DNA from: an uncultured Leptospirales bacterium
GTDB lineage: Bacteria; Spirochaetota; UBA4802; UBA5550
Direction of reading: 5' to 3'
Length of the DNA: 62,785 nucleotides
Assembly (NCBI GenBank): GCA_964529965.1
Contig: CAZHAD010000004.1
Coordinates: 10,358-73,142, forward strand
Shown here: positions 1-62,785 of the stretch, one piece after another
Position numbering within the stretch: the stretch's first letter is position 1
How the letters are laid out: every line of letters starts with the position of its first letter
The notes under the pieces: generated by a model
Told to the model about the DNA's origin: nothing
Database searches by the model: none
Seen by the model: only the letters and a program-made list of their open reading frames with translations
Translations under genes and position numbers: made by a program

Positions 1-2
1 GG

Positions 3-203
3 GTGAACCAGCACAGCGCGAAATACCGCATGGACGGGTCGGTGAGGATCGTGGTAGCGCATGAAAATCCCGGCGCCGACAACTGGGTCGATACCGTGGG
101 CCATCGCCAGGGGACCATGCTCCTCAGATGGGTGGGGGCGGAGGAGCATCCGGACCCGAAGACGAGGGTCGTGAAATTAGCTGATATTAATAACCTTGAA
201 TAG
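3..203 (+). CDS. 3' end of a CDS truncated by the window edge; product unknown
   Basis: The open frame enters from the window edge and ends at TAG 201-203. The 66 visible residues contain no diagnostic motif. Confidence 0.4.
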   Translation: MNQHSAKYRMDGSVRIVVAHENPGADNWVDTVGHRQGTMLLRWVGAEEHPDPKTRVVKLADINNLE

Positions 204-228
204 AAACTATATGCTTTCATTAAGCAGG

Positions 229-340
229 CCCCCCAACCCCCCGGAGGGGGGCTGATCCCCAACGGCCTGCGGCTACCTCCCCCTTGTCAAGGAGGAAGGT
301 AGGAGTGAGTTTCAAGTCCCCCTCTGGGGGATTTAGGGGG
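229..340. repeat. Cluster of short GC-rich palindromes (CCCCCC-GGA-GGGGGG 237-251; CCTCC-N10-GGAGG 276-295; CCCCC-TCT-GGGGG 318-330)
   Basis: The inverted repeats were read directly. The string GGCCCCCCAACC resembles GGCCCCCAACC at 24660-24670. Confidence 0.5.
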
Positions 341-365
341 CTGTATAAAATATACAAGGTATAAC

Positions 366-1655
366 ATGAATGCACCGAACAAAATCACTTCGACTGAATA
401 TGCAAAACCCTACCGGCCGCTGCTCGTCGCAGGAATAAATCGCATCAGCCGAGCGGCTGGGAGGATTTTCCGCACGGGGAGGGCCTTCAATGCGGATTCC
501 CTTATGGCTGCGGCCGTACGAAAGACCACGTTGAGCGATTTCGGGGACGAATCGTTTGCAATGCGGATGCGGATCCTGTTGCGATCACTGGAGCTTGAGG
601 CGAGGCTTCATCCAGTCGGACGCTTCATGATACGCCAGAACCTCGTGCGTTTTCTGACCAACCGCCTCAGGATCGAGGAGGCGTTCGCGGCGCACCCGGG
701 GATAGCGGATATTCCGATGCAGGACCCGGTGTTCGTCGTGGGGCTCCAGCGCACCGGCACCACCATGCTTCATCGCCTCCTCGCCGCAGATGCCGACAAC
801 TTCCGCTTCCTCGCTTCATGGGAGGCGATAAACCCGGCCCCGTTCCCGCGCGGCAGGAGCGCGGGCGGCCGCGATCCGCGCGTGAAGGCGGCGCTTATGG
901 GTCAGAAGGCGCTGAAATACCTGGCGCCTGATTTTTTCGCCATCCATCCGGTGGACGCGTTCGGACCGGAGGAAGACTGCATGCTCTTTGACTTTGATTT
1001 TTGGAGCACGGTCCCCGAGGCGACCATGAGGGTGCCGGGTTTCTCACGGTGGCTCGAGGGGCAGGATCACACGCCGGCGTATCGGTATTATAAAAAAATT
1101 CTGAAGTTCCTCTACTGGCAGAATCCGCGGGGAAGGTGGGTTTTGAAAACGCCCCAGCACATGGAGCATTTCGACGAGATATTCCGCGTGTTTCCCGGGG
1201 CCGTAATCATCCAGACCCACCGCGATCCCCTGCGGGTCGTGGCTTCGTTCTGCAGCATGGTTTCGCATGCATACGGGGTCTTCAGCGACGAGGTCGATCC
1301 GGCGGAGATCGGAAGGCATTGGAGCAGAAAAGCCCTTACAATGGTGAATCATTCCATGGATATACGAAGAAAGGTCGGTGCCGGCCATTTCATCGACATA
1401 CAATACGCGGATCTCGTTTCAGATACGGCCGGAGTGATGCGTCGCATCTACGGGTTCCTCGGGGTTCCCTTCACCGACAAGGTCGAGCGGTCGGTGCTTC
1501 AGTGGGTGCGGGACAACCCCCAGCACCGGTACGGCCGCCACAGGTACCGGCTGGAGGATTTCGGGCTTTCGGGACCGGAGCTTGCGAAAATGTTCGGGGC
1601 GTACCGTGCACGTTTCAATATACCGGAGGAAGGGGCACATGGCCGGCGCTCCTGA
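366..1655 (+). CDS. Sulfotransferase family protein
   Basis: 429 aa. 'VVGLQRTGTTMLHRLL' matches the PAPS 5'-phosphosulfate-binding loop. 'QTHRDPLRVVASFCS' matches the 3'-phosphate-binding motif. Confidence 0.8.
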   Translation: MNAPNKITSTEYAKPYRPLLVAGINRISRAAGRIFRTGRAFNADSLMAAAVRKTTLSDFGDESFAMRMRILLRSLELEARLHPVGRFMIRQNLVRFLTNRLRIEEAFAAHPGIADIPMQDPVFVVGLQRTGTTMLHRLLAADADNFRFLASWEAINPAPFPRGRSAGGRDPRVKAALMGQKALKYLAPDFFAIHPVDAFGPEEDCMLFDFDFWSTVPEATMRVPGFSRWLEGQDHTPAYRYYKKILKFLYWQNPRGRWVLKTPQHMEHFDEIFRVFPGAVIIQTHRDPLRVVASFCSMVSHAYGVFSDEVDPAEIGRHWSRKALTMVNHSMDIRRKVGAGHFIDIQYADLVSDTAGVMRRIYGFLGVPFTDKVERSVLQWVRDNPQHRYGRHRYRLEDFGLSGPELAKMFGAYRARFNIPEEGAHGRRS

Positions 1656-2511
1656 CCTTTCAGGGAAATGCTGCATGGTGACCGGCGCCACGAGCGGCCA
1701 CGGCAGGGCGGTCGCCGGGGCGCTCGCGGCCATGGGAGCGGACACGGTGCTTGTCGGAAGGAGCCTGGAAAAATGCTTCGCCGTCCAGAGCGAGATTCGA
1801 GCCATGGGTGCGCGAAAGCCGGGGATCCTGGTCTGCGACCTCTCCTCACTGACGGACATACGCCGGGCGGCGGAGGAGTTTTTATCGCTGGACATGCCGC
1901 TCCACATACTGGTGAACAACGCGGGACTCGTGAGCGAGCGTTACCGCGAAACCGTCGACGGTTTTGAGGAAACGTTTGCGGTCAACTACCTGGCAATGTT
2001 CCTGCTTACCCTGCTGCTTATTGAGCGGATCAGGAAAAGCGCGCCGGCGCGCATCATCAACATCTCCTCCGACACGCATTACATGGCGGACCTTGACATG
2101 GACGACATCGAGGGAAGGCGCAGGCGCTATTCATTCCTTTCGGCGTACGGCAGGTCAAAGCTCGCCATCGTATATTTTACCCGCGAGCTCGCCCGGAGGC
2201 TTTCCGGCACCGGCGTGACCGTGAACGCGGTTGACCCGGGGCCGGTCCGGTCGAACATCGCAAACAAGCCGGGCGCGCTGGCCGCGGTGGCCCGCGCGAT
2301 CATCCGCGCCACCTTTCCCAGGCCGGAAAGGGCTGCCAGGACCGCGGTGTACTGCGCCGCATCGGAGGAGCTTGAGGGCGCGAGCGGCGGATACTACCGG
2401 TTTATGAAGAAAAAGGAGCCGCGGGTTTCATCCGATCCTGAATTCGGCGCACGGCTCTGGGAGATGAGCGTGCGCATGGTCGGCATTGACACGAATACAT
2501 TCGGGCTGTGA
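1639..2511 (+). CDS. Short-chain dehydrogenase/reductase (SDR) family oxidoreductase
   Basis: Contains 'VTGATSGHGRAV' (TGxxxGxG), 'NNAG' and the catalytic 'YGRSK' (YxxxK). ATG 1639 is preceded by GGAGGAAGGGG. The track ORF start at 1582 overlaps the upstream gene, so it is probably too long. Confidence 0.88.
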   Translation: MAGAPDLSGKCCMVTGATSGHGRAVAGALAAMGADTVLVGRSLEKCFAVQSEIRAMGARKPGILVCDLSSLTDIRRAAEEFLSLDMPLHILVNNAGLVSERYRETVDGFEETFAVNYLAMFLLTLLLIERIRKSAPARIINISSDTHYMADLDMDDIEGRRRRYSFLSAYGRSKLAIVYFTRELARRLSGTGVTVNAVDPGPVRSNIANKPGALAAVARAIIRATFPRPERAARTAVYCAASEELEGASGGYYRFMKKKEPRVSSDPEFGARLWEMSVRMVGIDTNTFGL

Positions 2512-2542
2512 CCCGGAAATAACGTTTATTAAAGAGGACGCA

Positions 2543-2938
2543 ATGAATAGAATTCTTATTTCCTGCGCGCTCCTGGCGCTTTTTCTCTCACGCGCCTGCG
2601 TGACCGTGCCTGCAAAATGGGACGAGGCGAGGCTCAACACGGCGGCGGACCAGTGCAAGGAGGAGTATCGCGCAAAAGAGCCTTCCACATCGGGCTGGTA
2701 TGATCTAAAGACCCAGGAGAGGAACAAAAAAAAGAAGGAATACGACGAATACAAAAAACAGCAGCTCGAGCTTTACCGGGCGGTGTATAATTTCAAAAAA
2801 ATATATCAGGCCGCGGTGGACGACGAAGGGAAATGCAGGAGGGACGCGTGTAAGACCCTGGAAAAATTACGAAAACAGATTACGGATGCATGTCCAACCG
2901 CCGGAGAATCGTTCCCCGTGCTGGTTCCACAACAATGA
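2543..2938 (+). CDS. Hypothetical secreted, lysine-rich protein
   Basis: ATG 2543 follows AAAGAGGA. The N-terminus 'MNRILISCALLALFLSRACV' looks like a signal peptide. No catalytic motif was seen. Confidence 0.55.
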   Translation: MNRILISCALLALFLSRACVTVPAKWDEARLNTAADQCKEEYRAKEPSTSGWYDLKTQERNKKKKEYDEYKKQQLELYRAVYNFKKIYQAAVDDEGKCRRDACKTLEKLRKQITDACPTAGESFPVLVPQQ

Positions 2939-3297
2939 TCATCATATACAATACCCGATTCCTCCAGTCGATCGGTTCCCGGGTGCCCGGCATAAGGGGA
3001 ATCACCCTGTTTCCGTTCATCATATTGCGCGAGGATATCAAGGGGAGCCCTGAAGCGGGGGAGACGATCAACCATGAGCTCATCCACGCCCGCCAGCAGA
3101 CCGAGCTTCTGGTGCTTTTGTTTGCATTATGGTATCTTATATCCTATATAGCCGGAAGGCTCAAAGGGCTCGGAAGATACGAGGCGTATCGAAACATCAT
3201 ATTCGAACGGGAGGCGTTCGACATGATGCATGATCCCGAGTACCTGGGTTGGAGAAGGCCTTTTTCTTTTTTGAAATACCGCAAAAGAAGACCTTGA
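2935..3297 (+). CDS. Small HExxH protein (putative zinc metallopeptidase-like, one hydrophobic helix)
   Basis: The start overlaps the upstream stop as ATGA. Contains an 'INHELIHARQ' HExxH motif followed by the hydrophobic stretch 'LLVLLFALWYLISYIAG'. Confidence 0.55.
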   Translation: MIIIYNTRFLQSIGSRVPGIRGITLFPFIILREDIKGSPEAGETINHELIHARQQTELLVLLFALWYLISYIAGRLKGLGRYEAYRNIIFEREAFDMMHDPEYLGWRRPFSFLKYRKRRP

Positions 3298-3318
3298 TTT
3301 TATTTGCACAATTGTCCG

Positions 3319-4446
3319 TCACGAGGCGAGATCCATCTTGACCGCAAGGAAATTCATGATGTCCTTGAGGCTGATCATGCCCGTGAGTTTCCCGTCCTGC
3401 ACGACCATGAGCCGGCTCGCCCGGTTCCTGTTCATCAGGGCGAGTGCGTCCATGACGTCATCATCGGGACCGACCGTATTGTCGGGGCCGCACGCCGACA
3501 TGAAGCTTCTCACATTGGATATGCTCCGCTTTTCCTTCGGGACGTGCTTTATGTCCTTGATCGTTATGCACCCCAGGAGCTTTTCATGGTCGATGACCGG
3601 ATACATTTTATAATGATGGCGATAGATGAAATTTTCCACGAGCTCCTCGATGGACGTATCCGCGGTGACGGTGACCGGCTCCTGATTCATGAACCTTCGC
3701 ACCGGAAACCCCTCGAGGGTGTTGCGGATGACCACCTGCTGGTACGAGCCGTGGGCGGCGCTGCGGAGGAACATCCCTATGAGAAAGTACCACATGCCGC
3801 CGATGAAATTTCCCATCACCACGTTCACGATGCCGTAGAGTATGAGTCCGATGCCGGCGATTGAGCCCAATTTCGACGCGATGTTGGTCGCCCATCGCAG
3901 GTCTTTTTTCCATTTCCACAGTATGGATCGGAAGATCCTGCCCCCGTCAAGGGGAAACGCGGGTATAAGGTTGAATCCGGCGAGAATGAAATTCATAAGC
4001 GCGAGATAGCCGAGCAGGCCCGTCACCGGGGTCGGCACCTGGTTGATGCGGCAGGCGTAATAGGCGCCGTACAATGCCGCACCGATCAGAATGCTCGAGG
4101 CGGGGCCGGCAGCCGCCATGGCCAGCTCGACGCGCGGGCTTTTCGGCTCCTCGCTCATCTCCGCGACCCCGCCGAAGATGAACAGGGTTATGCCCCGTAT
4201 CTGGAGCCCGTATTTTCGGGCGACCAGTGAGTGGGAGAGCTCATGCAGCACGATGGAAAAGAAGAGTCCGACCGCCCCAGCCGCACCCATATACCAGTAG
4301 TAGGCCGTCGGCAGGCCGGGGTAGTAGTAGGGGAACACCCCCTTGGCGAGCGACCAGGTAATGAGGAGTCCCAGGATGAGCCAGCTCAGGTCGATTTTCA
4401 CTTTAAATCCGAACAGGGAAAACAGAGTGATGCCTTTCGTATTCAT
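3319..4446 (-). CDS. Site-2 protease family (peptidase M50) zinc metalloprotease with C-terminal CBS pair
   Basis: 375 aa. 'HELSHSLVARKYG' HExxH sits in a polytopic membrane region, with a later 'NLIPAFPLDGGR' motif. The C-terminus has tandem CBS-like repeats ('VMNQEPVTV...', 'LMVVQDGKLTGMISLKDI'). Confidence 0.9.
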   Translation of the reverse strand: MNTKGITLFSLFGFKVKIDLSWLILGLLITWSLAKGVFPYYYPGLPTAYYWYMGAAGAVGLFFSIVLHELSHSLVARKYGLQIRGITLFIFGGVAEMSEEPKSPRVELAMAAAGPASSILIGAALYGAYYACRINQVPTPVTGLLGYLALMNFILAGFNLIPAFPLDGGRIFRSILWKWKKDLRWATNIASKLGSIAGIGLILYGIVNVVMGNFIGGMWYFLIGMFLRSAAHGSYQQVVIRNTLEGFPVRRFMNQEPVTVTADTSIEELVENFIYRHHYKMYPVIDHEKLLGCITIKDIKHVPKEKRSISNVRSFMSACGPDNTVGPDDDVMDALALMNRNRASRLMVVQDGKLTGMISLKDIMNFLAVKMDLAS

Positions 4447-4706
4447 AATTAAATTCTGCCTTTCTTGTTTTTTTGATTTTGCCCGGTTCAGATGTTTGTG
4501 CGTCTCTGAACTGAATGACTTTCAACATATTACGAGTATTAGTTGATCGGTTTTTCGATGCCGGAACATACCGTAATTAATTGAAAATAAACAAAAATTG
4601 ATTCCCGGTCAAGACAGAATTCCGTAACCGGATCTTTTTTGGATGAAAATTCTTATTGACTTCATTATTTTTAGACGGCAGTTATTCCTTCAATGGATGA
4701 TCCGGA

Positions 4707-5480
4707 TTGCTTCCCGATAAAGTAACTATTACAGGCCATCGATATTCCGGCTCCGGTATGGAGCCGGTGGATATCACCGTATGCGCTGAATATCACGTGT
4801 CCGTTATGATCAACGGCAGGCCGTGCGTGACGATCGCGTGCTCCGGGTCCGACCTGGAGCTTCTGGCCGCGGGTCACCTGGCGTCGGAGGGGATCATATG
4901 CTCGCAAAACGAGATCGCCAGGGTGGAGGTGGACGAGAAGGCGCTGACGGTAAACGTGGTGACCGCCCCCGGCGCTGAGGTATTCGGCCGCCTGATGAAC
5001 GTGCGCACGCTCGTGTCCGGGTGCGCGGGCGCGGGTCCGAGCGCCGTGTGCGCCGTTCCCGCAGCGGGAGTCCCCTGCCGTATAGAAGCCCGTACGATCA
5101 TTTCGATGATGAAGGAATTCCTCGGATTGTCGGACACCTACCGCCTTACCCACGGCGTACACAGCGCCGCGCTGTACGATGCGGGAGGTGAGAGGGTCGC
5201 GTTTTTCGACGAGATCGGCAGGCATAACGCGGTGGACAAGCTCATAGGGCTCACGCTTGCCCGAGGCATGGCAACGGAGCGGATGATCCTCCTGACCACA
5301 GGAAGGGTTTCGAGCGAAATCGTATCAAAGGCGGCGCTTGCATGCATCCCGGGGATCGTCACCAGGGCCGCCCCCACCAGCATGGCCGTCGATATGGCGC
5401 GTGAAATGAACATCATCCTGGTGACCGGAGTGCGCGGACGAGGGTTTTTCGTTCATCATGGCGCGGAATACATTGAGTGA
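4707..5480 (+). CDS. fdhD: Formate dehydrogenase accessory sulfurtransferase FdhD
   Basis: Contains the 'GRHNAVDKLIG' signature and 'SGCAGAG' loop typical of FdhD. The TTG start is uncertain. Confidence 0.85.
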   Translation: MLPDKVTITGHRYSGSGMEPVDITVCAEYHVSVMINGRPCVTIACSGSDLELLAAGHLASEGIICSQNEIARVEVDEKALTVNVVTAPGAEVFGRLMNVRTLVSGCAGAGPSAVCAVPAAGVPCRIEARTIISMMKEFLGLSDTYRLTHGVHSAALYDAGGERVAFFDEIGRHNAVDKLIGLTLARGMATERMILLTTGRVSSEIVSKAALACIPGIVTRAAPTSMAVDMAREMNIILVTGVRGRGFFVHHGAEYIE

Positions 5481-5491
5481 GCGGGTGCTTT

Positions 5492-6331
5492 CTACGGTCT
5501 TTTGTAACCCACTTGCAGAGCGGCGCTGTCAAGGTTGGCGGTGAGCACGTTTTCAACCGTCAGATCACACCGGTCGAAATCCTCGAATTTATCCAGGCGT
5601 ACCGTCTTGATGTAACCGTTACAGGCGTGACATATATCGATACGGCAGCGGGACCCGCCATCCGGGGACAGATACTCCAGGTTGCGGGCATCTTCAGAGC
5701 CGCACACTCCGCAGGCGATGCGCCGGTAGGCCCACCGGTTTTCGCATAGGGAGCACTGAAGAAATCGTTTACCGTGTCTTTCGCCTACGATGGCGGCCAT
5801 ATCCGGGTAGTATCCGCAGAAGGGGCAGAGTCGGCGTGATTCATCCTGAAGGATTGTAAGCTCCTCGTTCGCCTCGCGCAGAGCCACGAAAAACGGCTTC
5901 AGCAAATTCGTCATCAGAAAAATTCCCTGATCCCGGTCTGTCTTGATCGCCGCGGCAAGCCGTTCCAATTTAGCGGCGTTTCTGTGCAGGAATGCGCCTG
6001 CGAATTCGGGCAGGGCGCCGCCCCGAAGCGCCCCGGCCAGCGGTTCAGAGTTCATTCCCGGATAATGCCTGGCCATGAGCTCAAGCAGCGGCCCCAGGCC
6101 GGGAACAACGACCCAAAGGGAGCGTTCAAGGAATTCCGCGGGGGCATTATCCGATAAAGGCAGTTCTTTCACCTGAAACGAGGGTAACATCCCGGCAGAG
6201 GAGTAATGCTCGTATTGTTGCCGCTGGTATGCAAACAGGCTGTCGTAGAATTCGGTCATTTCTGGTGTGAAGGATTCGCTGTTCCCGGCACTGTCCGCCC
6301 TATTCTTTAAATGAGTAGAATGGTTTTGCAT
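5492..6331 (-). CDS. fdhE: Formate dehydrogenase accessory protein FdhE
   Basis: Four CxxC pairs are present: 'CPFCG', 'CSLCEN', 'CGVCG', 'CHACNGY'. It sits immediately downstream of fdhAB-mobA. Confidence 0.85.
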   Translation of the reverse strand: MQNHSTHLKNRADSAGNSESFTPEMTEFYDSLFAYQRQQYEHYSSAGMLPSFQVKELPLSDNAPAEFLERSLWVVVPGLGPLLELMARHYPGMNSEPLAGALRGGALPEFAGAFLHRNAAKLERLAAAIKTDRDQGIFLMTNLLKPFFVALREANEELTILQDESRRLCPFCGYYPDMAAIVGERHGKRFLQCSLCENRWAYRRIACGVCGSEDARNLEYLSPDGGSRCRIDICHACNGYIKTVRLDKFEDFDRCDLTVENVLTANLDSAALQVGYKRP

Positions 6332-6356
6332 CGTTTCTCCTTGTCACAGATATTCC

Positions 6357-6947
6357 TTAGTCGAGAGCCTCGTCCGGGTAATTGATGTTTCTGAAGACCC
6401 GCGCGGGATCCGCGAACCTTCGTATCTCGTTCTCGGACACGGTGCGGACCGATACCTCGCCGTAGAAGCTGACGATCCTGCGCCGGCCCTGCACAAGGCG
6501 CGTTTCCATAGGACCCAGGCATGATTTTGCATACACGGCGTGGAGCGGCTCGTACTCGCCGTTCACGAGAGGGACAGTCACATCATATCCCTTCGATTCA
6601 CCGGCCATGAATTGTATGAGGCCGGGGTTAAGATCAGGCATGTCGCAGGCGAACACGAACGTGCGTTCGGTAGCGGCGTGCGCCAGTGCGGAATGGACCC
6701 CGCCGAACGGGCCGGTTCCGGGATGGATGTCGACATAGCAGGGGAGGCCGAGAAAGGCGAACCTCTCGGCGTCATCGGAAATGATCGACGGAGGTCCCAG
6801 GGCCGAGCCGACGATTTCCGCCACTCGTGCAATCAGGGGTCTCCCCCTGTATATGAAGAGCGCCTTGTCCGCGCCGAAGCGCCTGCTTTGCCCTCCGGCG
6901 ATTATGAATGCGGATATTCCCTCTTGTCCCATCGCACGCCTCCGCAA
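6357..6947 (-). CDS. mobA: Molybdenum cofactor guanylyltransferase MobA
   Basis: The 'FIIAGGQSRRFGADKAL' N-terminal nucleotide-binding motif is present. The start may instead be ATG 6932. Confidence 0.85.
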   Translation of the reverse strand: MRRRAMGQEGISAFIIAGGQSRRFGADKALFIYRGRPLIARVAEIVGSALGPPSIISDDAERFAFLGLPCYVDIHPGTGPFGGVHSALAHAATERTFVFACDMPDLNPGLIQFMAGESKGYDVTVPLVNGEYEPLHAVYAKSCLGPMETRLVQGRRRIVSFYGEVSVRTVSENEIRRFADPARVFRNINYPDEALD

Positions 6948-7031
6948 TGTCCGGCCGCAGCTGCGTAGACCGGACTTTGCTTTTGAACAATAGCCCTTCC
7001 GTGCGGATGCGTGATTAGACTGCGTTCCCGG

Positions 7032-7835
7032 TCATCCCACAATGCTGCGGGACAGCCGGTACGCGGCCCTCTTGAGAGAAGGGATTCCGAGCGCCGCGCG
7101 TGAAAGAAGCCGGTACACGTCGCGCACCGACTCCGACTTTGCCGCGTCCGCCGCCTTCGGCTTGAGCGGAAGGCCGTATTTCTCGGGAGAATCTTTCAGG
7201 ATCGTGATGACCCTGAGGCCGCCGAACTGGGTTTCCCCGTATAAGGAGGCGCGGGGATACTTGTTGCGCGCCTGATGTATGACCGCCTTGGCCTTTTTCA
7301 ATAAAAGACCGCGTTCTCCGTAAGAGAGCGCTCCCGTCGGACAGTTGGTGGCGCATGCAGGCACGCTCCTCCTGTTGGCGGTGCACGCATCGCACTTGTA
7401 TGATTTTTCCCCTTGTATCGCTTTTTTCAGGCCGTACATCTGTCTGTTTTTATCAAGAACGTGCGGGACCTGATACACGCATTCGCTTTCGCACGCCCCG
7501 CAACCGATGCATTTCGACTGGTCTATCACCACCCATCCGTCCATCTTGGAGATGGCCGACTGGGGGCATACCCGTATGCAATTTGCCTCTTCGCAGTGAT
7601 TGCATTTGAGGTGCAGCATCTCCCAGATAGGCCGGCCAGGATAGCTCCTGTCCGCAGTGAAAAATTTGACATGGTTGAATGTGATCGCCGAGAGCTTGGC
7701 GGGATTGGTGTATTCCGGCCCCCCGAAGAAGGAGGTTTTCTCGGGGGGAAGGTTGTTCCACTGCTTGCAGGCCACCTGGCATGAGCGGCATCCGGTGCAC
7801 CTGATCGTATCGACTAAAAACGCTTTTCCGGTCAT
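7032..7835 (-). CDS. fdhB: Formate dehydrogenase iron-sulfur (beta) subunit, 4Fe-4S ferredoxin type
   Basis: Contains 'CTGCRSCQVACKQWN', 'CNHCEEANCIRVCP', 'CIGCGACESEC' and 'CDAC...CATNCPTGA' cluster motifs. It lies 3 nt downstream of fdhA. Confidence 0.85.
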   Translation of the reverse strand: MTGKAFLVDTIRCTGCRSCQVACKQWNNLPPEKTSFFGGPEYTNPAKLSAITFNHVKFFTADRSYPGRPIWEMLHLKCNHCEEANCIRVCPQSAISKMDGWVVIDQSKCIGCGACESECVYQVPHVLDKNRQMYGLKKAIQGEKSYKCDACTANRRSVPACATNCPTGALSYGERGLLLKKAKAVIHQARNKYPRASLYGETQFGGLRVITILKDSPEKYGLPLKPKAADAAKSESVRDVYRLLSRAALGIPSLKRAAYRLSRSIVG

Positions 7836-7838
7836 TGG

Positions 7839-10811
7839 TTACGCCTCCTTCCTGATGTTTACCAGAAACGCCTTGAACTCCGGAATCATGGTGTTGGCGT
7901 CGCCGATCGAGGGGGTGAGCTTGTTTGCGGGGTCACCCGTAGCCCCGCCTGCATGGCCGAAGTGCCATATCATCCCTACCTGTTCCACCGGTTTGCCGTT
8001 GATTAAAAGCGGCTGAACGCGGTCCGTGACCAGCGCGTAAGCCGATATCCTGCCCCGTGCGTTGTAGATGCGCACCCGGTCGCCGTTCTTTATCCCCTTG
8101 GCCTTTGCCAGGGACGGGCTGATTTCGCAGAACATGTCCGGAACCAGCTCGGTGAGCCATGGCAGGTTCCTCGTCATCGCGCCCGCTTGCCAGTGCTCGA
8201 CCACGCGGTACGAGGTGGCGACATACGGGTACTTATCCGGGCTCCCGAATTCGCGTCTGACCGAAGCGAGGATCACGGCCGCGGGGTTGACCTTCTGGCT
8301 GTTGAACAGGTTGCGCACGGGGCTTTCCATCGGCTCGTAATGCTCGGGGAAGGGGCCGTCTGCAAGCGCCTTGCCCGCCGCGAATATCCTGGCCACTCCC
8401 TCCGGAATCATGATGAAGGGATTTTTATCTGTGGGACCGGACTTGGGTCCGCCATCCACGACGTCGCCCTTCCATGCGGATTCGGTCCACTTCACGACCC
8501 ACCGGTCCGGGCACCAGGGCTCGCCCTTCCGGTTCACGGCCGCACGGTTGTAGATGATGCGCCGGTTCACCGGCCAGCACCATGCCCATTCCGGGAACAT
8601 GCCGATCCTGTTCAGCGCATCCGTTCCGTTGCGGCGGGCCATCATGTTCTGGCCCGGATAGCTGCCGCTGTAGAGCCAGTTTCCGCATGCGGTGGAGCCG
8701 TCGTCCTTGAGTTCAAGGAAGTTCTTTACCTGCCGTCTGTCCGGCCAGGTGTAGCCGTTGATCTCCCTGGCCACCAGGTGAGGATCTGGCTCGTGCGCCC
8801 CCTCCGGCGTGTAGCTCCAGTTGGATTTGAGTATCGGCTCCGGGAATTTCCCCCCCTCCCTCTGATACAGAGACCGTAGCTCCCTGAATACAAGGTCGAG
8901 GATATCGAGGTCGGTCTTGGCCTTGCCGGGAGGGTTCGCCGCCTTGTAGCGCCACTGGGCCCAGCGGCCCGAATTGGAAATGCTCCCCTCCTTCTCGACC
9001 GAAGCGGCCGCCGGAAGGAGAAAAATCTCAGTCTTGATGCGAGTCGGGTTGGCTCCGGGACGCTTCCAGAAGGTGGAGGAATCGGTCTCCCACAGGTCGG
9101 CCACCACGAGCCAGTCCAGCTTTTCCATGGCCCTGCCGATCCGGTTCGCATTGGGACCTCCCACGATCGGGTTGGTTCCCATGTAAAAGGCGCCCTTGAT
9201 GACGCGTTTGAGCATGTCCTCGTAAAGGGCGATGAAGGATGCGGGCTTGCTGAATTTCGGCAGCCAATCGAAGCAGAAATCGTTGCTCTTCGTGGCCGCA
9301 TCCCCGAACCATGCCTTGAGAAGGCTCACCAGGTATTTGGGCCGGTGGGCCCACCAGTTGATGCTCATCGGGTCGGAGGTCTGCGGCGTCTTCTTATTAT
9401 ATTCTTCAAAGGTCGGGTAGTCCTTCACGCTGGGCGCCGGCAGATAGCCCGGCATGATATGAAAAAGAAGGGCGTGGTCCGTCGACCCCTGCACGTTCGA
9501 TTCTCCACGAAGCGCGTTGATTCCTCCCCCGGCCAGGCCGATGTTGCCCATCAGGAGCTGGAGCACGGAAAACGCCCTCACATTCTGCGTGCCCACCGTG
9601 TGCTGGGTGATGCCCATGGCATACATGATGGTTGCGACCCGGTCCTGCCTGAAAGTGGATGTGAATATCTCGGCGACGTTAAGAAATGTTTCCTTCGGGC
9701 AGCCGGTCACCGCCTCTACCTTCTCCGGCGTATACCTGCTGTAGTGCGCCTTCATGAGCTGGTATACGCACCGCGGGTCCTTGAGGCTCAGATCGCGCTT
9801 CGGCAGCTTTTTGCCGTCGAGCTGATACGTCCAGGACTTCCGCTCTCCATACCCTCGCGCGCGCGCATTATACCCGGAAAAAAGCCCGTCGTGAAACCTG
9901 TATTCGGGGCTCACCAGGTAGGAGGCGTTGGTGTACTCGACGACGTATTCCTTCTGAACGCGGTCGTTTTGAAGCGCATAGTTTATCATTCCTCCGAGAA
10001 AGGCGATGTCGGTGCCGGAGCGCAGGGGAGCGTATACGGACGCCTGCGAGGCGGATCTGGTGTAACGGGGATCCACGACGATCAGCTTCGCTCTCCGCTC
10101 CTCCATGGCCTTGAGCACCCAGCGGAATGATATGGGATGGTTTTCAGCGGCGTTGCTCCCCATGATGAGGATGACGTCCGCGTTTTTAATGTCTATCCAG
10201 TGGTTTGTCATGGCACCCCGGCCGAACGAAGCCGCCAGACCGGCGACCGTGGCGGAGTGTCATATGCGCGCCTGGTGTTCCAGGTAGGTGATCCCCAGCG
10301 TGCGCGCAAACTTGACGAGCGCATAGCATTCTTCATTATCAAGCGCCGCGCCGCCGAGGCTCGCGATACCCGGGGTCCTGTTTACGGTTACCGCGCCCTC
10401 TTTTTCCTGGAACGTGGCGTCGCGCGTTTTCTTGACGCGCCTGGCGATGCGTCTCACGGCATCGTCCCATGAAATCTCCTCCCATTTAGTGCCGTACGGC
10501 TTCCGGTAACGCACCGTGGAGAGCCTTCGCTCGTTCACCGCCACCTGATACAGGGCGCTTCCCTTGGAGCAGAGCCCGCCCTCGTTGATGGGATGGTCCG
10601 GATCGCCCTCTATATTCACAATCGCGCCGTTCCTGGTTGATACTATCAGACCGCATCCTGCCCCGCAGTAGGGACAGATGGAGGTCGTCTCTTTCGTACC
10701 GCTCAGCTTGTCGACCGACCGGTACGCGGCCAGGGAAGCAGTACCGCCGACAAACGCGCCTGCGGCGGTCATTCCTGAAAGCGTCAAAAAATCCCTTCGC
10801 GTTAAAGGCAT
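7839..10811 (-). CDS. fdhA: Periplasmic (Tat-exported) formate dehydrogenase catalytic subunit, selenocysteine-containing (990 aa)
   Basis: Track fragments 10260..10931 and 7839..10211 are in one frame. Reading TGA 10260-10262 as Sec gives 'HQARI-U-HSATVAGLAASFGRGAMTNHW', the Fdh active-site context. 'MPLTRRDFLTLSGMTAAGAF' is a twin-arginine signal and 'CPYCGAGCG' is the 4Fe-4S motif. ATG 10811 is preceded by GGAGGG. Confidence 0.92.
10231..10259 (-). promoter_or_regulatory. Putative SECIS hairpin for fdhA UGA
   Basis: On the mRNA, 12 nt after UGA, the stem GUCGCC pairs with GGCGGC (6 bp including one G-U) around the loop GGUCU. Confidence 0.6.
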
Positions 10812-11948
10812 AATATGCCCTCCTTGATTATTTAACATGAATGTCGAGTAAAAAGTTGTTTTGTTTAAATCGGAATTATCTTTGTTTTTGTAATATACGT
10901 GTGAATTTATCATCATGGACAAAAATTGCAAGAGCTTTTTGCAACTAGAATGAGGTATAAAAAAATGATTATAACGATCTATGTGGATTCATTGGCAGTG
11001 TACAGGTCAGATTTTGAAGAAAAGAAAGCCAAAAGGAAAATTCTTACAAAAGGTAAGAAATAATCAGTGTAAATTTTCTTATTTAGTAAATTAAGGCAAA
11101 TTTTCAATACTTAATTTTCGACCTCAAAGTCTACAAATTTTTTTATACTTTTTGATAAATTCATACAAGGAAAATTACAAAACCTGGCTGAAGCAGGTAT
11201 ATCTTCCCGGAGAAATTTTAGTTACTACTATTGTATTATCCGGGAAGCATCGAGACCAGTGCGTTGCTCGTGGATGGCAAGACAGCAGATGCACGGAATA
11301 TGTTGCTCGATGAGGGATATGTAAAACGGTTACAGCCCGAGATACAGCAGGCATATCTTGTTCTTATTCCGATCAATCCTACTTTAAAAGTAATGCTCGG
11401 CGTCTTGCTAAAGAATTTCTTTTGATATTGAATGCTGCTGTGGAATTAACAGATATGTAGTGTTGTGTGGGGCTCCGTCGTCAAAAAAAAAATGAAACTT
11501 TCAGGATGCACCCGGAATTAACCGGCTATTTTATATAAATATTGCACCGATCAACGACTTTTTTTTGTTTGTTGTTTCTCTCTCGGTGTTTTTTTGCAGG
11601 AAATTACGCTGCTCATAGAGACATATTTTTTTTCTTGAAAACTTTCATGGTAGAAAAATGAAAAATAAACAAAAATATATTTGCATAATTAACCCGAGAA
11701 ATCAAATAATATCGATCAGCCGCCTGCCTTATTAAAAAACATGATCCTGTTTGCGTATTTATACAATAACCGTATTATGATCAGTCAAAAAAATTTTATC
11801 ACAGCGCGTCCGCTCTTTCCGATAGGAAAGCCTATAAACCACGAGGCTCTGGTCCGGGGATAAGGCGCAAAACATTGTATGAAAAAATTCCCGGTCCCGA
11901 CTCGTCGGGACTGCGAGGCTATTGTATAACACCTTTCAAGGAAATATT

Positions 11949-12710
11949 ATGGATATCTTAACCAGTAAGGAAAAGGGCATTATTACGATTACGTTTAACC
12001 GGCCCGGCAAAAAGAACGCCATAACGGCAGCGATGTACCAGGCAATGGCGGACGCGCTTAAGGATGCCGAGGGCGATCCCTCGGTGCGCGTTATCGTAAT
12101 CACCGGCTCTTCGGAAATTTTCACGGCAGGAAACGACCTGGATGATTTTCTCAATAACCCCGCCCAGGGTGACGATACCCCGGTCTCCCGGTTTATGCGG
12201 CAGCTCAGCGGCGCTTCAAAACCTGTCATAGCCGCGATCTTCGGCTCGGCAATCGGGATCGGCAGCACTTTGCTGCTGCACTGCGATCTCGTGTACGCTG
12301 CCGACAACGCACGGTTTTCGTTGCCCTTCGCCCGACTCGGCCTGTGCCCTGAATTCTCATCAAGCCTCCTGCTTCCTCAAATGGTCGGACATCACAGAGC
12401 GGCTGAAAAGCTGATGCTGGGAGAGTTTTTTTCCGCGGAAGAAGCATGCGGTATGGGGCTGGTGAACAGGGTTCTGCCCGCGGACGAGTTGACCTCGTTC
12501 GTACGAGCGCAGGCCGAGAAGCTGTCGGCGCTGCCTGCAACTTCGCTCCGGACGACAAAGCGTTTGATGAAGGGCAACCAAGCCCAGGTCGAGGAAAAAA
12601 TGCGGGAAGAGGGCAGGCTTTTCGGCGAATTGCTGTTATCAAGGGAAGCGAAAGAGGCTTTTTCCGCATTCCTTGAGAAGCGCAAGCCGGACTTTACTAA
12701 ATTCTCATAA
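11949..12710 (+). CDS. Enoyl-CoA hydratase/isomerase (crotonase) family protein
   Basis: Contains 'ITFNRPGKKNAIT', 'FTAGNDLDDF' and 'AAIFGSAIGIGSTLLLHCD' crotonase-fold motifs. ATG 11949 is preferred over the track's TTG 11922. Confidence 0.88.
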   Translation: MDILTSKEKGIITITFNRPGKKNAITAAMYQAMADALKDAEGDPSVRVIVITGSSEIFTAGNDLDDFLNNPAQGDDTPVSRFMRQLSGASKPVIAAIFGSAIGIGSTLLLHCDLVYAADNARFSLPFARLGLCPEFSSSLLLPQMVGHHRAAEKLMLGEFFSAEEACGMGLVNRVLPADELTSFVRAQAEKLSALPATSLRTTKRLMKGNQAQVEEKMREEGRLFGELLLSREAKEAFSAFLEKRKPDFTKFS

Positions 12711-12840
12711 ACCTTATTAAACAGACGGCATCAGACCGGTCTCGAATGGACATTCACAGTCAATCTGACGCCGGCAGGATAATTTTAAAACGGAAGGAAT
12801 ACAATGTGAGTTTAAAAAGTTCTTTAAATAATCCGCTTGA

Positions 12841-12873
12841 AATAAAAAAGGCTACCAATTGGGGGGGGTAGCC
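12841..12873 (-). terminator. Rho-independent terminator downstream of tRNA-His
   Basis: The minus-strand RNA reads GGCUACC-CCCCCAAUU-GGUAGCC followed by UUUUUUAUU. Confidence 0.65.
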
Positions 12874-12878
12874 CGAAA

Positions 12879-12953
12879 TGGGTGGCAGACGGGAGTCGAA
12901 CCCGCAACGACTGGATCCACAGTCCAGGGCTCTACCATTGAACTACTGCCACC
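12879..12953 (-). tRNA. tRNA-His (anticodon GTG)
   Basis: The reverse complement GGTGGCAGTAGTTCAATGGTAGAGCCCTGGACTGTGGATCCAGTCGTTGCGGGTTCGACTCCCGTCTGCCACCCA folds as a cloverleaf. It has the anticodon stem CTGGA/TCCAG with loop CT-GTG-GA, a GGTTCGA T-loop, and the extra 5' G (G-1) typical of tRNA-His. Confidence 0.9.
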
Positions 12954-13112
12954 GTTGCAAGCAACATTAATTTAGGCCGATTTTCATTGTCAAGGCATAA
13001 TTTTTTGTATAACTTAAGATATAACATTGCGTTGTATAAATGAAATAATCGGCTCAACTCACATATATACATTCCTGTTGTGCGTGAATGCGCAAGGCCA
13101 CGAAATTAAATT

Positions 13113-15809
13113 ATGAGAATATTCTCGTATCATATCCCCTTATATCTGGCGACCGTTTTTACGGCACTGGTCGTGTGTATCATCAGCGGGGGAGTGGTTT
13201 TTTATTATGTAGAAAAGCAGCGTATCACCGATGAAAAGCATGATGAGCTCTCCGCCATCGCCGATCTCAAGATCCGGCAGATCGAAAGCTGGCTTAAGGA
13301 GCGGAGAAACGACGCGAATCTGGTCATGCAGGACCGCATGTTTGCTGCGGAATTTCTGCGCTGGCATACCGGATCCGCCGGACCGGCTTTTGTCCGTGAT
13401 TTTTTAATGCTGGCGAATGCGCTGAACGCCAATCATCATTACCGCGATATCGTGCTCACCGATCGGTACGGCACGCTCCTGCTGTCTTTGAATAAAACCT
13501 TTCAAACCGTAAGTCCTGAGACGAAGGATTTCATACTGAAGGCATTGAAAGGACATGAAGTAACGTTTACCGGCTTCTACTGGTGCAGCGAATGCGGAAG
13601 ATTTCACATGGATTTCGTGGCGCCGTTAACCCCGTTTCCGGGAACCGATTCGCCGGCCTTCGGCGCCATGCTGCTGCGCATAGACCCGTATCATTTTCTG
13701 TACAAGATCGTCCAGTCTTGGCCGACGCCGAGCCGCACCGCGGAAACCCTTCTCGTAAGAAAGGATAAAAACGACGTCCTCTTCCTCAACGAGCTGCGCC
13801 ACCGGAAAGGCACCGCGATGAAGCTGAGGCTGTCTGCGGACCGCAGGGATCTGCCGGCCGCCATGGCAGTCATGGGCAGGACGGGGATCGTCGAGGGCCA
13901 TGACTATCGGGGAGTCAAGGTGCTCGCGGACGTAAAGCCGGTTCCGGGGACCAGGTGGTTCATGGTGGCCAAGATGGACATGAGCGAGGTCAATGCTCCG
14001 GTGAGGAACCTGCTCGTCGTGGTCCTGGCTTTCATCTCGGTATTGACCGTGCTGGCTGCAGCCAGCACGGGCTGGTGGTGGATGCGGCAGCACGCCGTTT
14101 TTTACAGGAATCAATACGAGTCCGAGGCGAGGTACGCAGCGCTCGAGAAGCAGTTCGATTATCTGACGCGCTACGCCCACGATATCATTATTCTCGGGGA
14201 CGAGAATCAGAGGATCATTGAGGCGAACTACCGCGCGGAGGAGACGTACGGGTACAGCCGTGAAGAGCTGCTCAGTCTCTCGTTTAAGGATGTGCGGATA
14301 CCGCTGCTCGCGTCAGAGCTTGAACGGGACCTCCAGGCCCTGCAGGAGTCAGACGGCCTCACCTATGAGACGCTGCACCGGAGAAAGGACGGCACAATAT
14401 TCCCGGTCGAGGTGAGCGCGCGCGCCATAAAAACCGAGGAAGGGAACAGGTTCCAGTTCATCGTACGGGACATTACCGAGCGCAAGAGGGCGGAGGAGGT
14501 GCTTCTCCAGCTCAACCGTACGTATCGGGTATTGAGCAAGATCAATGAGGCGGTGGTGCGCATCCGCAACAGGGGGGAGCTCCTGAAAGAGGCGTGCAGG
14601 ATCGCGGTCGAAGACGGCGGCTTTTTAATCGCATGGATCGGGCTCGTGAACGATCAGACCCGCACGATCGAACCCGCCGCATTTTCCGGTGCAACCGCGG
14701 AAGGGTTTCTCGCGGGCCTCAGTATATCAATCGACGACCCTTCGTATAATATCGAGCCCGCGAGCGCTGCGGTCCGCGAGGGCAGGCTCGTCATTTGCCC
14801 TGACATCGAACGCTCCGGATGCGTGCAGCCCCTGCGTGAGAAGGAACTGGCGTTGGGATACCGCTCCGCCGCGGGGTTTCCTCTCATTGTAGGGGGATCG
14901 GCCGCGGGCGTGTGCGTTTTTTATGCGGCCAAGCCCCATTTTTTCAACGACGACGAGGTCCAGCTCCTCACCGAGCTCGTATCCGACATCAGCTACGCGC
15001 TTGAATTTTTCATGCGCGACGAGGAGCGGAGGAGGGCGGAAGAGGAGCTCCGCGCGCTCAACGACCAGCTCGAGGAACGCGTCGCGCTACGGACCTCGGA
15101 GCTCGGGGAGGCGAACAGTGAGCTCGAGGCGTTCTCCTATTCGGTGTCCCACGACCTGAAGGCCCCGCTTCGCGCCATAGAGGGGTTTTCCCGCATCATA
15201 ATCGAGGATTATTCTTCCGTGCTTGACCAGGAAACAAAGCGGCTCCTGGGCCTCGTGAAGGACAATACCAAGCGGATGGGCCGGCTTATCGACGATCTTC
15301 TCGCTTTTTCCAGGGCCGGCAGGCGTGAGCTTTCCATAGAAAAAATAGACATGAGGGAGACGGCGGATTCCGTTTGGCGCGATCTCGTCGGCCAGGAGCA
15401 GGGGAGAAGGTTTGACTTTTCCCTGGAGCCGCTCGCCGACGCGGAAGGGGATCCCTCCCTGATCAGGCAGGTATGGATGAACCTTTTGTCAAACGCGATC
15501 AAGTTCACCTCCCCCAGGGATACCGCGGTAATCGGGGTGAGCAGCCGCACGGAGGGAAACGAGATAATATACCGCGTGACGGACAACGGCGTGGGCTTCG
15601 ACATGGCGTATGCCGACAAGCTCTTCGGCGTGTTTCAGCGCCTTCACAGCGCGGATGAATTTCCCGGTACCGGCGTGGGGCTCGCGCTCGTGCAGCGGAT
15701 CGTCACCCGTCACGGCGGAAGGGTATGGGCCGAGGGCTCGCCCGAGGGAGGCGCGGCATTTTATTTCAGCTTGAAGACCGTGCCAAAAGACCGTCGGGAA
15801 GCAGGGTGA
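13113..15809 (+). CDS. Sensor histidine kinase (TM - extracytoplasmic sensor - TM - PAS - GAF - HisKA - HATPase_c)
   Basis: 898 aa with two hydrophobic segments flanking a roughly 270-aa domain. It has a PAS-like region ('ITERKRAEE' boundary), the H-box 'SYSVSHDLKAPLR', the N-box 'NLLSNAIKF', and G-boxes 'DNGVGF' and 'GTGVGLALV'. Confidence 0.9.
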   Translation: MRIFSYHIPLYLATVFTALVVCIISGGVVFYYVEKQRITDEKHDELSAIADLKIRQIESWLKERRNDANLVMQDRMFAAEFLRWHTGSAGPAFVRDFLMLANALNANHHYRDIVLTDRYGTLLLSLNKTFQTVSPETKDFILKALKGHEVTFTGFYWCSECGRFHMDFVAPLTPFPGTDSPAFGAMLLRIDPYHFLYKIVQSWPTPSRTAETLLVRKDKNDVLFLNELRHRKGTAMKLRLSADRRDLPAAMAVMGRTGIVEGHDYRGVKVLADVKPVPGTRWFMVAKMDMSEVNAPVRNLLVVVLAFISVLTVLAAASTGWWWMRQHAVFYRNQYESEARYAALEKQFDYLTRYAHDIIILGDENQRIIEANYRAEETYGYSREELLSLSFKDVRIPLLASELERDLQALQESDGLTYETLHRRKDGTIFPVEVSARAIKTEEGNRFQFIVRDITERKRAEEVLLQLNRTYRVLSKINEAVVRIRNRGELLKEACRIAVEDGGFLIAWIGLVNDQTRTIEPAAFSGATAEGFLAGLSISIDDPSYNIEPASAAVREGRLVICPDIERSGCVQPLREKELALGYRSAAGFPLIVGGSAAGVCVFYAAKPHFFNDDEVQLLTELVSDISYALEFFMRDEERRRAEEELRALNDQLEERVALRTSELGEANSELEAFSYSVSHDLKAPLRAIEGFSRIIIEDYSSVLDQETKRLLGLVKDNTKRMGRLIDDLLAFSRAGRRELSIEKIDMRETADSVWRDLVGQEQGRRFDFSLEPLADAEGDPSLIRQVWMNLLSNAIKFTSPRDTAVIGVSSRTEGNEIIYRVTDNGVGFDMAYADKLFGVFQRLHSADEFPGTGVGLALVQRIVTRHGGRVWAEGSPEGGAAFYFSLKTVPKDRREAG

Positions 15810-15861
15810 GGGCGGCGTGAATTGAAAATTCCGCGGGAAACATTATAAAAAAAAGAGGTGC

Positions 15862-16308
15862 ATGACAATGGAAACCAACGTGATCGATATACTCCTTGTC
15901 GAGGACAACTCCTCCGACGTGGAGCTGACCCTGAGGGCTTTTAAGAAGTATAATATCATGAACCCTATACATGTGGTCGCCGACGGGGTCGAGGCCTTGG
16001 AGTTCTTATTCGCCACCGGCAGATACTCGGACAGAAAGGAAACCAGGAATCCCAGGGTGATTCTCCTCGATTTAAAGCTTCCCAAGATAAACGGGCACGA
16101 AGTGCTCAAAAAGATCAAGGAGAACGAGAATACGAGGACGATCCCGGTGGTCGTGCTCACCTCCTCCCGCGAAGAGCAGGATATCATTCAGAGTTACAAA
16201 CTCGGCGTGAACAGCTTCATCGTGAAACCCGTGGATTTTGAAAAATTCATCGATGCGGTCAAGAACCTCGGTATGTATTGGCTGCTGCTGAACCAGCCGC
16301 CCGTGTAA
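15862..16308 (+). CDS. Response regulator, receiver domain only
   Basis: Contains 'ILLVEDNSSD', 'ILLDLKLPKINGHEVL' and 'VVVLTSS...SFIVKP'. The start may be ATG 15868, which is better spaced from GAGGTG. Confidence 0.88.
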   Translation: MTMETNVIDILLVEDNSSDVELTLRAFKKYNIMNPIHVVADGVEALEFLFATGRYSDRKETRNPRVILLDLKLPKINGHEVLKKIKENENTRTIPVVVLTSSREEQDIIQSYKLGVNSFIVKPVDFEKFIDAVKNLGMYWLLLNQPPV

Positions 16309-16314
16309 ATAAGC

Positions 16315-17760
16315 ATGACGGATACGATCAGAATCCTCATCGTGGAGGACCTTCCCTCCGACGAAGAGCTCGTCAAGAGAGAAATCCGGAAGGCGGGGAT
16401 CGATTTCATCTCCGTGCGGGTCGAGACCAGGGAGGCGTTCCTTTCGTCGCTTCACGGCTTCAAGCCCGATATCGTGCTGGCCGACTATGCACTCCCGAGC
16501 TTCGACGGCATGACCGCACTCAGACTCACGCGTGAATGCGAGCCGCTCCTTCCCTTCATCATCGTCACCGGGTCGATAAACGAGGAGACCGCGGTCGAAT
16601 GCATGAAGGCCGGGGCCTCTGATTACGTCATCAAGGGCCATGCCGGCGGCATCGGCTCCGCCATACGGGGCGCTCTTGAGATGAAGAGGCTGGCGGTCGA
16701 GAGGGAGAAGGCCTACGCGCTGCTGAGCGAAAACGAGGAGCGATACCGGGCGCTCTTTGAAACCATGGCGCAGGGGGTCGTGTATTTCGACGCGGACGGC
16801 GTGGCGAAATCGGCCAATCCCGCGGCGGAAAGGATTCTTGGCGTTCCACTCGACCGGATTCAGGGCCTGCCCTGCATGCGGCTTTTTGAAAAAATCAAAA
16901 ATGAAAATGGCGGGGAAATCTCCGAGAAGGAGCTTCCCGTGACCGTTGTATTGAATACCGGCAAGCCGGTCGGCAGCCGCATTATGGGCGTATACAATCG
17001 GATGGACGAGAGCTACCGATGGGTGAGGGTCACGGCGGTCCCCCTGGGCGGGAGCAACGGCGGGTTACACGGACAGGTGTACATGACCATGGAGGACATT
17101 ACGGAGATTAAAACAGGGCAGGACATGCTCAGGAGATCCCTGCAGGAGAAGGAGGTGCTCATCAGAGAGATACACCACCGCGTGAAGAATAATATGCAGA
17201 TCATATCGAGCCTGCTGAATCTGCAGGGAGGCTATAACAGAAATCCCGAGCTGAAGGGCATAATCATCAGTATGCAGAACCGGATCAAATCAATGGCCAT
17301 CATCCATGAAGAGCTGTATCGGTCTGATGATTTTTCAGATATAAATTTCGGCACGTGCATTCGAAATCTGGCGAACGAGCTTCTATTTTCATTCGTTGAG
17401 GACCCCTCGCTCATCACCATCAGGCTCGACGTCGCCGATATACGTCTCAGCATCGACGCCTCCCTGCCGTGCAGCCTGATCGTCAACGAGCTCATCTCCA
17501 ACGCATTGAAGTACGCGTTTCCCGGAGGAAGGAGGGGTGAGATTTTCGTTTCGATGCGCAAGGAAGAAAACGGCGCCTGCACCCTGGTGATCGAGGACGA
17601 CGGCGTGGGAATTCCGGAGGGAATCGACATAGAAAAGACGGGTACCATGGGGCTTTTCCTGGTCAGACTGCTCGTCAAACAGATGGGAGGCGCCATCACA
17701 CTTTACAGGGAGAAGGGGACAAAATTTGTCCTCCGGTGTCAGGAGCGCACACGCGTATAG
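16315..17760 (+). CDS. Hybrid receiver-PAS-histidine kinase (HisKA_2 type)
   Basis: The receiver has '[10 protein letters not shown]' and '[12 protein letters not shown]'. '[17 protein letters not shown]' is the HisKA_2 H-box. The HATPase has '[12 protein letters not shown]' and 'DDGVGIP'. Confidence 0.88.
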
Positions 17761-18084
17761 GGGAAATCATTTGACGTTTGAATTAAAAGCAATTTTTTTT
17801 TAGTGTCGGGGACAAGCTTTAAATGAAAAAAATGATGAAGGTTATTCTCCAATCAGAAACAATCTTGGCCCTCTTTTGACGAATATAATATATATGAGTT
17901 AACCGCAAAGGGGTCTGTAAAAGATACTATCGGAAAACCCAATTATGTATTCTCCTCGCGTGATGAGAGGAATAGAGGGTATTTTTTAAAAAAAATATTT
18001 TTTATTATAAAAAATATGATTTTAGGCTTTATTTCATGAATAAACGAGGTCTCATTAATTTTGTAAAATCTGACGGTATTATCC

Positions 18085-19440
18085 ATGAATCGGTTTGAAC
18101 ATGCAATAATAATGCTCTTAATTTTCCTTCCCTTGATTTATTCGACGGGATACGGCGCGGACGATCTGACCTGGGGAGAGTGCGTCAGGCTGGCAAAAGC
18201 AAATAATCCTCAGCTGATATCCTCGCGGGAGATCATTAGACAGAACAGGGCGGCAGTGGGAGCGGCGCGGAGCGGTTATCTTCCCCAGATCAGCGCGAAT
18301 CTGGGAGCGAGCATTTCCAAACAAAACGGCGGGCTATCGGCGGAGGCGCGTCCTGAGGATTATTCCACATCGACCGGGGTGAACCGCCTGCTGCAGCAGG
18401 GAGGTACGACGAGCGGCGGCAGGACTGAAAGCTATTCGTACGAAGTGACCGGGTCGCAGATGCTGTTCGACGGATTGAAGACCGTATACGACGTCCGCTC
18501 CGCCCAGAGCCTGGTTGATTATGCCAGGTATCAGTATACGCTGGACTCTTCGCAGCTTCGCCATGACCTGAGGCTGGCATTCGTCCAGCTCCTCAAGGCC
18601 CAGGAATCGATCGGCATATCAAAGGAGATCGTGGCAAGGTGGAAGAAGAACCGGGCGCTCGTGCTGATGCGCTACAAGGCGGGCAGGGAGCACCGCGGAT
18701 CTCTCATGAACGCGGAGGCGAACCTCGCGCAGGCTCAGTACCAGCTTCTCCAATCCCAGCGGAGCGTTGCCGTGGCTCAGAGGGGACTTCTCAGGCAGAT
18801 GGGGCTTTATTCATTTATGGCGGTGCATGCCCAGGGGAGCCTCGCCGCGGCGGCGGCGCGAGACAGGAACAGGCCCGATTTCAACGACATACTGAATGCG
18901 CATCCCCTCCTCTTGCAGACTGTAAAAAAGAAGGAATCCGCGCTTTACGACGAAAAGTCACAGATTGCCGGATTATCCCCTGTTATTTCGGCGACGGGAA
19001 GCGCGGGCAGGGCGGCGAATCAATTTCCGCCTAAAACCACAAGCTGGTCCGCGGGCGTAAAGGCGACCCTGCCGATTTTCGACGGGGGGAGCAGGTATTA
19101 TGGCATCGAAAAGGCCAGGGCCGCGCACCGCCAGGCCGAGGCGGACGAGATGAGCATCAGGGAGCAGGTGATTTCTGACCTGGAGGAGAAATGGACCGCG
19201 TGGCAGAATGCCATTGACTTTGTGGGGGTCCAGCGGAAATTTCTGGCCGCCGCTGAGGAGCGCGCCAGGATCGCCGAGGCCGAATATTCGATCGGCCTGG
19301 TGCAGTTCGATAACTGGATCATCATAGAAGACGATCTTGCCCAGAAGAAGCGGGCATACCTGGACGCCAAGGCCAGTGAATTAAACGCCGAGGCCGAATG
19401 GCTTCTGGCAAGAGGGGAGACGCTCGATTATGAGAAGTAA
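18085..19440 (+). CDS. TolC-family outer membrane efflux protein
   Basis: 451 aa with a signal-like N-terminus and two repeated coiled/beta halves. It sits directly upstream of the adaptor and ABC pump genes. Confidence 0.8.
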   Translation: MNRFEHAIIMLLIFLPLIYSTGYGADDLTWGECVRLAKANNPQLISSREIIRQNRAAVGAARSGYLPQISANLGASISKQNGGLSAEARPEDYSTSTGVNRLLQQGGTTSGGRTESYSYEVTGSQMLFDGLKTVYDVRSAQSLVDYARYQYTLDSSQLRHDLRLAFVQLLKAQESIGISKEIVARWKKNRALVLMRYKAGREHRGSLMNAEANLAQAQYQLLQSQRSVAVAQRGLLRQMGLYSFMAVHAQGSLAAAAARDRNRPDFNDILNAHPLLLQTVKKKESALYDEKSQIAGLSPVISATGSAGRAANQFPPKTTSWSAGVKATLPIFDGGSRYYGIEKARAAHRQAEADEMSIREQVISDLEEKWTAWQNAIDFVGVQRKFLAAAEERARIAEAEYSIGLVQFDNWIIIEDDLAQKKRAYLDAKASELNAEAEWLLARGETLDYEK

Positions 19441-20392
19441 GAAGAAGGCCATTTTCATAGGAGCGGGCGCGGCCGCAATAACCGCAATCGTCATTCTGGC
19501 GGTGTTGCGGAGGGACCCCTCCTCGGACGTGGTATCGCGGATCGTGGCGCCCCATTACGGCACCATCCGGGTCCTTATCTCCGCGACCGGAACGGTGCTT
19601 CCGTACAACCGCCTTGAGATCAAGCCTGAGATCAGCGGGAGGGTCGAGGAGGTCCTGGTGAAGGAGGGTCAGAGGGTCAGGAAGGGGCAGATTCTCGCGT
19701 GGATGAGCTCCACCGAACGGGCGGCCCTGATCGATGCGGCGCGCTCCCAGGACCCTGCTTCAGTGCGATACTGGGAGCAGGCGTATAAGCCGATCCCGAT
19801 CGTGGCGCCCATCACCGGCACCGTCATCGTCAGGGCGGTCGAGCCCGGCCAGACCGCGACCAACGCCGCCGCCATACTCGTCCTGTCTGACCGGCTCATC
19901 GTGAAGGCGGACGTGGACGAGACCGACATCGGCAGGGTGAGGGTCGGTCAGAGGGTCATCATCGGTCTGGACGCATATCCGGACGTGGAGGTAAAGGGGC
20001 GCGTGGACCAGATCGAGTACGAATCAAAGGTCGTCAATAACGTGACCATGTATCAGGTGAATATCGTTCCGGACAAAGTGCCGGAGATTTTCCGTTCGGG
20101 CATGAGCGCGGACATCAGCATCGTTGAGGAGACTAAAAACAACGCGCTCCTTTTGCCCAACGAGGCGGTGTTCATCGAGAACCAGAAGGACTACGTCTGG
20201 GTCAAGACTCCGAAGGAAGGGCTTGAGAAAAGGGAGATCCGGGCCGGGGTGTCGGACGATCAAAACATCGAGGTGCGCGCGGGGGTGACGGTGAATGACC
20301 GGATCGCGATCAAGGCGCCCGGCACCCTCTCCCTTGAATCCAGACAGGGAGGTAATCCCTTCATGCCGACGAGAAAAAAACAGTCCCGCTGA
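19430..20392 (+). CDS. macA: Efflux periplasmic adaptor subunit (HlyD/MacA family)
   Basis: An N-terminal TM segment is followed by lipoyl/barrel-sandwich motifs ('LEIKPEISGRVEEVLVKEGQRVRKGQILA', 'IVAPITGTVI'). It overlaps the upstream gene by 11 nt. Confidence 0.8.
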   Translation: MRSKKKAIFIGAGAAAITAIVILAVLRRDPSSDVVSRIVAPHYGTIRVLISATGTVLPYNRLEIKPEISGRVEEVLVKEGQRVRKGQILAWMSSTERAALIDAARSQDPASVRYWEQAYKPIPIVAPITGTVIVRAVEPGQTATNAAAILVLSDRLIVKADVDETDIGRVRVGQRVIIGLDAYPDVEVKGRVDQIEYESKVVNNVTMYQVNIVPDKVPEIFRSGMSADISIVEETKNNALLLPNEAVFIENQKDYVWVKTPKEGLEKREIRAGVSDDQNIEVRAGVTVNDRIAIKAPGTLSLESRQGGNPFMPTRKKQSR

Positions 20393-20398
20393 GGATTC

Positions 20399-22357
20399 AT
20401 GATAGAGCTGAAGAAGGTTTCAAAGATATACGACACCGGCAAGGTTCAGGTCCGGGCCCTGGACGACGTATCCCTTCGCATCGATGAGGGGGAGTTCGTC
20501 GCCATCATGGGCCATTCCGGATCGGGGAAATCGACCCTTTTGAGCATACTCGGCTTTCTGGACAAGCCGGACGGGGGCTCCTATCATCTCATGGGAAGGG
20601 ACATCACCGAGCTCGGCGACGACGAGCTGTCGCTGATCAGAAATCATATCGCGGGGTTCGTGTTCCAACAGTTCAACCTCCTTCCACGTATGAATTCTCT
20701 GGAGAACGCCGGCCTCCCGCTCGTGTACGCGGGCAAGAGGGACTTCAGGGACGCGGCCAGGGAGAAGATACGCCGCGTCATGCTCTCCCACAGGGAACGG
20801 CACTACCCCAACGAGCTCTCGGGAGGGGAGCAGCAGCGCGTCGCCATAGCCAGGGCGATCGTGAACAGACCGCTGATACTGTTCGCGGACGAGCCGACCG
20901 GGAATCTCGATACAAAGAGCGAGGAGGAGATAATTCGCGTGCTCGAGGAGCTGAACCGGGAAGGGATCACCGTCGTTATGGTGACCCACGAACAGGAGAT
21001 CGCCTCCCGCGCCAGGAGAATCATTCGGATGAGGGACGGGAGGATCATCTCTGATGAAAAGACCGGCAGTAAGAAAAGGCAGGCTCCAGGGAGGACCGTG
21101 TCCGTCAGGGAGATTCTCGGACAGCGGCACTCATATTTCGGCACGGCGGAGTTCATAGATTATCTCAAGCAGGCGCTTGATTCGATCGTTTCACACAAGC
21201 TGCGCTCGATACTGTCCATGCTCGGGATACTCATCGGGGTGGCGGCGGTGATCGCCATGCTGGCCCTGGGTGAGGGGGCGAAGGAGTCGATCACCAGGAG
21301 CCTGAGCTCCCTCGGGTCGAACCTTCTTACGGTTCGCTCGGGCTCGCACAGGCACATGGGGGTCGCGCTTGAAACCGGGCTGGTGACCCGCCTGACCCTG
21401 CAGGACGCGAGGGATTTTTCCCGGTTGAGCGAGGTGAAGAGCGTATCGCCGTCGGTCATCGGCAGGGGCCAGGTCGTGTACAACAACAGGAATTGGAACA
21501 CCCAGGTCTGGGGCACGGGCATCGACTATGCGTACATGAGGGCCGCGGTCCCCATTCAGGGCCGCTTCTTCAACGGACCGGAGCTCCGATCGAGGAAAAA
21601 GGTCGCGATCGTGGGGGCTACGGTAATCAAGCAGCTCTTCGGCCAGGCCAGCCCGGTGGGCCGGACCATCAAGATCAACCGGATCAATTTCAAGATCATC
21701 GGCGTACTGCCGGTCAAGGGGGTGACCTTTTTCCGCGATCAGGACGACGCGGTGGTCATACCGGTGACGACCGCGATGTACCGTCTTCTGGGCAAAGAAT
21801 ACGTCGACTTCATCGACGTCCAGATCACGAACCAGGCCCTTGTCGATCAGGCGATATCCTCGATCCGGAGGCTCATCATAAAAAGGCATCGGCTTCTTCC
21901 CGACGACGAAGATTCGTTCGAGATCAGGGACATGTCCGAGATACGGGACCTGATGACGAGCACCACGAAGACCATGAGCCTGCTGCTCGGGATCGTGGCG
22001 TCAATCTCGCTGCTCGTCGGCGGAATCGGCATCATGAACATCATGCTCGTGTCCGTAAAGGAGAGGATCAGGGAGATCGGGCTGCGCAAGGCCGTCGGCG
22101 CACGCAGGAAGGACATACTGCTCCAGTTTCTGATCGAGTCCTCCCTGCTTACCCTGTCGGGAGGAGTGGCGGGGATAATCCTCGGCTGCGGCATTTCAAT
22201 TCTGATATCCCTTATGGCCCAGTGGTCGATAAAGATATCAATCTATGCCGTGCTTGTCTCCTCATTGTTTTCGATTCTTATCGGCATAGGATTCGGCTTC
22301 TGGCCCGCGGTCCAGGCTTCCAGACTCAACCCGATCGATGCGCTACGATATGAGTAA
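20399..22357 (+). CDS. macB: MacB-type ABC transporter, fused ATPase/permease
   Basis: Contains Walker A 'GHSGSGKST', signature 'LSGGEQQRVAIARA' and Walker B 'ILFADEPTGNLD'. The C-terminus is an FtsX-like 4-TM permease with a large periplasmic loop. Confidence 0.9.
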   Translation: MIELKKVSKIYDTGKVQVRALDDVSLRIDEGEFVAIMGHSGSGKSTLLSILGFLDKPDGGSYHLMGRDITELGDDELSLIRNHIAGFVFQQFNLLPRMNSLENAGLPLVYAGKRDFRDAAREKIRRVMLSHRERHYPNELSGGEQQRVAIARAIVNRPLILFADEPTGNLDTKSEEEIIRVLEELNREGITVVMVTHEQEIASRARRIIRMRDGRIISDEKTGSKKRQAPGRTVSVREILGQRHSYFGTAEFIDYLKQALDSIVSHKLRSILSMLGILIGVAAVIAMLALGEGAKESITRSLSSLGSNLLTVRSGSHRHMGVALETGLVTRLTLQDARDFSRLSEVKSVSPSVIGRGQVVYNNRNWNTQVWGTGIDYAYMRAAVPIQGRFFNGPELRSRKKVAIVGATVIKQLFGQASPVGRTIKINRINFKIIGVLPVKGVTFFRDQDDAVVIPVTTAMYRLLGKEYVDFIDVQITNQALVDQAISSIRRLIIKRHRLLPDDEDSFEIRDMSEIRDLMTSTTKTMSLLLGIVASISLLVGGIGIMNIMLVSVKERIREIGLRKAVGARRKDILLQFLIESSLLTLSGGVAGIILGCGISILISLMAQWSIKISIYAVLVSSLFSILIGIGFGFWPAVQASRLNPIDALRYE

Positions 22358-22371
22358 TATGAGTTTAAACC

Positions 22372-22394
22372 CCCTCCCCCTCGATGGGGGAGGG
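22372..22394. repeat. GC-rich perfect palindrome CCCTCCCCC-TCGAT-GGGGGAGGG
   Basis: A 9-bp perfect stem was read directly, 15 nt after the macB stop. Confidence 0.7.
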
Positions 22395-22469
22395 CCGGGG
22401 TGGGGGTGAAAAAGCTCATGGCAGACAGTTTATTGGATTTTATAATGCAATCATGAAAGAATCTAGCGT

Positions 22470-22492
22470 CCCCCTCCCATCAAGGGAGGGGG
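22470..22492. repeat. GC-rich perfect palindrome CCCCCTCCC-ATCAA-GGGAGGGGG
   Basis: A 9-bp perfect stem. The core CCTCCCATCAAGG recurs in reverse complement at 24648-24660. Confidence 0.7.
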
Positions 22493-22565
22493 AATGCTTG
22501 AAATATAGAAATTTGCTCTACTCAAGCTATGAATTTAGCGAGATTCCTGAACAAAATGGCTTTCT

Positions 22566-23555
22566 ATGATCAATAATACTGACATGATAAGGAAGATGAA
22601 TGATCTGGGGAGAAAGGGAATTCCCTTTCTTTTTATTATTGATTTCGATGCGGTCAGGCCTGTCATACTGCCGCTCGCCGACGCACGTGACAGCGATATT
22701 TTCTACAATTTTGACGGCTTCAGCAATTGTGGAAATCAGCCGGTAATCATAAACCGCTTTGCCTTTGAAAAATATCCGCTGCCGTATTCCCGCTACAGGC
22801 AGGCCTTCGACTTTGTCGTTGAGAATCAGCGCAAGGGAAATTCGTATCTGTTGAATCTTACCTTTCCGACAAGGGTGGTGACCGATCTTTCCTTTAAGGA
22901 GATATTTTACCGAAGCACCGCGCCTTTTAAGCTGTTCTTCATGGATGAGTTCGTCGTGTTCTCACCTGAAATGTTTGTCAGCATCTCCGACGGTATAATT
23001 TCGTCATGTCCCATGAAGGGTACGATCGATGCGGCCGTGCCCGATGCAGAAAGGGCAATCCTCGCCGACGAGAAGGAATTTGCCGAGCACGTGACCATCG
23101 TCGACCTGATCAGAAATGACTTGAATATCGTAGCGAAAAACGTCAGGGTGGAGAAATTCAGGTATATTGACAGAATCAAAACGCACCGCAAGGAGCTTTT
23201 ACAAGTCAGCTCTCTGATTACCGGAGAGCTGGGAATGGATTATTGCAACAGGATAGGCTCAATCATTGCGTCGATGCTTCCGGCCGGATCCGTGACCGGA
23301 GCGCCAAAAAGAAAGACAGTCGCGCTGATCAAAGAGGCGGAAAAATATGACCGCGGATATTATACGGGTGTTTTCGGCTTCTATGACGGCCTGAAATTGA
23401 AAAGCGCGGTGATGATCCGATATCTGGAAAAATCAAACGGCGCGGTCTGGTATAAAAGCGGCGGCGGAATAACCGTGTACAGCGATCCGGTGTCGGAATA
23501 TAAAGAGTTGGTCGATAAGGTGTATGTGCCGATTATTGGAAACGATAAAAATTGA
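22566..23555 (+). CDS. pabB: Aminodeoxychorismate synthase component I-like chorismate-binding enzyme
   Basis: Contains the chorismate-binding family motifs 'SCPMKGT', 'DLIRNDL' and 'PAGSVTGAPK'. Confidence 0.78.
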   Translation: MINNTDMIRKMNDLGRKGIPFLFIIDFDAVRPVILPLADARDSDIFYNFDGFSNCGNQPVIINRFAFEKYPLPYSRYRQAFDFVVENQRKGNSYLLNLTFPTRVVTDLSFKEIFYRSTAPFKLFFMDEFVVFSPEMFVSISDGIISSCPMKGTIDAAVPDAERAILADEKEFAEHVTIVDLIRNDLNIVAKNVRVEKFRYIDRIKTHRKELLQVSSLITGELGMDYCNRIGSIIASMLPAGSVTGAPKRKTVALIKEAEKYDRGYYTGVFGFYDGLKLKSAVMIRYLEKSNGAVWYKSGGGITVYSDPVSEYKELVDKVYVPIIGNDKN

Positions 23556-24120
23556 GGACGGCGTACCACGCAATCTAGAGCTTCATAACGAAAGGATGAA
23601 TTCGGCTCGTTTCGACATGTTCGGCCGCACCGAGGATATCGATCTGAGCCAGGTCATCACAATTCCTTCTGTATGCAGGCGGGGCGTGTTCAAATGCAGG
23701 GTGGTGTATGCGGAGGAGATCATAGGGATTGAGCTTGAGCGATATGCAAAAAGAGCCGTCAAAAGCCTTAAGATCGTTACCGACGACGGTATCGACTATT
23801 CGTATAAATATGAAGACAGGGAATGCATTCGCAGGCTGCTCGCTCGAAAAGGCGCTTGTGACGATATCCTCATCATAAAAAAAGGCCTGGTAACCGATAC
23901 CTCATTCAGCAATATCGTCTTCCATGACGGCCGGCGTTGGCTCACTCCTGCCGTGCCCCTCCTTAAGGGAACGAAGAGGGAGCTGCTGTTATCGGAAGGG
24001 GTTATTGAACGGGCATCCATTCGGGCTGATGATCTGCAGGGCTTTTCCCGCGCGAGCCTGATCAATGCGATGCTCGATCTGGAGGATTCGGTGGTACAAT
24101 CAGCCGATATCGCATTCTAA
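23524..24120 (+). CDS. pabC: Aminodeoxychorismate lyase-like (class IV aminotransferase fold)
   Basis: 198 aa. It overlaps pabB by 32 nt, and 'LLKGTKRELLL' resembles the fold-type IV PLP enzyme motif. The assignment rests partly on context. Confidence 0.65.
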   Translation: MCRLLETIKIEDGVPRNLELHNERMNSARFDMFGRTEDIDLSQVITIPSVCRRGVFKCRVVYAEEIIGIELERYAKRAVKSLKIVTDDGIDYSYKYEDRECIRRLLARKGACDDILIIKKGLVTDTSFSNIVFHDGRRWLTPAVPLLKGTKRELLLSEGVIERASIRADDLQGFSRASLINAMLDLEDSVVQSADIAF

Positions 24121-24128
24121 TTTGCCTT

Positions 24129-24560
24129 CTACGGCAGAATTTTCACCACCTCGGGGAAATGCTTCCTGTTTTTTTTCAGTTTTTTTCCCATTAATACGAT
24201 CATAAAAATCGCTATCGAGAAAGCAGTCAGGGCTGAAAGAAGAGAGGCCAGTTCGGGGTCGTTCATGTACCGCGGTCCGAATTTCATTCCCAAAACGGCG
24301 CCGCCCACGAGTGCGATTGCGGGAAACATGTAAAAGACAAACGCGATGCCCAGGAGGGACTTGGTTTGAATCTTTAGCAGGACCCTGTCGCCTTCGTGAG
24401 CGCCCGCGACGTTGAAGGATTCAGCCTCTATTTCCTTGTCTCCGCCGAGGGTATGGCACGCATGTTTGCTGTCGCAATGGTCGCACATGGTGGTCTGATG
24501 AATCAACACCCACGCCTTTTCACCTTCCACCCTGGTTACGGTTCCTTCTTCTGTGTCCAT
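24129..24560 (-). CDS. rseC: RseC/MucC family (SoxR-reducing system) membrane protein
   Basis: The N-terminus 'GTVTRVEGEKAWVLIHQTTMCDHCDSKHACH' is followed by two TM helices, which is the typical RseC architecture. Confidence 0.72.
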   Translation of the reverse strand: MDTEEGTVTRVEGEKAWVLIHQTTMCDHCDSKHACHTLGGDKEIEAESFNVAGAHEGDRVLLKIQTKSLLGIAFVFYMFPAIALVGGAVLGMKFGPRYMNDPELASLLSALTAFSIAIFMIVLMGKKLKKNRKHFPEVVKILP

Positions 24561-24641
24561 GATTATCCTGCGTTATTGATAATATACATATGCCGTCCGA
24601 TGCAGGCAAATATATACTGGCGATTTTTTAATTAACGCAGG

Positions 24642-24672
24642 CTCCCTTCCTTGATGGGAGGCCCCCAACCAA
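24642..24672. repeat. Member of the GC-rich palindrome family (CTCCC-N9-GGGAG followed by GCCCCCAACC)
   Basis: CCTTGATGGGAGG is the reverse complement of CCTCCCATCAAGG at 22473-22485. The tail matches the 229-240 element. Confidence 0.5.
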
Positions 24673-24863
24673 TGCGGTGCTCCCCTGAACAATGGACGAG
24701 TATTTTTCCCCCAGATTAAAAAATTATTGCGAAAAACAGAGTATTAAATTCTAATCATCATACATTCTAATTCTAAATGTTTTAGAATCGTTGCAAAACC
24801 CGTTGTCAATGTGCAGGGAGCTGCGCCCTCCATATTAATAATTTATCGTAAAGGAAATATCAC

Positions 24864-25241
24864 ATGGAAAAAAAGAAACTTATCGTGGCTATCGATGATG
24901 ATCCCGAGATTTTGCAGTCCATAAAAATCACGCTTGAATCCAAGGGCCATGAGGTGAAGACCGCTCTGAGCGGCGAAGAGGGGATTGCGCTGCTTGAACA
25001 GTGCTCGCCGAATCTCATTCTCTGCGATATGATGATGGAGCGGATCGATACGGGCGTGGGGGTCGCCACCAAAATAAGGATGAAGGATAAGAGCGTTCCC
25101 ATTTATCTGATGAGCAGCGTCGGGGAGACGATGGCCGCCAACGTTGACATTCATGAGCTCGGTTTCAACGGGTTGCTTCAGAAGCCGATCGCTCCTGACG
25201 ATCTCATTACGCACGTCGACCGCGCATTGAGAATCGGGTGA
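24864..25241 (+). CDS. Response regulator, receiver domain only
   Basis: Contains 'IVAIDDDPEIL', 'LILCDMMME' and 'PIYLMSS'. Confidence 0.82.
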   Translation: MEKKKLIVAIDDDPEILQSIKITLESKGHEVKTALSGEEGIALLEQCSPNLILCDMMMERIDTGVGVATKIRMKDKSVPIYLMSSVGETMAANVDIHELGFNGLLQKPIAPDDLITHVDRALRIG

Positions 25242-25242
25242 T

Positions 25243-25782
25243 TCATAATCCCGACCTTCCTCTTTTATTGAAAAACTCTCTGATATGATTCAGCACCAGC
25301 GGATTGGTGATGCTCACATCCTCCAATCCCGCTTTGATTTCACTGGTGTTCAGCTGCACCTCTTCTCCGCCTATCTTGGTTCGTATTATGAAATCGATTC
25401 GGGGATTGCCGGTGATGAGCGTCGTCACGGTCGAACCGAGGTCTCCGATCGGCTTTCTGTCGATGTGGCTTGCCTTGAAAGTGGCGATGATCTCCGTACC
25501 CTTCCCGGGTCTCGATGAAATTTTCAATTCGCCCTGCGCCTCGATGACGGCCTGCTCGAGAAGCGAGATCCCCATGCCGACCCTCCTGGTCGTCCTCGTG
25601 GTGGTGAACGGATCCCGGGCCTTTTTGAGGAGGCTTTTATTCATTCCCCTCCCGTCGTCCATTACTTTCAGTGTAAGCAGATCATTCTCCCTGTCCTCGA
25701 TAAGAGTTATTTCAACCAGCGTCGCGCCGGCGCGAGTCGAATTCTCGACAATATCAAGGATATGAAGGGAGATGTCTTCCAT
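25243..25782 (-). CDS. Stand-alone GHKL/HATPase_c-like ATP-binding protein
   Basis: Contains an N-box-like 'LDIVENSTRAGAT', G1 'DDGRGM' and G2 'GMGISLL'. No H-box was seen. Confidence 0.72.
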   Translation of the reverse strand: MEDISLHILDIVENSTRAGATLVEITLIEDRENDLLTLKVMDDGRGMNKSLLKKARDPFTTTRTTRRVGMGISLLEQAVIEAQGELKISSRPGKGTEIIATFKASHIDRKPIGDLGSTVTTLITGNPRIDFIIRTKIGGEEVQLNTSEIKAGLEDVSITNPLVLNHIREFFNKRGRSGL

Positions 25783-25799
25783 TTGCGCGTCCCGAAGAA

Positions 25800-26543
25800 T
25801 TAATTCTTTTCGATTTTTCTGCCGCTTTCTCCTTTCAGAGCCATGCGAATTTCATTTAAATTCAATTCTTCAATCAGAAATTCAGTCGTGGCGGTCCCGA
25901 TATCCCTCAACTCATGGGAATCGGATGATCTGATGAAAGGATATTGCTCATATTCTCTGAAACGCACGCGCGCCTGCTCCATGCCGGTATGCCTCGATAT
26001 CTCTATTCCGTCGATCGGCGCGTCTGCGGGGATGAATCCAAGCTGGCCGATGATGCTGTTCGCCTCCCTGTCTATATGCGAGAAAATTGCGATTCCATTA
26101 TTCCCGTGTATGCAATCGATCGTCCGGCTTACGTCCAGAGAGGAAGAGCCGATGAGAAGCCTTTTATCGAATCCCTCCACCTCGTCATGTTCATTGGCGA
26201 TGATCTGCAGGCCGAAAAGCTTTTCGTCATTTTCTCCCTGCATAAGATGATCGAATACGATATCTTGGACGCTCAGGGCGGCCCGGCATGATTCAAACAG
26301 GCCCACGATATGCACTTCCTCTGATGTCGTTATTTCAATTCCCGGAATGACGTACAAACCGGTGCCCCGCGCGGCTGCGGTGACCGAGGTGACATTTTCG
26401 GCGCTGTTGTGGTCCGTTATGGCGATTATGGATAATCCCGCCGCGACGGCATGACGTACGATTTTAATCGGCGTCATGCCCAGATCGGCGCAAGGGGAGA
26501 GGCACGTGTGTATGTGAAGATCCGCGGACACAATCTGAAGCAC
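25800..26543 (-). CDS. PHP-domain metal-dependent phosphoesterase
   Basis: Contains the 'ADLHIHTCLSPCAD' and 'ITDHNS' PHP histidine motifs. Confidence 0.85.
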   Translation of the reverse strand: MLQIVSADLHIHTCLSPCADLGMTPIKIVRHAVAAGLSIIAITDHNSAENVTSVTAAARGTGLYVIPGIEITTSEEVHIVGLFESCRAALSVQDIVFDHLMQGENDEKLFGLQIIANEHDEVEGFDKRLLIGSSSLDVSRTIDCIHGNNGIAIFSHIDREANSIIGQLGFIPADAPIDGIEISRHTGMEQARVRFREYEQYPFIRSSDSHELRDIGTATTEFLIEELNLNEIRMALKGESGRKIEKN

Positions 26544-26616
26544 GTCGGTTCAATATCTCCTTATCCGCCTTTGCCCGTGCGGGCGTAATCGTATGATTCC
26601 CCGTCCGTAGATTGAA

Positions 26617-26958
26617 TCAGTTTCCCTTAATGCCCATCTCGTAAAGCTTGCCCACAATTTCAAACGTGGTGAGTTTTGTAGTCATAATAGGGATATTTTC
26701 TTCGTTTGCCTTCGCCAGCGTGCCCTCTTCGGGAGTTCTGTTGTTCACGAGCACGATGCCGGCCAGATTTTTCAGCACGGCGACTGCGACTATGTTGCTG
26801 TGCGTCTGCAGGGTGATCCACAGGTTGCCGTCCTTGGCGTGCGCCATTACATCGCTCAGGAGATCGCTCGAGTACCCGCCCGTCACATCCCGGATAAGCT
26901 CGCCGTGTTGGGTTTTCATCTCAAATCCGCATTGCTTAATAATTTCCTGTAGCTTCAT
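26617..26958 (-). CDS. DRTGG domain protein
   Basis: Contains 'VTGGYSSDLLSDVM...LWITLQTHSNIVAVA...IVLVNN'. It is a paralogue of 51284..51679. ATG 26958 is preceded by GGAGAAG. Confidence 0.72.
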   Translation of the reverse strand: MKLQEIIKQCGFEMKTQHGELIRDVTGGYSSDLLSDVMAHAKDGNLWITLQTHSNIVAVAVLKNLAGIVLVNNRTPEEGTLAKANEENIPIMTTKLTTFEIVGKLYEMGIKGN

Positions 26959-27886
26959 CGTCTTCTCCGATAAATATTTCAATTTTTAATGTGGTGCCCG
27001 CTCCGACCGTGGACTGCAGATCCATTGTGTCGGAGCATTTTTTTATGTTAGGGAGGCCCATACCCGCGCCAAATCCCAGCTCCTTGACCCATGATTCGGA
27101 GGTCGTGAAACCCGGCTGCATCGCCTTCTCGATGTCCTCGATGCCTGGCCCGTTGTCCGTCACCTCTATCGAGATGTGATCCTCGGCGATGTTGTATTGC
27201 ATGGTGCCGCCGTCCGTGTAGATGACGACGTTCATTTCCGCCTCATATGAGGCGATGGCGACGCGCTGAATGATGTCCGGCCGTATGCCCAGCCGCTTGA
27301 GGTTTTTCTTCATGGTGGTCGAGGCTTTTCCGGCGTTATCGAAATCATTGCCCTTGATTTTAAACTGAAGCGAGACGTTTTTCTCGTCCGCCGTTATGTC
27401 ACCGAAAAAGTGGCTTGCCCGGTATTGCCGGATTTCCTCTTCTTTATATTCCATTTCGAGCTTTTTCAGCGTCCCGTTGATAATGACCCCCCTGGTTATG
27501 ATGCCTGCGAGCCTTCCGCTCTCCCTTTCGAGGACCGGGAAGCGGCCGTATCCGTACTGGTCGAATTTTTTCACCGCATGCATCAGCGGCTGGTCGGCGT
27601 AGAGGCACTGAAGGTTTTTCGACATTATATCTTCAATATAGCAGTCGCGGCCTTCGTCGCTGAGCCACTTTATTAAATCTTCGATGCTGACAACCCCGAC
27701 AAGGGCGCCCCCATCAACAACGGGGACTCCGGAAATCCGGTGTTTCTGAAGGGTGCTTTTCAGCACGCTCATCTTATCCTTGGGGCCGAGGGTGATTATA
27801 TCCCTCCTCATGACATCGGATATTTTCAGCTCAAAAAGTATTTCGACTGTTTTATCGAATTTTGTTTCCATTGATGCGGCGCGCAT
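26936..27886 (-). CDS. CBS-pair protein fused to an anti-sigma-factor-like (RsbW/SpoIIAB-type) HATPase domain
   Basis: Two CBS repeats are present ('VMRRDIITL...ISGVPVVDGGALVGVVSIEDL', 'IMSKNLQCL...RFPVLERESGRLAGIITRG'). The C-terminus has 'VTDNGPGIED' and 'GFGAGMGLPNI'. The start is either 27886 or 27871. Confidence 0.78.
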   Translation of the reverse strand: MRAASMETKFDKTVEILFELKISDVMRRDIITLGPKDKMSVLKSTLQKHRISGVPVVDGGALVGVVSIEDLIKWLSDEGRDCYIEDIMSKNLQCLYADQPLMHAVKKFDQYGYGRFPVLERESGRLAGIITRGVIINGTLKKLEMEYKEEEIRQYRASHFFGDITADEKNVSLQFKIKGNDFDNAGKASTTMKKNLKRLGIRPDIIQRVAIASYEAEMNVVIYTDGGTMQYNIAEDHISIEVTDNGPGIEDIEKAMQPGFTTSESWVKELGFGAGMGLPNIKKCSDTMDLQSTVGAGTTLKIEIFIGEDDEATGNY

Positions 27887-28803
27887 AAATCTGTGATTAA
27901 CCGGTTATCGTAGCCTCACGAGCTTAACGCGGACGATTGTTTGCTCTACGAGCGCTCCTTCCATTGATAACCGGCCTAAGGTTTCTTTATTACGTTGTCC
28001 CGTCGTCCCTTTCATTTCGGGCCCGGCAGGCCCTTCAGGAACAACCGTCGCATACTCGATGCCCTTTTGGGTGTCATGTATATTCAGCGTGAGTTGTTCA
28101 CGACATTCATAAATGAAAACAGCTCACTATTCAACCAAAACGAATACAAGATGGAGCTTTTATCATGATTTTGCTGAGCGTCCCCGGGAACATGTTTGCA
28201 GATTTAAGAATATACATTAAAGAGTTTTATGAATTCCTTATATATATCACTCGTTTGTTATTAATACCTGGAAAAAATTTGCGATTATGTCAAGAATAAA
28301 AAGCATGGTGTTTTTTTTTAAAATTAATTCTTGACATTAATTTATTATCGCGGTTATGTTACCGACACTGGAAAATTTTTTTATATCGTGCAGATGAATA
28401 CTGTTTTAAACCAAACGTCCATTACTTCCGCTTTTCATATTTTTTTATTTTTTGGCATTATACCAGAACAGCTTATAATTCCGTGGCAACGGGCTGCAAG
28501 CCCGGGTAATAATTTATGTGAATAGAGTCTTTCTTTCGTATAGAAAAGTGAGAAGAGTTTCCCCTTCGTAACTGCTATTCATTGTTATTGTGGGAAATTA
28601 AGCTGTGCCAGGAGCATGTATGGTACTGGGTAAGCCACGGCATAAACGAATATATGGGTGCCCGTGTAAGGTATCATAAAATATAAAAAAAACATTATTG
28701 TAATGATAGCATAATTATTTTTGTTATAGCGATTTAATACCGAGGAGCAGAGTTCATTCATATTTCGATCAAATAATCTTATCAACATCAAGGCGGGGAA
28801 ATT

Positions 28804-30624
28804 ATGACCGGAAAAAATAAGATCGCCGTATACATTCACCATGATGGAAATGGAAGCCATGGTGGGGTCGACTTTCAGGCGGTTGCCGAATACGCAAAGG
28901 GGATATCGAATGTCGCCCGGGTCCAATTGTTCACCGAGGGAAAAAAATTGGATCCTCCGGCCCTGGCGGATGATTTTCAAAAATCTGGTTTTACCAGAAT
29001 TGTCATCGGAGGAACATCGCCCGGGTATTTCAAACCCGCCTTTACCCGTGCCATGGCGGAGGCCGGAGCGGACCCGGACGAGGTGAGGCTGGCCTCATTC
29101 AAGGAATTCGGCGCAAGCCTGGAGGGACAGACCGAGCGCGCCAAGGCGATTCTGGCGTGCGCCGTATACGGAGTGCCCTTCGGCCTGGCTGCGGTGCCCG
29201 AGAACCTACCCGTCAATCCGGCCACGCTGATCATCGGCGGGGGGATTGCGGGTATTCAGGCCGCGCTTGAAATAGCGGACTCCGGCCACAAGGTGCACCT
29301 GGTCGAGCGGCTCGGGACGATCGGCGGCCATATGGCCATGTTTGACAAGACCTTTCCCACCCTCGACTGCGCCGCGTGTATTCTCACTCCCAAGATGGTG
29401 GCGGTCGGGCAGCATCCGAACATTGATCTGATGGTCTATTCCGAAATTCAGGAAGTAACCGGCAGGCCCGGGGAATATCGCGTCAACGTGCTGAAGCGCG
29501 CGACCAGGGTCGACCCCAAGGCGTGCGTGGCGTGTAACACCTGTGCTGAGGTTTGTCCGGTTTCCGTACCCAGCGAGTTTGATGTCGGCATCAGCAACCG
29601 AAAGGCGATCTACATCCCCTTCCCCCAGGCGGTTCCGAATTCATACCTCATCGACGCCGAAACCTGCCTGTATATCCAGAGCGAAGGTAAAAAGTGCGGC
29701 GCATGCCTGAAAAAGTGCGCCAAGGAAGCGATCCGCTTCGACGAGAAAGACCAGACTGTTGAATTGCAGGTGGGCAACATCATCGTGGCCACCGGTTATG
29801 ATACCTTTGACGCCCACCGCATCGAGCGTTATGGATACGGCGTGCTGCCGAACGTTCTCACCTCACTGGAATTCGAACGCTTGACCAATGCCTCCGGACC
29901 CACCGGCGGCAAGATCGTGATGAAGACGAAGAAGTACAACAAGCGCACCAAGACCGACGAGTGGGTGTTCGATTCCGAGGGTCCGCAACCCAAGGCTGTC
30001 GCCATCATCCACTGCGTGGGATCGCGCGATCAGAATTACAATTCCTACTGTTCGCGGGTGTGCTGCATGTATTCCCTCAAGTTCGGGCATCTGGTACGCG
30101 AGAAGCTGCCGGACGCCATATGCTACGAGTATTACATCGACATGCGCGCGTTCGGCAAGGGCTATGAGGATTTCTTCGAACGGGTCAAGGACGAGGGGGT
30201 ATTTGTCATCCGGGGCCGGTCGGCCAATATCACCGAGAGGGACGGCCAGATGATCGTCAAGGGCGAGGACATCATCGCCGATACCGTGGTGGAGATTCCC
30301 GTCGACATGGTCCTGCTCGCAGTGGGACTGCAGCCGACCGCGGATGCGGCTCATCTTGCGTCGATGATCGGGATCGATCGGGTCCAGGACGGCTGGTACC
30401 AGGAGATGGAATACAACGTCGAGCCGACGAGCACCGATAGGGGGGGCGTCTTCGTGGCCGGGGTTTGTCAGGGCCCGAAGGACATTCCCGACACGGTCGC
30501 GCAGGCATCTGCGGTCGCCGCCAAGGTGCTCAAGAGCATCGTCAGCGGAAAGGCGATAGGCAGCAGGGAGCGGCTCACGTTGATAGATATCGAGCAGAGA
30601 GCCGCGGCTCTTGCAAATAAATGA
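28804..30624 (+). CDS. HdrA-family flavoprotein, QmoA-like core with inserted 2x[4Fe-4S] ferredoxin domain and a cysteine-less N-terminal domain
   Basis: Contains 'IIGGGIAGIQAALEIADSG' (FAD) and 'FDKTFPTLDCAACILTPK' (Cys version of the HdrA CxxC/U motif). Also has 'CVACNTCAEVCP', 'CGACLKKCAKEAI' and 'CVGSRD...YCSRVCC'. Confidence 0.85.
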   Translation: MTGKNKIAVYIHHDGNGSHGGVDFQAVAEYAKGISNVARVQLFTEGKKLDPPALADDFQKSGFTRIVIGGTSPGYFKPAFTRAMAEAGADPDEVRLASFKEFGASLEGQTERAKAILACAVYGVPFGLAAVPENLPVNPATLIIGGGIAGIQAALEIADSGHKVHLVERLGTIGGHMAMFDKTFPTLDCAACILTPKMVAVGQHPNIDLMVYSEIQEVTGRPGEYRVNVLKRATRVDPKACVACNTCAEVCPVSVPSEFDVGISNRKAIYIPFPQAVPNSYLIDAETCLYIQSEGKKCGACLKKCAKEAIRFDEKDQTVELQVGNIIVATGYDTFDAHRIERYGYGVLPNVLTSLEFERLTNASGPTGGKIVMKTKKYNKRTKTDEWVFDSEGPQPKAVAIIHCVGSRDQNYNSYCSRVCCMYSLKFGHLVREKLPDAICYEYYIDMRAFGKGYEDFFERVKDEGVFVIRGRSANITERDGQMIVKGEDIIADTVVEIPVDMVLLAVGLQPTADAAHLASMIGIDRVQDGWYQEMEYNVEPTSTDRGGVFVAGVCQGPKDIPDTVAQASAVAAKVLKSIVSGKAIGSRERLTLIDIEQRAAALANK

Positions 30625-30640
30625 TAGGAAGGAGATGATC

Positions 30641-31810
30641 ATGGCGGTGCGGGTAAATCACAAGCTGATCGACGAATTGGAGCATTACGGGGCCCAGGAC
30701 GTCGTTAAATGTTACCACTGCGGGAATTGCAGTGCCGCGTGTCCATTTTCAAAGGAACCATTTATCTTTCCAAGAAGGTCAATGCGGCATCTTCAGATGG
30801 GCCTCGAGGCGAGATTGAAGGCCAATCTCGAACCATGGCTCTGCTACTACTGCGGAGAGTGTTCGGAGCAGTGCCCGCGGGGAGCGGAGCCGGGCGAGAC
30901 CATGATGAGCATGCGGCGCTGGCTCACCGCAAAGTATGATTTTTCAGGAATTTCAAGGCTTTTTTATCGTTCAGGGAAAATAGAGGTACTTGCCGTCTTT
31001 CTTTTGGCCATACTGACAGGGCTGGGATTATTATGGTACGGCTTCAATTTCGGAGGAAAGAGTCTTTCCGTGTACCATGGAGATGGGGCTTTCCTGCCGA
31101 GCTCCGCGATTCATATTTTTGACTGGTCTATGGCCGGGGTTTTAACCCTTTTCTTGTCGATAAACTGCATACGAATGTGGTGGTTTACCATGATGGGCGA
31201 GCGGGGCCCGAAGTTCAGGCTCTGGCCGTATATAAAGCATATATTTCTCCTGCCGATCCACTTTATCACCCAGAAGCGGTACGCCCAATGCAGCAGAAAG
31301 CGGCCGTGGTTTCTGCACCTGATGCTTATGCTCAGCTATGTGACCATGTTCGTGCTGATCATGTTCTTTTTGAGAGATATGCAGACGGGGCCGGAGATCG
31401 ATTGGAACGTGCACACATTCGGATATATCGCGACCGCGGGTCTCCTGATCGCGGTTATTTTCGCGATCCAGGGCCGTATCAGGAAGACTGAGCCCTATCA
31501 CGTCCATTCCCACGAAACGGACTGGATATTCCTGATTCTGCTCTTAATAATCACCGTTACCGGTATAGGCCAGCATGTACTGCACCGGATGGGAATGTAC
31601 GAGGCCGCCAACATTACGTATATCGTTCATCTGATGGGCGTGGTCCCCATGCTGGTGCTGGAGGTTCCCTTCAGCAAGTGGGCGCATCTCGCGTACCGGC
31701 CGCTGGCCATGTACTTTGCCGCGATTCAGACCGATGCCATTACGGTTCCGGAAAAACAACCGGTCATGGCTCCGGGAACGCAGTTAGCCTTTTCAGGAAG
31801 TCGGAGGTAG
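30641..31810 (+). CDS. QmoC-like protein: HdrC-type 2x[4Fe-4S] domain fused to an HdrE/NarI-type cytochrome b membrane domain
   Basis: The N-terminal domain has 'CYHCGNCSAACPFS' and 'CYYCGECSEQCPRG'. About 6 hydrophobic helices follow, with conserved His ('HIFLLPIH', 'FLHLMLM', 'IVHLMG', 'PFSKWAHL'). ATG 30641 lies 6 nt after GGAAGGAG. Confidence 0.8.
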   Translation: MAVRVNHKLIDELEHYGAQDVVKCYHCGNCSAACPFSKEPFIFPRRSMRHLQMGLEARLKANLEPWLCYYCGECSEQCPRGAEPGETMMSMRRWLTAKYDFSGISRLFYRSGKIEVLAVFLLAILTGLGLLWYGFNFGGKSLSVYHGDGAFLPSSAIHIFDWSMAGVLTLFLSINCIRMWWFTMMGERGPKFRLWPYIKHIFLLPIHFITQKRYAQCSRKRPWFLHLMLMLSYVTMFVLIMFFLRDMQTGPEIDWNVHTFGYIATAGLLIAVIFAIQGRIRKTEPYHVHSHETDWIFLILLLIITVTGIGQHVLHRMGMYEAANITYIVHLMGVVPMLVLEVPFSKWAHLAYRPLAMYFAAIQTDAITVPEKQPVMAPGTQLAFSGSRR

Positions 31811-31812
31811 AT

Positions 31813-33525
31813 ATGTCTGGACATAGAATAGGCGTTTACGTATGCAATTGCGGCACCAACATCGCCAAGACGGTCAAGGTCGATGAGGTCGCGGAAGCCA
31901 TGGGGAAATTGGACGAGGTCGCGATCGCCCGCTCGTATAAATACATGTGCTCGAACCCCGGCCAGGAGATGATCGTCAACGATATCAAGGAGTTAAAACT
32001 GGACCGGGTGGTGGTGGCTGCGTGCAGCCCCCGCATGCATGAACCCACGTTCAGGAAGGCGCTGGAAACCGCGGGGCTGAATCCCTATTTCGTGGAGATG
32101 GCCAACATCAGGGAGCAGTGCAGCTGGGTCCACGACGACATCCTCGAAGCGACCGAAAAGGCGAAGGCCCTCACCCATGCGGCGGTTGCAAGGGTCGCAT
32201 ACAACGAACCCCTGGAAAAGCGTTCGGTGCAAATGTCCCCGGCGACGCTGGTCCTGGGCGGTGGAATCGCCGGCATGACCGCCGCGCTGGAGCTAGCCGA
32301 TTCCGACCAGACAGTCTATCTGATCGAACGAAAAGACGTCCTGGGAGGCAACGTCGCCCGAGTCGATCTTACCGCTCCCTATCTTGATTCCGCGCGCGAT
32401 ATTCTTTCCGAGTTGATTACAAAGACGACAAGACACTCCAAGATAAATGTCATGCTCGGAACCGAGCTGGTTCATATGGGCGGATTTATCGGCAATTTCG
32501 TGTGCAAGGTTAAAGACGCCGAGGGTGACGAGACGGAGCTCTCGGTCGGCTCCGTGGTCGTGTGCACCGGATATAAGGAATTCGATGCTTCACGCATCAA
32601 ACAATACGGTTACGGCAAGTTCCCGGATGTCATTACCTCTTTTGAGCTGGAAACCATGATCCGCAAGGGGAGGATCGCCAAAAAAGACGGTACCCTTCCG
32701 AAATACGTATCCATAATACACTGCGTGGGGAGCAGGAGCGAGGAATTTAATACGTACTGCTCGCGCGTATGCTGCATGACCGCGCTCAAATATGCGCATG
32801 AGATAAAGTCCGCCATACCTTCCGCGTATGTGGACGACCTCTACATCGACATGCATGCGTTCGGGAAGGGATGCGAGGATTTTTACCGCAAGAGCTCGGA
32901 AGTAAAAACCATGTTTCTCATGTACAAGAAGAACTCAACGCCGCAGGTGAAACTCGCCGATCCGAAGAAAGACGACTGCAGCATGCTCATCACCGTACAG
33001 GAGCAGCTGTCGGGCGAGGAGATAGAGATCCCCGCCGATCTCATCGTGCTCATGGTGGGCATGGAGCCGAGGGAGGATTCTACTGATGTCGCCCACCTGG
33101 TCAACATCAGCAGGGACAAGGACGGCTGGTTTATCGAGAGCCATCCGAAGCTGGATCCGGTGGCCACCACCACGGACGGGGTCTTCATCGCCGGGGCGTG
33201 CTCTTCGCCCAAGGACATCCCGGACTCGGTCGCACAGGCGCGCGCCGCATCCGCGCGCATTCTCGCGCGGATTTCAATGGGCGAGATATGGACCGATGCG
33301 GTGTATGCCGAAATAGACGAGGAGCTCTGCTCCGGCTGCCGCATGTGCAACGACCTTTGTCCCTACACGGCCATCGAATTCGATGAGGAGAAAAAGCGCA
33401 GCCACGTGATCAGCGCCGTGTGCAAGGCCTGCGGGGCCTGTGTCGCCGCCTGTCCCTCGGGGGCCATCAAGGCGCGGCATTTTACTGATGAACAAATTTA
33501 TGCTCAAATAGAGGGGGTGCTGTGA
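31813..33525 (+). CDS. hdrA: HdrA-family flavoprotein, QmoB-like (N-terminal Cys-rich domain, FAD domain, C-terminal 2x[4Fe-4S])
   Basis: Contains 'IGVYVCNCGTNIAKT', 'VVVAACSPRMHE', 'REQCSWVH' and 'LVLGGGIAGMTAALELADS'. Also has 'CVGSRSE..YCSRVCC', 'CSGCRMCNDLCPY' and 'CKACGACVAACPSGAI'. ATG 31813 follows GGAGGT. Confidence 0.88.
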   Translation: MSGHRIGVYVCNCGTNIAKTVKVDEVAEAMGKLDEVAIARSYKYMCSNPGQEMIVNDIKELKLDRVVVAACSPRMHEPTFRKALETAGLNPYFVEMANIREQCSWVHDDILEATEKAKALTHAAVARVAYNEPLEKRSVQMSPATLVLGGGIAGMTAALELADSDQTVYLIERKDVLGGNVARVDLTAPYLDSARDILSELITKTTRHSKINVMLGTELVHMGGFIGNFVCKVKDAEGDETELSVGSVVVCTGYKEFDASRIKQYGYGKFPDVITSFELETMIRKGRIAKKDGTLPKYVSIIHCVGSRSEEFNTYCSRVCCMTALKYAHEIKSAIPSAYVDDLYIDMHAFGKGCEDFYRKSSEVKTMFLMYKKNSTPQVKLADPKKDDCSMLITVQEQLSGEEIEIPADLIVLMVGMEPREDSTDVAHLVNISRDKDGWFIESHPKLDPVATTTDGVFIAGACSSPKDIPDSVAQARAASARILARISMGEIWTDAVYAEIDEELCSGCRMCNDLCPYTAIEFDEEKKRSHVISAVCKACGACVAACPSGAIKARHFTDEQIYAQIEGVL

Positions 33526-33959
33526 TGGGATTCGAGCCCCGAATTGTCGGATTTTTATGTAACTGGTGTTCCTATACCGGCGCCGACCTGGCGGGAACGA
33601 GCCGGGTGAAGTATCCGCACAATATCCGGATCATCCGGGTGATGTGCACGGCGCGGATAGACCCGACCTTCGTTCTCAAGGCCATGGCCGACGGCGCCGA
33701 CGGCGTGCTCATCTGCGGGTGCCATCCGGGGGATTGCCACTATGTTGAGGGCAACTTCAAGGCCATGCGCAGATACGCCCTGCTCAAGAGAACGCTGCGC
33801 GATTTCGGCATCGACGATTCGCGGGTGCGGCTGGAGTGGGTGAGCGCGAGCGAAGGCGTCCGCTTCGCGGAGGTGGTCAAGGACATGACCGAGAAGATAA
33901 GAAGCCTCGGCCCGAATAAAGTAAAGGTGGAACTCGCCACCGACGCTGTCGAGAGGTAA
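33525..33959 (+). CDS. mvhD: MvhD (methyl-viologen-reducing hydrogenase delta subunit) family [2Fe-2S] protein, Cys form
   Basis: Contains 'IVGFLCNWCSYTGADLAG', 'IRVMCTARID' and 'LICGCHPGDCHY'. The start overlaps the hdrA stop as GTGATG. Confidence 0.9.
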   Translation: MGFEPRIVGFLCNWCSYTGADLAGTSRVKYPHNIRIIRVMCTARIDPTFVLKAMADGADGVLICGCHPGDCHYVEGNFKAMRRYALLKRTLRDFGIDDSRVRLEWVSASEGVRFAEVVKDMTEKIRSLGPNKVKVELATDAVER

Positions 33960-33963
33960 CAAC

Positions 33964-34929
33964 ATGGCTGATAAAAAGTTGCAAATCGCTCTTTACTGGG
34001 CGGCCGCATGCGGCGGATGCGATGTCGCGGTTCTTGACACCCACGAGTTCATACTCGACGTCGCCGCCCTGGCCGACATACGGCTGTGGCCCATCGCGGT
34101 AGACGGCAAATACAAGGACGTGGAGAAGATGGCTGACGGGGAGCTCGACCTCGCCATCTTCAACGGCGCGGTCCGCAACAGCGAGAATGAAAAGCTGGCC
34201 AGGCTTCTTCGAAAAAAGAGCAAGGTGCTCATCGCCTTCGGGTCGTGCGCGCATCTTGGCGGCATTCCGGGACTGGCCAACTTTGTGAAAAAGGAAGAGA
34301 TTTTCAAGACCGCATACCTGGACAATCCCTCGATCGAGTCCGGGAACAGAGCGGTTCCGCAGCCTGCCACGAAAGTCGACGCAGGCGAGCTGGATATTCC
34401 GAGCTTCTACAAGCGGGTTTACAAGCTCGATCAGATAGTGGACGTCGACTATTACGTGCCCGGCTGTCCTCCTGCGCCGGCCCAGGTCAAGGCGGTCCTG
34501 CTGGCCGTGGCCACCGGGAAATTGCCGCCGAAGGGGAGCGTCGTGGGCGCCTCCGACCGGGCGGTGTGCGACGATTGCAAGCGCAAAAAGACCGAAAAAA
34601 AGATCACCAAGTTCTACAGGCCGTGGCAGATAAAGCAGGACTTTGATGTATGTTTACTTGAACAGGGAATAGTGTGCGCGGGCCCCGCAACCCGCAGCGG
34701 CTGCGGCGTCCGTTGCCCGGATACCGGACTGGGATGCCGTGGTTGCTACGGTCCCCTGCCGCACGTGCAGGACCAGGGAGCGAAGCTTCTTTCGGCGATC
34801 GCCTCCGTGGTCGATTCGAAGGACCCCGCCGAGATAGAAAAGATCATTTCGGATATTCCTGATTTCACCGCCCTGGCGTATCGATTCGGTCTGCCCGCAT
34901 CCATTTTGCAAAGGAGTTTTCGACCATGA
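33964..34929 (+). CDS. mvhG: [NiFe] hydrogenase small subunit, MvhG type (group 3c)
   Basis: Contains 'LYWAAACGGCDVAVLD', 'FGSCAHLGGIP', 'YYVPGCPP' and distal cluster motifs 'CAGPATRSGCGVRCP...GCRGCYGP'. No Tat signal was seen. Confidence 0.85.
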   Translation: MADKKLQIALYWAAACGGCDVAVLDTHEFILDVAALADIRLWPIAVDGKYKDVEKMADGELDLAIFNGAVRNSENEKLARLLRKKSKVLIAFGSCAHLGGIPGLANFVKKEEIFKTAYLDNPSIESGNRAVPQPATKVDAGELDIPSFYKRVYKLDQIVDVDYYVPGCPPAPAQVKAVLLAVATGKLPPKGSVVGASDRAVCDDCKRKKTEKKITKFYRPWQIKQDFDVCLLEQGIVCAGPATRSGCGVRCPDTGLGCRGCYGPLPHVQDQGAKLLSAIASVVDSKDPAEIEKIISDIPDFTALAYRFGLPASILQRSFRP

Positions 34930-36392
34930 GCCGTAAAATAAGCATCGATCCAATCACCAGACTTGAAGGCCACGGTAAGATCGAGATCTTTCTCGACGAC
35001 AGCGGCGCGGTCCAGGATTGCTATTTCCAGATTCCCGAGCTGAGGGGGTTCGAGCGCTTCGTCCAGGGGAGGCCGATCGAAGAGCTACCCAGGATCGTCA
35101 CGCGCATTTGCGGCGTGTGCCCGGCGAACCATCATATGGCGAGCGCAAAGGCGGTCGACGGCTGTTTCGGCAACGAGGTCGCGCCGCTTGCCCACAAGCT
35201 CAGGGAGATGTATTACCAGGCTCATTTCCTTCACAGCCATATTGCGCATTTTTACGCGCTGGCGGCGCCGGATTTCGTATGCGGCCCAGACTCCGATCCC
35301 GCCACCCGCAACATCCTCGGCGTGGTGGCGAAGGTGGGGCTGGAGATCGGCTCCAAGGTCATCAAGGCCCGCGCCATGGCGCAGGAGATCCAGATACTTC
35401 TGGGCGGCAGGTCCACGCACCTGGTGTGGTGCATTCCGGGCGGTGTTGCGCGCGGCCTTTCGAAAGAGAACCTCGAAAAAATAAGGCCGATGGTGTCTGA
35501 GCTTTACGACTTCACGCAGTTTTCCATTGATCTTTTCAAAAAGGTCGTGCTCGGCAACCCCGAATACGTAAATCTCATCCTCAAGGGGCCCTATTCCCTG
35601 GAGGTGCAGAACATGGGACTGGTGGACGAAAACAATGCGCCGAACTTTTACCACGGCAAGGTGCGCGTGGTCGATTGCCTGGGCAAGGAGCTGTTCAAGT
35701 ATTCCCCCAACGAGTACTACAATTATGTGGCCGAGCATGTGGAGTCGTGGTCGTATCTCAAGTTCCCGTACCTGAAGACGCGCGGGTGGAAGGGCTTTGT
35801 CGAAGGCCCTGACTCGAGCATTTACATGGCGACCCCGTTGTCGCGGCTCAATGTGGCAGACCGGATGGCCACGCCTAAGGCCCAGGAGGCGTATGAGGAG
35901 ATGTACAAGACCCTGGGCAAAAAGCCGTGCCAGGCCCTCCTTGCGGCCCACTGGGCCCGGCTGGTGGAGATGGTTCAGAACGCGGAGGTGCTGCAGCAGT
36001 TCTGCGATGATCCGGAAATCACCGGGGATAATTACCGCGTGATCCCCAAGCAGATTACGGGCGAGGGAGTGGGCATAGTGGAGGCGATGCGCGGAACGCT
36101 TACCCACCACTACACATGCGACAAGAACGGCATCTGCACGAGCGCGAACCTCATCGTGGGCACCACAAACAACAACGCGCCGATACACATGGTGACCAAG
36201 AAGGCGGCCTCGACCTTGATTAAACCGGGGGTCGAGCCGACCGAGGGGATACTCAACATGGTCGAGATGGCCTTCCGCTCTTTCGACCCGTGCTACAGCT
36301 GCGCGACACACAGCCTTCCCGGGCAAATGCCGCTGCACGTCCGCATTCATAAGAACGGCGGGCTGTACCGTGAATTTCGGAGAGGGTGTTGA
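34926..36392 (+). CDS. mvhA: [NiFe] hydrogenase large subunit, MvhA type
   Basis: The N-terminal Ni-binding motif 'RICGVCPANHH' and C-terminal 'DPCYSCATH' are present. A 26-aa tail follows, consistent with endopeptidase processing. The start overlaps the mvhG stop as ATGA. Confidence 0.9.
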   Translation: MSRKISIDPITRLEGHGKIEIFLDDSGAVQDCYFQIPELRGFERFVQGRPIEELPRIVTRICGVCPANHHMASAKAVDGCFGNEVAPLAHKLREMYYQAHFLHSHIAHFYALAAPDFVCGPDSDPATRNILGVVAKVGLEIGSKVIKARAMAQEIQILLGGRSTHLVWCIPGGVARGLSKENLEKIRPMVSELYDFTQFSIDLFKKVVLGNPEYVNLILKGPYSLEVQNMGLVDENNAPNFYHGKVRVVDCLGKELFKYSPNEYYNYVAEHVESWSYLKFPYLKTRGWKGFVEGPDSSIYMATPLSRLNVADRMATPKAQEAYEEMYKTLGKKPCQALLAAHWARLVEMVQNAEVLQQFCDDPEITGDNYRVIPKQITGEGVGIVEAMRGTLTHHYTCDKNGICTSANLIVGTTNNNAPIHMVTKKAASTLIKPGVEPTEGILNMVEMAFRSFDPCYSCATHSLPGQMPLHVRIHKNGGLYREFRRGC

Positions 36393-36921
36393 CGCGCAGG
36401 TGAAAACGCTGTTGGTGGGTATGGGCAATCCGATACTTTGCGATGACTCCATCGGAATACGTCTTGCAAAATATATCAATACCCGTATCGGGCTTGCAGA
36501 GGACGTGACCGTACTTGAGGAATGCTCGGTCGGCGGCCTCAATTTAATCGATATCGCCGCCGGGTATGAGCGCATGATTGTGCTGGATTCCATCAGGACC
36601 ACGGTCAACCGTCCGGGATATTGGTACCGGTTCACCGCCGAATCGCTTAAGAAAACGATGAACCTCAACAATATCCATGACGCCAACTTCGCGACAGCGC
36701 TTGACCTGGGCCGGCGGCTCGGCATACCGCTGCCCGATGATAAGGAGATTCATATTTTCGCCGTTGAGGTTCTTGATAACGCCACCTTCTCGGAAACGAT
36801 GACGGAACCGCTTGAACGGAATTTTCATAAATATGCGGCTGAGATTTATTCGGAAATAGCTGAGATGCTGGAAGCATCTCCGGAACCGGAGCGCGTCGCG
36901 CGGATCGGAATATACTCATAA
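36370..36921 (+). CDS. Hydrogenase maturation endopeptidase (HycI/FrhD family)
   Basis: Contains the 'LLVGMGNPILCDDSIGIRL' and 'MIVLDSI' motifs. The true start may be GTG 36400, which lies after the mvhA stop. Confidence 0.85.
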   Translation: MNFGEGVDAQVKTLLVGMGNPILCDDSIGIRLAKYINTRIGLAEDVTVLEECSVGGLNLIDIAAGYERMIVLDSIRTTVNRPGYWYRFTAESLKKTMNLNNIHDANFATALDLGRRLGIPLPDDKEIHIFAVEVLDNATFSETMTEPLERNFHKYAAEIYSEIAEMLEASPEPERVARIGIYS

Positions 36922-36966
36922 GGCACAAATGAAGGGCGGAGGGCCCGATAATATTCCAGTATTGAT

Positions 36967-37383
36967 ATGAATAAACAGAAAAACTGGCTTACAATAGTAA
37001 AAAAATTTGCACCTTTTATCTTAATTATCATTTTCGCTATAATAGGTATTATCGGTTATTCCCTGAGCAACGCTTCGCCGCCCGTGAGGATACTGTTCAA
37101 GTCCAAGGCCGGGTATGTGATCTTTTCACACCAGGCCCATGTGAAAGATTACGGTCTGGAGAAATGCCTGGACTGCCATCATAACATCGCATCACCCGCG
37201 TCTTTGAACATGTCTTCGCCCGAATGGAACTGCAGTTCCTGCCACAATGAAGCATCGACGGAATATGCGAATATCTGCGAGGACAGGGCCCCTCACCGGC
37301 AATGCATCGGTGCGAAATGCGTGGAATGTCATACCGGTATGGGTTTGAATCCCAAAGAGTGTACATTCTGTCATAAATTATGA
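36967..37383 (+). CDS. Membrane-anchored or exported tetrahaem cytochrome c (cytochrome c3-like)
   Basis: 138 aa with an N-terminal hydrophobic helix 'FAPFILIIIFAIIGIIGY'. Four CxxCH motifs are present: CLDCH, CSSCH, CVECH, CTFCH. Confidence 0.85.
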   Translation: MNKQKNWLTIVKKFAPFILIIIFAIIGIIGYSLSNASPPVRILFKSKAGYVIFSHQAHVKDYGLEKCLDCHHNIASPASLNMSSPEWNCSSCHNEASTEYANICEDRAPHRQCIGAKCVECHTGMGLNPKECTFCHKL

Positions 37384-37414
37384 TGAATATTATAATAATT
37401 GTAAAGTCTGGAAT

Positions 37415-38713
37415 ATGAACATACGGTCGATATTCGGTTTTTTACCTCCCCGGCTGCTGTATTCTTGCACGGATCTTCCTGTAACCGATGTCTCCCTGCC
37501 GAAGCAATCGGTGATATTATTGGGCAAGAGCTCGGAGGGGGCGGCCCTTCCCGCGCTCGTCCCCGGTGATTTGTTAAAAACAGGCGGGAAGATCCTCGAT
37601 TCAAAGGGAAATCTCCTATCTTATTCACCGGTAACCGGAGCGGTAGCCGAGATTTACAATCTCTCGGGCATTGACGAGGATTTCAATGCGGTTTCCGTGA
37701 ACACGTCAGAACAGGACATATGGGACGAGAACCGCAGCGGGGCCGGCAACTATCTTGAGATGGAGCCGGCCGCCCTTGTTTCCCTTTTATGCGAATCGGG
37801 CTTTTCTCTGGACATTAACAATGGCAAGAAACCTGATGCTGTAATCCTCAACTGCCTTGAGAGCGATCTTCTGATATCGATCAACCGGAATGTGCTTGCC
37901 GAGTACGGCGACAGCCTCAGGAAGGGGCTGGTGCTCTTGAAAAGGATCTCAGGCTCGGATGAGGCCATCATCGCGGTCCCCGGGGAGCTGCGCGATATTG
38001 CCGAACAGATCGCGGTCCGGGGCGGCGAAAGGATAGCCGTTGTGGACGTGCTGAAGCCGGTATATCCATTCGGCATGAAGGAAGTCATCCCAAGGGTTTT
38101 ATCGCGCAAAAAAGTCAGGAGGCCGCTGGTCATTACGCCCGAATACCTCAATTCGATCGTCCTGTTTCTGGAGATGGGCTCTCCCGCCGTGCAGAAGTTC
38201 GTCACCCTCATCGATCGCAACGGCGTCAGGATGAACATGAAGGTGAGGATAGGCACGCCGGTATCCCATGTTTTAAGAGAGGGAAACGTCAAGATAACCG
38301 AGCTGGACAAGCTTGTGCTGGGAGGGAGCATGAGGGGAAGGCCGATCTTCCACGCAGAATTCCCCGTGACCGCCGATATTGACGCGATTCTGATCCAGGG
38401 CGGGGAAGCGGTTGTGGCTCCCCTGAATGAAACATGCGTGGGATGCGGGAAATGCGTCGGCGTATGTCCCAATAAGCTGCAGGTGAATCTGCTCGCACGC
38501 TATGCCGAGTTTAACATATTCGAGCGCTGCCGGGAGCTTGATATCGACCACTGCATCGAATGCGGATTGTGCGCATACGTATGCATGTCGAGAAGGTCGA
38601 CAGTACAATATCTGACCTACGCCAAGAAGGAATTGGCGATCATGGAAAAGGAAGGGGAGCACGCCATCGGACAGTCGGGCGAATATGAAGAAGGAATTAA
38701 ATCTTGCCATTGA
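37415..38713 (+). CDS. rnfC: RnfC-like subunit lacking the NADH/FMN-binding glycine-rich motif
   Basis: The position is first in the rnfCDGEAB order. C-terminal 'CVGCGKCVGVCPNKL' and 'CIECGLCAYVCMSR' are present. 'YPFGMKEVI' and 'LGGSMRG' align to RnfC 'YPQGGEKQLI' and 'SGGPMMG'. There is no GxGGAGFP-type motif anywhere in the protein. Confidence 0.78.
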   Translation: MNIRSIFGFLPPRLLYSCTDLPVTDVSLPKQSVILLGKSSEGAALPALVPGDLLKTGGKILDSKGNLLSYSPVTGAVAEIYNLSGIDEDFNAVSVNTSEQDIWDENRSGAGNYLEMEPAALVSLLCESGFSLDINNGKKPDAVILNCLESDLLISINRNVLAEYGDSLRKGLVLLKRISGSDEAIIAVPGELRDIAEQIAVRGGERIAVVDVLKPVYPFGMKEVIPRVLSRKKVRRPLVITPEYLNSIVLFLEMGSPAVQKFVTLIDRNGVRMNMKVRIGTPVSHVLREGNVKITELDKLVLGGSMRGRPIFHAEFPVTADIDAILIQGGEAVVAPLNETCVGCGKCVGVCPNKLQVNLLARYAEFNIFERCRELDIDHCIECGLCAYVCMSRRSTVQYLTYAKKELAIMEKEGEHAIGQSGEYEEGIKSCH

Positions 38714-38753
38714 AAAATCGGGCGAACATGAAGAAGGAATAAAATCATGCCAT
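38675..38753 (+). repeat. Imperfect tandem duplication (2 x 36 nt, period 43 nt, 33/36 identical) across the rnfC stop / rnfD start
   Basis: Copy 1 is TCGGGCGAATATGAAGAAGGAATTAAATCTTGCCAT (38675-38710). Copy 2 is TCGGGCGAACATGAAGAAGGAATAAAATCATGCCAT (38718-38753). Confidence 0.85.
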
Positions 38754-39727
38754 CCAGCGAGATAAAATATTATAACCTGGTCGTGACCTCCGCCCCCCAC
38801 GTGCACGCGGGCACGACCTACGCCGGAGCGATGTACACGATTGTATTCGCGCTCATGCCCGCGGCGATTTACGCGATACACATCTACGGCATTGACGCGG
38901 CGAGGGTGATGTCGGTGTCGATAGCATCGGCGATGGCGAGCGAGTATATCATTCAAAAGTTGTTCAGAACGCCGGCCACCATCGACGACGGGAACGCCCT
39001 GCTGATGGGGCTCCTCATGGCGTTCATACTCCCCCCCAGCGTTCCCTGGTGGCTCATCGTCGTGGGTTGCTTTTTTTCCATACTCGTGGGCAAGCAGATT
39101 TTCGGGGGCAGGGGCGGCAATACCTTCCACCCGGTCCTTCTCGGGTGGGTGGCGCTCAGATTTTCATGGGCGGATTACATCAATTACAGCTTCGGCGCCA
39201 TAAATTATAACCTCAACTTCCCCATAGAGTATCCCCTGCATGTATTGAAAAAATCCGGCGCCGCTGCCATCGCCAACCTTAACTACCTGGACCTGTTTCT
39301 TGGCAAGCAGGTCGGAGGGATAGGGGCTTCGGCTGTGTGGTTGATACTCATCGGCGGGCTTTTCCTCATCGCGCGCGGGATCATATCCTGGAGAATTCCG
39401 TTCGCCTATATTGCGGGCGTCGCCGCCACCGCCTCGGTTTTCTGGCTGGCTGACGGCAGCAGATACGCGGACCCGCTTTTCCATATCATCGTGGGGAATG
39501 TCATGATAGGCGCGTTCTTTTTTGCGACGGATTATTCGAGTTCTCCGGTCAATAAGACGGCCATGCTCATTTTCGGCTTCGGGTGCGGCATGTTTACGGT
39601 GATCTTCAGGATACTGAGCAATAATCCGAACGGCGTATTTTTCGCCATACTTTTCATGAATATCTTTTACCCGCTGCTCGACAAGATCAGGCCGTCGGTT
39701 CCGGGAAAGGCGATGAAGGGAGCATAG
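38747..39727 (+). CDS. rnfD: Rnf complex subunit D (NqrB/RnfD family)
   Basis: A polytopic membrane protein with a 'FFATDYSSSPV' region corresponding to the covalent-FMN site of the family. Confidence 0.9.
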   Translation: MPSSEIKYYNLVVTSAPHVHAGTTYAGAMYTIVFALMPAAIYAIHIYGIDAARVMSVSIASAMASEYIIQKLFRTPATIDDGNALLMGLLMAFILPPSVPWWLIVVGCFFSILVGKQIFGGRGGNTFHPVLLGWVALRFSWADYINYSFGAINYNLNFPIEYPLHVLKKSGAAAIANLNYLDLFLGKQVGGIGASAVWLILIGGLFLIARGIISWRIPFAYIAGVAATASVFWLADGSRYADPLFHIIVGNVMIGAFFFATDYSSSPVNKTAMLIFGFGCGMFTVIFRILSNNPNGVFFAILFMNIFYPLLDKIRPSVPGKAMKGA

Positions 39728-39733
39728 GCGGCC

Positions 39734-40306
39734 ATGAAAGAGTATATAAAAATGATCGTGGTATTGTCGGTAATCAGCGCCGTGTGCGGATTCGGACTCG
39801 CAGGAATCAGGTCCCTGACGAAAGAGCGCATCGAAGAGCAGAAGCTCCTCTACGTGGAGGGACCGGTGGTCAAAAAAATATTGGCCGGCTCGACCAACGA
39901 CCTCATCAAGGACAGGAAGGAAATAGTAATAAACAAGACGAAGCATATCGTTTTTATCGGAAAGAAGAACGGCAAACCCTGGGCACTCGCTTATGAGGCG
40001 GAGGGCACCGGGTTCGGCGGAGAAATGAGCGTCATGATCGGAGTCGACCTTATCAATGACACCCTCACCGGCATAGGAGTCACCTCCAACAAGGAGACCC
40101 CGGGGGTTGGCTCGCGGGCGACCGAGGACACCTTCACCAATGAATTCAAGAACAAGGACCTGAACGCGGTTTTCAAAATAAAGCCGGACGGCGGGGTCAT
40201 CGACGCGGTCACCGGCGCGACCATCGCCTCGCGAGGGGTATGCGGCGCAGTGCAGAAGGGGGTGTCCATGTTCAAGGAGATCAAGAAACAGGCGGTGAAG
40301 CAATAG
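39734..40306 (+). CDS. rnfG: Rnf complex subunit G (FMN-binding)
   Basis: An N-terminal TM segment and the 'DAVTGATIASRG' (S/T-G-A-T) covalent FMN attachment motif. Confidence 0.9.
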   Translation: MKEYIKMIVVLSVISAVCGFGLAGIRSLTKERIEEQKLLYVEGPVVKKILAGSTNDLIKDRKEIVINKTKHIVFIGKKNGKPWALAYEAEGTGFGGEMSVMIGVDLINDTLTGIGVTSNKETPGVGSRATEDTFTNEFKNKDLNAVFKIKPDGGVIDAVTGATIASRGVCGAVQKGVSMFKEIKKQAVKQ

Positions 40307-40319
40307 AGGGGAGAAGACA

Positions 40320-40922
40320 ATGGCGACATTAACACAGGAGTTTACCAAGGGCCTCTGGAAGGAGATTCCGCCCTTCAGGCTCGTACTCGGCATATGCGCG
40401 GCCCTGGCGGTGACCAAATCGATGCTGGACGGCTTCGGCATGGGGGTCGCCCTGATATTCGTGCTGGTCTGCTCGAACGTGATCATATCGATGCTCAGGA
40501 ACGTGATACCGAAAAAGGTCCGCCTCGCCTGCTATATCGTCGTTATCGCAACGTTCGTCGTTATCGTTGAGCTGATCACCCAGGCGTACGTTTACAGCCT
40601 GTACGAGGCGCTGGGAATATTCATCCCCCTCATCGTGGTGAACTGCATAATACTCGGAAGGGCCGAGGCGTTCGCATCGAAAAAGCCGGTGCTTCGATCA
40701 CTGCTGGACGGCCTCGGGATCGGCGTCGGGTACATGCTGGCCCTCGTTGTCCTCGGCGGGTTCCGTGAGGTCCTGGGCAGGGGCACGCTGCTGGCGGGCA
40801 GCCAGTACGTCGTCCACCTTTTCGGCCCTGCATTCAAGCCGTTCGCTTTCATGGTCGAGGCTCCGGGTGCCTTCATCTGCCTCGGCCTAATGCTCGGAAT
40901 CATGAATATACTGGGGGATTGA
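40320..40922 (+). CDS. rnfE: Rnf complex subunit E
   Basis: About 6 TM helices. 'LGIFIPLIVVNCIILGRAEAFA' is typical of the RnfE/NqrD family. Confidence 0.9.
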   Translation: MATLTQEFTKGLWKEIPPFRLVLGICAALAVTKSMLDGFGMGVALIFVLVCSNVIISMLRNVIPKKVRLACYIVVIATFVVIVELITQAYVYSLYEALGIFIPLIVVNCIILGRAEAFASKKPVLRSLLDGLGIGVGYMLALVVLGGFREVLGRGTLLAGSQYVVHLFGPAFKPFAFMVEAPGAFICLGLMLGIMNILGD

Positions 40923-41518
40923 TGATGGAATTTGTAATACTCATTATCACTGCCATACTGATAAAAAATATCCTCCTCGCCGAATACCTGGGGAACTGTC
41001 CGTTCATAGGTACTTCAAAGAAGATGAGCACTGCGATAGGGATGGGGATGGCGGTCATATTCACGGTGGCCCTCGCCAGCGTTTTCACCTGGGCCATTCA
41101 GAAGTACGCGCTTAATCCCCTTGACCTGGGATACCTGCAGACGATCGTCTTCATTCTCGTCATCGCCGCGCTGGTCCAGCTCGTGGAGTTTTTCCTGAAA
41201 AAGTCGGTCCCCCCGCTTTACAAGGCTCTGGGCATATTCCTTCCGCTCATTACGACCAACTGCGCGGTGCTCGGGATCGCCGTACTGAATATAAGGCGTG
41301 ATTATAACTTTTTGGAAATGCTGGTATTTTCGATCGCCGCGTCCGCGGGCTTTTCCCTTGCCCTCATTCTTATGACCGGCATTCGCGAACGGTACGAGAC
41401 CACGCACATACCGCGCGCGCTGCAGGGCACGGCGATCAGCCTCATCACGGCGGGGTTGATGGCGATGGCGTTTCTGGGCTTCGCGGGCGTGGACACGGCG
41501 TTGAATGCCTTGAAGTAA
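40922..41518 (+). CDS. rnfA: Rnf complex subunit A
   Basis: About 6 TM helices. 'LGIFLPLITTNCAVLG' is typical of RnfA/NqrE. The start overlaps the rnfE stop (TGATG). Confidence 0.9.
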   Translation: MMEFVILIITAILIKNILLAEYLGNCPFIGTSKKMSTAIGMGMAVIFTVALASVFTWAIQKYALNPLDLGYLQTIVFILVIAALVQLVEFFLKKSVPPLYKALGIFLPLITTNCAVLGIAVLNIRRDYNFLEMLVFSIAASAGFSLALILMTGIRERYETTHIPRALQGTAISLITAGLMAMAFLGFAGVDTALNALK

Positions 41519-41542
41519 CTGGTAAAGAAAAGGACTGCCGAT

Positions 41543-43585
41543 ATGCTTACGACAACACTGTTTCTCCTCGGCCTCGGATTCGTCGCGGCGCTCATTCTGG
41601 CGGTCGCCTCGAAGGTGTTTTACGTGTGGGAGGATCCGAAGATCGCGGAGGTCGAGGATTCGCTCCTCGGCGCAAACTGCGGAGGGTGCGGCTTCCCCGG
41701 ATGCTCCGCCGCCGCGACCGCGGTCATTCTCGGAAAGACGGGAGTGAACGTGTGCGTGGCGGGCGGCAACGAGGTCGCCTTGAAGGTCGCTGCGATCATG
41801 GGCCAGGAGGTCGAGCTGAAGGAGCCCGAGATCGCCTATTCGAGCTGCAGGTACAATCTGCTCGAGGCCGAAACGCGTTTCATCTATTCGGGAGTGAACG
41901 ATTGCCGCGCGGCGGCCATGTACGGGGGCGGCCCGAAGGAATGCCCCATCGGATGCATCGGGCTCGGCACCTGTGCACGCGCCTGTCCCTTCGGCGCCAT
42001 CACCATGGGGGCCCACGGCATGCCCGTGTTCGACAGGAACAAGTGCAGAAGCTGCGGCATCTGCGTTGAGGTCTGCCCCAAGGACATCATCTATCTTTCA
42101 TCCGCGACCACGCGCATGATCGGCGACTATCGCGTCGATGAGTGCTCGACCCCGTGCCAGCGGGCGTGCCCGAGCGGCGTCAACATACCGGCATACATCA
42201 GGCAGATCTCGATGGGCAATTACGATGAGGCGCTGCGGATCATCAAGGAGCGGTGTCCCCTGCCGCTCATCGTGGGCAGGATATGCCCCGCTCCGTGCGA
42301 GATGGACTGCCGCCGCACCCTGGTAGACCAGTCGGTCGGCATCAATAACCTGAAGCGCTTCGTAGCGGACCGCGAGATGCAAAGCGGCAGGAGGATCTAC
42401 CCGTTCCTGGCGCCCAAAACCGACCACAGGGTCGCCGTCATCGGCGGCGGCGCTCAGGGCCTGAGCCTGGCTTTTTATCTCGCCTGTCTGGGGCATAAAC
42501 CGACCGTCTTTGAATCCTCCGAAAGGCTCGGCGGCATCATAAGGTACGTGATACCCGAGTCCCGGCTTCCGGAGAAGGTCGTGGACTGGGAGATTGAAGG
42601 CGTGCTGGGCGCGGGCGTGGAGGCCGAGACTGGAAAGACGGCAGGCAGGGATTTCACCATCGGCTCGCTGCTCAACGACGGATACAAAGCGGTCGCCTTC
42701 GCCACCGGAGGGTTAGACAGCAGGCAGATAATCCATGGAAGGGGCGTGGCCGCACAATCCATCCCTGGCGTATACACTCTTTTGGATTTTCTTACCGTGC
42801 TTTCAAGGCGTGAGGATTTCCGGATCGGAGGAAAGGTGTACGTCTTCGGCGGAGGGAATGCGACACTTGAGGCTGCCCGCCTTTGCCTGCGCAAGGGCGC
42901 CGAAGAGGCCACTATAATCTATCCATTTTTAAAACAGGACCTCGTATTGCGTGGAATCGACGTGGACGCCGCAGAGCGCGAAGGAATACGATTTCTCTTC
43001 GGAACCGTAATATCCGGCGTCTCCGGTATAGGAGACACCCTAGCCGGCCTGGCCCTGATAAAGGAGGACTGCTCGGTTGAGCACGTACCCGCCGAAGCAT
43101 TGATCGCGGCGACCGGACGTATTTCGGATCTGGTTTTCGTGCGCGCCGGCGATGAGGATCCCCGGCCCGAGGCATGGGCCACCATTGCGTCATATGCCAT
43201 GAACCCGGACAACCGATATGATGACATATTCAACCTCAATGAGAACGGCGTATTCAATGACAATCTCGCGGTCATACATTCCATCGCCAAGGGAAGGAGA
43301 ATGGCGCGTGCCGCGCATCTGTTTTTAACGGGCAAGGAGCTTGAGCCGCAGGCTAATCAGATCAAAAAAGACATGAAAATACTTAACATAACGCACATCA
43401 AGGGGGTTGATGCGAACGCGCGGAACATCGCGCTGCAGAATTTGAGCGCCTCCAGTTATTGCGATACCGCTGTCCTCTTCAGCCAGACCGAGATCGGAAG
43501 CGGGCTCTCCGAGGACGCGGCGATAAAAGAGGCGGCACGGTGCCTTGACTGTGGATTGATCTGTTATAAGAAATCCGCGTCATGA
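41543..43585 (+). CDS. rnfB: RnfB fused to a GltD/NfnB-like FAD- and NAD(P)H-binding iron-sulfur flavoprotein (680 aa)
   Basis: Residues 1 to about 200 are RnfB: a TM anchor, 'GANCGGCGFPGCSAAA', 'CPIGCIGLGTCARACPFGAI' and 'CRSCGICVEVCPKDI'. The rest is GltD-like: 'CQRACPSGVNIPAYIRQI...RICPAPCEMDCRR', 'VAVIGGGAQGLSLAFYLACLG', 'LGGIIRYVIPESRLP' and 'VYVFGGGNATLEAARLCLRKGA'. Confidence 0.85.
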   Translation: MLTTTLFLLGLGFVAALILAVASKVFYVWEDPKIAEVEDSLLGANCGGCGFPGCSAAATAVILGKTGVNVCVAGGNEVALKVAAIMGQEVELKEPEIAYSSCRYNLLEAETRFIYSGVNDCRAAAMYGGGPKECPIGCIGLGTCARACPFGAITMGAHGMPVFDRNKCRSCGICVEVCPKDIIYLSSATTRMIGDYRVDECSTPCQRACPSGVNIPAYIRQISMGNYDEALRIIKERCPLPLIVGRICPAPCEMDCRRTLVDQSVGINNLKRFVADREMQSGRRIYPFLAPKTDHRVAVIGGGAQGLSLAFYLACLGHKPTVFESSERLGGIIRYVIPESRLPEKVVDWEIEGVLGAGVEAETGKTAGRDFTIGSLLNDGYKAVAFATGGLDSRQIIHGRGVAAQSIPGVYTLLDFLTVLSRREDFRIGGKVYVFGGGNATLEAARLCLRKGAEEATIIYPFLKQDLVLRGIDVDAAEREGIRFLFGTVISGVSGIGDTLAGLALIKEDCSVEHVPAEALIAATGRISDLVFVRAGDEDPRPEAWATIASYAMNPDNRYDDIFNLNENGVFNDNLAVIHSIAKGRRMARAAHLFLTGKELEPQANQIKKDMKILNITHIKGVDANARNIALQNLSASSYCDTAVLFSQTEIGSGLSEDAAIKEAARCLDCGLICYKKSAS

Positions 43586-43619
43586 AGACGAATGTCATAA
43601 TATCTTTGGGAGTGTCTAC

Positions 43620-44132
43620 ATGAATTCATATCAGATTACGAAAGAGTATCATGCGTTTTTAAAGGACGAGGAGCTTGTTGAATGCAGGGATACCGTTGAT
43701 TCAATACTCACCGAGTATCGCGGAAGGAGGGGAGGGCTCATTCCGGTTCTCCAGCAGGTGCAGGGGCATCTGAAATTTCTTCCCACACCGGTTCAAAATT
43801 ACGTCGCGCTCGGTCTCGGGGTTCCGCCGTCCGATGTCTACGGGGTGGTTTCGTTCTATTCCTTTTTTTCCATGAAGCCGAGGGGGAGGCATCTGGTGCG
43901 GACCTGTCTGGGGACCGCCTGTTACGTAAAAGGAATACAGAAGGTAATCGATAAGATCGAGAGGGAATTCGGCGTTACCGTGGGAGGGACCACCCAGGAC
44001 AGACGGTTTACGCTTCAGGGGGTTCGATGCCTCGGCGCGTGCGGGCTTGCGCCGGTGGTCATGGTCGACGAAGACACCCTCGGGCAGGTCGATCCTGCTA
44101 AAATCATCAAGATGCTTGAAAAATATGAATAA
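43620..44132 (+). CDS. NuoE/HydC-like thioredoxin-fold [2Fe-2S] subunit
   Basis: Contains 'GGLIPVLQQVQ', 'VRTCLGTACYVKG' and 'CLGACGLAPVVMVDED'. Confidence 0.9.
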   Translation: MNSYQITKEYHAFLKDEELVECRDTVDSILTEYRGRRGGLIPVLQQVQGHLKFLPTPVQNYVALGLGVPPSDVYGVVSFYSFFSMKPRGRHLVRTCLGTACYVKGIQKVIDKIEREFGVTVGGTTQDRRFTLQGVRCLGACGLAPVVMVDEDTLGQVDPAKIIKMLEKYE

Positions 44133-44229
44133 GGTGCGCGGTACATGCGGCAAAGGCGGTCGCGGATGACCGCGGTCCCGGTCCGGTGCGGGGCGCACGT
44201 AAACGGAATCATTCGACGCGAGGCATGAC

Positions 44230-44613
44230 ATGGGAAAACTGAAGATAGAGGATCTCCAGAAAATCAAGGAGAGGGTGAAGGGGACCGTCACCGTCAGGGA
44301 GGGGTCTCACCGTGTGAAGATAGTCGTGCACATGGGGACCTGCGGGATTGCGGCAGGGGCGCGTACGGTGCTGAACACGTTCCTGAATGAAATCAATGCG
44401 CGCGGCGTGACGGACGTGATATTGACGACCTCCGGCTGCGCGGGATTGTGCAGCAGGGAGCCGATGGCTACCATCGAGTTGAAGGGGACTGCGCCGGTAA
44501 AATATATCGACCTTGATGAGGAAAAAACAAAAAAGATTTTTTCGGACCATGTCATGGATGAAAAGCCGGTCATAGAATTCGCGCTCGTTCAGGGGAGCGA
44601 AACAACGTATTAA
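44230..44613 (+). CDS. Thioredoxin-like [2Fe-2S] ferredoxin
   Basis: Contains the 'VVHMGTCGIAAGA' and 'TSGCAGLCSREPM' cysteine pairs. Confidence 0.8.
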   Translation: MGKLKIEDLQKIKERVKGTVTVREGSHRVKIVVHMGTCGIAAGARTVLNTFLNEINARGVTDVILTTSGCAGLCSREPMATIELKGTAPVKYIDLDEEKTKKIFSDHVMDEKPVIEFALVQGSETTY

Positions 44614-44624
44614 GGAATTTTTCC

Positions 44625-46421
44625 ATGCAGAAAGCTTACAGGACACATATACTGGTTTGCGCGGGGACCGGGTGCGTCGCGTCCGGCTCTTTAAAGGTGC
44701 GCGACAAGATGATTTCAGAGATCGAGCGGCACGGGCTTCAGGAAGAGGTCATGGTGGCCACCACCGGGTGCAACGGCTTTTGCGCGGTCGGACCGATCAC
44801 CATCGTCCACCCGGAGGGAATATTTTACAAGCGACTGGATGTGGAAGACGTGCCGTTTTTCGTGGAGGAGCTGCTGATCAAGGGAAGGACGGTGAAAAAG
44901 CACCTCTTTACCGAGAAGCAGCGCAACGAGCAGATCCCGGTAATGAACGATATCGGGTTTTTCAAGAACCAGGTCCTGGTGGCGCTGAAAAACAGGGCCC
45001 TCATCGATCCCGACGTCATAGACGAGTATATAGGACGGGACGGCTACCTGGCCACCTCCAGGGCGCTGAGGGAGATGACGCCGGAGCAGATCGTCGAAGA
45101 AGTGTTGAAGTCCGGCCTGCGGGGCAGGGGCGGCGGAGGTTTTTCCACCGGCATGAAGTGGAAGTTCTGCAAGGAGGCGAAGGGAGACGTCAAGTACATC
45201 CTCTGCAACGCGGATGAGGGGGACCCCGGCGCCTTCATGGACCGGTCCCTTCTCGAGAGCGACCCTCACGCCGTTCTTGAGGGGATGATCATCGGCGGAA
45301 AGGCCATAGGGGCGCACAAGGGATATATTTACGTGCGCGCCGAGTATCCGCTGGCGATCAAGCGGCTCAACACCGCCATCGGCCAGGCACGCGATTACGG
45401 GCTTCTGGGCGAGAACATTCTCGATAGCGGCTTCGATTTTGATATAGAGCTCTATTACGGCGCCGGCGCCTTTGTCTGCGGCGAGGAAACGGCGCTCATG
45501 CAATCGATCGAAGGAAAGCGGGGCATGCCGAGGCCCCGGCCCCCGTTCCCCGCGCACAAGGGACTGTGGGCGAAACCCACTGTTTTGAATAACGTCGAAA
45601 CCTTCGCCAACATCCCGCAGATCATTTCCCGCGGCGGCGACTGGTTCGCAAGCCTGGGCACCGAAAAAAGCAAGGGCACCAAGGTCTTCGCCCTTACCGG
45701 CGACGTGAATAATATCGGCCTGATAGAGGTGCCCATGGGCATAACCCTGCGCAAAATCGTGTACGATATCGGGGGGGGCATCAAGAATGGCAAAAACCTC
45801 AAGGCGATCCAGATAGGCGGCCCATCCGGGGGATGCCTGCCGGCGAGTATAATAGACACCCCCGTAGACTACGAATCGATCATCAAAACGGGCGCCATCG
45901 TCGGTTCGGGCGGCATGGTCGTCATGGATGACGGAAACTGCATGGTTGACATCGCAAAATTTTTTCTCGGATTCACCGCTGAGGAATCGTGCGGCAAGTG
46001 CACGCCCTGCAGGGTGGGCACGAAAATTCTGCTCGAAAAGCTGACCGATATATCTGAGGGGAGAGGAAAGGACGGCGATATCGAGATCCTCGAAACCATC
46101 TCGCGCAATGTGATCTCCTCGTCCCTGTGCGGACTCGGCCAGACCGCCCCCAATCCGGTGCTCACGACCATTCGATACTTCAGGGACGAGTACGAAGCCC
46201 ACATCTACGACAAGAAGTGTCCTGCCAAGCGGTGCAAGGCGTTGATAACCTTTACCATTGATCCGGAAAAGTGCACCGGATGCACCCTGTGTAAGCGCAA
46301 CTGCCCGCAGCAGTGCATATCGGGTGAGAAGAAGATGCCCCACACCATCGACCAGTCCCAGTGCATCCGCTGCAGTCTGTGCTATGATTCATGCAAATTT
46401 AACGCCGTTACGGTCGAATGA
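44625..46421 (+). CDS. NuoF/HydB-like NAD(P)H- and FMN-binding subunit with N-terminal [2Fe-2S] and C-terminal 2x[4Fe-4S] domains
   Basis: Contains 'ILVCAGTGCVASGS', 'GLRGRGGGGFSTGMKWKF' (FMN), 'CNADEGDPGAF' and 'ESCGKCTPCRVG'. The C-terminus has 'CTGCTLCKRNCPQQCI' and 'CIRCSLCYDSCKFNAV'. Confidence 0.9.
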   Translation: MQKAYRTHILVCAGTGCVASGSLKVRDKMISEIERHGLQEEVMVATTGCNGFCAVGPITIVHPEGIFYKRLDVEDVPFFVEELLIKGRTVKKHLFTEKQRNEQIPVMNDIGFFKNQVLVALKNRALIDPDVIDEYIGRDGYLATSRALREMTPEQIVEEVLKSGLRGRGGGGFSTGMKWKFCKEAKGDVKYILCNADEGDPGAFMDRSLLESDPHAVLEGMIIGGKAIGAHKGYIYVRAEYPLAIKRLNTAIGQARDYGLLGENILDSGFDFDIELYYGAGAFVCGEETALMQSIEGKRGMPRPRPPFPAHKGLWAKPTVLNNVETFANIPQIISRGGDWFASLGTEKSKGTKVFALTGDVNNIGLIEVPMGITLRKIVYDIGGGIKNGKNLKAIQIGGPSGGCLPASIIDTPVDYESIIKTGAIVGSGGMVVMDDGNCMVDIAKFFLGFTAEESCGKCTPCRVGTKILLEKLTDISEGRGKDGDIEILETISRNVISSSLCGLGQTAPNPVLTTIRYFRDEYEAHIYDKKCPAKRCKALITFTIDPEKCTGCTLCKRNCPQQCISGEKKMPHTIDQSQCIRCSLCYDSCKFNAVTVE

Positions 46422-46476
46422 CGGGGGAAATACCGATATACGGGATCACATATTTTGATACCAGGTTCAGGTGGCC

Positions 46477-49227
46477 ATGAGTTCTGACAATACTATCAAC
46501 ATAAACGGCAATAAATACTCCTTCAGCGAGGGACAAACCGTCCTTGAAGTGGCGAGGGAAAACGGGATATACATACCCACGCTCTGCCATCTCGAGGGGA
46601 CCACCAACACCGGCGCCTGCAGGGTCTGCGTGGTCGAGGTGGAGGGGGTGCGCAACCTGGTCGCGTCCTGCGCCATGCCCGCCTCCAGGAATATGGTCGT
46701 ATTTACCGATTCCCCGCGGGTCATCGAGTCGCGGCGCTTTGTCATTTCGCTGCTCATGATTTCGGGCAATCACAACTGCGCAGCACGGGGGACCACGAAC
46801 GGCGACTGGGCCGATTTTCAGATGGACGTGCGCGACTACGACGGGAGCGATGAAATCTGCGACGCCTACGGAAGCTGCGTGCTTCAGGAGCTCGCCTACC
46901 GGTATCAGGTGCACGAGAGGATTACCGCCCTCCGCCTTAAGAACCTTTCGCCCGTCTACCGGGTAGAGGACATCAATCCCTTCATCATACGCGATTTTTC
47001 GCGCTGCATCGTATGCGGCAGGTGCGTCAAGGCATGCACCGAGGTCCAGGTGAACAACGCCATCTCGTACGGATACCGCGGCGTTCATGCGAAAATTGTA
47101 ACAAGGGGCGATAGCGCCCTCCTCCATTCGGACTGCGTCTTCTGCGGGGAGTGCATCCAGGTGTGCCCCGTCGGCGCGCTCGTGGAGAAGGACGTCAGGT
47201 TTAACACGCGTTACTGGGGTTTGAAGCGGGTCGAGAGCACGTGTGCAGGCTGCAGCGTCGGGTGTGCGGTCAACATATACGTGAAGGACGACGCCGTAAT
47301 GCGTATTGACGGGAATACCGGCGGCCCGGTCAATCACGGCAGCCTGTGTGTCAAGGGAAGGTACGGGTTCGGGTACCTGCGCAGTCCTGAGAGGCTCTCG
47401 GCGCCCCTGATGAAAAAAAACGGGGGCCGGGAGGCGGTGGAATGGGAAGCCGCGCTCGGCGCGACCGCGAAAAAGCTGAAGGACATAATAAAAGCACACG
47501 GCGCGGACTCGGTCGCGGGCATTGTTTCGGCCCGGTATCCGAATGAAGACGCGTATGTGATGCAGAAATTTTTCCGTACGGTCATTGGGACCAACAACAT
47601 CGACTGCAGCCCGCGGTTGTACGATGCTCCCGCGGTGTACGCCCTTCACGAATCCATGGGCCTTTCCGCAATGACGAATTCCATCGGCGAAATCGATAAA
47701 AGCGACCTCATCCTGGTCGTCGGATCGGATGCCACTGAGAGCCATGCGGTGGCCTCGAGCATGATCAAGAGGGCGGCCTCCCTTCATGAAAAGGGACTCA
47801 TTGTCGTCGACCCGCGGATAACGTCTCTCGCAAGGCACGCAAAGTATCATCTGCGCCCGCATCCCGGCACCGACATCGCCTGGATCTACGGCTTCATGCG
47901 GGTCATGCTCGATGAGCATCTGATCGATGAAACGAAATTGAGCGGGTCATTTGAAAATTTTGAAGAACTGAAAAAAGCGGCCGGGAGGTATACCCCGGAA
48001 TACGTCGAGGGAGCGACCGGCATACCGGGGGCCCTCCTCGCCGAGGCCGCACGAGCTTATGCCCGTGCGGGCGCTGCGTCGATTTTTTACGCGTCCGGTG
48101 TTACCCAGCAGAAGAACGGGACTGAGAATGTACGGGCGCTCGCGGACCTGGCCCTGCTCTGCGGCAACCTTGGAATCGAGGGAGGGGGGATTAACCCTCT
48201 GAGGGGCGAGGGCAACGCGCAGGGAGTTTGCGATATGGGATGCCTTCCCGACCTGCTGCCCGGATATCAGGATGTGGCAGAGGCGGGCGCACGCGAGCGC
48301 TTTAGCCGCCATTGGGGCGTTGAGGTGCCCGCGAAGCCCGGGAAAACTTTGATGAAAATGCTCCGGGCTGTCGAAAAAGGGGGCGTGAGGGCGTTCGTCG
48401 TCATGGGCGTCGATCTCCTGGCCAGTCTGCCCGATTATACGCGTATGGAAAAAGCGCTCAGGAACCTCGATCTTCTTGTCGTTTTAGATATTATTAAAAA
48501 CGAAACGGCTGGGATCGCGGACATGACTCTTCCTGTTGCCTCGATCATGGAGCGGGAAGGGACCATTACCAATACCGAACGGAGGGTCCAGCGCGTAAGA
48601 CAGGCCCTCAAGCCTGTCGGCCAATCCCGGGAATCATGGAAGGTGTTTGTCGACCTCGCCCGATTAATGGGCAGGCCGATGGAATACGGCTCCTCGGAGC
48701 AGATATTCAATGAGATGGCACAGGTTGTGCCGGGTTATTCAGGATTGAGTTACGGAAGGCTTGAAAAGGAGTGGGGCGTACAATGGGGATTCGAATCGCA
48801 GGGCGAAAGAAAAATCTATTCGCCTCAAGCCGGTAAGGGCGGCGCGCCGCGCTTTCATGTCGTTGATTTCAAGCTTCCTGACAAGGGAGATATGCCGTTT
48901 ACGCTGGCGGCGGGGAAAATTATGAAAGAATATTTTCATTATACGGGCGATCTTGACGCGCTGAAGAGGGGAGTTGCCCTGATGAATCCCGCGGACGCTC
49001 TGGACATCGGCCTTGAGGATTCGGGAACCGTAACAATCACCTCTCCCGCCGGCTCGATAATGTTTCAGGTGGAGCTTGAGACCGATATTCCCCAGGGCAT
49101 GCTTTTCATACCCTTTCATCCCTCAAAGGAAAAAGTAGGCGCGCTCATATCATCGGAGATAGAGTCTGTTTCAGGCATTCCCGCATATAAATCGGCCGGG
49201 GTGAAAATCGAAGCTCATAATATTTAA
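46477..49227 (+). CDS. NuoG/FdhA-like subunit: [2Fe-2S] + [4Fe-4S] domains fused to a Mo/W-bisPGD (formate dehydrogenase-like) domain that lacks the Sec/Cys ligand
   Basis: Contains 'TLCHLEG...GACRVCVVEV', 'CIVCGRCVKAC', 'CVFCGECIQVCPVGA' and 'CAGCSVGCAVNIY'. The active-site segment reads 'GTNNIDCSPRL-YD-APAVYALHESMGLSAMTNS', where Fdhs have 'ARL-(U/C)H-'. 'NPLRGEGNAQG' and a C-terminal beta-barrel domain are present. The start is ATG 46477 or GTG 46471. Confidence 0.82.
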   Translation: MSSDNTININGNKYSFSEGQTVLEVARENGIYIPTLCHLEGTTNTGACRVCVVEVEGVRNLVASCAMPASRNMVVFTDSPRVIESRRFVISLLMISGNHNCAARGTTNGDWADFQMDVRDYDGSDEICDAYGSCVLQELAYRYQVHERITALRLKNLSPVYRVEDINPFIIRDFSRCIVCGRCVKACTEVQVNNAISYGYRGVHAKIVTRGDSALLHSDCVFCGECIQVCPVGALVEKDVRFNTRYWGLKRVESTCAGCSVGCAVNIYVKDDAVMRIDGNTGGPVNHGSLCVKGRYGFGYLRSPERLSAPLMKKNGGREAVEWEAALGATAKKLKDIIKAHGADSVAGIVSARYPNEDAYVMQKFFRTVIGTNNIDCSPRLYDAPAVYALHESMGLSAMTNSIGEIDKSDLILVVGSDATESHAVASSMIKRAASLHEKGLIVVDPRITSLARHAKYHLRPHPGTDIAWIYGFMRVMLDEHLIDETKLSGSFENFEELKKAAGRYTPEYVEGATGIPGALLAEAARAYARAGAASIFYASGVTQQKNGTENVRALADLALLCGNLGIEGGGINPLRGEGNAQGVCDMGCLPDLLPGYQDVAEAGARERFSRHWGVEVPAKPGKTLMKMLRAVEKGGVRAFVVMGVDLLASLPDYTRMEKALRNLDLLVVLDIIKNETAGIADMTLPVASIMEREGTITNTERRVQRVRQALKPVGQSRESWKVFVDLARLMGRPMEYGSSEQIFNEMAQVVPGYSGLSYGRLEKEWGVQWGFESQGERKIYSPQAGKGGAPRFHVVDFKLPDKGDMPFTLAAGKIMKEYFHYTGDLDALKRGVALMNPADALDIGLEDSGTVTITSPAGSIMFQVELETDIPQGMLFIPFHPSKEKVGALISSEIESVSGIPAYKSAGVKIEAHNI

Positions 49228-49239
49228 AAAAGAAAACTT

Positions 49240-49265
49240 ATACGCTAGCCGCGCGGGTAGCGTAT
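49240..49265 (+). terminator. Stem-loop after the Fdh-like gene (ATACGCTA-N10-TAGCGTAT)
   Basis: An 8-bp perfect stem lies 12 nt after the stop codon. The downstream U-tract is weak (TCTGTTCATTT). Confidence 0.4.
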
Positions 49266-49388
49266 ATCTGTTCATTTAATGAAAAGAGCAGTTTTCAGTG
49301 AATCATGTTTTGGGGTTGGTTCATTGTATCGCTTCCCTCGCATGTACAGTTGAAGAAGAATAACAATTAAATAGCAGGGAGTTACACC

Positions 49389-49826
49389 ATGAAAATAACC
49401 GCCAAGGACATTTTACAACAAAAAGGAGCTAACCTGATAAGCATCAAAAAGGGAGGCTCTCTTCTGGATGCGGTCAAAACGATGCGCTCACACAAAATCG
49501 GCGCGGTTCTGGTGCTCGGGAAGGAAGAGGGCATCGAGGGTATCATTACCGAGCGTGACGTATTAAGCGCGGTCGAAAAATATAACGGAAACGTCGAGCG
49601 CGTCTCAGTAGATGAAATGATGACGAAAAATATTATCGTGGCCGTTCCAGATGACGACATCGAGTATTTGATGGGCATAATGTCGAAAAATAGAATACGG
49701 CATATCCCGATTGTAAGCCAGAACAAAATAGCCGGGCTGATATCAATCAGGGACCTGGTCGCCACGAGAATAGAAGAATGCGAACTGGAAAACCGTCTCC
49801 TTTCAGATTATATGACGAGCGGATGA
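49389..49826 (+). CDS. CBS-pair domain protein
   Basis: Two CBS repeats are present: 'HKIGAVLVLGKEEGIEGIITERDV' and 'NRIRHIPIVSQNKIAGLISIRDL'. Confidence 0.85.
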   Translation: MKITAKDILQQKGANLISIKKGGSLLDAVKTMRSHKIGAVLVLGKEEGIEGIITERDVLSAVEKYNGNVERVSVDEMMTKNIIVAVPDDDIEYLMGIMSKNRIRHIPIVSQNKIAGLISIRDLVATRIEECELENRLLSDYMTSG

Positions 49827-49848
49827 TTTTCCCCCGCGCGCGACTGAC

Positions 49849-51099
49849 CTATTCGGCGATACGGAAGTCCATGTACTGCGGCAGCTCAACGGTGAACCGC
49901 GCCCATGAACCCTGCTTTGATTCGGCAAAGATCCTTCCGCCGTGCAATTGAACGATTTTCCATGACAGGTACAAGCCGATCCCGCTTCCTTTTCGCTCGA
50001 TCAAAGTCTTGGTTTCAAGCCTGGAAAATTTTTTGAACAACCGGCTCTTTTCAGTTTCAGAGAATCCCGGACCCTCGTTCCACACGGACAGGGAGAACAT
50101 CTTGAAGAGCTTTTTTATGGTAATGACGAGCCTTCCCTTTTTGTTGCCGTATTTAATCGCGTTGTTCAAGAGGTTCAGCACCACGATTTTTATCAGGTCC
50201 GGATCGCAGTAAACGGGAAAGATCGTGCCCCGGAAGTCCCGCTCGAGCTTCATGTCCCTTTCCTCGACCTGCTGCATGATCAGTTCTATCGAGGCCTCGA
50301 TAATATCATCGATGAAATCCACCAGTTGGCGTTTCAATACCAGGGCGTCGCCCTCGAAGCGTGAAAGGTTCAGATACTGCGCGCTCATGGCATCCAGGTA
50401 TTCGGCCTTTTTTATGACCCGTCGAACGACGTCACGCTGCTTCTCGTCGATCTGGCCGTAGTACCCGTCTGACATTGTGCGCATCAGGGTTATGATCGAG
50501 GTAATGGGGCTTTTCAGTTCATGGGCGACGAAGCCCAGCATTTCCTTATAGGCCTGGTAATGTTTTTCAATCTGGTCGCTCTGATATGCTTTTTCCAGGG
50601 TATATCTCAGCAGCGAAGCGATTTTTTCCAGCAGTTGTCCATGGTGCTCCAAATAAGGGTTGCTCCCCCGGCAGCTGCAGGAGAGCGTCCCGATTACGCC
50701 AATGTCGGATACGACGGGCACGATTACGCAGGCGGTGATGCCCTCGGCGGTAAGCAGGGACAGGAGCTCGGAGTCAGAGGCACCGGACGGTTGATCGTTG
50801 CAGCCATATATGACGGGAGAGCGGGTATCGACGGCCTGCTGGATAAAACTTCCGGGGACATCGGCCGCGTATCCGGCGGGCAAATGGAGCGGATCATAAT
50901 CGGATTTTACGATTCGTATGATCAGCCGCCGGCCGTTTTCTTCAAGGAGACCTATATCCAACCTGTCGCAAGGGATGATTTCAAGGATGTCGGAGAAAAT
51001 ATGACTTATAATCTCCTCCAATCCGTCCCCTTTCAGGATATTGTGGCCGATTTTTTCCAGGATTTCCTGTTCCGCGGTTGTTATGTTCGAGTGTTTCAA
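49849..51099 (-). CDS. Cytoplasmic GAF-sensor histidine kinase
   Basis: An N-terminal GAF-like region precedes the H-box 'GFVAHELKSPITS', N-box 'NLLNNAIKYGN' and G-boxes 'NEGPGF' and 'GSGIGLYL'. No TM segment was seen. Confidence 0.85.
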   Translation of the reverse strand: MKHSNITTAEQEILEKIGHNILKGDGLEEIISHIFSDILEIIPCDRLDIGLLEENGRRLIIRIVKSDYDPLHLPAGYAADVPGSFIQQAVDTRSPVIYGCNDQPSGASDSELLSLLTAEGITACVIVPVVSDIGVIGTLSCSCRGSNPYLEHHGQLLEKIASLLRYTLEKAYQSDQIEKHYQAYKEMLGFVAHELKSPITSIITLMRTMSDGYYGQIDEKQRDVVRRVIKKAEYLDAMSAQYLNLSRFEGDALVLKRQLVDFIDDIIEASIELIMQQVEERDMKLERDFRGTIFPVYCDPDLIKIVVLNLLNNAIKYGNKKGRLVITIKKLFKMFSLSVWNEGPGFSETEKSRLFKKFSRLETKTLIERKGSGIGLYLSWKIVQLHGGRIFAESKQGSWARFTVELPQYMDFRIAE

Positions 51100-51283
51100 A
51101 AAGCTCAGCCAAGCCTAATATCAGATTTATCTGACAAGATACCAACGTCATCGGAATTTTCAACAATATTTATCGCGGAGCGCGAATACATAGAAAGGAT
51201 AATCTTCGGCCGGCAGGGTTTTGTCCTTGACATAATTTTACAATTGTCGCTTATGAAGCGTTAATATTGCAAAAGATATTTAT

Positions 51284-51679
51284 ATGACTGCTGAGAAAAC
51301 CATAACATTGCGTGAAGTGGTTGAAATATTGGCAGCAGAAGTCCATTATACGTCCAGCCGGCAGCTTGACACCGAGATACAAACCGCCCGTGCCAGTGAC
51401 CTCATGAGCGACATACTGTTTGACGATACGGTGCCGGACATTTTACTCACCAGATTGTGCAACGCACAGGTGGTGCGCACCGCGTCGGTGTTCGGTATAA
51501 AAGCGGTTGTCATGGTGAGGAGCCATGATATAAACATGAAAATTGCCGATCTTGCCAAGGAGGAAAATATAGTCCTCATTTCAACACAAGGGACCCTCTT
51601 CGCCTCATGCGGCAAATTATACGCACGCGGAGTCCGCGGAGTTCTCGAAATACCTAAAATGAAGATGGAAGACTTTTAA
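51284..51679 (+). CDS. DRTGG domain protein (second copy)
   Basis: 'ARASDLMSDILF...ILLTRLCNAQVVRTA...AVVMV' parallels the 26617..26958 protein. Confidence 0.72.
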   Translation: MTAEKTITLREVVEILAAEVHYTSSRQLDTEIQTARASDLMSDILFDDTVPDILLTRLCNAQVVRTASVFGIKAVVMVRSHDINMKIADLAKEENIVLISTQGTLFASCGKLYARGVRGVLEIPKMKMEDF

Positions 51680-51693
51680 TTGAGAATGCTTGG

Positions 51694-51724
51694 CGCATCC
51701 CCGAAGCAGAGCCTAGGGGATGCG
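51694..51724. other. Stem-loop CGCATCCCC-N13-GGGGATGCG after the DRTGG gene
   Basis: A 9-bp perfect inverted repeat. No U-tract occurs on either strand, so a terminator function is uncertain. Confidence 0.35.
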
Positions 51725-51972
51725 AGCAAAAGGGGAGCTTCAACCTTGCTCATCACCCGCTGGAATGGATCTTACTGCTTCCGGATTGACATATTCGTTT
51801 GCTTCAGTAAAAAAATGGTTGCAATATACCTCCTTCGTGTAATACTCTATTAGTGAATCCACGATCAGACTATTGTGAGCGTTGTTTGTACATAACGGCC
51901 TGTCGGGTGTCGGTTATCATTAAATCCGAGCCCGGTGATTATGCCGGACATTAAATATTTTAAGCATTTACC

Positions 51973-52000
51973 TTGACATTTTGCGTGTGTGAGGTATCAT
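51973..52000 (+). promoter_or_regulatory. Candidate sigma70-type promoter for the hdr-fdh module (TTGACA-16 nt-TATCAT)
   Basis: A consensus -35 TTGACA lies at 51973-51978 and a -10 TATCAT at 51995-52000. It sits 171 nt upstream of ATG 52171, and AT-rich palindromes follow (ATCAAT..ATTGAT, TTGATATA..TATATCAA). Confidence 0.35.
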
Positions 52001-52170
52001 GGGATCAATATTCGTAATCAATACAAAATTGTAATTGATATAAAAATTTGATGCCTATATCAAAAAACACAAAATAACACATTGCGATGGAGCGTATTTA
52101 ATAAGCGAGCAACGGGATATCGTGTATTGAAATTGCGCAACGAAAATTTGATATTTCCGGAAATGCGGAC

Positions 52171-53976
52171 ATGATTTATTCTCTGGGATTATATATATCG
52201 CTTGCAATATTCGCAATCGGTTTGTCATATAAGGTATTGAGTTGGTTCAGGCTCAGGATCGGGGCCGCATCGAAAGACATATCAGCCATAAAAAGATTTA
52301 CTGCCGCCGTAAAGGGCACGCTTGCCGTCGTTTTCAGCCTGAAAATTGTTACCCTCATGAAGGTCTTCTTCCTGGACGTGATTTTGCAAAGAAGGATCAT
52401 AAGGACCGATTTCCTCAGGTGGCTGATGCACACGTTCATTTATGCGGGCTTCATTCTCCTCCTGCTCATGCACGCCCTTCAGGCCGTCATCACCTCGAAG
52501 CTCTTTCCGGATTACAATTCAACCCTCAATCCCTACATGTTTCTCCGCGACCTGTTCGGGATGATGGTGATCGCCGGGCTCATCATCGCCGTGTATCGCC
52601 GGTTTATCGCAAAAGTCCCGCGGCTTGCCACCGGGGCGATGGACGTGTACCTGATCGCGGCGGTGGGCGTGATCATCCTGACCGGCATTTTCCTCGAGGG
52701 GGCCAAAATCACCTCGTATGCGCGCTACCGTGAGATGGTCACCGATTACGGCGCTGCGGAAAACGCGGCCGAGTCAAAGGCGCTTGAATCCTATTGGGTG
52801 GAGCATTTTCACGTCGTCTCCCCGGACAAAAGCCTTGCGTTCGACGGGGCCACCCTGAAGCTGGGGAAGGAGGTGAGCGGGAGGACCTGCGTGTCGTGCC
52901 ACTCGGATCCGCGGTGGGCCTTTTCCGGGTTCACCGTCGCCGCGGCGATCAGGCCCGTCGCCTCCGGCATGGACGCGGCCGGGGTGCCGCACCTGCTTTT
53001 TTATCTTCATTATTTTGCGTGCCTTTTCGCGCTCGCCTATCTGCCGTTCAGCAAATCGTTCCACATCATCGCCACGCCCATAAGCCTTCTGGCGAACTCG
53101 GTCATGAGGGAGGGCGCGTCGCATCCGGCGAACGTCGCCACGCGGCAGGTCATGGAGCTTGACGCGTGCACGCATTGCGGCACCTGCAGCCTCCGCTGCT
53201 CCGCCCTTGCCGCGTTCGGCATAAGCGGCAACTCCGCAATCCTTCCATCGGAAAAATTGCAGAGCATCAGGGCACTGGCCCGGGGAAAACGCATGAGCGA
53301 TTGCCAGCTCGCTCTGCTCAGGGAGGGGGTTTACCTATGCACGAACTGCGACCGGTGCACCGTGGCGTGCCCGTCAGGCATCAACCTGAGGGAGCTCTGG
53401 TTCCAGGTGCGCGAGGAGCTCATTCAAAGGGGGGATCCGATGCCGATCGTGTTGTCGCCTCTTTCCCATTTCCGCGGATTGAAGCAGGGAACGCTTGGCG
53501 CGGAATATACGCGGCCCCTGGATGAGGCCAGGGTCAGATTGACATCAGGGATTGGAAGGATACAAAAAGGCGGCGCCGTGCCTGTTTCAATAATAGACAA
53601 GGAATTCGCCTCCGCCTTGGCCCTGCGGGAGGACTCCGGCACCTACTCATACTGTTTCAAGTGCTCCACCTGCACGACGTCGTGTCCGGTTGTCGCCAAT
53701 TACGACAATCCGATGGAGACACTCGGATTGCTGCCGCATCAGATAATACACTCTGTTGCGCTGGGGCTCAAGGATATGGCCGTCGGCTCCAGGATGCTGT
53801 GGGATTGCCTCACGTGCTATAAATGCGAGGAAAATTGCCCTCAGGGCGTGCGCATCGTCGAGGTTTTATACCGGCTTAAAAATTTGGCGATAATTACTAA
53901 TCGCAGGAGTTTTCAATGTTCGGATACCAACGGCGATAAACGAGAAGAGATAAAAAAGTACACCATTCAGGTATAA
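52171..53976 (+). CDS. Membrane cytochrome b (NarI/HdrE-like) fused to two HdrC-like 2x[4Fe-4S] domains
   Basis: The N-terminal roughly 300 aa is hydrophobic with conserved His ('WLMHTF', 'LLMHAL', 'FYLHYF', 'PFSKSFHII'; compare 'PFSKWAHL' in the QmoC-like protein). 'CTHCGTCSLRC', 'CTNCDRCTVACPSG', 'CFKCSTCTTSCPV' and 'CLTCYKCEENCPQG' follow. Confidence 0.8.
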   Translation: MIYSLGLYISLAIFAIGLSYKVLSWFRLRIGAASKDISAIKRFTAAVKGTLAVVFSLKIVTLMKVFFLDVILQRRIIRTDFLRWLMHTFIYAGFILLLLMHALQAVITSKLFPDYNSTLNPYMFLRDLFGMMVIAGLIIAVYRRFIAKVPRLATGAMDVYLIAAVGVIILTGIFLEGAKITSYARYREMVTDYGAAENAAESKALESYWVEHFHVVSPDKSLAFDGATLKLGKEVSGRTCVSCHSDPRWAFSGFTVAAAIRPVASGMDAAGVPHLLFYLHYFACLFALAYLPFSKSFHIIATPISLLANSVMREGASHPANVATRQVMELDACTHCGTCSLRCSALAAFGISGNSAILPSEKLQSIRALARGKRMSDCQLALLREGVYLCTNCDRCTVACPSGINLRELWFQVREELIQRGDPMPIVLSPLSHFRGLKQGTLGAEYTRPLDEARVRLTSGIGRIQKGGAVPVSIIDKEFASALALREDSGTYSYCFKCSTCTTSCPVVANYDNPMETLGLLPHQIIHSVALGLKDMAVGSRMLWDCLTCYKCEENCPQGVRIVEVLYRLKNLAIITNRRSFQCSDTNGDKREEIKKYTIQV

Positions 53977-54145
53977 TAATGGAACCGCCGATGGACGTCG
54001 ATGAACGCAGATTAAATTTGGATGAAATTACCTATTGTATTAATTACAAATGTATTATTGCACTCGGATTCCTTCGTAGAGGCAGGATTATTCCCGTTTT
54101 TCGCGGATATGGGCGTACCATATTCAACAAAGGTAATTGTTTGTT

Positions 54146-54163
54146 ATCGGCGTGAATCGGCGG
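54146..54163 (+). repeat. 18-nt motif ATCGGCGTGAATCGGCGG, copy 1 (internal direct repeat ATCGGCG-TGA-ATCGGCG)
   Basis: This is an exact match to 59441-59458. It lies 48 nt upstream of the hdrB ATG. Confidence 0.8.
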
Positions 54164-54210
54164 TTAAAAAAAATATTTGATTGCAGCTTCGCTGCGTTGT
54201 GGATATTAAT

Positions 54211-55092
54211 ATGAGATATGCCTTATTCCTTGGATGCACGATTCCGGCCAGACTGAAGGAGTATGAGGTTTCAGCCAGGGCGGTATTGAAGAAGCTGAAC
54301 ATTGAATTGGTGGATATCAAGGATTTCAATTGCTGCGGGTATCCATTGCGCAATTTTGATTTCAAGTCGTATCTGCTTTCATCCGCAAGAAATCTGGCGC
54401 TGGCACAAAGAAAGAATCTGGACGTTGCCGTCTTGTGCCAATGCTGTTACGGCAGCCTGAAGAAGGCGGATTCCTTAATGAAGGAAGGCCCGTCCCTCCG
54501 CGATGAAATAAACGGATATCTCAAGAAGGAGAAGCTGGAATACACGGGAGGGGTTGAGATAAAGCACCTTCTCACCATACTACATGACGATTACGGGATT
54601 GAGGCTCTCAGGAAGAAGATAGAAAGGCCTTTCAAGGATTTGAAGATCGCGGCGCACTACGGCTGCCATGCACTGCGGCCCAGCAGGATCGTCCGTCTGG
54701 ATGATCCATACGACCCGAAAATTTTTGATCGGCTCGTGGAGGCGACCGGCTCCCAAAGCATTTACTGGGCCAGCAGGCTGGAATGCTGCGGCGCCCCGCT
54801 TCTGGGAGTCAATGATGATCTTTCTTTTGATATAATGCGGAAGAAGCTGAAAGACAGCAGTGAGGGGGGCGCCGATTTTATCTGCACCGCCTGCCCGTAC
54901 TGCCAGATCCAGTTCGATACGGTACAGGCGATGATCACCGGTGAAGAGAAGGGCGGGAGCACCATCCCCTCGATTCTCTACACCCAGCTTCTCGGCATGA
55001 GCATGGGCATCGACAACAAGGCACTCCTGCTCGATACGAACAGGATATCCGTGCGCGAATCCGAGGGTTCGCTGGTTTTGCAGAGCGCGTGA
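54211..55092 (+). CDS. hdrB: Heterodisulfide reductase subunit B-like protein (two CCG domains)
   Basis: Contains 'LFLGCTIP...FNCCGYP' and 'HYGCHALRP...LECCGAPL...CTACPYCQ'. ATG 54211 is preferred over the track's TTG 54181. Confidence 0.85.
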
Positions 55093-55144
55093 GCGACGGC
55101 AAAGGATTAATTATTTTTTAAACATTTATATTGAGGACCGTACC

Positions 55145-58100
55145 ATGACAAAAAAGATCGGATCAGTGATGGTGGTTGGCGGAGGCATCTCCGGGATGCA
55201 GGCCGCCCTGGACTTGGCCGATTCCGGTTATTATGTCTATCTCGTTGAAAGGTCTTCGTCCATCGGCGGCATGATGTCGCAGCTGGACAAGACCTTTCCG
55301 ACCAACGACTGTTCCATGTGAATACTTTCACCGAAACTGGTCGAGGTCGGCCGGCATTTAAACATCGAGCTGATGACGCTTACGGAGATCAACAGCATCG
55401 CGGGAGAGGGAGGCGATTTTGAAGTGCGCGCCACCCGCCATCCGCGGTATGTCTCCCTGGACAAATGCATCGCCTGCGGCGTGTGCGCCGAGAAGTGCCC
55501 CAAAAAGGTGCCGAATGAATACGATGCGGAGCTGGGCAACAGAAAAGCGATCTATGTCAAGTACCCGCAGGCGGTTCCTCTCAAATATGCCATCGATGAG
55601 AAGAATTGCATCTATTTTATAAAGGGGAAGTGCAGGGCGTGTGAGAAATTGTGCCCTGCGGGAGCCGTCAATTTTGAAGACAAGGCGACGGACGTTACGC
55701 TGCATGTGGGGGCCGTGGTGATCGCACCCGGCTCTGAGGCGTATGACGTCGCATCAAACGACGTGTACGGGTACGCCAGATCCGGAAATATCGTCACGAG
55801 CCTTGAATTTGAAAGAATACTTTCATCGACGGGCCCGTTCGAGGGGCACCTCGTAAGGCCGTCCGATCACAAGGAGCCGGGAAAGATCGCATGGATCCAG
55901 TGCGTGGGTTCACGCGACATGCATGCGGGATCGCATGGATACTGTTCGTCCGTATGCTGCACCTATGCAATAAAGGAAGCGATCATCGCCAAGGAGCATT
56001 CGAACGGCGATCTGGATGCCGCGATATTCTACATCGACATGAGGACTCATGGGAAGGATTTTGAGAAGTATTATAACAAAGCCAGGAACGAGATGGGGGT
56101 GCGGTTTATAAGATCGAGGATCACGAGCATTCCCGAATCGCCCGATACCGGGGACCTCGTGATACAATATGTAGACGAGCGCGGACGCAAGCGGGAAGAA
56201 TGCTTTGACATGGCGGTGCTCTCGGTCGGGCTGAGCGCGCCCGGTCAAGCCTCGGGCCTTGGTGACCGGTTTGGGATAAAGCTCGACCGGTACGGCTTCC
56301 CCGTAACCCGGAGCTTCAGGCCGGTCGAAACATCAAAGCCCGGGATCTTCGTATGCGGGGCCTTCCAGGGACCCAAGGATATACCCCAGTCGGTCATTGA
56401 GTCGAGCGCGTGCGCGGCGGCGGTGGGAAGCCTTCTGGGCGAGTCCCGCGGGAGCCTGGCCCGCACGAAGGAAGCGCCGGTGCAAAAAGACGTCATCGGC
56501 GAGCGGCCTCAAATCGGGGTGTTTGTGTGCAAATGCGGGACCAATATCGCCGGCGTTATTGATACATCAAAGCTGGCCGAGAACGCGCGGGCGCTGCCCG
56601 ACGTCGTGTATGTGGAGGAAAATCTGTTCAGCTGCTCCCAGGATACTCAGGAGAAGATCACTCAGATCATAAAAGAAAAGAAACTCAACCGGGTCGTAGT
56701 GGCCGCCTGCACTCCTCGGACGCACGAGGAGCTCTTTCAGGAGACCGTGGTCAATGCGGGCATAAATAAGTATCTTTTTGAGATGGCCAATATCCGGAAT
56801 CAGTGCTCCTGGGTGCACCGGGGAAGCCCCGAGCTTGCCCTGGAGAAGGCGATTGACCAACTACGAATGGCGGTGGGAAAAGTGCGGCTCGCCGAGCCCT
56901 TTTCCGAGTTTGAGATTGGGATCAACCAATCCGCCCTGATCGTGGGGGGCGGCATATCGGGGCTTGCAGCCGCCCGCAATCTGTCCGAGCAGGGGTATCA
57001 TGTCCATCTCATTGAAAAGAGCACTATGCTGGGGGGCCAGGCCAGGAATATTTACCGGAGCTGGATGATGGAGGACGTGCGGGAAGAGCTGTCACGGCTC
57101 ATCGAGGACGTTCAATCCAGCCGGAACGTTGACGTATATCTTGATGCTGAATTGAAGAACGTGGACGGCTTTGTCGGCAATTTCAGATCGACTATTACGG
57201 CCGGAAGAACCGAAAAGGTGCTTGATCACGGGGTGGCGATAATCGCGACCGGGGCATCGGAGCTCAAGCCCGACGGGTATCTATACGGCGAGGACGACCG
57301 CGTCATAACCGGGCTTGAGCTGGACGCCAAGTTAATGAATGATGACCACGATTCCTTCGTGAAGGGGATCCAGAGGGTTGTGTTCGTGCAATGCGTCGGA
57401 TCACGGATTGAGGAACGGCCCTACTGCTCCAAGGTCTGCTGCACCCATTCAATCAGGAATGCCGTTACATTGAAGAAGATGAACCCCGCAATGGATATTT
57501 TTATTATATACAGGGATATCCGCTCGTATGGATTGAGGGAAGACCTGTATCGCGAAGCACGTTCGATGGGCGTCGTATTCGTTCAATATGAATTCGAAAA
57601 GGGCTTAGAAGTTGAAAGGTCGGACAAAAGCCTCCGCGTGCGGTTCATGGATTCGGTTCTTCATCACGAGATAGAGATTTCCCCGGAGCTGCTGGTCCTC
57701 GCCTCGGCCATTGTTCCGCCTGAAGACAACGCGGTCGCGAGGATGTTCAAGGTCCCGTTGAACGAGGATGGTTTTTTTGTCGAGGCGCATGTAAAGCTTC
57801 GGCCCATAGATTTTTCCACCGAAGGCGTGTTTGTCTGCGGCCTTGCGCACAGCCCGAAGCCCATAGATGAATCGATCGCACACGGGCTAGGCGCCGCTTC
57901 ACGTGCGGTGACGCTGCTGTCAAAAGAGAGAATGCTCGGCAATGCCCTGGTTGCGGAGATAAACCAGGAGACATGCGCGGGATGCCAGGGCTGCATGGGG
58001 GTGTGCTCGTTCGAGGCCATATCATTTTTGCCGGATCTGCGCGTGTGTCAGATCAACGAGGCCCTGTGCAAGGGATGCGGCGCGTGCGCCGCGACGTGCA

Positions 58101-58174
58101 CGTCGGGAAGCATAAAGCTCAGGGGCTTTACCTCAAAGCAGATATTCAAGCAGATTGAGGCGGTTGTTTTTTAG
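55145..58174 (+). CDS. hdrA: Tandem double HdrA flavoprotein, selenocysteine-containing (1009 aa)
   Basis: ATG 55145 is in frame with track ORF 55373..58174. Reading TGA 55319-55321 as Sec gives '[21 protein letters not shown]...[22 protein letters not shown]', the HdrA motif. The first half has an inserted ferredoxin domain ('[12 protein letters not shown]', '[13 protein letters not shown]'). The second half restarts with '[15 protein letters not shown]', has '[16 protein letters not shown]', and ends with '[11 protein letters not shown]' and '[11 protein letters not shown]'. Confidence 0.9.
55331..55350 (+). promoter_or_regulatory. Putative SECIS hairpin for hdrA UGA
   Basis: Nine nt after UGA: CCGA[AA]CU-GGUCG-AG[G]UCGG, giving 4+2 bp around a small internal loop with an apical GGUCG. 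Confidence 0.5.
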
Positions 58175-58197
58175 TTTTATAGATGAGGAGTTTCAGA

Positions 58198-58623
58198 ATG
58201 TCTCCAGAAGGATTTAAACCCAAGATCATTGCATTTTTATGCAACTGGTGCGCCTATGCCGGCGCGGACCTGGCCGGCATCAGCCGATTGCAGTACTCTC
58301 CCAGCGTTCGCGTGATAAGGGTCATGTGCTCGGCAACGGTTTCGCCGCACCATATTTTGAAGTCCTTTCAAAAGGGGGTCGACGGCGTTTTTGTGGGAGG
58401 GTGACACATCGGCGAATGCCATTACCTGTACGGTAATTACATGACCAATAAAAGGATCGCCTTCATGAAGGAGCTTCTTGAATTTTTCGGGCTGGAGCCT
58501 GAGCGCCTGCGTCTGGAATGGGTTTCCGCGTCAGAGGGCCAGAAATTTGCCCGGGTTATCAATGAGTTTGCCGATCAGATCGGGGAGTTAGGAGAATCAC
58601 CTTTGAACAACAAGGTTCTTTAG
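58198..58623 (+). CDS. mvhD: MvhD family protein, selenocysteine-containing (141 aa)
   Basis: Track ORFs 58183..58404 and 58441..58623 are in one frame. Reading TGA 58402-58404 as Sec gives 'GVFVGG-U-HIGECHY', aligned to 'VLICGCHPGDCHY' of the Cys paralogue at 33525. 'IIAFLCNWCAYAGADLAG' is also present. ATG 58198 lies 8 nt after GAGGAG. Confidence 0.88.
58421..58437 (+). promoter_or_regulatory. Putative SECIS hairpin for mvhD UGA
   Basis: Sixteen nt after UGA: AUUACC-UGUAC-GGUAAU, a perfect 6-bp stem. Confidence 0.45.
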
Positions 58624-58655
58624 GCTCAATAATTACGTTATGGCAGAGTTTTACC

Positions 58656-59438
58656 ATGAGTGAAAAAATTAAAGGATATATCGCCGGCCTTTTCAAGCAG
58701 GGAAAAATCGAGGCCTTTTTGGGAGAGAGAGAGGAAAACGGCCAGATAGTTCCCCACCTGTTCACCGGTCCGGAAGAGATCGAACACCTTTACTTCGGAT
58801 CAAAACGCTACCCGCTGAACAAGGTGCTCGCGCAGCTTTGTAAAAGATATCCGGAGGCTACAATCGGCGTCATGGTTCGGGGATGCGACGAGCGCGGATT
58901 AAACGAGCTGTATAAATGGAATCAGCTTGATCCGGAGAAGGTTGTCGCCGCAGGCATCGCATGTTCGAAGGAACAGGCGGAATACTGTGAATGCTCCAAG
59001 CCCTATCCCGAAGTCCTTATCGATGGAGAGCAAACGCCGGCAGTAGGGAATGGAACAGTCAAAATGATAGAGTCCATGGGGATTCCGGAGAGGCTGAAAT
59101 ACTGGATGGCTGAATTTTCCCGATGCATCAAGTGTTACGGCTGCCGCGATATCTGCCCGATGTGCTTTTGCAACGAATGCAGCCTCGAAGAGGCGGAATT
59201 CATCGGAAGGGGAAAAATACCGCCTGAGATTCCCGTCTTTCATCTTTCACGGGCCGTGCACATGGCGGGGCGATGCATCGACTGCGGCCTTTGCGAGGAG
59301 GCCTGCCCGTCGATAATACCCCTCAGGAGGCTTTATAAAAAAGTGAACGACATCATCCAGAACCATTTTTCTTACAGGCCGGGCTACGATGATGAGAAAT
59401 CCCCCTTGAATATGCTGGGGCAAAGGCCTGAAGAATAG
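58656..59438 (+). CDS. Iron-sulfur electron-transfer protein (AsrA / sulfhydrogenase-beta / FrhB-like 4Fe-4S dicluster region)
   Basis: Contains the 'CIKCYGCRDICPMCFCNEC' and 'CIDCGLCEEACPS' motifs. It lies between mvhD and fdhA. The family assignment is only approximate. Confidence 0.65.
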   Translation: MSEKIKGYIAGLFKQGKIEAFLGEREENGQIVPHLFTGPEEIEHLYFGSKRYPLNKVLAQLCKRYPEATIGVMVRGCDERGLNELYKWNQLDPEKVVAAGIACSKEQAEYCECSKPYPEVLIDGEQTPAVGNGTVKMIESMGIPERLKYWMAEFSRCIKCYGCRDICPMCFCNECSLEEAEFIGRGKIPPEIPVFHLSRAVHMAGRCIDCGLCEEACPSIIPLRRLYKKVNDIIQNHFSYRPGYDDEKSPLNMLGQRPEE

Positions 59439-59440
59439 AA

Positions 59441-59458
59441 ATCGGCGTGAATCGGCGG
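59441..59458 (+). repeat. 18-nt motif ATCGGCGTGAATCGGCGG, copy 2
   Basis: This is an exact match to 54146-54163. It starts 2 nt after the upstream stop codon and ends 62 nt upstream of the fdhA ATG. Confidence 0.8.
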
Positions 59459-59520
59459 CTATCATTATTCTTTTCAGGATTGATAACTGAATAGTTACTA
59501 TAATTTTATTGGAGCAGTTA

Positions 59521-61557
59521 ATGGATTACAAGAGCGTATCGACGATTTGTCCTTATTGCGGCTGCGGCTGCGGATTGGCCCTTCAGGTGCTTGACGGGTC
59601 AATTACCGGCGTCCTGCCGAGCAAATCGAATCCGGTCAATGAAGGAAAGCTCTGCATCAAGGGGTGGAACGCGCATGAGTTTATCGCCAGTTCCGAAAGG
59701 ATCACGAAACCCCTCGTGCGGAAAAACGGCGGCCTGGAGGAGGTCGGGTGGGACGAGGCGCTTGAGCGCGCCTCATCCGGGCTGATGGAAATAAAGAAAA
59801 AGCACGGACCGGACAGCATCGCGTTTATGAGCTCTGCAAAGTGCACCAACGAGGAGAATTATCTCTTGCAGAAGTTCGCACGCGCCGCCGTGGGCACCAA
59901 TAACGTCGACCACTGCGCCCGGCTTTGACACTCTTCCACCGTGGCAGGTCTTGCCGCGTCGTTCGGAAGCGGGGCGATGACCAACTCCATCGCCGACATT
60001 GAAAAATCGAGGTGCATATTCATTATCGGTTCCAACACCACCGAGGCGCATCCGCTTGTCGCATATCGTGTTATGAAGGCACACAAGAACGGCGCCGCGC
60101 TCGTCGTCGCCGATCCCCGGAGGATCCATATTTCCACATTTTCCGACATCCACGTCCGTCAAAAACTCGGGACCGATGTCGCCCTCATCAACGGCATCAT
60201 GCATGTCATTATAAAAGAAGGATGGGAGGACAGGGAATTTATCACGAATCGGACCGAGGGTTTTGACGCCCTGAGCACGATGGTGGAGCGGTTTACCCCT
60301 GAGAGGACCGCAGAGATCACCGGCGTCAGCTCTGAAGATATACGAAAGATCGCGGAATTGTACGCGAAATCCGAAGTCTCTGCAATAATATATGCGATGG
60401 GCATAACCCAGCACACCACCGGTGTGGATAACGTGAAATCGCTGGCGAATCTGTCGATGCTGTGCGGACACATCGGCAAGGAGGGGGGAGGAGTCAATCC
60501 ACTCCGGGGGCAGAACAACGTGCAGGGTGCGTGCGATATGGGAGGGCTACCCGACGTATATCCCGGATACCAGCGGGTCAACGACGAGAACGCCGCGAAA
60601 AAGTTCGAACAGGCATGGAACGCGACACTTTCCCGCAAGCCGGGGCTGACCATCACGGATATATTCACCGCAATTGATGAAGGGAAGGTCAGGGCCCTGT
60701 ATGTAATGGCTGAAAATCCCATGCTCAGCGATCCCGATATCCGCCATGTTGAAAAGGCGCTTGGATCATTGGACTTGTTGATCGTTCAGGATATCTTCAT
60801 GACCGAAACGGCAAGGTTGGCTGATGTGGTCCTTCCCGGGGTTACATTCGCCGAGAAGGACGGGGTCTTTACCAACACGGAAAGAAAGGCCCAGAGGATC
60901 AGAAAAGCCATTGATCCGATCGGTGATTCAGTGCCCGATTGGGAGATCATCCGGAATTTATCGAAGAAGACCGGTTATCCGATGGATTATAAGCATCCGT
61001 CCGAGATTCAGGAAGAAATATCAAGGCTGACCCCCAGCTACGGCGGCATCACCTATGACCGATTGGAAGGCGACGGATTGCAATGGCCGTGTCCGGATAA
61101 AAGCCACCCCGGCACGGTGTTCTTGCACAAGGACAAATTTTCGCGCGGGCGGGGCCTTTTTTCTGCCATTGATTATTTCCCGCCTGCGGAGCTGCCTGAC
61201 GATGAATACCCGCTGGCGCTGACCACGGGCCGTATGTATTTTCACTACCACACCGGAACGCTGTCAAGAAAATCGCCGTCGCTTAATCTTGAAACAGAAA
61301 GCGGCTATGCGGAGATAAGCCGGGCCGATGCGCAGCAGCTCGGCATCAAGGACGGTGAAAAGGTAAAAGTCGTCTCCCGCAGGGGAGAGATAGAGACCAC
61401 GGCGGTTGTCACCGACAAGGTTGAGGCGGGATTAATATTCATTCCCTTCCATTTTTTTGAAGGTGCGGCCAATGTTCTCACGAATACGGCGTTCGATCCG
61501 GTTGCCAAAATTCCGGAATTAAAGGTCTGTGCGGTAAGGGTGGCGAAAGCCTCTTAG
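59521..61557 (+). CDS. fdhA: Cytoplasmic formate dehydrogenase catalytic subunit, selenocysteine-containing (678 aa)
   Basis: Track ORFs 59509..59928 and 59941..61557 are in one frame. Reading TGA 59926-59928 as Sec gives '[32 protein letters not shown]'. 'CPYCGCGCG' and 'NPLRGQNNVQGACDMG' are present. There is no Tat signal. Confidence 0.92.
59941..59957 (+). promoter_or_regulatory. Putative SECIS hairpin for fdhA UGA
   Basis: Twelve nt after UGA: GUGGCA-GGUCU-UGCCGC (6 bp including one G-U). The geometry and loop match the 10231-10259 element. Confidence 0.6.
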
Positions 61558-61570
61558 AAGGCCGCCAGGA

Positions 61571-62494
61571 TCAGTAGAAAAAATCCCTCATAAAGAGATG
61601 CCTTAATATGTCCTTCCTGCTGACAATGCCGGACAATATGTTATTGCCCTTTTGCACGACGGGGATCTGTTTTACTCCACGATCGCAAATGAGCATGACG
61701 ACGTGGCTGACATGCGAGTCTTCGTTGATATACAGCACGTCCCGCGTCATGATCTCGTTAAGAAAACGCTCGCTCGTCCATCCTTCGAGCACGTCGGTTT
61801 CTGTCAGGAACCCCACCAGCCGCATTCCGGAATTGACCACCGGAAGTCCGGAAATACCCAGTTTCAGGAACATCTTAATGGCGTCTTTTGCGGTCTGGTC
61901 CTCCCGGAGGTAAAAGACATCTCGGGTCATTATGCTTTCGACGGAGACCTCCAGGGCGGGGTCGGTTTTCAGATCGACCTGCATCTCGCATTCTTCGCAG
62001 ATCTGGCGGGATAGATAGTGGAATCCCACCTTCGAATAGATGTGCTTGGCTTTCATATTGTAGGGCTCGACGCAGAGCCAGATGTTTTTATACCCGATAT
62101 CCTGGGAGATTTTCTTCACGAGCCGGGTGAGCTGGATCCCGATGCCGGCATTTTGATATCGCGGGGCCACGGCGAGAATGAAGTCGGAGCGGCATCCGTC
62201 AATATCGAAGATCGCCCCATGGCAGATCGCCTCATGATCGAACGAGATGCCGACAATATTAAATCCGTTATCAAGCATGGATTTAACCCATGCCTGCAGG
62301 CGTTCATCCTCGGCGGGAGGCAGTCCCTGATACGATTCCTTCGGTTCGAAATCCCGGTACATTTTCAGGATTTTCGCATAATCGTCTTTCATTACTTTTC
62401 TGAACAGGATCGGACGTCTTTTCCGATCTATATAAGGATGCGGGAGGCAGCTGGTCTCCGTGTTGATTAGGATTGTCCTTACCTTGTCGTCCAC
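61571..62494 (-). CDS. GNAT-family N-acetyltransferase fused to a C-terminal CBS pair
   Basis: Contains 'VAPRYQNAGIGIQLTRLV' (acetyl-CoA motif A) and the CBS repeats 'IMTRDVFYL...ISGLPVVNSGMRLVGFLTETDV' and 'IMTRDVLYI...IPVVQKGNNILSGIVSRKDI'. Confidence 0.8.
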   Translation of the reverse strand: MDDKVRTILINTETSCLPHPYIDRKRRPILFRKVMKDDYAKILKMYRDFEPKESYQGLPPAEDERLQAWVKSMLDNGFNIVGISFDHEAICHGAIFDIDGCRSDFILAVAPRYQNAGIGIQLTRLVKKISQDIGYKNIWLCVEPYNMKAKHIYSKVGFHYLSRQICEECEMQVDLKTDPALEVSVESIMTRDVFYLREDQTAKDAIKMFLKLGISGLPVVNSGMRLVGFLTETDVLEGWTSERFLNEIMTRDVLYINEDSHVSHVVMLICDRGVKQIPVVQKGNNILSGIVSRKDILRHLFMRDFFY

Positions 62495-62785
62495 GATTCA
62501 GAAAATTCCTTTTCTTTAATGTAAACAAGATTAGATGGATCATGCCCCCTGTTGAAAAGGGAATGGTGATGAAAGCGGTGAATAGCGTATATAAAAAACA
62601 CTATCATATAATTGATTATACGTCAACTAATTTATTCATGACCATCGGGTAACGCATCCATATGATTTCCTTATTTATATTTCTTTCGAGACAGCCACTA
62701 TCTTATTAAAGGTGGATTACATGCCTATGCCATTCGATCACAACCGTTGAATCAAGTAACAATAGGCGGGAAGCCTGCTGTTGTT

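Follow-up and report, generated by a model that had tools for sequence, protein, structure and literature searches.

The gene at positions 41543..43585 (+ strand) of the window, by which we mean the whole 62,785-nucleotide stretch of DNA that was analysed, encodes a true RnfB joined to a module of the GltD/NfnB family and is the last gene of an rnfCDGEA-B operon. Its 680-aa product, a large RnfB, ends in a fused NfnL/GltD-like flavoprotein with FAD and 2x[4Fe-4S]. As the best explanation of the locus we favour, tentatively and with slightly less than even confidence, a cytochrome-c-linked, remodelled Rnf whose fused FAD module would act as a cytoplasmic electron gate, wired to a neighbouring NuoF-type module instead of binding NADPH itself. 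A preliminary description of this DNA had already proposed the fusion of RnfB and a GltD/NfnB-type protein in one ORF, and the Pfam, NCBIfam and PDB matches agreed with it. The three Pfam models that it had named were all matched: PF04060 (FeS) at residues 43–72, PF14691 (Fer4_20, 74.3 bits) at 199–281 and PF07992 (Pyr_redox_2, 52 bits) at 296–529. A Fer4 dicluster at 138–184 was detected as well, as were NAD_binding_8 and Pyr_redox. The AF2 model of the protein had a pLDDT of 82 and a pTM of 0.82.

The ORF starts with ATG and contains zero internal stops. Homologue searches, which the preliminary description had suggested for RnfB proteins longer than 600 aa, returned at least 149–151 full-length homologues of 660–705 aa from several phyla; this count and those of loci given below are lower bounds, taken from the matches listed in scans of the NCBI, ENA, JGI and Logan assemblies. 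All of the homologues listed were collinear with the window protein across the RnfB/flavoprotein junction at 42100-42200, where R191 was invariant in the aligned homologue sets and C201 was present in 137/149. Their identity to the window protein was 37–80%, and they included isolates with complete genomes (Desulfosarcina alkanivorans PL12). Eleven other contigs encoded a protein 100% identical to that of the window, and a published RnfB of ~700 aa has been seen by proteomics. The possibility that a sequencing or assembly error merged rnfB with a gltD-like gene near this junction, which had been raised earlier, is thus, in practical terms, refuted by at least 149 collinear homologues in independent assemblies, and we regard its probability as negligible.

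The RnfB moiety (residues 1–190; 41543..42112, +) was delimited by PDB matches, TIGR01944 and Cys conservation. It has a TM helix predicted by AF2 at residues 2–25, followed by the PF04060 domain (36.6 bits, cut-off 23) with CGGCGFPGC at 46–54. The ligand set of the N-terminal cluster, C46/C49/C54/C71, was present in 149/149 sequences each, and so were all eight Cys residues of the dicluster ferredoxin domain (C134/138/144/148 and C168/171/174/178), which was covered by Fer4_7 and Fer4 matches at 138–184. All motifs listed in the preliminary description were found, but the first ferredoxin motif is CPIGCIGLGTCARACP, of the pattern Cx3Cx5Cx3CP and not CxxCxxCxxxCP, and the second nucleotide site is incomplete (YPF...DLVL, see below); the second ferredoxin motif is CRSCGICVEVCP at 168–179. 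The TIGR01944 score (81.5 bits) was above the cut-off of 68.7. RnfB of Acetobacterium woodii (9eri_B, span 11–191) aligned with residues 8–187 at 169 bits, and that of Clostridium tetanomorphum (7zc6_B) aligned likewise. The TM anchor with PF04060, the dicluster domain and the rnfC/D/G/E/A cluster immediately upstream (37415-41518) together identify the protein as RnfB. The two canonical proteins share with it the anchor, the 4-Cys and dicluster domains and the last position in rnfCDGEAB; they differ in having further ferredoxin-like C-terminal domains that dock soluble ferredoxin, and in partners RnfC and RnfD that keep their FMN sites.

The fused module begins with the Fer4_20 domain (residues 199–281; 42137..42385, +), recognized by PF14691 and by the conservation of its Cys residues and K271. 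Its Cys pattern, C201x3C205x3C209 ... C248PAPC252EMDC256 (Cx3Cx3CP ... CPAPCEMDC), was conserved at C205/209/248/252/256 in 149/149. The FAD-binding beta-alpha-beta unit (42428..42571, +) consists of GGGAQG at 301–306 and LGGIIRYVIPESRLP at 329–343; this region was modelled with pLDDT >90, and GxGxxG and R341 were found in 149/149 and R334 in 143/149 sequences. The Fer4_20 Cys pattern, the FAD GxGxxG and the LGG..R..IP..RLP motif place the module in the GltD/NfnB/DPD family. At the C-terminus, the motif E-x2-R-C-L-x-C-G-L-x-C-Y (C667, C670, C674; 43529..43567, +), conserved in 149-151/151, aligned with the 'eaSRCLeCG' found in 9bov_A and 8oh5_C where the NfnL part meets the Fdh-like part. The best PDB sequence matches were 9n5u_A (233.7 bits), 9bov_A (222.6) and 8oh5_C (204.3). 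Foldseek likewise placed NfnA 9bov_A (1e-30), 9n5u_A and StnC 8oh5_C at ranks 1–4, with NfnB, DPD and GltD lower, and in 50% clustering the next relatives beyond the large RnfBs were 1100-1250-aa NfnA/StnC-like proteins matching residues 190–672. K271 ('NNLKRFVAD') occupies the ligand position of the FAD-proximal cluster and was Lys in 151/151 sequences; in the alignment 4ylf_B (NfnB) has Glu there ('LERFVAD' position). The proximal ligand is Lys in the non-bifurcating NfnA/StnC and Glu in NfnB (PMC10482914, PMC11829005). On these sequence comparisons the module is of the NfnA/StnC (Bfu 'NfnL') subtype and not of the bifurcating NfnB type; this assignment appears to be new.

The same residues bear on the earlier suggestion of an Nfn-like junction built onto the pump, here taken as a bifurcating one, in which the FAD would split the electron pairs of NAD(P)H, with one path of low potential leading into RnfB and the other to a second acceptor of high potential. 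NfnB homology (4ylf_B, 147 bits) speaks for it, as do R334, the counterpart of the conserved FAD-N5 arginine of NfnB (Arg201), and R470, which aligned ungapped with the Arg of 'EMPAR' and was present in at least 90% of the window clade; this Arg333 (Pf numbering), near the isoalloxazine, was reported to be specific to bifurcating NfnB. However, R470 occurred in only 34/151 sequences and was not conserved beyond the window's clade, the proximal-cluster ligand is Lys and not Glu, as in StnC/NfnA, and the module as a whole is nearer to NfnA/StnC than to NfnB. No NfnA/NfnS-type small subunit (2Fe-2S + FAD, FNR-like) was found among the neighbouring ORFs scanned, and the NADPH site is degenerate. 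The Lys at 271 and the absent partner in particular disfavour bifurcation, which we consider very improbable.

The second Rossmann beta-alpha-beta unit (residues 430–475, FGGGNATLEAA...ATIIYPFLKQDLVLRGID; 42830..42967, +) was analysed by ungapped alignments and family statistics. It was predicted by AF2 with pLDDT >90, and its glycine loop GGGNATLEAA is present at 436–445. All five solved relatives (including 9n5u_A, 9bov_A, 8oh5_C and 4ylf_B) carry YRR and EMPA after the loop; in the window protein YRR is replaced by YPF and EMPA by DLVL. YRR provides the Arg pair for the 2'-phosphate of NADPH. Compared with these relatives, the window protein thus retains only the loop of the full NADPH site (GGGNTAxDxAR + YRR + EMPA). 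Across the family RR was kept in just 28/149 members and both loop glycines in 121/149, a loop glycine being lost in 28/149. The expectation that both glycine motifs would survive proper alignment held for the loops themselves, GGGAQG and GGGNATLEAA, but not for YRR and EMPA.

Judged by these sequences, two paralogous types, N and F, can be told apart among the large RnfBs, a division that appears to be new; the window copy is of type F and appears to belong to an undescribed sister subtype of the large RnfB of sulfate reducers. The canonical motif GGGN[TS]A..YRRTRxEMPAN was confined to 20 sequences, which grouped together in an NJ tree (type N, the type of sulfate-reducer operons); it was found in loci L019, L021-L030, L032, L033, L035, L044 and L170a and is absent in the window. 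Pairwise identities in the NAD and FAD domains were 0.64 and 0.67 in type N, and 0.41 and 0.63 in the window clade. In the window's protein the second Rossmann domain changes at roughly double the rate of the FAD domain, and its much faster evolution was seen only in the non-N types. From the alignments we conclude that the NADPH determinants are lost from the window's large RnfB and that its second Rossmann domain is under relaxed constraint.

The two types also differed in gene neighbourhood. None of the 14 type N sequences with known context had a NuoEF/Fdh neighbour, whereas in the window-side clades all 10 with known context adjoined NuoE/NuoF/Fdh-like genes; the linkage of type F to NuoEF/FdhA-like genes is a matter of gene neighbourhood, seen in about 17 loci among those listed, nearly all of them MAGs. 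Four Desulfobacterales loci had the order NuoE-NuoF-largeRnfB-RseC without rnf genes nearby. In one Spirochaetota genome type N and type F stood in tandem, followed by nuoE-fdx-nuoF-fdhA. NuoF::GltD fusions found in the same clusters retain the canonical NADPH motif.

In the window NuoE, NuoF and the Fdh-like protein are encoded by separate genes on the + strand, 34 bp to 2.9 kb downstream of the large rnfB. The first encodes a NuoE/HoxE-like thioredoxin-fold 2Fe-2S protein (43620..44132, 170 aa; PF01257, 163.7 bits), and the 34-bp gap between rnfB and nuoE held no convincing terminator. It is followed by a thioredoxin-like 2Fe-2S ferredoxin (44230..44613, 127 aa; NCBIfam fdxn_Clost, 28.8 bits), whose position between nuoE and nuoF was conserved in related loci L002, L085, L086, L169 and L170. 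The NuoF/HydB-like NADH-FMN subunit (44625..46421, 598 aa; TIGR01959, 504 bits) has the Bfu 'B' architecture, with 2Fe-2S_thioredx at 5–81, Complex1_51K (159 bits), NADH_4Fe-4S (110 bits) and Fer4 (2x[4Fe-4S]) at 544–598. Next comes an FdhA/NuoG-like molybdopterin-fold protein (46471..49227, 918 aa), which scored 596.6 with TIGR01591 and did not reach the cut-off of 666. Aligned with FdhF, FdhH and other FDHs, it lacks the catalytic Sec/Cys-His pair ('RLYDAPAV'), so that no third substrate site is obvious within the NuoEF/FdhA-like set itself. A CBS-pair protein (49389..49826, 145 aa; PF00571, 82 bits) closes the cluster, as it does in loci L002, L003 and L169.

For type F, the lost NADPH determinants, the relaxed Rossmann domain and the linkage to NuoE, ferredoxin, NuoF and FdhA-like genes led us to propose the NuoF-type module as the probable nucleotide site. 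The preliminary description had instead moved this site from RnfC onto RnfB. That view is not supported in this form, since the relocated site is degenerate too: YRR and EMPA are lost in the window and the motif is canonical only in type N. We think it less probable than the wiring to NuoF that the fused module itself binds pyridine nucleotide, most likely NADH over NADPH, and acts, just as was suggested for the Tol2 type, as an NAD(P)H dehydrogenase head feeding the pump like NqrF, with the NuoEF/FdhA-like set as a co-located separate enzyme. The GGGNAT loop is intact in a confidently predicted fold (pLDDT >90), and G436, G438 and P461 were invariant in the 23 sequences of the window clade, which argues for a working nucleotide site with altered specificity, e.g. 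for NADH. Both loop glycines were kept in most of the family, and the type N site is fully canonical. In Rossmann folds a switch from NADPH to NADH entails losing the Arg pair, as has happened here, but NADH sites are usually acidic at the end of beta-2, where the window protein has no acidic residue (IIYPF), and EMPA is lost too. The loss of a loop glycine in the 28 members, the faster evolution of the NAD domain in non-N types only, and the strict linkage to a NuoF-type NADH subunit among the loci listed also weigh against binding by the module itself.

The remaining Rnf genes, all on the + strand, point to a remodelled complex. A small tetrahaem cytochrome c (36967..37383, 138 aa; four CxxCH, an N-terminal hydrophobic anchor/signal; Cytochrom_CIII, 33.6 bits) precedes rnfC, and a multihaem cytochrome gene lay directly upstream of rnfC in 25-26/30 large-RnfB operons. 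By gene adjacency and by analogy with MmcA-Rnf of Methanosarcina, this cytochrome is likely the periplasmic partner of the window's Rnf. The RnfC-like subunit (37415..38713, 432 aa) did not reach the TIGR01945 cut-off (164.6 bits, cut-off 245.95), its Complex1_51K score of 30.2 bits was under the cut-off of 31.2, and no SLBB domain was found in it by profile search. Aligned with 7zc6_C, it is missing 'GIVGMGGATFPTHVK' and has 'NCLESDLLISIN' in place of 'NAAECEPYLTCD'. It thus lacks the GMGGAxFP FMN/NADH loop and the (A/G)ECEP motif, yet keeps two C-terminal 4Fe-4S motifs (CVGCGKCVGVCP and CIECGLCAYVC); the loop was gone in 30/30 related operons. A weak NCBIfam match to NqrA (41.7 bits) was also seen. 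RnfD (38747..39727, 326 aa; PF03116, 304 bits) has Tyr ('PIEYPL') in place of the covalent-FMN Thr ('TTATPL') of 9eri_D and 7zc6_D, and this Thr was missing in 31/33 RnfD of large-RnfB operons. The loss of the Thr in these operons appears, from the sequences, to be new, and RnfD may carry a non-covalent flavin. RnfG (39734..40306, 190 aa; RnfG_DVU2794, 223 bits, above the cut-off of 205) is FMN-binding and retains the covalent-FMN motif DAVTGATIAS, the xGAT motif being kept in 32/34 related RnfG. The membrane subunits RnfE (40320..40922, 200 aa; TIGR01948, 236.8 bits; PF02508, 216.9 bits) and RnfA (40919..41518, 199 aa; TIGR01943, 259.1 bits; PF02508, 192.5 bits) complete the operon. The degenerate RnfC of the preliminary description is therefore real and, together with the confirmed RnfB fusion, makes a rewired Rnf the right frame, an idea already published for Desulfobacula and Desulfococcus (PMC5109826).

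These partners are also relevant to the idea that the flavoprotein part is largely vestigial or structural, and that the protein is a normal RnfB taking electrons from soluble ferredoxin, reduced for example by Hdr/Mvh or NuoEF-type enzymes. The RnfB moiety is intact and strongly conserved, and ferredoxin-linked bifurcating enzymes are abundant in the window (neighbouring Hdr/Mvh, NuoEF-type). The distal cluster of NfnB-type modules, moreover, serves as a ferredoxin docking site (PMC12221290). However, the FAD site, K271, both clusters of Fer4_20 and the Cys motif at the C-terminus were invariant in 149–151 sequences from several phyla, which is unexpected for a vestige, and RnfC and RnfD lack the sites needed for the classical ferredoxin:NAD+ reaction. 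We consider a vestigial module unlikely.

What was observed at the large RnfB locus is its domain make-up, its motifs, their conservation and the linkage of the genes; from these we infer cofactor occupancy, electron path, partner contact and flow direction for the favoured cytochrome-c-linked Rnf. Electrons would pass from FAD through the proximal and distal 4Fe-4S clusters to the RnfB clusters, and from these through the RnfA/E membrane cluster and the outer-face RnfG-FMN to the tetrahaem cytochrome c. The flow would be reversible and coupled to Na+/H+ movement. With RnfC devoid of its FMN/NADH site and RnfD of its covalent-FMN Thr, the classical NAD+ exit would no longer be formed. A type N complex would then work as an NADPH:cytochrome c oxidoreductase, by the logic of Na+-NQR (NqrF/NqrA). 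In type F it is the NuoF-type (Bfu-like) module that would provide the pyridine-nucleotide site, and the fused FAD/FeS module would form the electrical junction between it and Rnf. The NuoEF/FdhA-like proteins could also be a separate soluble enzyme that shares ferredoxin or NADH with Rnf.

The large-RnfB architecture itself is already known and is not new (PMC5109826, PMC11434368). As described in PMC5109826, the Tol2-type Rnf of Desulfobacula and Desulfococcus has an RnfB of ~700 aa, a cytochrome c gene and an RnfC from which the NADH/FMN domain is missing. Its members among the Desulfobacteraceae are Desulfobacula toluolica Tol2, Desulfococcus multivorans Rnf2 and Desulfobacterium autotrophicum (Woehlbrand et al. 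2016 Proteomics 16:973, cited in PMC5109826); the large-RnfB complex was detected in D. multivorans membrane proteomes, and it was proposed to work in a different way. In Desulfovibrionaceae an 'FAD-dependent oxidoreductase replacing rnfB' was noted, and the analogy of the large-RnfB Rnf with Na+-NQR was drawn (PMC11434368). The window shares with the Tol2 type the extra FAD/NAD-type domains on RnfB (680 aa in the window), an RnfC without 51K and SLBB, the small cytochrome c and the order cyt c-rnfCDGEA-B. The sampled Desulfobacterota operons, in contrast, carry type N without a NuoEF/Fdh neighbour, and by its relatives the published Tol2 protein would be of type N as well; the window has lost YRR and EMPA, has a relaxed second Rossmann domain and adjoins NuoE-Fdx-NuoF-FdhA-like genes. 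The papers assume a working nucleotide site on RnfB, for which the window lacks the canonical motif.

Similar features were seen in NfnA/StnC of the Bfu transhydrogenases (Csac NfnABC 9bov, T. sibiricus NfnABC 9n5u, S. ovata StnABC 8oh5), which share the NfnL-like domain with its Cx3Cx3CP...CPxxCExxC clusters, proximal Lys, FAD site and trailing 'RCLxCG', and whose NuoE/NuoF and Fdh-like partners are encoded alongside. In those enzymes it forms an insertion within a NuoG/Fdh-like subunit and, with YRR and EMPA present, binds NADPH; in the window it lacks the NADPH determinants and is fused to a membrane-anchored RnfB, while the Fdh-like protein has a gene to itself. In Na+-NQR, too, the entry point of the hydride donor is a flavin on the B/F side, and NqrA, the homologue of RnfC, has lost its nucleotide site. 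NqrF, however, combines 2Fe-2S with an FNR fold and has no relationship to GltD/NfnL, FeS clusters are absent from NqrA but two are kept in the window's RnfC, NqrB keeps the covalent FMN whose Thr is missing from RnfD, and the acceptor is a quinone where that of the window's Rnf is probably cytochrome c. An actual Na+-NQR was rejected as an identity for the complex: NqrF-type domains were absent, and the NCBIfam Nqr models scored far under cut-off for all subunits. The Rnf of Methanosarcina acetivorans resembles that of the window in having the multihaem cytochrome c gene (MmcA) directly upstream of rnfC, and its electrons are thought to exit on the outer face; its RnfB differs in that it is short, depends on ferredoxin and carries no flavoprotein fusion. 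The rnfB_Methano and rnfC_Methano models of NCBIfam matched the window proteins with 172 and 112 bits, both under cut-off.

The large RnfB of the window, an RnfB fused to a GltD/NfnL-like flavoprotein with FAD and two [4Fe-4S] clusters, is encoded at 41543-43585 on the forward strand by one uninterrupted frame of 680 codons. Pfam detected on this ORF all three domains for which the preliminary description had proposed an HMM scan, namely the RnfB-type FeS domain PF04060 (residues 43-72), Fer4_20 PF14691 (residues 199-281, 74 bits) and Pyr_redox_2 (residues 296-529), together with a dicluster ferredoxin domain (residues 138-184). The NCBIfam RnfB models covered residues 3-209 and the GltD-like models PRK12771 and PRK12814 residues 191-675. 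Among solved structures, residues 8-187 matched A. woodii RnfB (9eri_B, 169 bits), and residues 172-675 matched the NfnL-bearing subunits of Bfu-family enzymes, NfnA of NfnABC (9n5u_A, 234 bits; 9bov_A, 223 bits) and StnC (8oh5_C, 204 bits). The bifurcating-type NfnB (4ylf_B) gave 147 bits, and NfnB, GltD and DPD all ranked below NfnA/StnC. A Foldseek search with the predicted fold (pLDDT 82, pTM 0.82) also placed NfnA and StnC on top. The presence of RnfB and a GltD-like flavoprotein in one ORF was thus confirmed by Pfam, NCBIfam and the solved-structure matches. All the motifs originally quoted for it are present, except that one ferredoxin motif is Cx3Cx5Cx3CP and not CxxCxxCxxxCP.

A database search detected more than 120 proteins that share this architecture (660-697 aa, 44-80% identity) in Spirochaetota, Aminicenantes and Deltaproteobacteria MAGs from several archives, and a protein 100% identical to the large RnfB of the window was found on 11 contigs. 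The junction between RnfB and flavoprotein is collinear and conserved in all homologues; the continuity of the ORF is thereby established and an assembly artefact merging two genes is ruled out. Synteny was observed with Spirochaetes bacterium RBG_16_49_21 (large RnfB at 80% identity), and the window is an additional large-RnfB member from a Spirochaetota-like lineage. In a 50%-clustered library only about 7 full-length large-RnfB representatives were present, and the next matches were NfnA/StnC-like proteins of 1100-1250 aa aligned to residues 190-672. A scan of species-representative genomes, a sample that leans to Desulfobacterota, contained among the matches listed the isolates Desulfosarcina alkanivorans PL12, Desulfocarbo indianensis and Salidesulfovibrio brasiliensis. 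A metagenome scan with a clade-specific alignment returned, among the matches listed, almost exclusively GltD-like loci and 1 full-length fusion.

The reading of the ORF as a fusion was broadly right, and the fusion itself had already been described. In the Tol2-type Rnf of D. toluolica, RnfB is about 700 aa long and has NAD-binding sites, and a cytochrome gene belongs to the cluster; the subunits were detected in membrane proteomes and the mode of action 'awaits experimental verification' (Doerries et al. 2016, PMC5109826, citing Woehlbrand et al. 2016, Proteomics 16:973). A 2024 survey of Desulfovibrionaceae noted a 'FAD-dependent oxidoreductase' in place of rnfB and drew the analogy with Nqr (PMC11434368). 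Our literature search for an RnfB fusion with GltD/NfnB returned nothing relevant, and that for a biochemical study of large RnfB found none; a 2025 Rnf/Nqr review mentions neither fusions nor cytochromes.

Conservation was determined for 149-151 aligned full-length large RnfB proteins among the matches listed. In this set all Cys of RnfB, the Fer4_20 residues C205, C209, C248, C252 and C256, the FAD motif GxGxxG and R341 were unvarying, R334 was kept in 143 of 149, and the C-terminal RCLxCGLxCY with its three Cys (43529-43567, residues 663-675) showed no variation. It is unlikely that the flavoprotein is a vestigial appendage, since the cofactor sites are invariant. C102 and C121 of the RnfB part do not vary either, and RCLxCGLxCY is also found at the NfnL-to-Fdh-like junction of NfnA/StnC.

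Structural work has shown that one residue of 'L(E/K)RFVAD' separates NfnB, in which Glu is a ligand of the FAD-proximal cluster, from NfnA/StnC, in which it is Lys (PMC10482914, PMC11829005). In the window this residue is K271, and Lys was present in 151 of 151 proteins. Because K271 occupies the discriminating ligand position, we assign the fused module on sequence grounds to the NfnA/StnC 'NfnL' subtype, with the FAD expected to be a plain two-electron to one-electron converter. A bifurcating role, which the preliminary description had entertained as an Nfn-like ferredoxin/NAD(P)H junction built onto the pump, is unlikely given the Lys at the proximal-cluster ligand position and the absence of an NfnS partner among the neighbouring genes. 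E253 of 'CPAPCEMDC' was considered as an NfnB-type Glu ligand and dropped, since the structure papers put the ligand in 'L(K/E)RFVAD'.

The other subunits of the complex were altered as well. RnfC of the window scored below the family cut-offs, and in the alignment with C. tetanomorphum RnfC it lacked 'GIVGMGGATFPTHVK' and had 'LESDLL' for 'AECEPY', with both 4Fe-4S motifs kept. The same loss was observed in 30 of 30 full-length RnfC of the large-RnfB operons listed, so that the degeneracy of RnfC noticed at the outset holds for the related operons too. Backiel et al., in 2008, are said to have identified a Thr of canonical RnfD/NqrB as the covalent FMN carrier. RnfD of the window (38747-39727) has 'PIEYPL' near residue 161, against 'TTATPL' in A. 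woodii and C. tetanomorphum, and the Thr is absent from 31 of 33 RnfD of the large-RnfB operons listed. RnfG retained its xGAT FMN motif. A gene for a membrane-anchored tetrahaem cytochrome c lies 5' of rnfC in the window, and a cytochrome c gene has this position in 25-26 of the 30 related operons listed. In all likelihood the large RnfB serves as subunit B in an Rnf linked to cytochrome c, with the fused FAD/2x[4Fe-4S] module as the electron gate on the cytoplasmic side. We infer an electron path, and with it cofactor occupancy, partner contacts and direction, in which electrons would pass from FAD to the Lys-ligated proximal cluster, the distal cluster, the RnfB clusters, RnfA/E, RnfG-FMN and finally cytochrome c. 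Electrons would be able to move either way along this path, with coupling to ion movement, and NAD+ would no longer be the end of the RnfD/RnfC branch. An Rnf with swapped sites, using NADPH on RnfB and ferredoxin on RnfC, was set aside because RnfD has lost its FMN anchor and because electrons moving downhill from C to B would make the pump import ions.

The preliminary description had also assigned a second NAD(P)H site to the flavoprotein. All solved relatives have GGGNTAMDxAR...V(T)xxYRR(S/T)xxEMPA at this site, and the ungapped alignment to them gave FGGGNATLEAARLCLRKGAEEATIIYPFLKQDLVLRGID for the window: the glycine loop of the second Rossmann domain is still there, and the Arg pair and EMPA are both lost. 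In the GltD/NfnB-like family the Arg pair (YRR) holds the 2'-phosphate of NADPH. Only 28 of 149 large RnfBs kept RR, 19-20 had YRR plus EMPA, and a loop glycine was lost in 28 of 149. Proteins with the canonical NADPH site (type N) showed a mean pairwise identity of 0.64 in the second Rossmann domain and 0.67 in the FAD domain; the corresponding values were 0.34 and 0.60 for all other large RnfBs and 0.41 and 0.63 for the clade of the window. As judged from these identities, constraint in the non-N proteins is relaxed, and the relaxation is confined to the second Rossmann domain. In 3 clusters adjoining a large RnfB, a second GltD module is fused to NuoF in proteins of 1015-1021 aa (L003:14581-17646, L085:13077-16130 and L086:17801-20848, homologous loci from other genomes), and there the NADPH motif is fully canonical. 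Because these modules stay canonical in the same clusters, the motif loss in RnfB is not a matter of lineage drift. Fusions of FdhA with NuoE (about 970 aa) were seen in L086 and in the further locus L172.

Type N proteins, with the motif GGGN[TS]A..YRRTRxEMPAN, formed one contiguous cluster in the NJ tree and are encoded by the last gene of cyt c-rnfCDGEA-B operons in Desulfobacterota; NuoE/NuoF/Fdh neighbours were found at 0 of the 14 listed type N loci with known context. Proteins on the window side of the tree (type F) are without YRR/EMPA, and in 10 of 10 rnf-linked loci examined among those listed their gene is followed by NuoE, often a 127-aa 2Fe-2S ferredoxin, NuoF and an FdhA/NuoG-like protein. 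Also among those listed, 4 Desulfobacterales loci have type F in the order NuoE-NuoF-large RnfB-RseC with no rnf genes near, and 3 loci have a lone type F protein beside a divergently oriented Sec-FDH. Both types occur in tandem at L170:7848-12055 (Spirochaetota GCA_034190085), in the order cyt c-rnfCDGEA-typeN-typeF-nuoE-fdx-nuoF-fdhA with fdhA in the Sec form; the first has the canonical NADPH motif and the second is of the window's type, an order which indicates that type F travels with the NuoEF unit. The split was not found in PMC5109826 and PMC11434368, and the window apparently belongs to a subtype undescribed so far. A 926-aa 'RnfB' of another locus (L029), considered as a Rosetta-stone fusion, proved to be an artefact of longest-ORF calling.

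Downstream of the large rnfB of the window, nuoE follows after a gap of 34 bp in which no convincing terminator was found. Between nuoE and nuoF lies the gene of a 127-aa thioredoxin-like 2Fe-2S ferredoxin (44230-44613), for which Pfam gave nothing above threshold and NCBIfam a weak match; it is conserved in L002, L085, L086, L169 and L170. The 598-aa NuoF is built like HydB/Bfu-B, with an N-terminal 2Fe-2S, an FMN/NADH core and a C-terminal 2x[4Fe-4S]. The FdhA-like protein (918 aa, 46471-49227) is closely similar to true formate dehydrogenases and matched T. kivui FdhF with 208 bits, but it reads 'RLYDAPAV' where formate dehydrogenases have 'RL(C/U)HAP(S/T)V'. A working NAD-linked formate dehydrogenase is ruled out, as Tyr-Asp replaces the catalytic Sec/Cys-His pair. 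The nearest relatives have Leu-Asp or Thr-Asp, and the remoter ones comprise both genuine Sec enzymes and truncated NuoG-like proteins. Since the FdhA-like protein has lost the catalytic pair, the set of NuoE, ferredoxin, NuoF and FdhA-like protein looks like a Bfu core without its catalytic third site. In NfnABC/StnABC the third site is supplied by the NfnL domain, whereas in the window the NfnL domain is on RnfB. The split FdhA of L002 (14999-17808) was considered as a Sec codon and rejected, as it is frameshifted over three frames; the gene, on a 642-kb ENA contig, is more likely to have been broken by a long-read assembly error than to be a pseudogene or to contain a Sec codon.

For type N, the motif suggests that NADPH would be the donor or acceptor. 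For type F we tentatively favour a reading in which the NuoF-type module supplies the nucleotide site in trans and the fused module would serve as a junction. The main rival, somewhat less probable, is that NADH binds directly to the altered site of the fused module; in its favour are the glycine loop and P461, invariant in the clade of the window. Rather improbable as it stands is an extended proposal in which type F RnfB would be the docking and electron-entry subunit of a Bfu-type bifurcating module in a membrane supercomplex, with Rnf and its periplasmic cytochrome c as the third substrate. The module would consist of NuoE, the 2Fe-2S ferredoxin, HydB-like NuoF and the FdhA-like scaffold minus its formate site. 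In the forward mode, electrons released when formate or H2 is oxidised in the periplasm would be driven inward by the ion gradient and bifurcated onto NAD+ and ferredoxin; a Tat-exported Sec-FDH lies within the window (alpha subunit at 10814..7839 on the reverse strand, in-frame TGA in 'ARI*HSATV'). In the reverse mode, NADH plus ferredoxin would be confurcated by what would then be an ion-pumping cytochrome c reductase. Should this coupling of bifurcation to the pump through type F prove real, the assembly would represent a respiratory complex of a new kind.

Many anaerobes have Rnf as their principal ion pump, and it is nearly always drawn as a ferredoxin:NAD+ oxidoreductase. The widespread large-RnfB class departs from this scheme. 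Its members, present in sulfate reducers, Spirochaetota, Aminicenantes and Fibrobacteraceae, lack the NADH site of RnfC and the flavin anchor of RnfD; their RnfB bears a flavoprotein, and a gene for cytochrome c accompanies the operon. The annotation 'Rnf, Fd:NAD+' given to such operons in metabolic models is therefore probably wrong on both substrates and direction. Two testable enzyme hypotheses follow, a true NADPH site in type N and, in type F, a decayed site tied to NuoEF/Fdh-like genes, and the split is a natural experiment in repeated Rnf rewiring, parallel to the origin of Na+-NQR. Together with the change in RnfD and the dead FdhA-like partner, it makes the function of large RnfB a sharply testable question.

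Elsewhere in the window, the Tat-exported Sec-FDH is followed by FdhB (7032-7835), a MobA-like protein (6357-6947) and FdhE (5492-6331), and a second, cytoplasmic Sec-FDH alpha is encoded on the forward strand at 59509-61557 (in-frame TGA in 'ARL*HSSTV'); both Sec-FDH genes are cut at the TGA in ORF lists. A unit on the reverse strand at 24129-27886, with RseC (24129-24560) and HATPase, PHP and CBS-HATPase genes, is probably the redox-sensing regulatory unit of the cluster. It is syntenic with L002, L169 and L085, where DRTGG proteins are found beside it; L085 has a HydS-like Fe-hydrogenase-domain protein as well. Immediately 5' of the rnf operon lies an Hdr/Mvh-type cluster (28804-36921) with 2 HdrA-like genes, a polyferredoxin-like gene, MvhD, the small and large subunits of a NiFe hydrogenase and a HycI-type protease. 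Another energy-metabolism set, at 52171-58174, contains a membrane NarI-like protein fused to a 4Fe-4S domain (DsrMK/HdrED-like), a CCG-domain protein and a 933-aa HdrA-like flavoprotein.

Follow-up and report, generated by a model that had tools for sequence, protein, structure and literature searches.

Six consecutive genes (g1 to g6) appear to encode one membrane-anchored enzyme, a bacterial counterpart of the methanogen FdhAB-MvhD-HdrABC complex, that would bifurcate formate electrons to ferredoxin and to a high-potential branch linked to the membrane or to a disulfide; we give this reading a probability of roughly 0.55. The genes lie in a 62,785-nucleotide stretch of DNA from an uncultured Leptospirales bacterium, hereafter the window, and have the following features:

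51973..52000, + strand: predicted sigma-70-like promoter (TTGACA-16 nt-TATCAT), about 170 nt upstream of g1, consensus match only
52171..53976, + strand: g1, 601 aa, NarI-type cytochrome domain followed by a 2x[4Fe-4S] domain and an HdrC-like 2x[4Fe-4S] domain
52429-52431, 52471-52473, 53008-53010 and 53062-53064, + strand: codons of the predicted haem-b ligands H87, H101, H280 and H298 of g1, from conservation and the NarI/EMO pattern
52888..52902, + strand: predicted CXXCH haem-c attachment motif of g1 (C240-V-S-C243-H244), in a 90-residue insertion between TM IV and TM V
54211..55092, + strand: g2, HdrB with two CCG (non-cubane cluster) domains (PF02754, 6.9e-25, two stretches)
55145..58174, + strand: g3, fused double HdrA, 1009 aa with TGA readthrough (8rvu_a, 1.9e-178)
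55319-55321, + strand: Sec codon TGA of g3, motif DCSM-U-ILSPK
58183..58623, + strand: g4, MvhD (PF02662, 2.6e-55; 5odc_D, 5e-51)
58402-58404, + strand: Sec codon TGA of g4, motif GG-U-HIGECH
58656..59438, + strand: g5, shortened FdhB-like FeS subunit, 260 aa as against 380-414 aa in methanogens
59521..61557, + strand: g6, cytoplasmic selenocysteine FdhA, 678 aa (PF00384, PF01568, PF04879)
59926-59928, + strand: Sec codon TGA of g6, with a stop at the same codon in six related loci
59923-59981, + strand: SECIS of g6 (Rfam SECIS_3, 45.8 bits, E 4.9e-8, below the gathering score of 63)

The six co-directional genes lie where a preliminary description of this DNA had placed them, and the near-consensus promoter that it proposed scores 11 of 12 matches, the best within 51600-61800. 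The two longer spacers measure 234 nt and 82 nt, as had been reported, and a search of both for a terminator-like site returned none; MvhD follows directly after g3, with a gap of 8 nt. All six genes recur on an independent metagenome contig (L083, 99.3% nucleotide identity); this, together with the recurrence of the g1-g2-g3 order in relatives, argues that the arrangement is not due to chance.

Every domain call of the preliminary description was borne out, among them a cytochrome b fused to two FeS domains in g1. The cytochrome domain (residues 1-311, five predicted TM helices) matches Nitrate_red_gam (PF02665) over residues 79-193 with 26.8 bits against a gathering score of 22.9, and is followed by two 2x[4Fe-4S] dicluster domains, the first spanning C333-C400 (Fer4 families) and the C-terminal, HdrC-like one spanning C495-C556 and matching the solved HdrC chain 8rvu_c (E 5e-16). 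In the AF2 model the membrane part reached a pLDDT of 85-95 and the cytoplasmic domains a moderate 50-80, and the best Foldseek match of the whole model was M. smegmatis EtfD 9ojn (E 1.4e-4, 533 columns). The helices show a positive-inside bias in a hydropathy and charge check. H87, H101, H280 and H298 are invariant across 71 homologues and retained in 82-90 of 92 distant cluster representatives; two lie in TM II and two, 18 residues apart, in TM V, which fits NarI/EMO. Both the TM helices and the haem-ligand histidines expected of a membrane anchor are present in g1 and conserved. In SaEMO, as described in a preprint, haem bP is ligated by His87 and His251 and bD1 by His233.

The CXXCH motif of g1 is invariant in alignments A1 and A2, and among the 92 representatives (30-55% identity) C240 is found in 88, C243 in 91 and H244 in 89, as is M189 (89 of 92), a candidate sixth haem-c ligand. 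Judging from the topology of NarI/EMO (N-terminus out, C-terminus in) and from the charge bias, the loop that carries it is predicted to be periplasmic. g1 is thus probably a cytochrome b/c, and with a conserved CXXCH in this loop a periplasmic cytochrome c would be as plausible a partner as quinone. We identified 2372 homologues of g1 at E<=1e-10, the nearest labelled of which belong to a 'Spirochaetota' SAG (59%) and Desulfobacterales MAGs (<=58%); an Anaerolineales MAG (L020) has a homologue too. Three relatives of 711-716 aa (P0129, P0132 and P0215) are true single-chain EMO/HdrF-like proteins in which the CXXCH is also present.

For the other five proteins, HdrB, HdrA, MvhD, FdhB and FdhA, the solved structures that match best are chains of methanogen Fdh/Mvh-Hdr complexes. 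The two-CCG-domain HdrB proposed for g2 is borne out by its two PF02754 stretches and by its best PDB match, 5odc_B (1e-60, residues 1-281), to which all ten cluster cysteines align. EtfD and EMO, whose role is confined to electron transfer, vary in the distal non-cubane cluster. Likewise, g3 is the 1009-aa double HdrA that had been described, with segments of two HdrA copies aligned to 8rvu_a: residues 8-378 correspond to HdrA 154-517, residues 451-610 to its N-terminal domain (8-167) and residues 823-1007 to 469-652. The MvhD call for g4 is supported by its PF02662 match. The FeS protein noted for g5 is indeed an FeS subunit but not a generic one: it matches 9t1s_M (8.4e-33), 7bkb_E (2.3e-27) and 8rvu_E (2e-26) only through residues 30-104 at its N-terminus and 139-250 in its C-terminal FeS part, the F420/FAD-side middle (FdhB residues ~130-274) is missing, and no FrhB_FdhB Pfam match was found at E<=0.01. 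g6 is best matched by 9t1s_L, the FdhA of a methanogen Fdh-Hdr complex (5e-243), and by 7bkb_D (8.5e-202); its N-terminus (MDYKSVSTICPYCG) lacks a twin-arginine signal which, with the in-frame TGA at 59926, agrees with the signal-less Sec-FdhA of the preliminary description. Further genes of the window code for a periplasmic Tat/Sec FdhA, for Rnf and for an NAD-type Fdh. There is also a second HdrA/MvhD/MvhGA cluster with its own MvhD, and HdrA-like proteins are encoded at 28804-33525.

FdhA had been noted as the only selenoprotein, but the operon has three, going by in-frame TGA codons. HdrA and MvhD are selenoproteins too, their TGA being aligned with TGA or Cys codons of relatives: across related loci, codon 59 of g3 is a stop 54 times and Cys 11 times, and codon 74 of g4 a stop in 16 cases and Cys in 6. 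The g3 TGA is followed, at a distance of 18 nt, by a stem-loop. In some methanogens HdrA, MvhD and FdhA are selenoproteins at the same positions.

The methanogen complex (7bkb from Methanospirillum hungatei; 9t1s/9sfi) has the same subunit set of FdhA, FdhB, MvhD, HdrA, HdrB and HdrC. Here, by contrast, HdrC is joined to a transmembrane cytochrome and to one more two-cluster domain, HdrA is double, with two copies fused, the F420/FAD-side middle of FdhB has been lost, and an Fmd/Fwd partner is absent; since the nearest labelled relatives are bacterial (Spirochaetota and Desulfobacterales), CoM-S-S-CoB is unlikely to be the substrate. A NarI-type five-TM haem domain, a 2x[4Fe-4S] domain and two CCG domains, as in g1 and g2, also make up EtfD/EMO (9ojn and S. 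aciditrophicus SaEMO), Methanosarcina HdrDE and D. autotrophicum 'HdrF'. g1 with HdrB is a split relative of these membrane modules with an extra HdrC domain: unlike in them, the CCG domains sit on a protein of their own, HdrB, a further dicluster domain, that of HdrC, has been inserted, TM IV is followed by a 90-residue insertion with CXXCH and Met, and all four NarI histidines are present, while the partner is HdrA rather than the ETF of EtfD/EMO.

Double HdrA, MvhD, HdrB and HdrC recur in the MetVF-HdrCBA-MvhD methylene-THF reductase of Moorella and Sporomusa, whose HdrC is a small soluble protein; the window has Fdh in place of MetVF, and the membrane partner is fused. Fused double HdrA proteins with complementary halves are known from Moorella and ANME (PMC9012536). 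The S. ovata complex is membrane-associated, without a known membrane partner. Compared by description, QmoABC, DsrMK(JOP) and TmcABCD, all of them membrane complexes from sulfate reducers, likewise combine a NarI-type cytochrome b with HdrC/HdrD-like FeS or CCG modules. Tmc and DsrJ add periplasmic haem c; by the same descriptions, Dsr and Tmc are both without HdrA and carry haem c on separate subunits, not in a cytochrome b loop. Qmo of sulfate reducers is a membrane complex with HdrA-like flavoproteins (PMC3333476) but has no HdrB, and the order in QmoC is reversed, with FeS N-terminal and cytochrome b C-terminal (again by description).

In 79 of 85 related loci g1 is followed by g2, and in 62 g3 comes next, many of the loci without the g1-g2-g3 order being ones that end on short contigs. 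This trio is widespread, mostly in Desulfobacterales-type genomes, and its partners are exchanged: Fdh in a minority (5 of the 24 fully covered relatives), a NuoEF-like module, MetF/MetV, an FrhB-like protein, or none. The MvhD-FdhB'-FdhA order after g3 recurs in L002, L005, L007, L054 and L083, and the loci of the nearest g1 relatives (L084, L085, L081 and L001) are clusters with MTHFR and MetV-like genes. With Fdh only one among several partners that replace one another, what calls for explanation is the g1-g2-g3 core rather than the formate link; as 11 of the 24 have the core without MvhD or Fdh, it does not need formate to work, and its tie to Fdh could be loose.

Formate would be oxidised at the Sec/molybdopterin site of FdhA. 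By way of the FeS-only remnant of FdhB and then MvhD, its electrons would reach the flavin of the double HdrA. Bifurcation there would send a low-potential electron to ferredoxin and a high-potential one to the HdrC domain of g1, which would be linked via the extra two-cluster domain to the NarI-type transmembrane cytochrome. From this domain two destinations are possible: the two HdrB non-cubane clusters, for reduction of a disulfide or trisulfide (DsrC, for example, should the host reduce sulfate), or four cubane clusters, haems bP and bD, and a probable, covalently bound periplasmic haem c leading to menaquinone and/or periplasmic cytochromes c. As dsr, ccm and menaquinone genes were not shown in the window, roles for DsrC and quinone and the maturation of haem c are assumptions. 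g1 and g2 would thus act as a transmembrane wire like that of HdrDE, DsrMK or EMO, and g3-g6 as an Fdh-Hdr bifurcase. The preliminary description had seen in the operon a union of the membrane-bound Hdr design with the soluble bifurcating HdrABC-MvhD-Fdh design, and on domain and ligand evidence that architecture is right; its prediction that formate electrons are divided between ferredoxin and either quinone or a CCG-site disulfide is plausible. Pointing to one enzyme are the complete HdrB cysteines, the NarI domain of g1 with its five TM helices, four haem histidines and CXXCH plus Met, the EtfD fold, the conserved order and the single promoter-like site. Counting against it, formate bifurcation to menaquinone would be strongly exergonic, and wasteful unless coupled to proton-motive force.

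The enzyme may instead run in reverse, as a confurcating CO2 reductase, although we consider this unlikely. Electrons from reduced ferredoxin and from the membrane would then merge at the HdrA flavin, and the formate produced would serve the reductive Wood-Ljungdahl pathway or interspecies formate transfer. The membrane electron would come from menaquinol or periplasmic cytochrome c via haems c, bD and bP, possibly driven by proton-motive force as in EMO; SaEMO provides the precedent of a NarI-type module pushing electrons uphill in this way. Metal-dependent Fdh enzymes can run in both directions, as can Hdr-type bifurcation; the nearest relatives of g1 are found in Wood-Ljungdahl MetF/MetV clusters, and the periplasmic FdhA, Rnf and NAD-type Fdh of the window suit formate cycling. 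By an estimate from textbook potentials, ferredoxin (~-500 mV) and menaquinol (-74 mV) average ~-290 mV, near CO2/formate at micromolar formate. However, reduced ferredoxin alone could reduce CO2, so that confurcation with a weaker donor would bring little benefit unless ferredoxin were very poorly reduced; the characterised Fdh-MvhD-Hdr complexes all run from formate to ferredoxin, and nothing in the sequence sets the direction.

We regard as more doubtful still an arrangement in which the membrane and flavin parts share only the HdrB site, so that the haems never receive flavin electrons: g1 and g2 would be DsrMK/HdrDE-like and carry quinol or cytochrome c electrons inward to the HdrB disulfide, making proton-motive force, while Fdh-MvhD-HdrA would independently feed the same disulfide as it reduces ferredoxin. 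The domain logic is identical to that of HdrDE, DsrMK and EMO, the HdrB catalytic cysteine set is complete, g1 has the four bis-His ligands that characterise transmembrane NarI wires, and 11 of 24 loci have the core without any donor module. HdrDE, DsrMK and EMO, however, manage with two cubane clusters between haem and CCG domain; the retention of a second, true HdrC domain and the double HdrA that always lies alongside speak for obligatory flavin coupling. That two separate enzymes are merely co-transcribed, a membrane g1-g2-g3 and a soluble MvhD-FdhB'-FdhA that serves a different acceptor or some other HdrA-like protein (those at 28804-33525, for instance), would fit the low frequency of Fdh partners, the upstream position of fdh in L040 and L043 and the second HdrA/MvhD/MvhGA cluster, but is very improbable, as MvhD binds HdrA in every solved complex and here lies 8 nt after g3, independent lineages at 41-63% identity share the g3-g4-g5-g6 order, and the second cluster already has its own MvhD.

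The novelty of the single-enzyme arrangement is lower than first supposed. Loci V and VI of D. autotrophicum, with hdrA-mvhD-fdhB-fdhA, were drawn in 2009 (PMC2702500), and 'HdrBCA-MvhD-FdhBA' was named in 2017 for D. toluolica Tol2 and marine Chloroflexi (PMC5736913). As far as the published descriptions go, D. toluolica Tol2 TOL2_RS06275-06300, Chloroflexi DscP3 and these two loci have the same gene content and order; a transmembrane or haem domain of their HdrC is unmentioned, and the comparison is by description, not sequence. Solved structures already exist for the g1 and g2 module type (EtfD 9ojn and, in a preprint, SaEMO). What stands of the claim is that we found no biochemical characterisation of the 'HdrBCA-MvhD-FdhBA' clusters in the literature; the gene clusters, the double HdrA and the membrane module type had all been published, and the membrane link on HdrC is undescribed in those genome papers. 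As the exchanged partners are redox enzymes of the Wood-Ljungdahl pathway (Fdh, MetF/MetV and NuoEF-type NAD(P)H modules), the core fits the role of a membrane-linked bifurcating hub, and its membrane link may show how Fdh-Hdr bifurcating enzymes connect to the membrane.

Six co-directional frames occupy positions 52171-61557, three of them broken by one in-frame TGA each (ORF listing and translation), and open reading frames, Pfam families and matches to solved structures agree on the gene set that a preliminary description had proposed from the sequence alone. The promoter and the lengths of 234 nt and 82 nt that it gave for two spacers were also recovered, and an HMM scan returned the NarI, Fer4, CCG, MvhD and molybdopterin families it had called, while the fifth product, previously listed as an FeS protein, is a shortened FdhB (FdhB'). 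The features, with genes denoted g1 to g6 and structure matches taken from a search against solved structures, are as follows.

51973-52000, forward strand: promoter-like site TTGACA-16-TATCAT, 11/12, the top site of the region
52171-53976, forward strand: g1, 601 aa, Nitrate_red_gam domain (PF02665, above the Pfam gathering score) followed by two 2x[4Fe-4S] diclusters
54211-55092, forward strand: g2, HdrB (5odc_B, 1e-60)
55145-58174, forward strand: g3, HdrA, 1009 aa (8rvu_a, 1.9e-178)
58183-58623, forward strand: g4, MvhD (Pfam PF02662, 2.6e-55; 5odc_D, 5e-51)
58656-59438, forward strand: g5, shortened FdhB, 260 aa (9t1s_M, 8e-33)
59521-61557, forward strand: g6, FdhA (9t1s_L, 5e-243), without a Tat signal

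No terminator-like site was detected in the 234-nt or 82-nt spacer by a terminator scan whose yield was no higher than in shuffled sequence, a result that is neutral on co-transcription. The same genes and upstream neighbours are present on an independent JGI metagenome contig (locus L083), the only close relative, which is 99.3% identical throughout, the 234-nt spacer included. This contig, from metagenome 3300063131, represents the same population, and its counterpart of window 52171-53976 (L083 3420-5126) is missing ~99 nt of g1, such that the product comprises 568 rather than 601 aa and is devoid of approximately residues 130-162, from the end of transmembrane helix (TM) III to the start of TM IV. 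This gap may come from strain variation, from a defective allele or from faulty assembly.

The operon encodes three selenoproteins, HdrA, MvhD and FdhA, of which FdhA had been recognised previously and the other two overlooked. This assignment rests on a comparative test, in which tblastn alignments place each TGA opposite a stop or Cys codon in relatives: at 55319 in g3 (DCSM-U-ILSPK; stop 54 times, Cys 11 times), at 58402 in g4 (GG-U-HIGECH; stop 16 times, Cys six times) and at 59926 in g6 (ARL-U-HSS; stop six times, Cys once). An Rfam scan identified a SECIS_3 match, below the gathering score, at 59923-59981 in fdhA (E 4.9e-8); at the HdrA and MvhD sites the same scan gave no SECIS, and the MFE hairpins found there are weak evidence by themselves.

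The HdrA, HdrB, MvhD and FdhA features of the methanogen HdrABC-MvhD-FdhAB complex are all matched by the window proteins. In g2, PF02754 occurs in two stretches and all ten non-cubane-cluster cysteines are preserved in an alignment to 5odc_B. Intact HdrB cysteines of this kind favour a catalytic disulfide site in g2, unlike in EtfD and the ETF:menaquinone oxidoreductase EMO, where the distal non-cubane cluster is altered and acts as an electron relay only (PMC13083937; preprint 10.64898/2026.08.18.745454). The g3 product is a fused double HdrA in which all HdrA domains are found, split across two halves: residues 8-378 correspond to HdrA 154-517 (flavin domain, inserted ferredoxin domain and CSMC/U motif), residues 451-610 to the N-terminal domain, and residues 823-1007 to the C-terminal part plus ferredoxin domain. 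Complementary fused double HdrAs are known from ANME archaea and from the Moorella MetFV-HdrABC-MvhD enzyme (PMC9012536).

Two subunits depart from the soluble archaeal Fdh-MvhD-HdrABC enzyme, which has been structurally characterised (PDB 7bkb). Methanogen HdrC is a small, soluble protein of ~185 aa with two [4Fe-4S] clusters, whereas the window HdrC forms the C-terminus of the 601-aa, five-TM g1 protein. Methanogen FdhB is full-length (380-414 aa) with an F420/FAD-binding part that the 260-aa g5 lacks; only g5 residues 30-104 and 139-250 align to FdhB (~54-130 and ~274-381), leaving the central third of the methanogen sequence without a counterpart. Because this segment is absent and the Pfam scan gave no FrhB_FdhB family match, we infer that g5 has no F420 site and serves purely to conduct electrons.

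The membrane anatomy of g1 was assessed from hydropathy and charge bias and from an AlphaFold2 model based on 71 homologues, in which the membrane part has a pLDDT of 85-95. All three concur on five predicted TM helices with the N-terminus outside and the C-terminus inside, the topology of NarI and EMO. The segments, in g1 residues, are as follows.

2-27: TM I, N-terminus outside, followed by short helices in a cytoplasmic stretch rich in K/R
81-111: TM II
121-146: TM III
156-181: TM IV
182-270: helical insertion of 90 residues between TM IV and TM V
272-311: TM V, followed by the cytoplasmic FeS domains

The membrane domains of NarI, HdrE, DsrM and EMO likewise consist of five helices with His pairs in TM II and TM V. 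In g1, H87 and H101 lie in TM II and H280 and H298, 18 residues apart, in TM V; the four residues, predicted haem b ligands, are invariant in the 71 homologues and form the four-His pattern of NarI, and among 92 representatives of distant clusters 82-90 retain them. In the EMO of S. aciditrophicus (SaEMO), haem bP has His87 and His251 as ligands, and His233 binds the distal haem (preprint 10.64898/2026.08.18.745454). The helices and haem-ligand histidines anticipated for 52171-53976 are thus both found in the predicted protein, and its earlier designation as a cytochrome b is supported. It is, however, probably a cytochrome b/c, as the insertion carries C240-x-x-C243-H244 (CXXCH), and this motif and Met189 are kept in ~96% of the 92 representatives at identities down to 30%. 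This insertion is predicted to lie in the periplasm, as it has to if the FeS domains are cytoplasmic. We consider it fairly probable that CXXCH and Met189 hold a covalently bound His/Met haem c; a g1 profile gave a non-significant match (E 0.2) to the haem subunit of flavocytochrome c. Beyond the membrane domain, eight cysteines span C333-C400 and eight more C495-C556, which would provide four cubane clusters, two beyond those of EtfD, EMO or HdrD; the HdrC-like domain is C-terminal (residues 474-575; 8rvu_c, 5e-16).

Searches of the PDB with the single g1 sequence and with the 71-sequence profile matched the FeS/HdrC parts alone and gave no significant match to the membrane domain, so that kinship with EtfD is visible by fold alone: a Foldseek comparison of the g1 model with the PDB placed M. 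smegmatis EtfD (9ojn) first (E 1.4e-4, 533 aligned columns), with HdrC chains after it. EtfD, SaEMO and an AlphaFold model of HdrDE share a layout in which a NarI-type haem domain is followed by two cubanes and then two CCG/non-cubane clusters (PMC13083937; 10.64898/2026.08.18.745454), and the same NarI-cubane-CCG order is described for "HdrF" of D. autotrophicum (PMC2702500). Taken together, g1 and g2 thus represent this module type in split form, to which an HdrC domain and the putative haem-c insertion have been added.

Three further known systems do not fit. EMO, EtfD and HdrDE have one dicluster directly before the CCG domain, haems b only, and ETF or no partner, whereas g1 has two diclusters, no CCG domain (HdrB is separate), a conserved CXXCH and a double HdrA as neighbour. 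In QmoABC, which lacks HdrB and adjoins aprBA, QmoC carries an N-terminal HdrC-like FeS part and a C-terminal cytochrome b; the domain order of g1 is reversed, HdrB is present, and no apr genes were found by Pfam among the window ORFs scanned. BamE and BamF of the class II benzoyl-CoA reductase (Bam) cluster resemble double HdrA and MvhD, but no aldehyde-oxidoreductase (BamB-type) family was found by Pfam in the neighbouring ORFs, and formate dehydrogenase subunits follow MvhD. The g1-g6 system lies outside the soluble methanogen complex because of its membrane HdrC and truncated FdhB, outside EMO/HdrDE because of its split CCG, extra HdrC domain, CXXCH and HdrA partner, and outside Qmo because of its domain order and HdrB.

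Homologues of g1 are numerous (2372 at E<=1e-10 among 8000 candidates scored), and those with a taxonomic label belong mostly to Desulfobacterales, Desulfatiglans or "Deltaproteobacteria", with Spirochaetota and one Anaerolineales MAG also represented. Among 85 loci with a g1 homologue, g2 comes next in 79 and g3 after it in 62, many of the others stopping on short contigs. The gene-order search that the preliminary description had suggested thus recovers g1-g2-g3 repeatedly, with MvhD-FdhB'-FdhA afterwards in five of the 24 loci where g3 is complete and 3 kb or more of sequence lies beyond it, one of these five being the window's own population. Eleven of the 24 have nothing more downstream of this core, five continue with MvhD and a different FrhB-like protein, and three with MvhD alone. 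What is conserved is the g1-g2-g3 core rather than the formate link.

Nine further loci have NuoE/NuoF-type genes inside the HdrA region and look like an NADH-input variant of the core. In these (L006/L082 12695-18740, L003, L009, L014, L015, L018, L039 and L042), NuoE-like and NuoF-like genes split HdrA, with a short N-terminal HdrA piece first and the remainder opening with a NuoG-like 2Fe-2S/4Fe-4S N-terminus. In the g1 clade nearest the window, an MTHFR gene (64-75% identity; L081 and L084, also L001 and L085) is immediately upstream of g1. Two of these loci (L084, L085) encode a 1485-1496-aa HdrA-GltD fusion, whose GltD-like part is an NAD(P)H domain, then MvhD, a PF12225 (MetV-like) protein and a second MTHFR, a layout that represents the Moorella-type methylene-THF reductase cluster in membrane-anchored form. 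The full order, MTHFR-g1-HdrB-HdrA/GltD-MvhD-PF12225-MTHFR, occupies L084 9080-19241 and L085 8905-19343, from 'Spirochaetota' MAG/SAG sequences that form the closest labelled clade. The partners of the core (MTHFR/MetV-like, formate dehydrogenase and NuoEF-type) are thus Wood-Ljungdahl redox enzymes.

Other arrangements were also observed. In six loci (L032, L033, L036, L038 at 16322-17287, L041 and L044), a group that includes the Eth-SRB1 MAG, the gene after MvhD encodes an FrhB/FdhB-like protein of 321 aa with 25-27% identity to g5, and FdhA is absent. The CXXCH is present in nearly all other architectures bearing a g1-type N-terminal cytochrome domain, and three homologues (P0129, P0132 and P0215; 711-716 aa) are single-chain EMO/HdrF-like proteins that join a CXXCH-bearing NarI domain to two CCG domains. 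Approximately 25 representatives are short forms of 300-440 aa (examples read, 375-392 aa), and in P0158, P0162, P0167 and P0180 (375-383 aa) the C-terminus carries a conserved C-x-H-G-G-x-C-H-x-x-C-P motif.

The surrounding 60 kb is rich in energy-metabolism genes.

7839-10811, reverse strand: periplasmic FdhA; twin-arginine signal (MPLTRRDFLTLSGMTAAG...), TGA in frame (ARI-U-HSA)
28804-36392, forward strand: second Hdr-type cluster, two HdrA-like genes (606 and 615 aa) around a 399-aa FeS protein
33522-33959, forward strand: Cys-type MvhD of the second Hdr-type cluster, followed by MvhG-like and MvhA-like [NiFe] hydrogenase genes
37415-49227, forward strand: rnfC, D, G, E and A, an RnfB-GltD fusion, NuoE-like and NuoF-like genes and a 918-aa NAD-type FdhA
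41543-43585, forward strand: the RnfB-GltD fusion, 680 aa, RnfB-type FeS domains plus a GltD/NfnB-like flavoprotein
49389-49826, forward strand: CBS-pair protein flanking the operon
49849-51099, reverse strand: GAF-histidine kinase flanking the operon on the opposite strand
61571-62494, reverse strand: GNAT-CBS protein flanking the operon

Because of its twin-arginine signal and in-frame TGA, the 7839-10811 product is assigned as a periplasmic Sec-FdhA; together with the 918-aa NAD-type FdhA and g6, it brings three different formate dehydrogenase types into the window. The 37415-49227 region may encode an Rnf-linked or bifurcating formate dehydrogenase. In L081, L084 and L085, a PAS-histidine kinase is immediately upstream of the MTHFR-g1 genes, an adjacency that hints at sensor-kinase control.

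While the architecture set out in the preliminary description holds, the mechanism is one that we infer throughout. In the reading we favour, with a probability of roughly 0.55, formate electrons would pass through FdhA and FdhB'/MvhD to a bifurcating HdrA flavin, and on to ferredoxin and an HdrC branch. FdhA would oxidise formate and, as in 7bkb, electrons would reach the HdrA flavin via FdhB' and MvhD; the flavin would then split the pair, one electron going to ferredoxin and the other to the HdrC domain of g1. From there, one route would lead through the HdrB non-cubane clusters to a disulfide, for instance DsrC if the host is a sulfate reducer, and a second through the other cubane pair and then haems bP, bD and c, ending at menaquinone or at cytochromes c of the periplasm. 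That bifurcation from formate to menaquinone would be very exergonic is a reason to look for energy coupling, or else for an acceptor that is a disulfide or a cytochrome c. Operation in reverse, as a confurcating CO2 reductase, seems unlikely, and slightly less likely still is a DsrMK-like quinol:disulfide module whose only link to the bifurcase is the common HdrB. That the genes encode two unconnected enzymes is improbable.

A bolder reading, which we hold less likely than not, is that the g1-HdrB-double-HdrA core is a hitherto unrecognised class of transmembrane flavin-based bifurcating enzyme with a haem-linked, membrane-coupled high-potential branch. This branch would run via four cubanes, a pair of b haems and a haem c in the periplasm, and would couple bifurcation or confurcation directly to membrane charge transfer, making or using proton-motive force, and also to periplasmic cytochrome c or the menaquinone pool.

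This gene cluster has been published before. Bacterial hdrA-mvhD-fdhB-fdhA loci have been drawn for D. autotrophicum (PMC2702500), and the name "HdrBCA-MvhD-FdhBA" has been given to clusters of D. toluolica Tol2 and of marine Chloroflexi (PMC5736913). The membrane/haem link is absent from accessible accounts: papers on bacterial Hdr-MvhD-Fdh clusters neither mention a TM/haem domain on HdrC nor report biochemistry, and in the accessible literature we found no description of a membrane-fused HdrC acting with HdrA, although an earlier mention is possible. The nearest concept is the HotSeep-1 HdrA complex with a haem-c/CCG protein (PMC10553843), and studies of Sporomusa ovata and Thermacetogenium phaeum postulate an Hdr linking MTHFR to the quinone pool through a membrane partner that those studies did not find.

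At stake is how, in sulfate reducers, syntrophs and acetogens with cytochromes, the Hdr-type bifurcating modules of the Wood-Ljungdahl pathway, formate dehydrogenase and methylene-THF reductase among them, gain access to the membrane. The g1 family offers a membrane partner fused to HdrC, whose conserved residues are predicted to bind two haems b and, probably, one haem c, and which adjoins Fdh, MetVF or NuoEF-type modules depending on the lineage, and the question thereby gains a concrete, widespread and testable protein. It would also extend the EtfD/EMO/HdrDE module type, lately solved, to a form on which a bifurcating flavoprotein docks. If a transmembrane bifurcase class does exist, it would supply the membrane connection that Hdr-type formate dehydrogenases and methylene-THF reductases have so far lacked in cytochrome-bearing Wood-Ljungdahl organisms.
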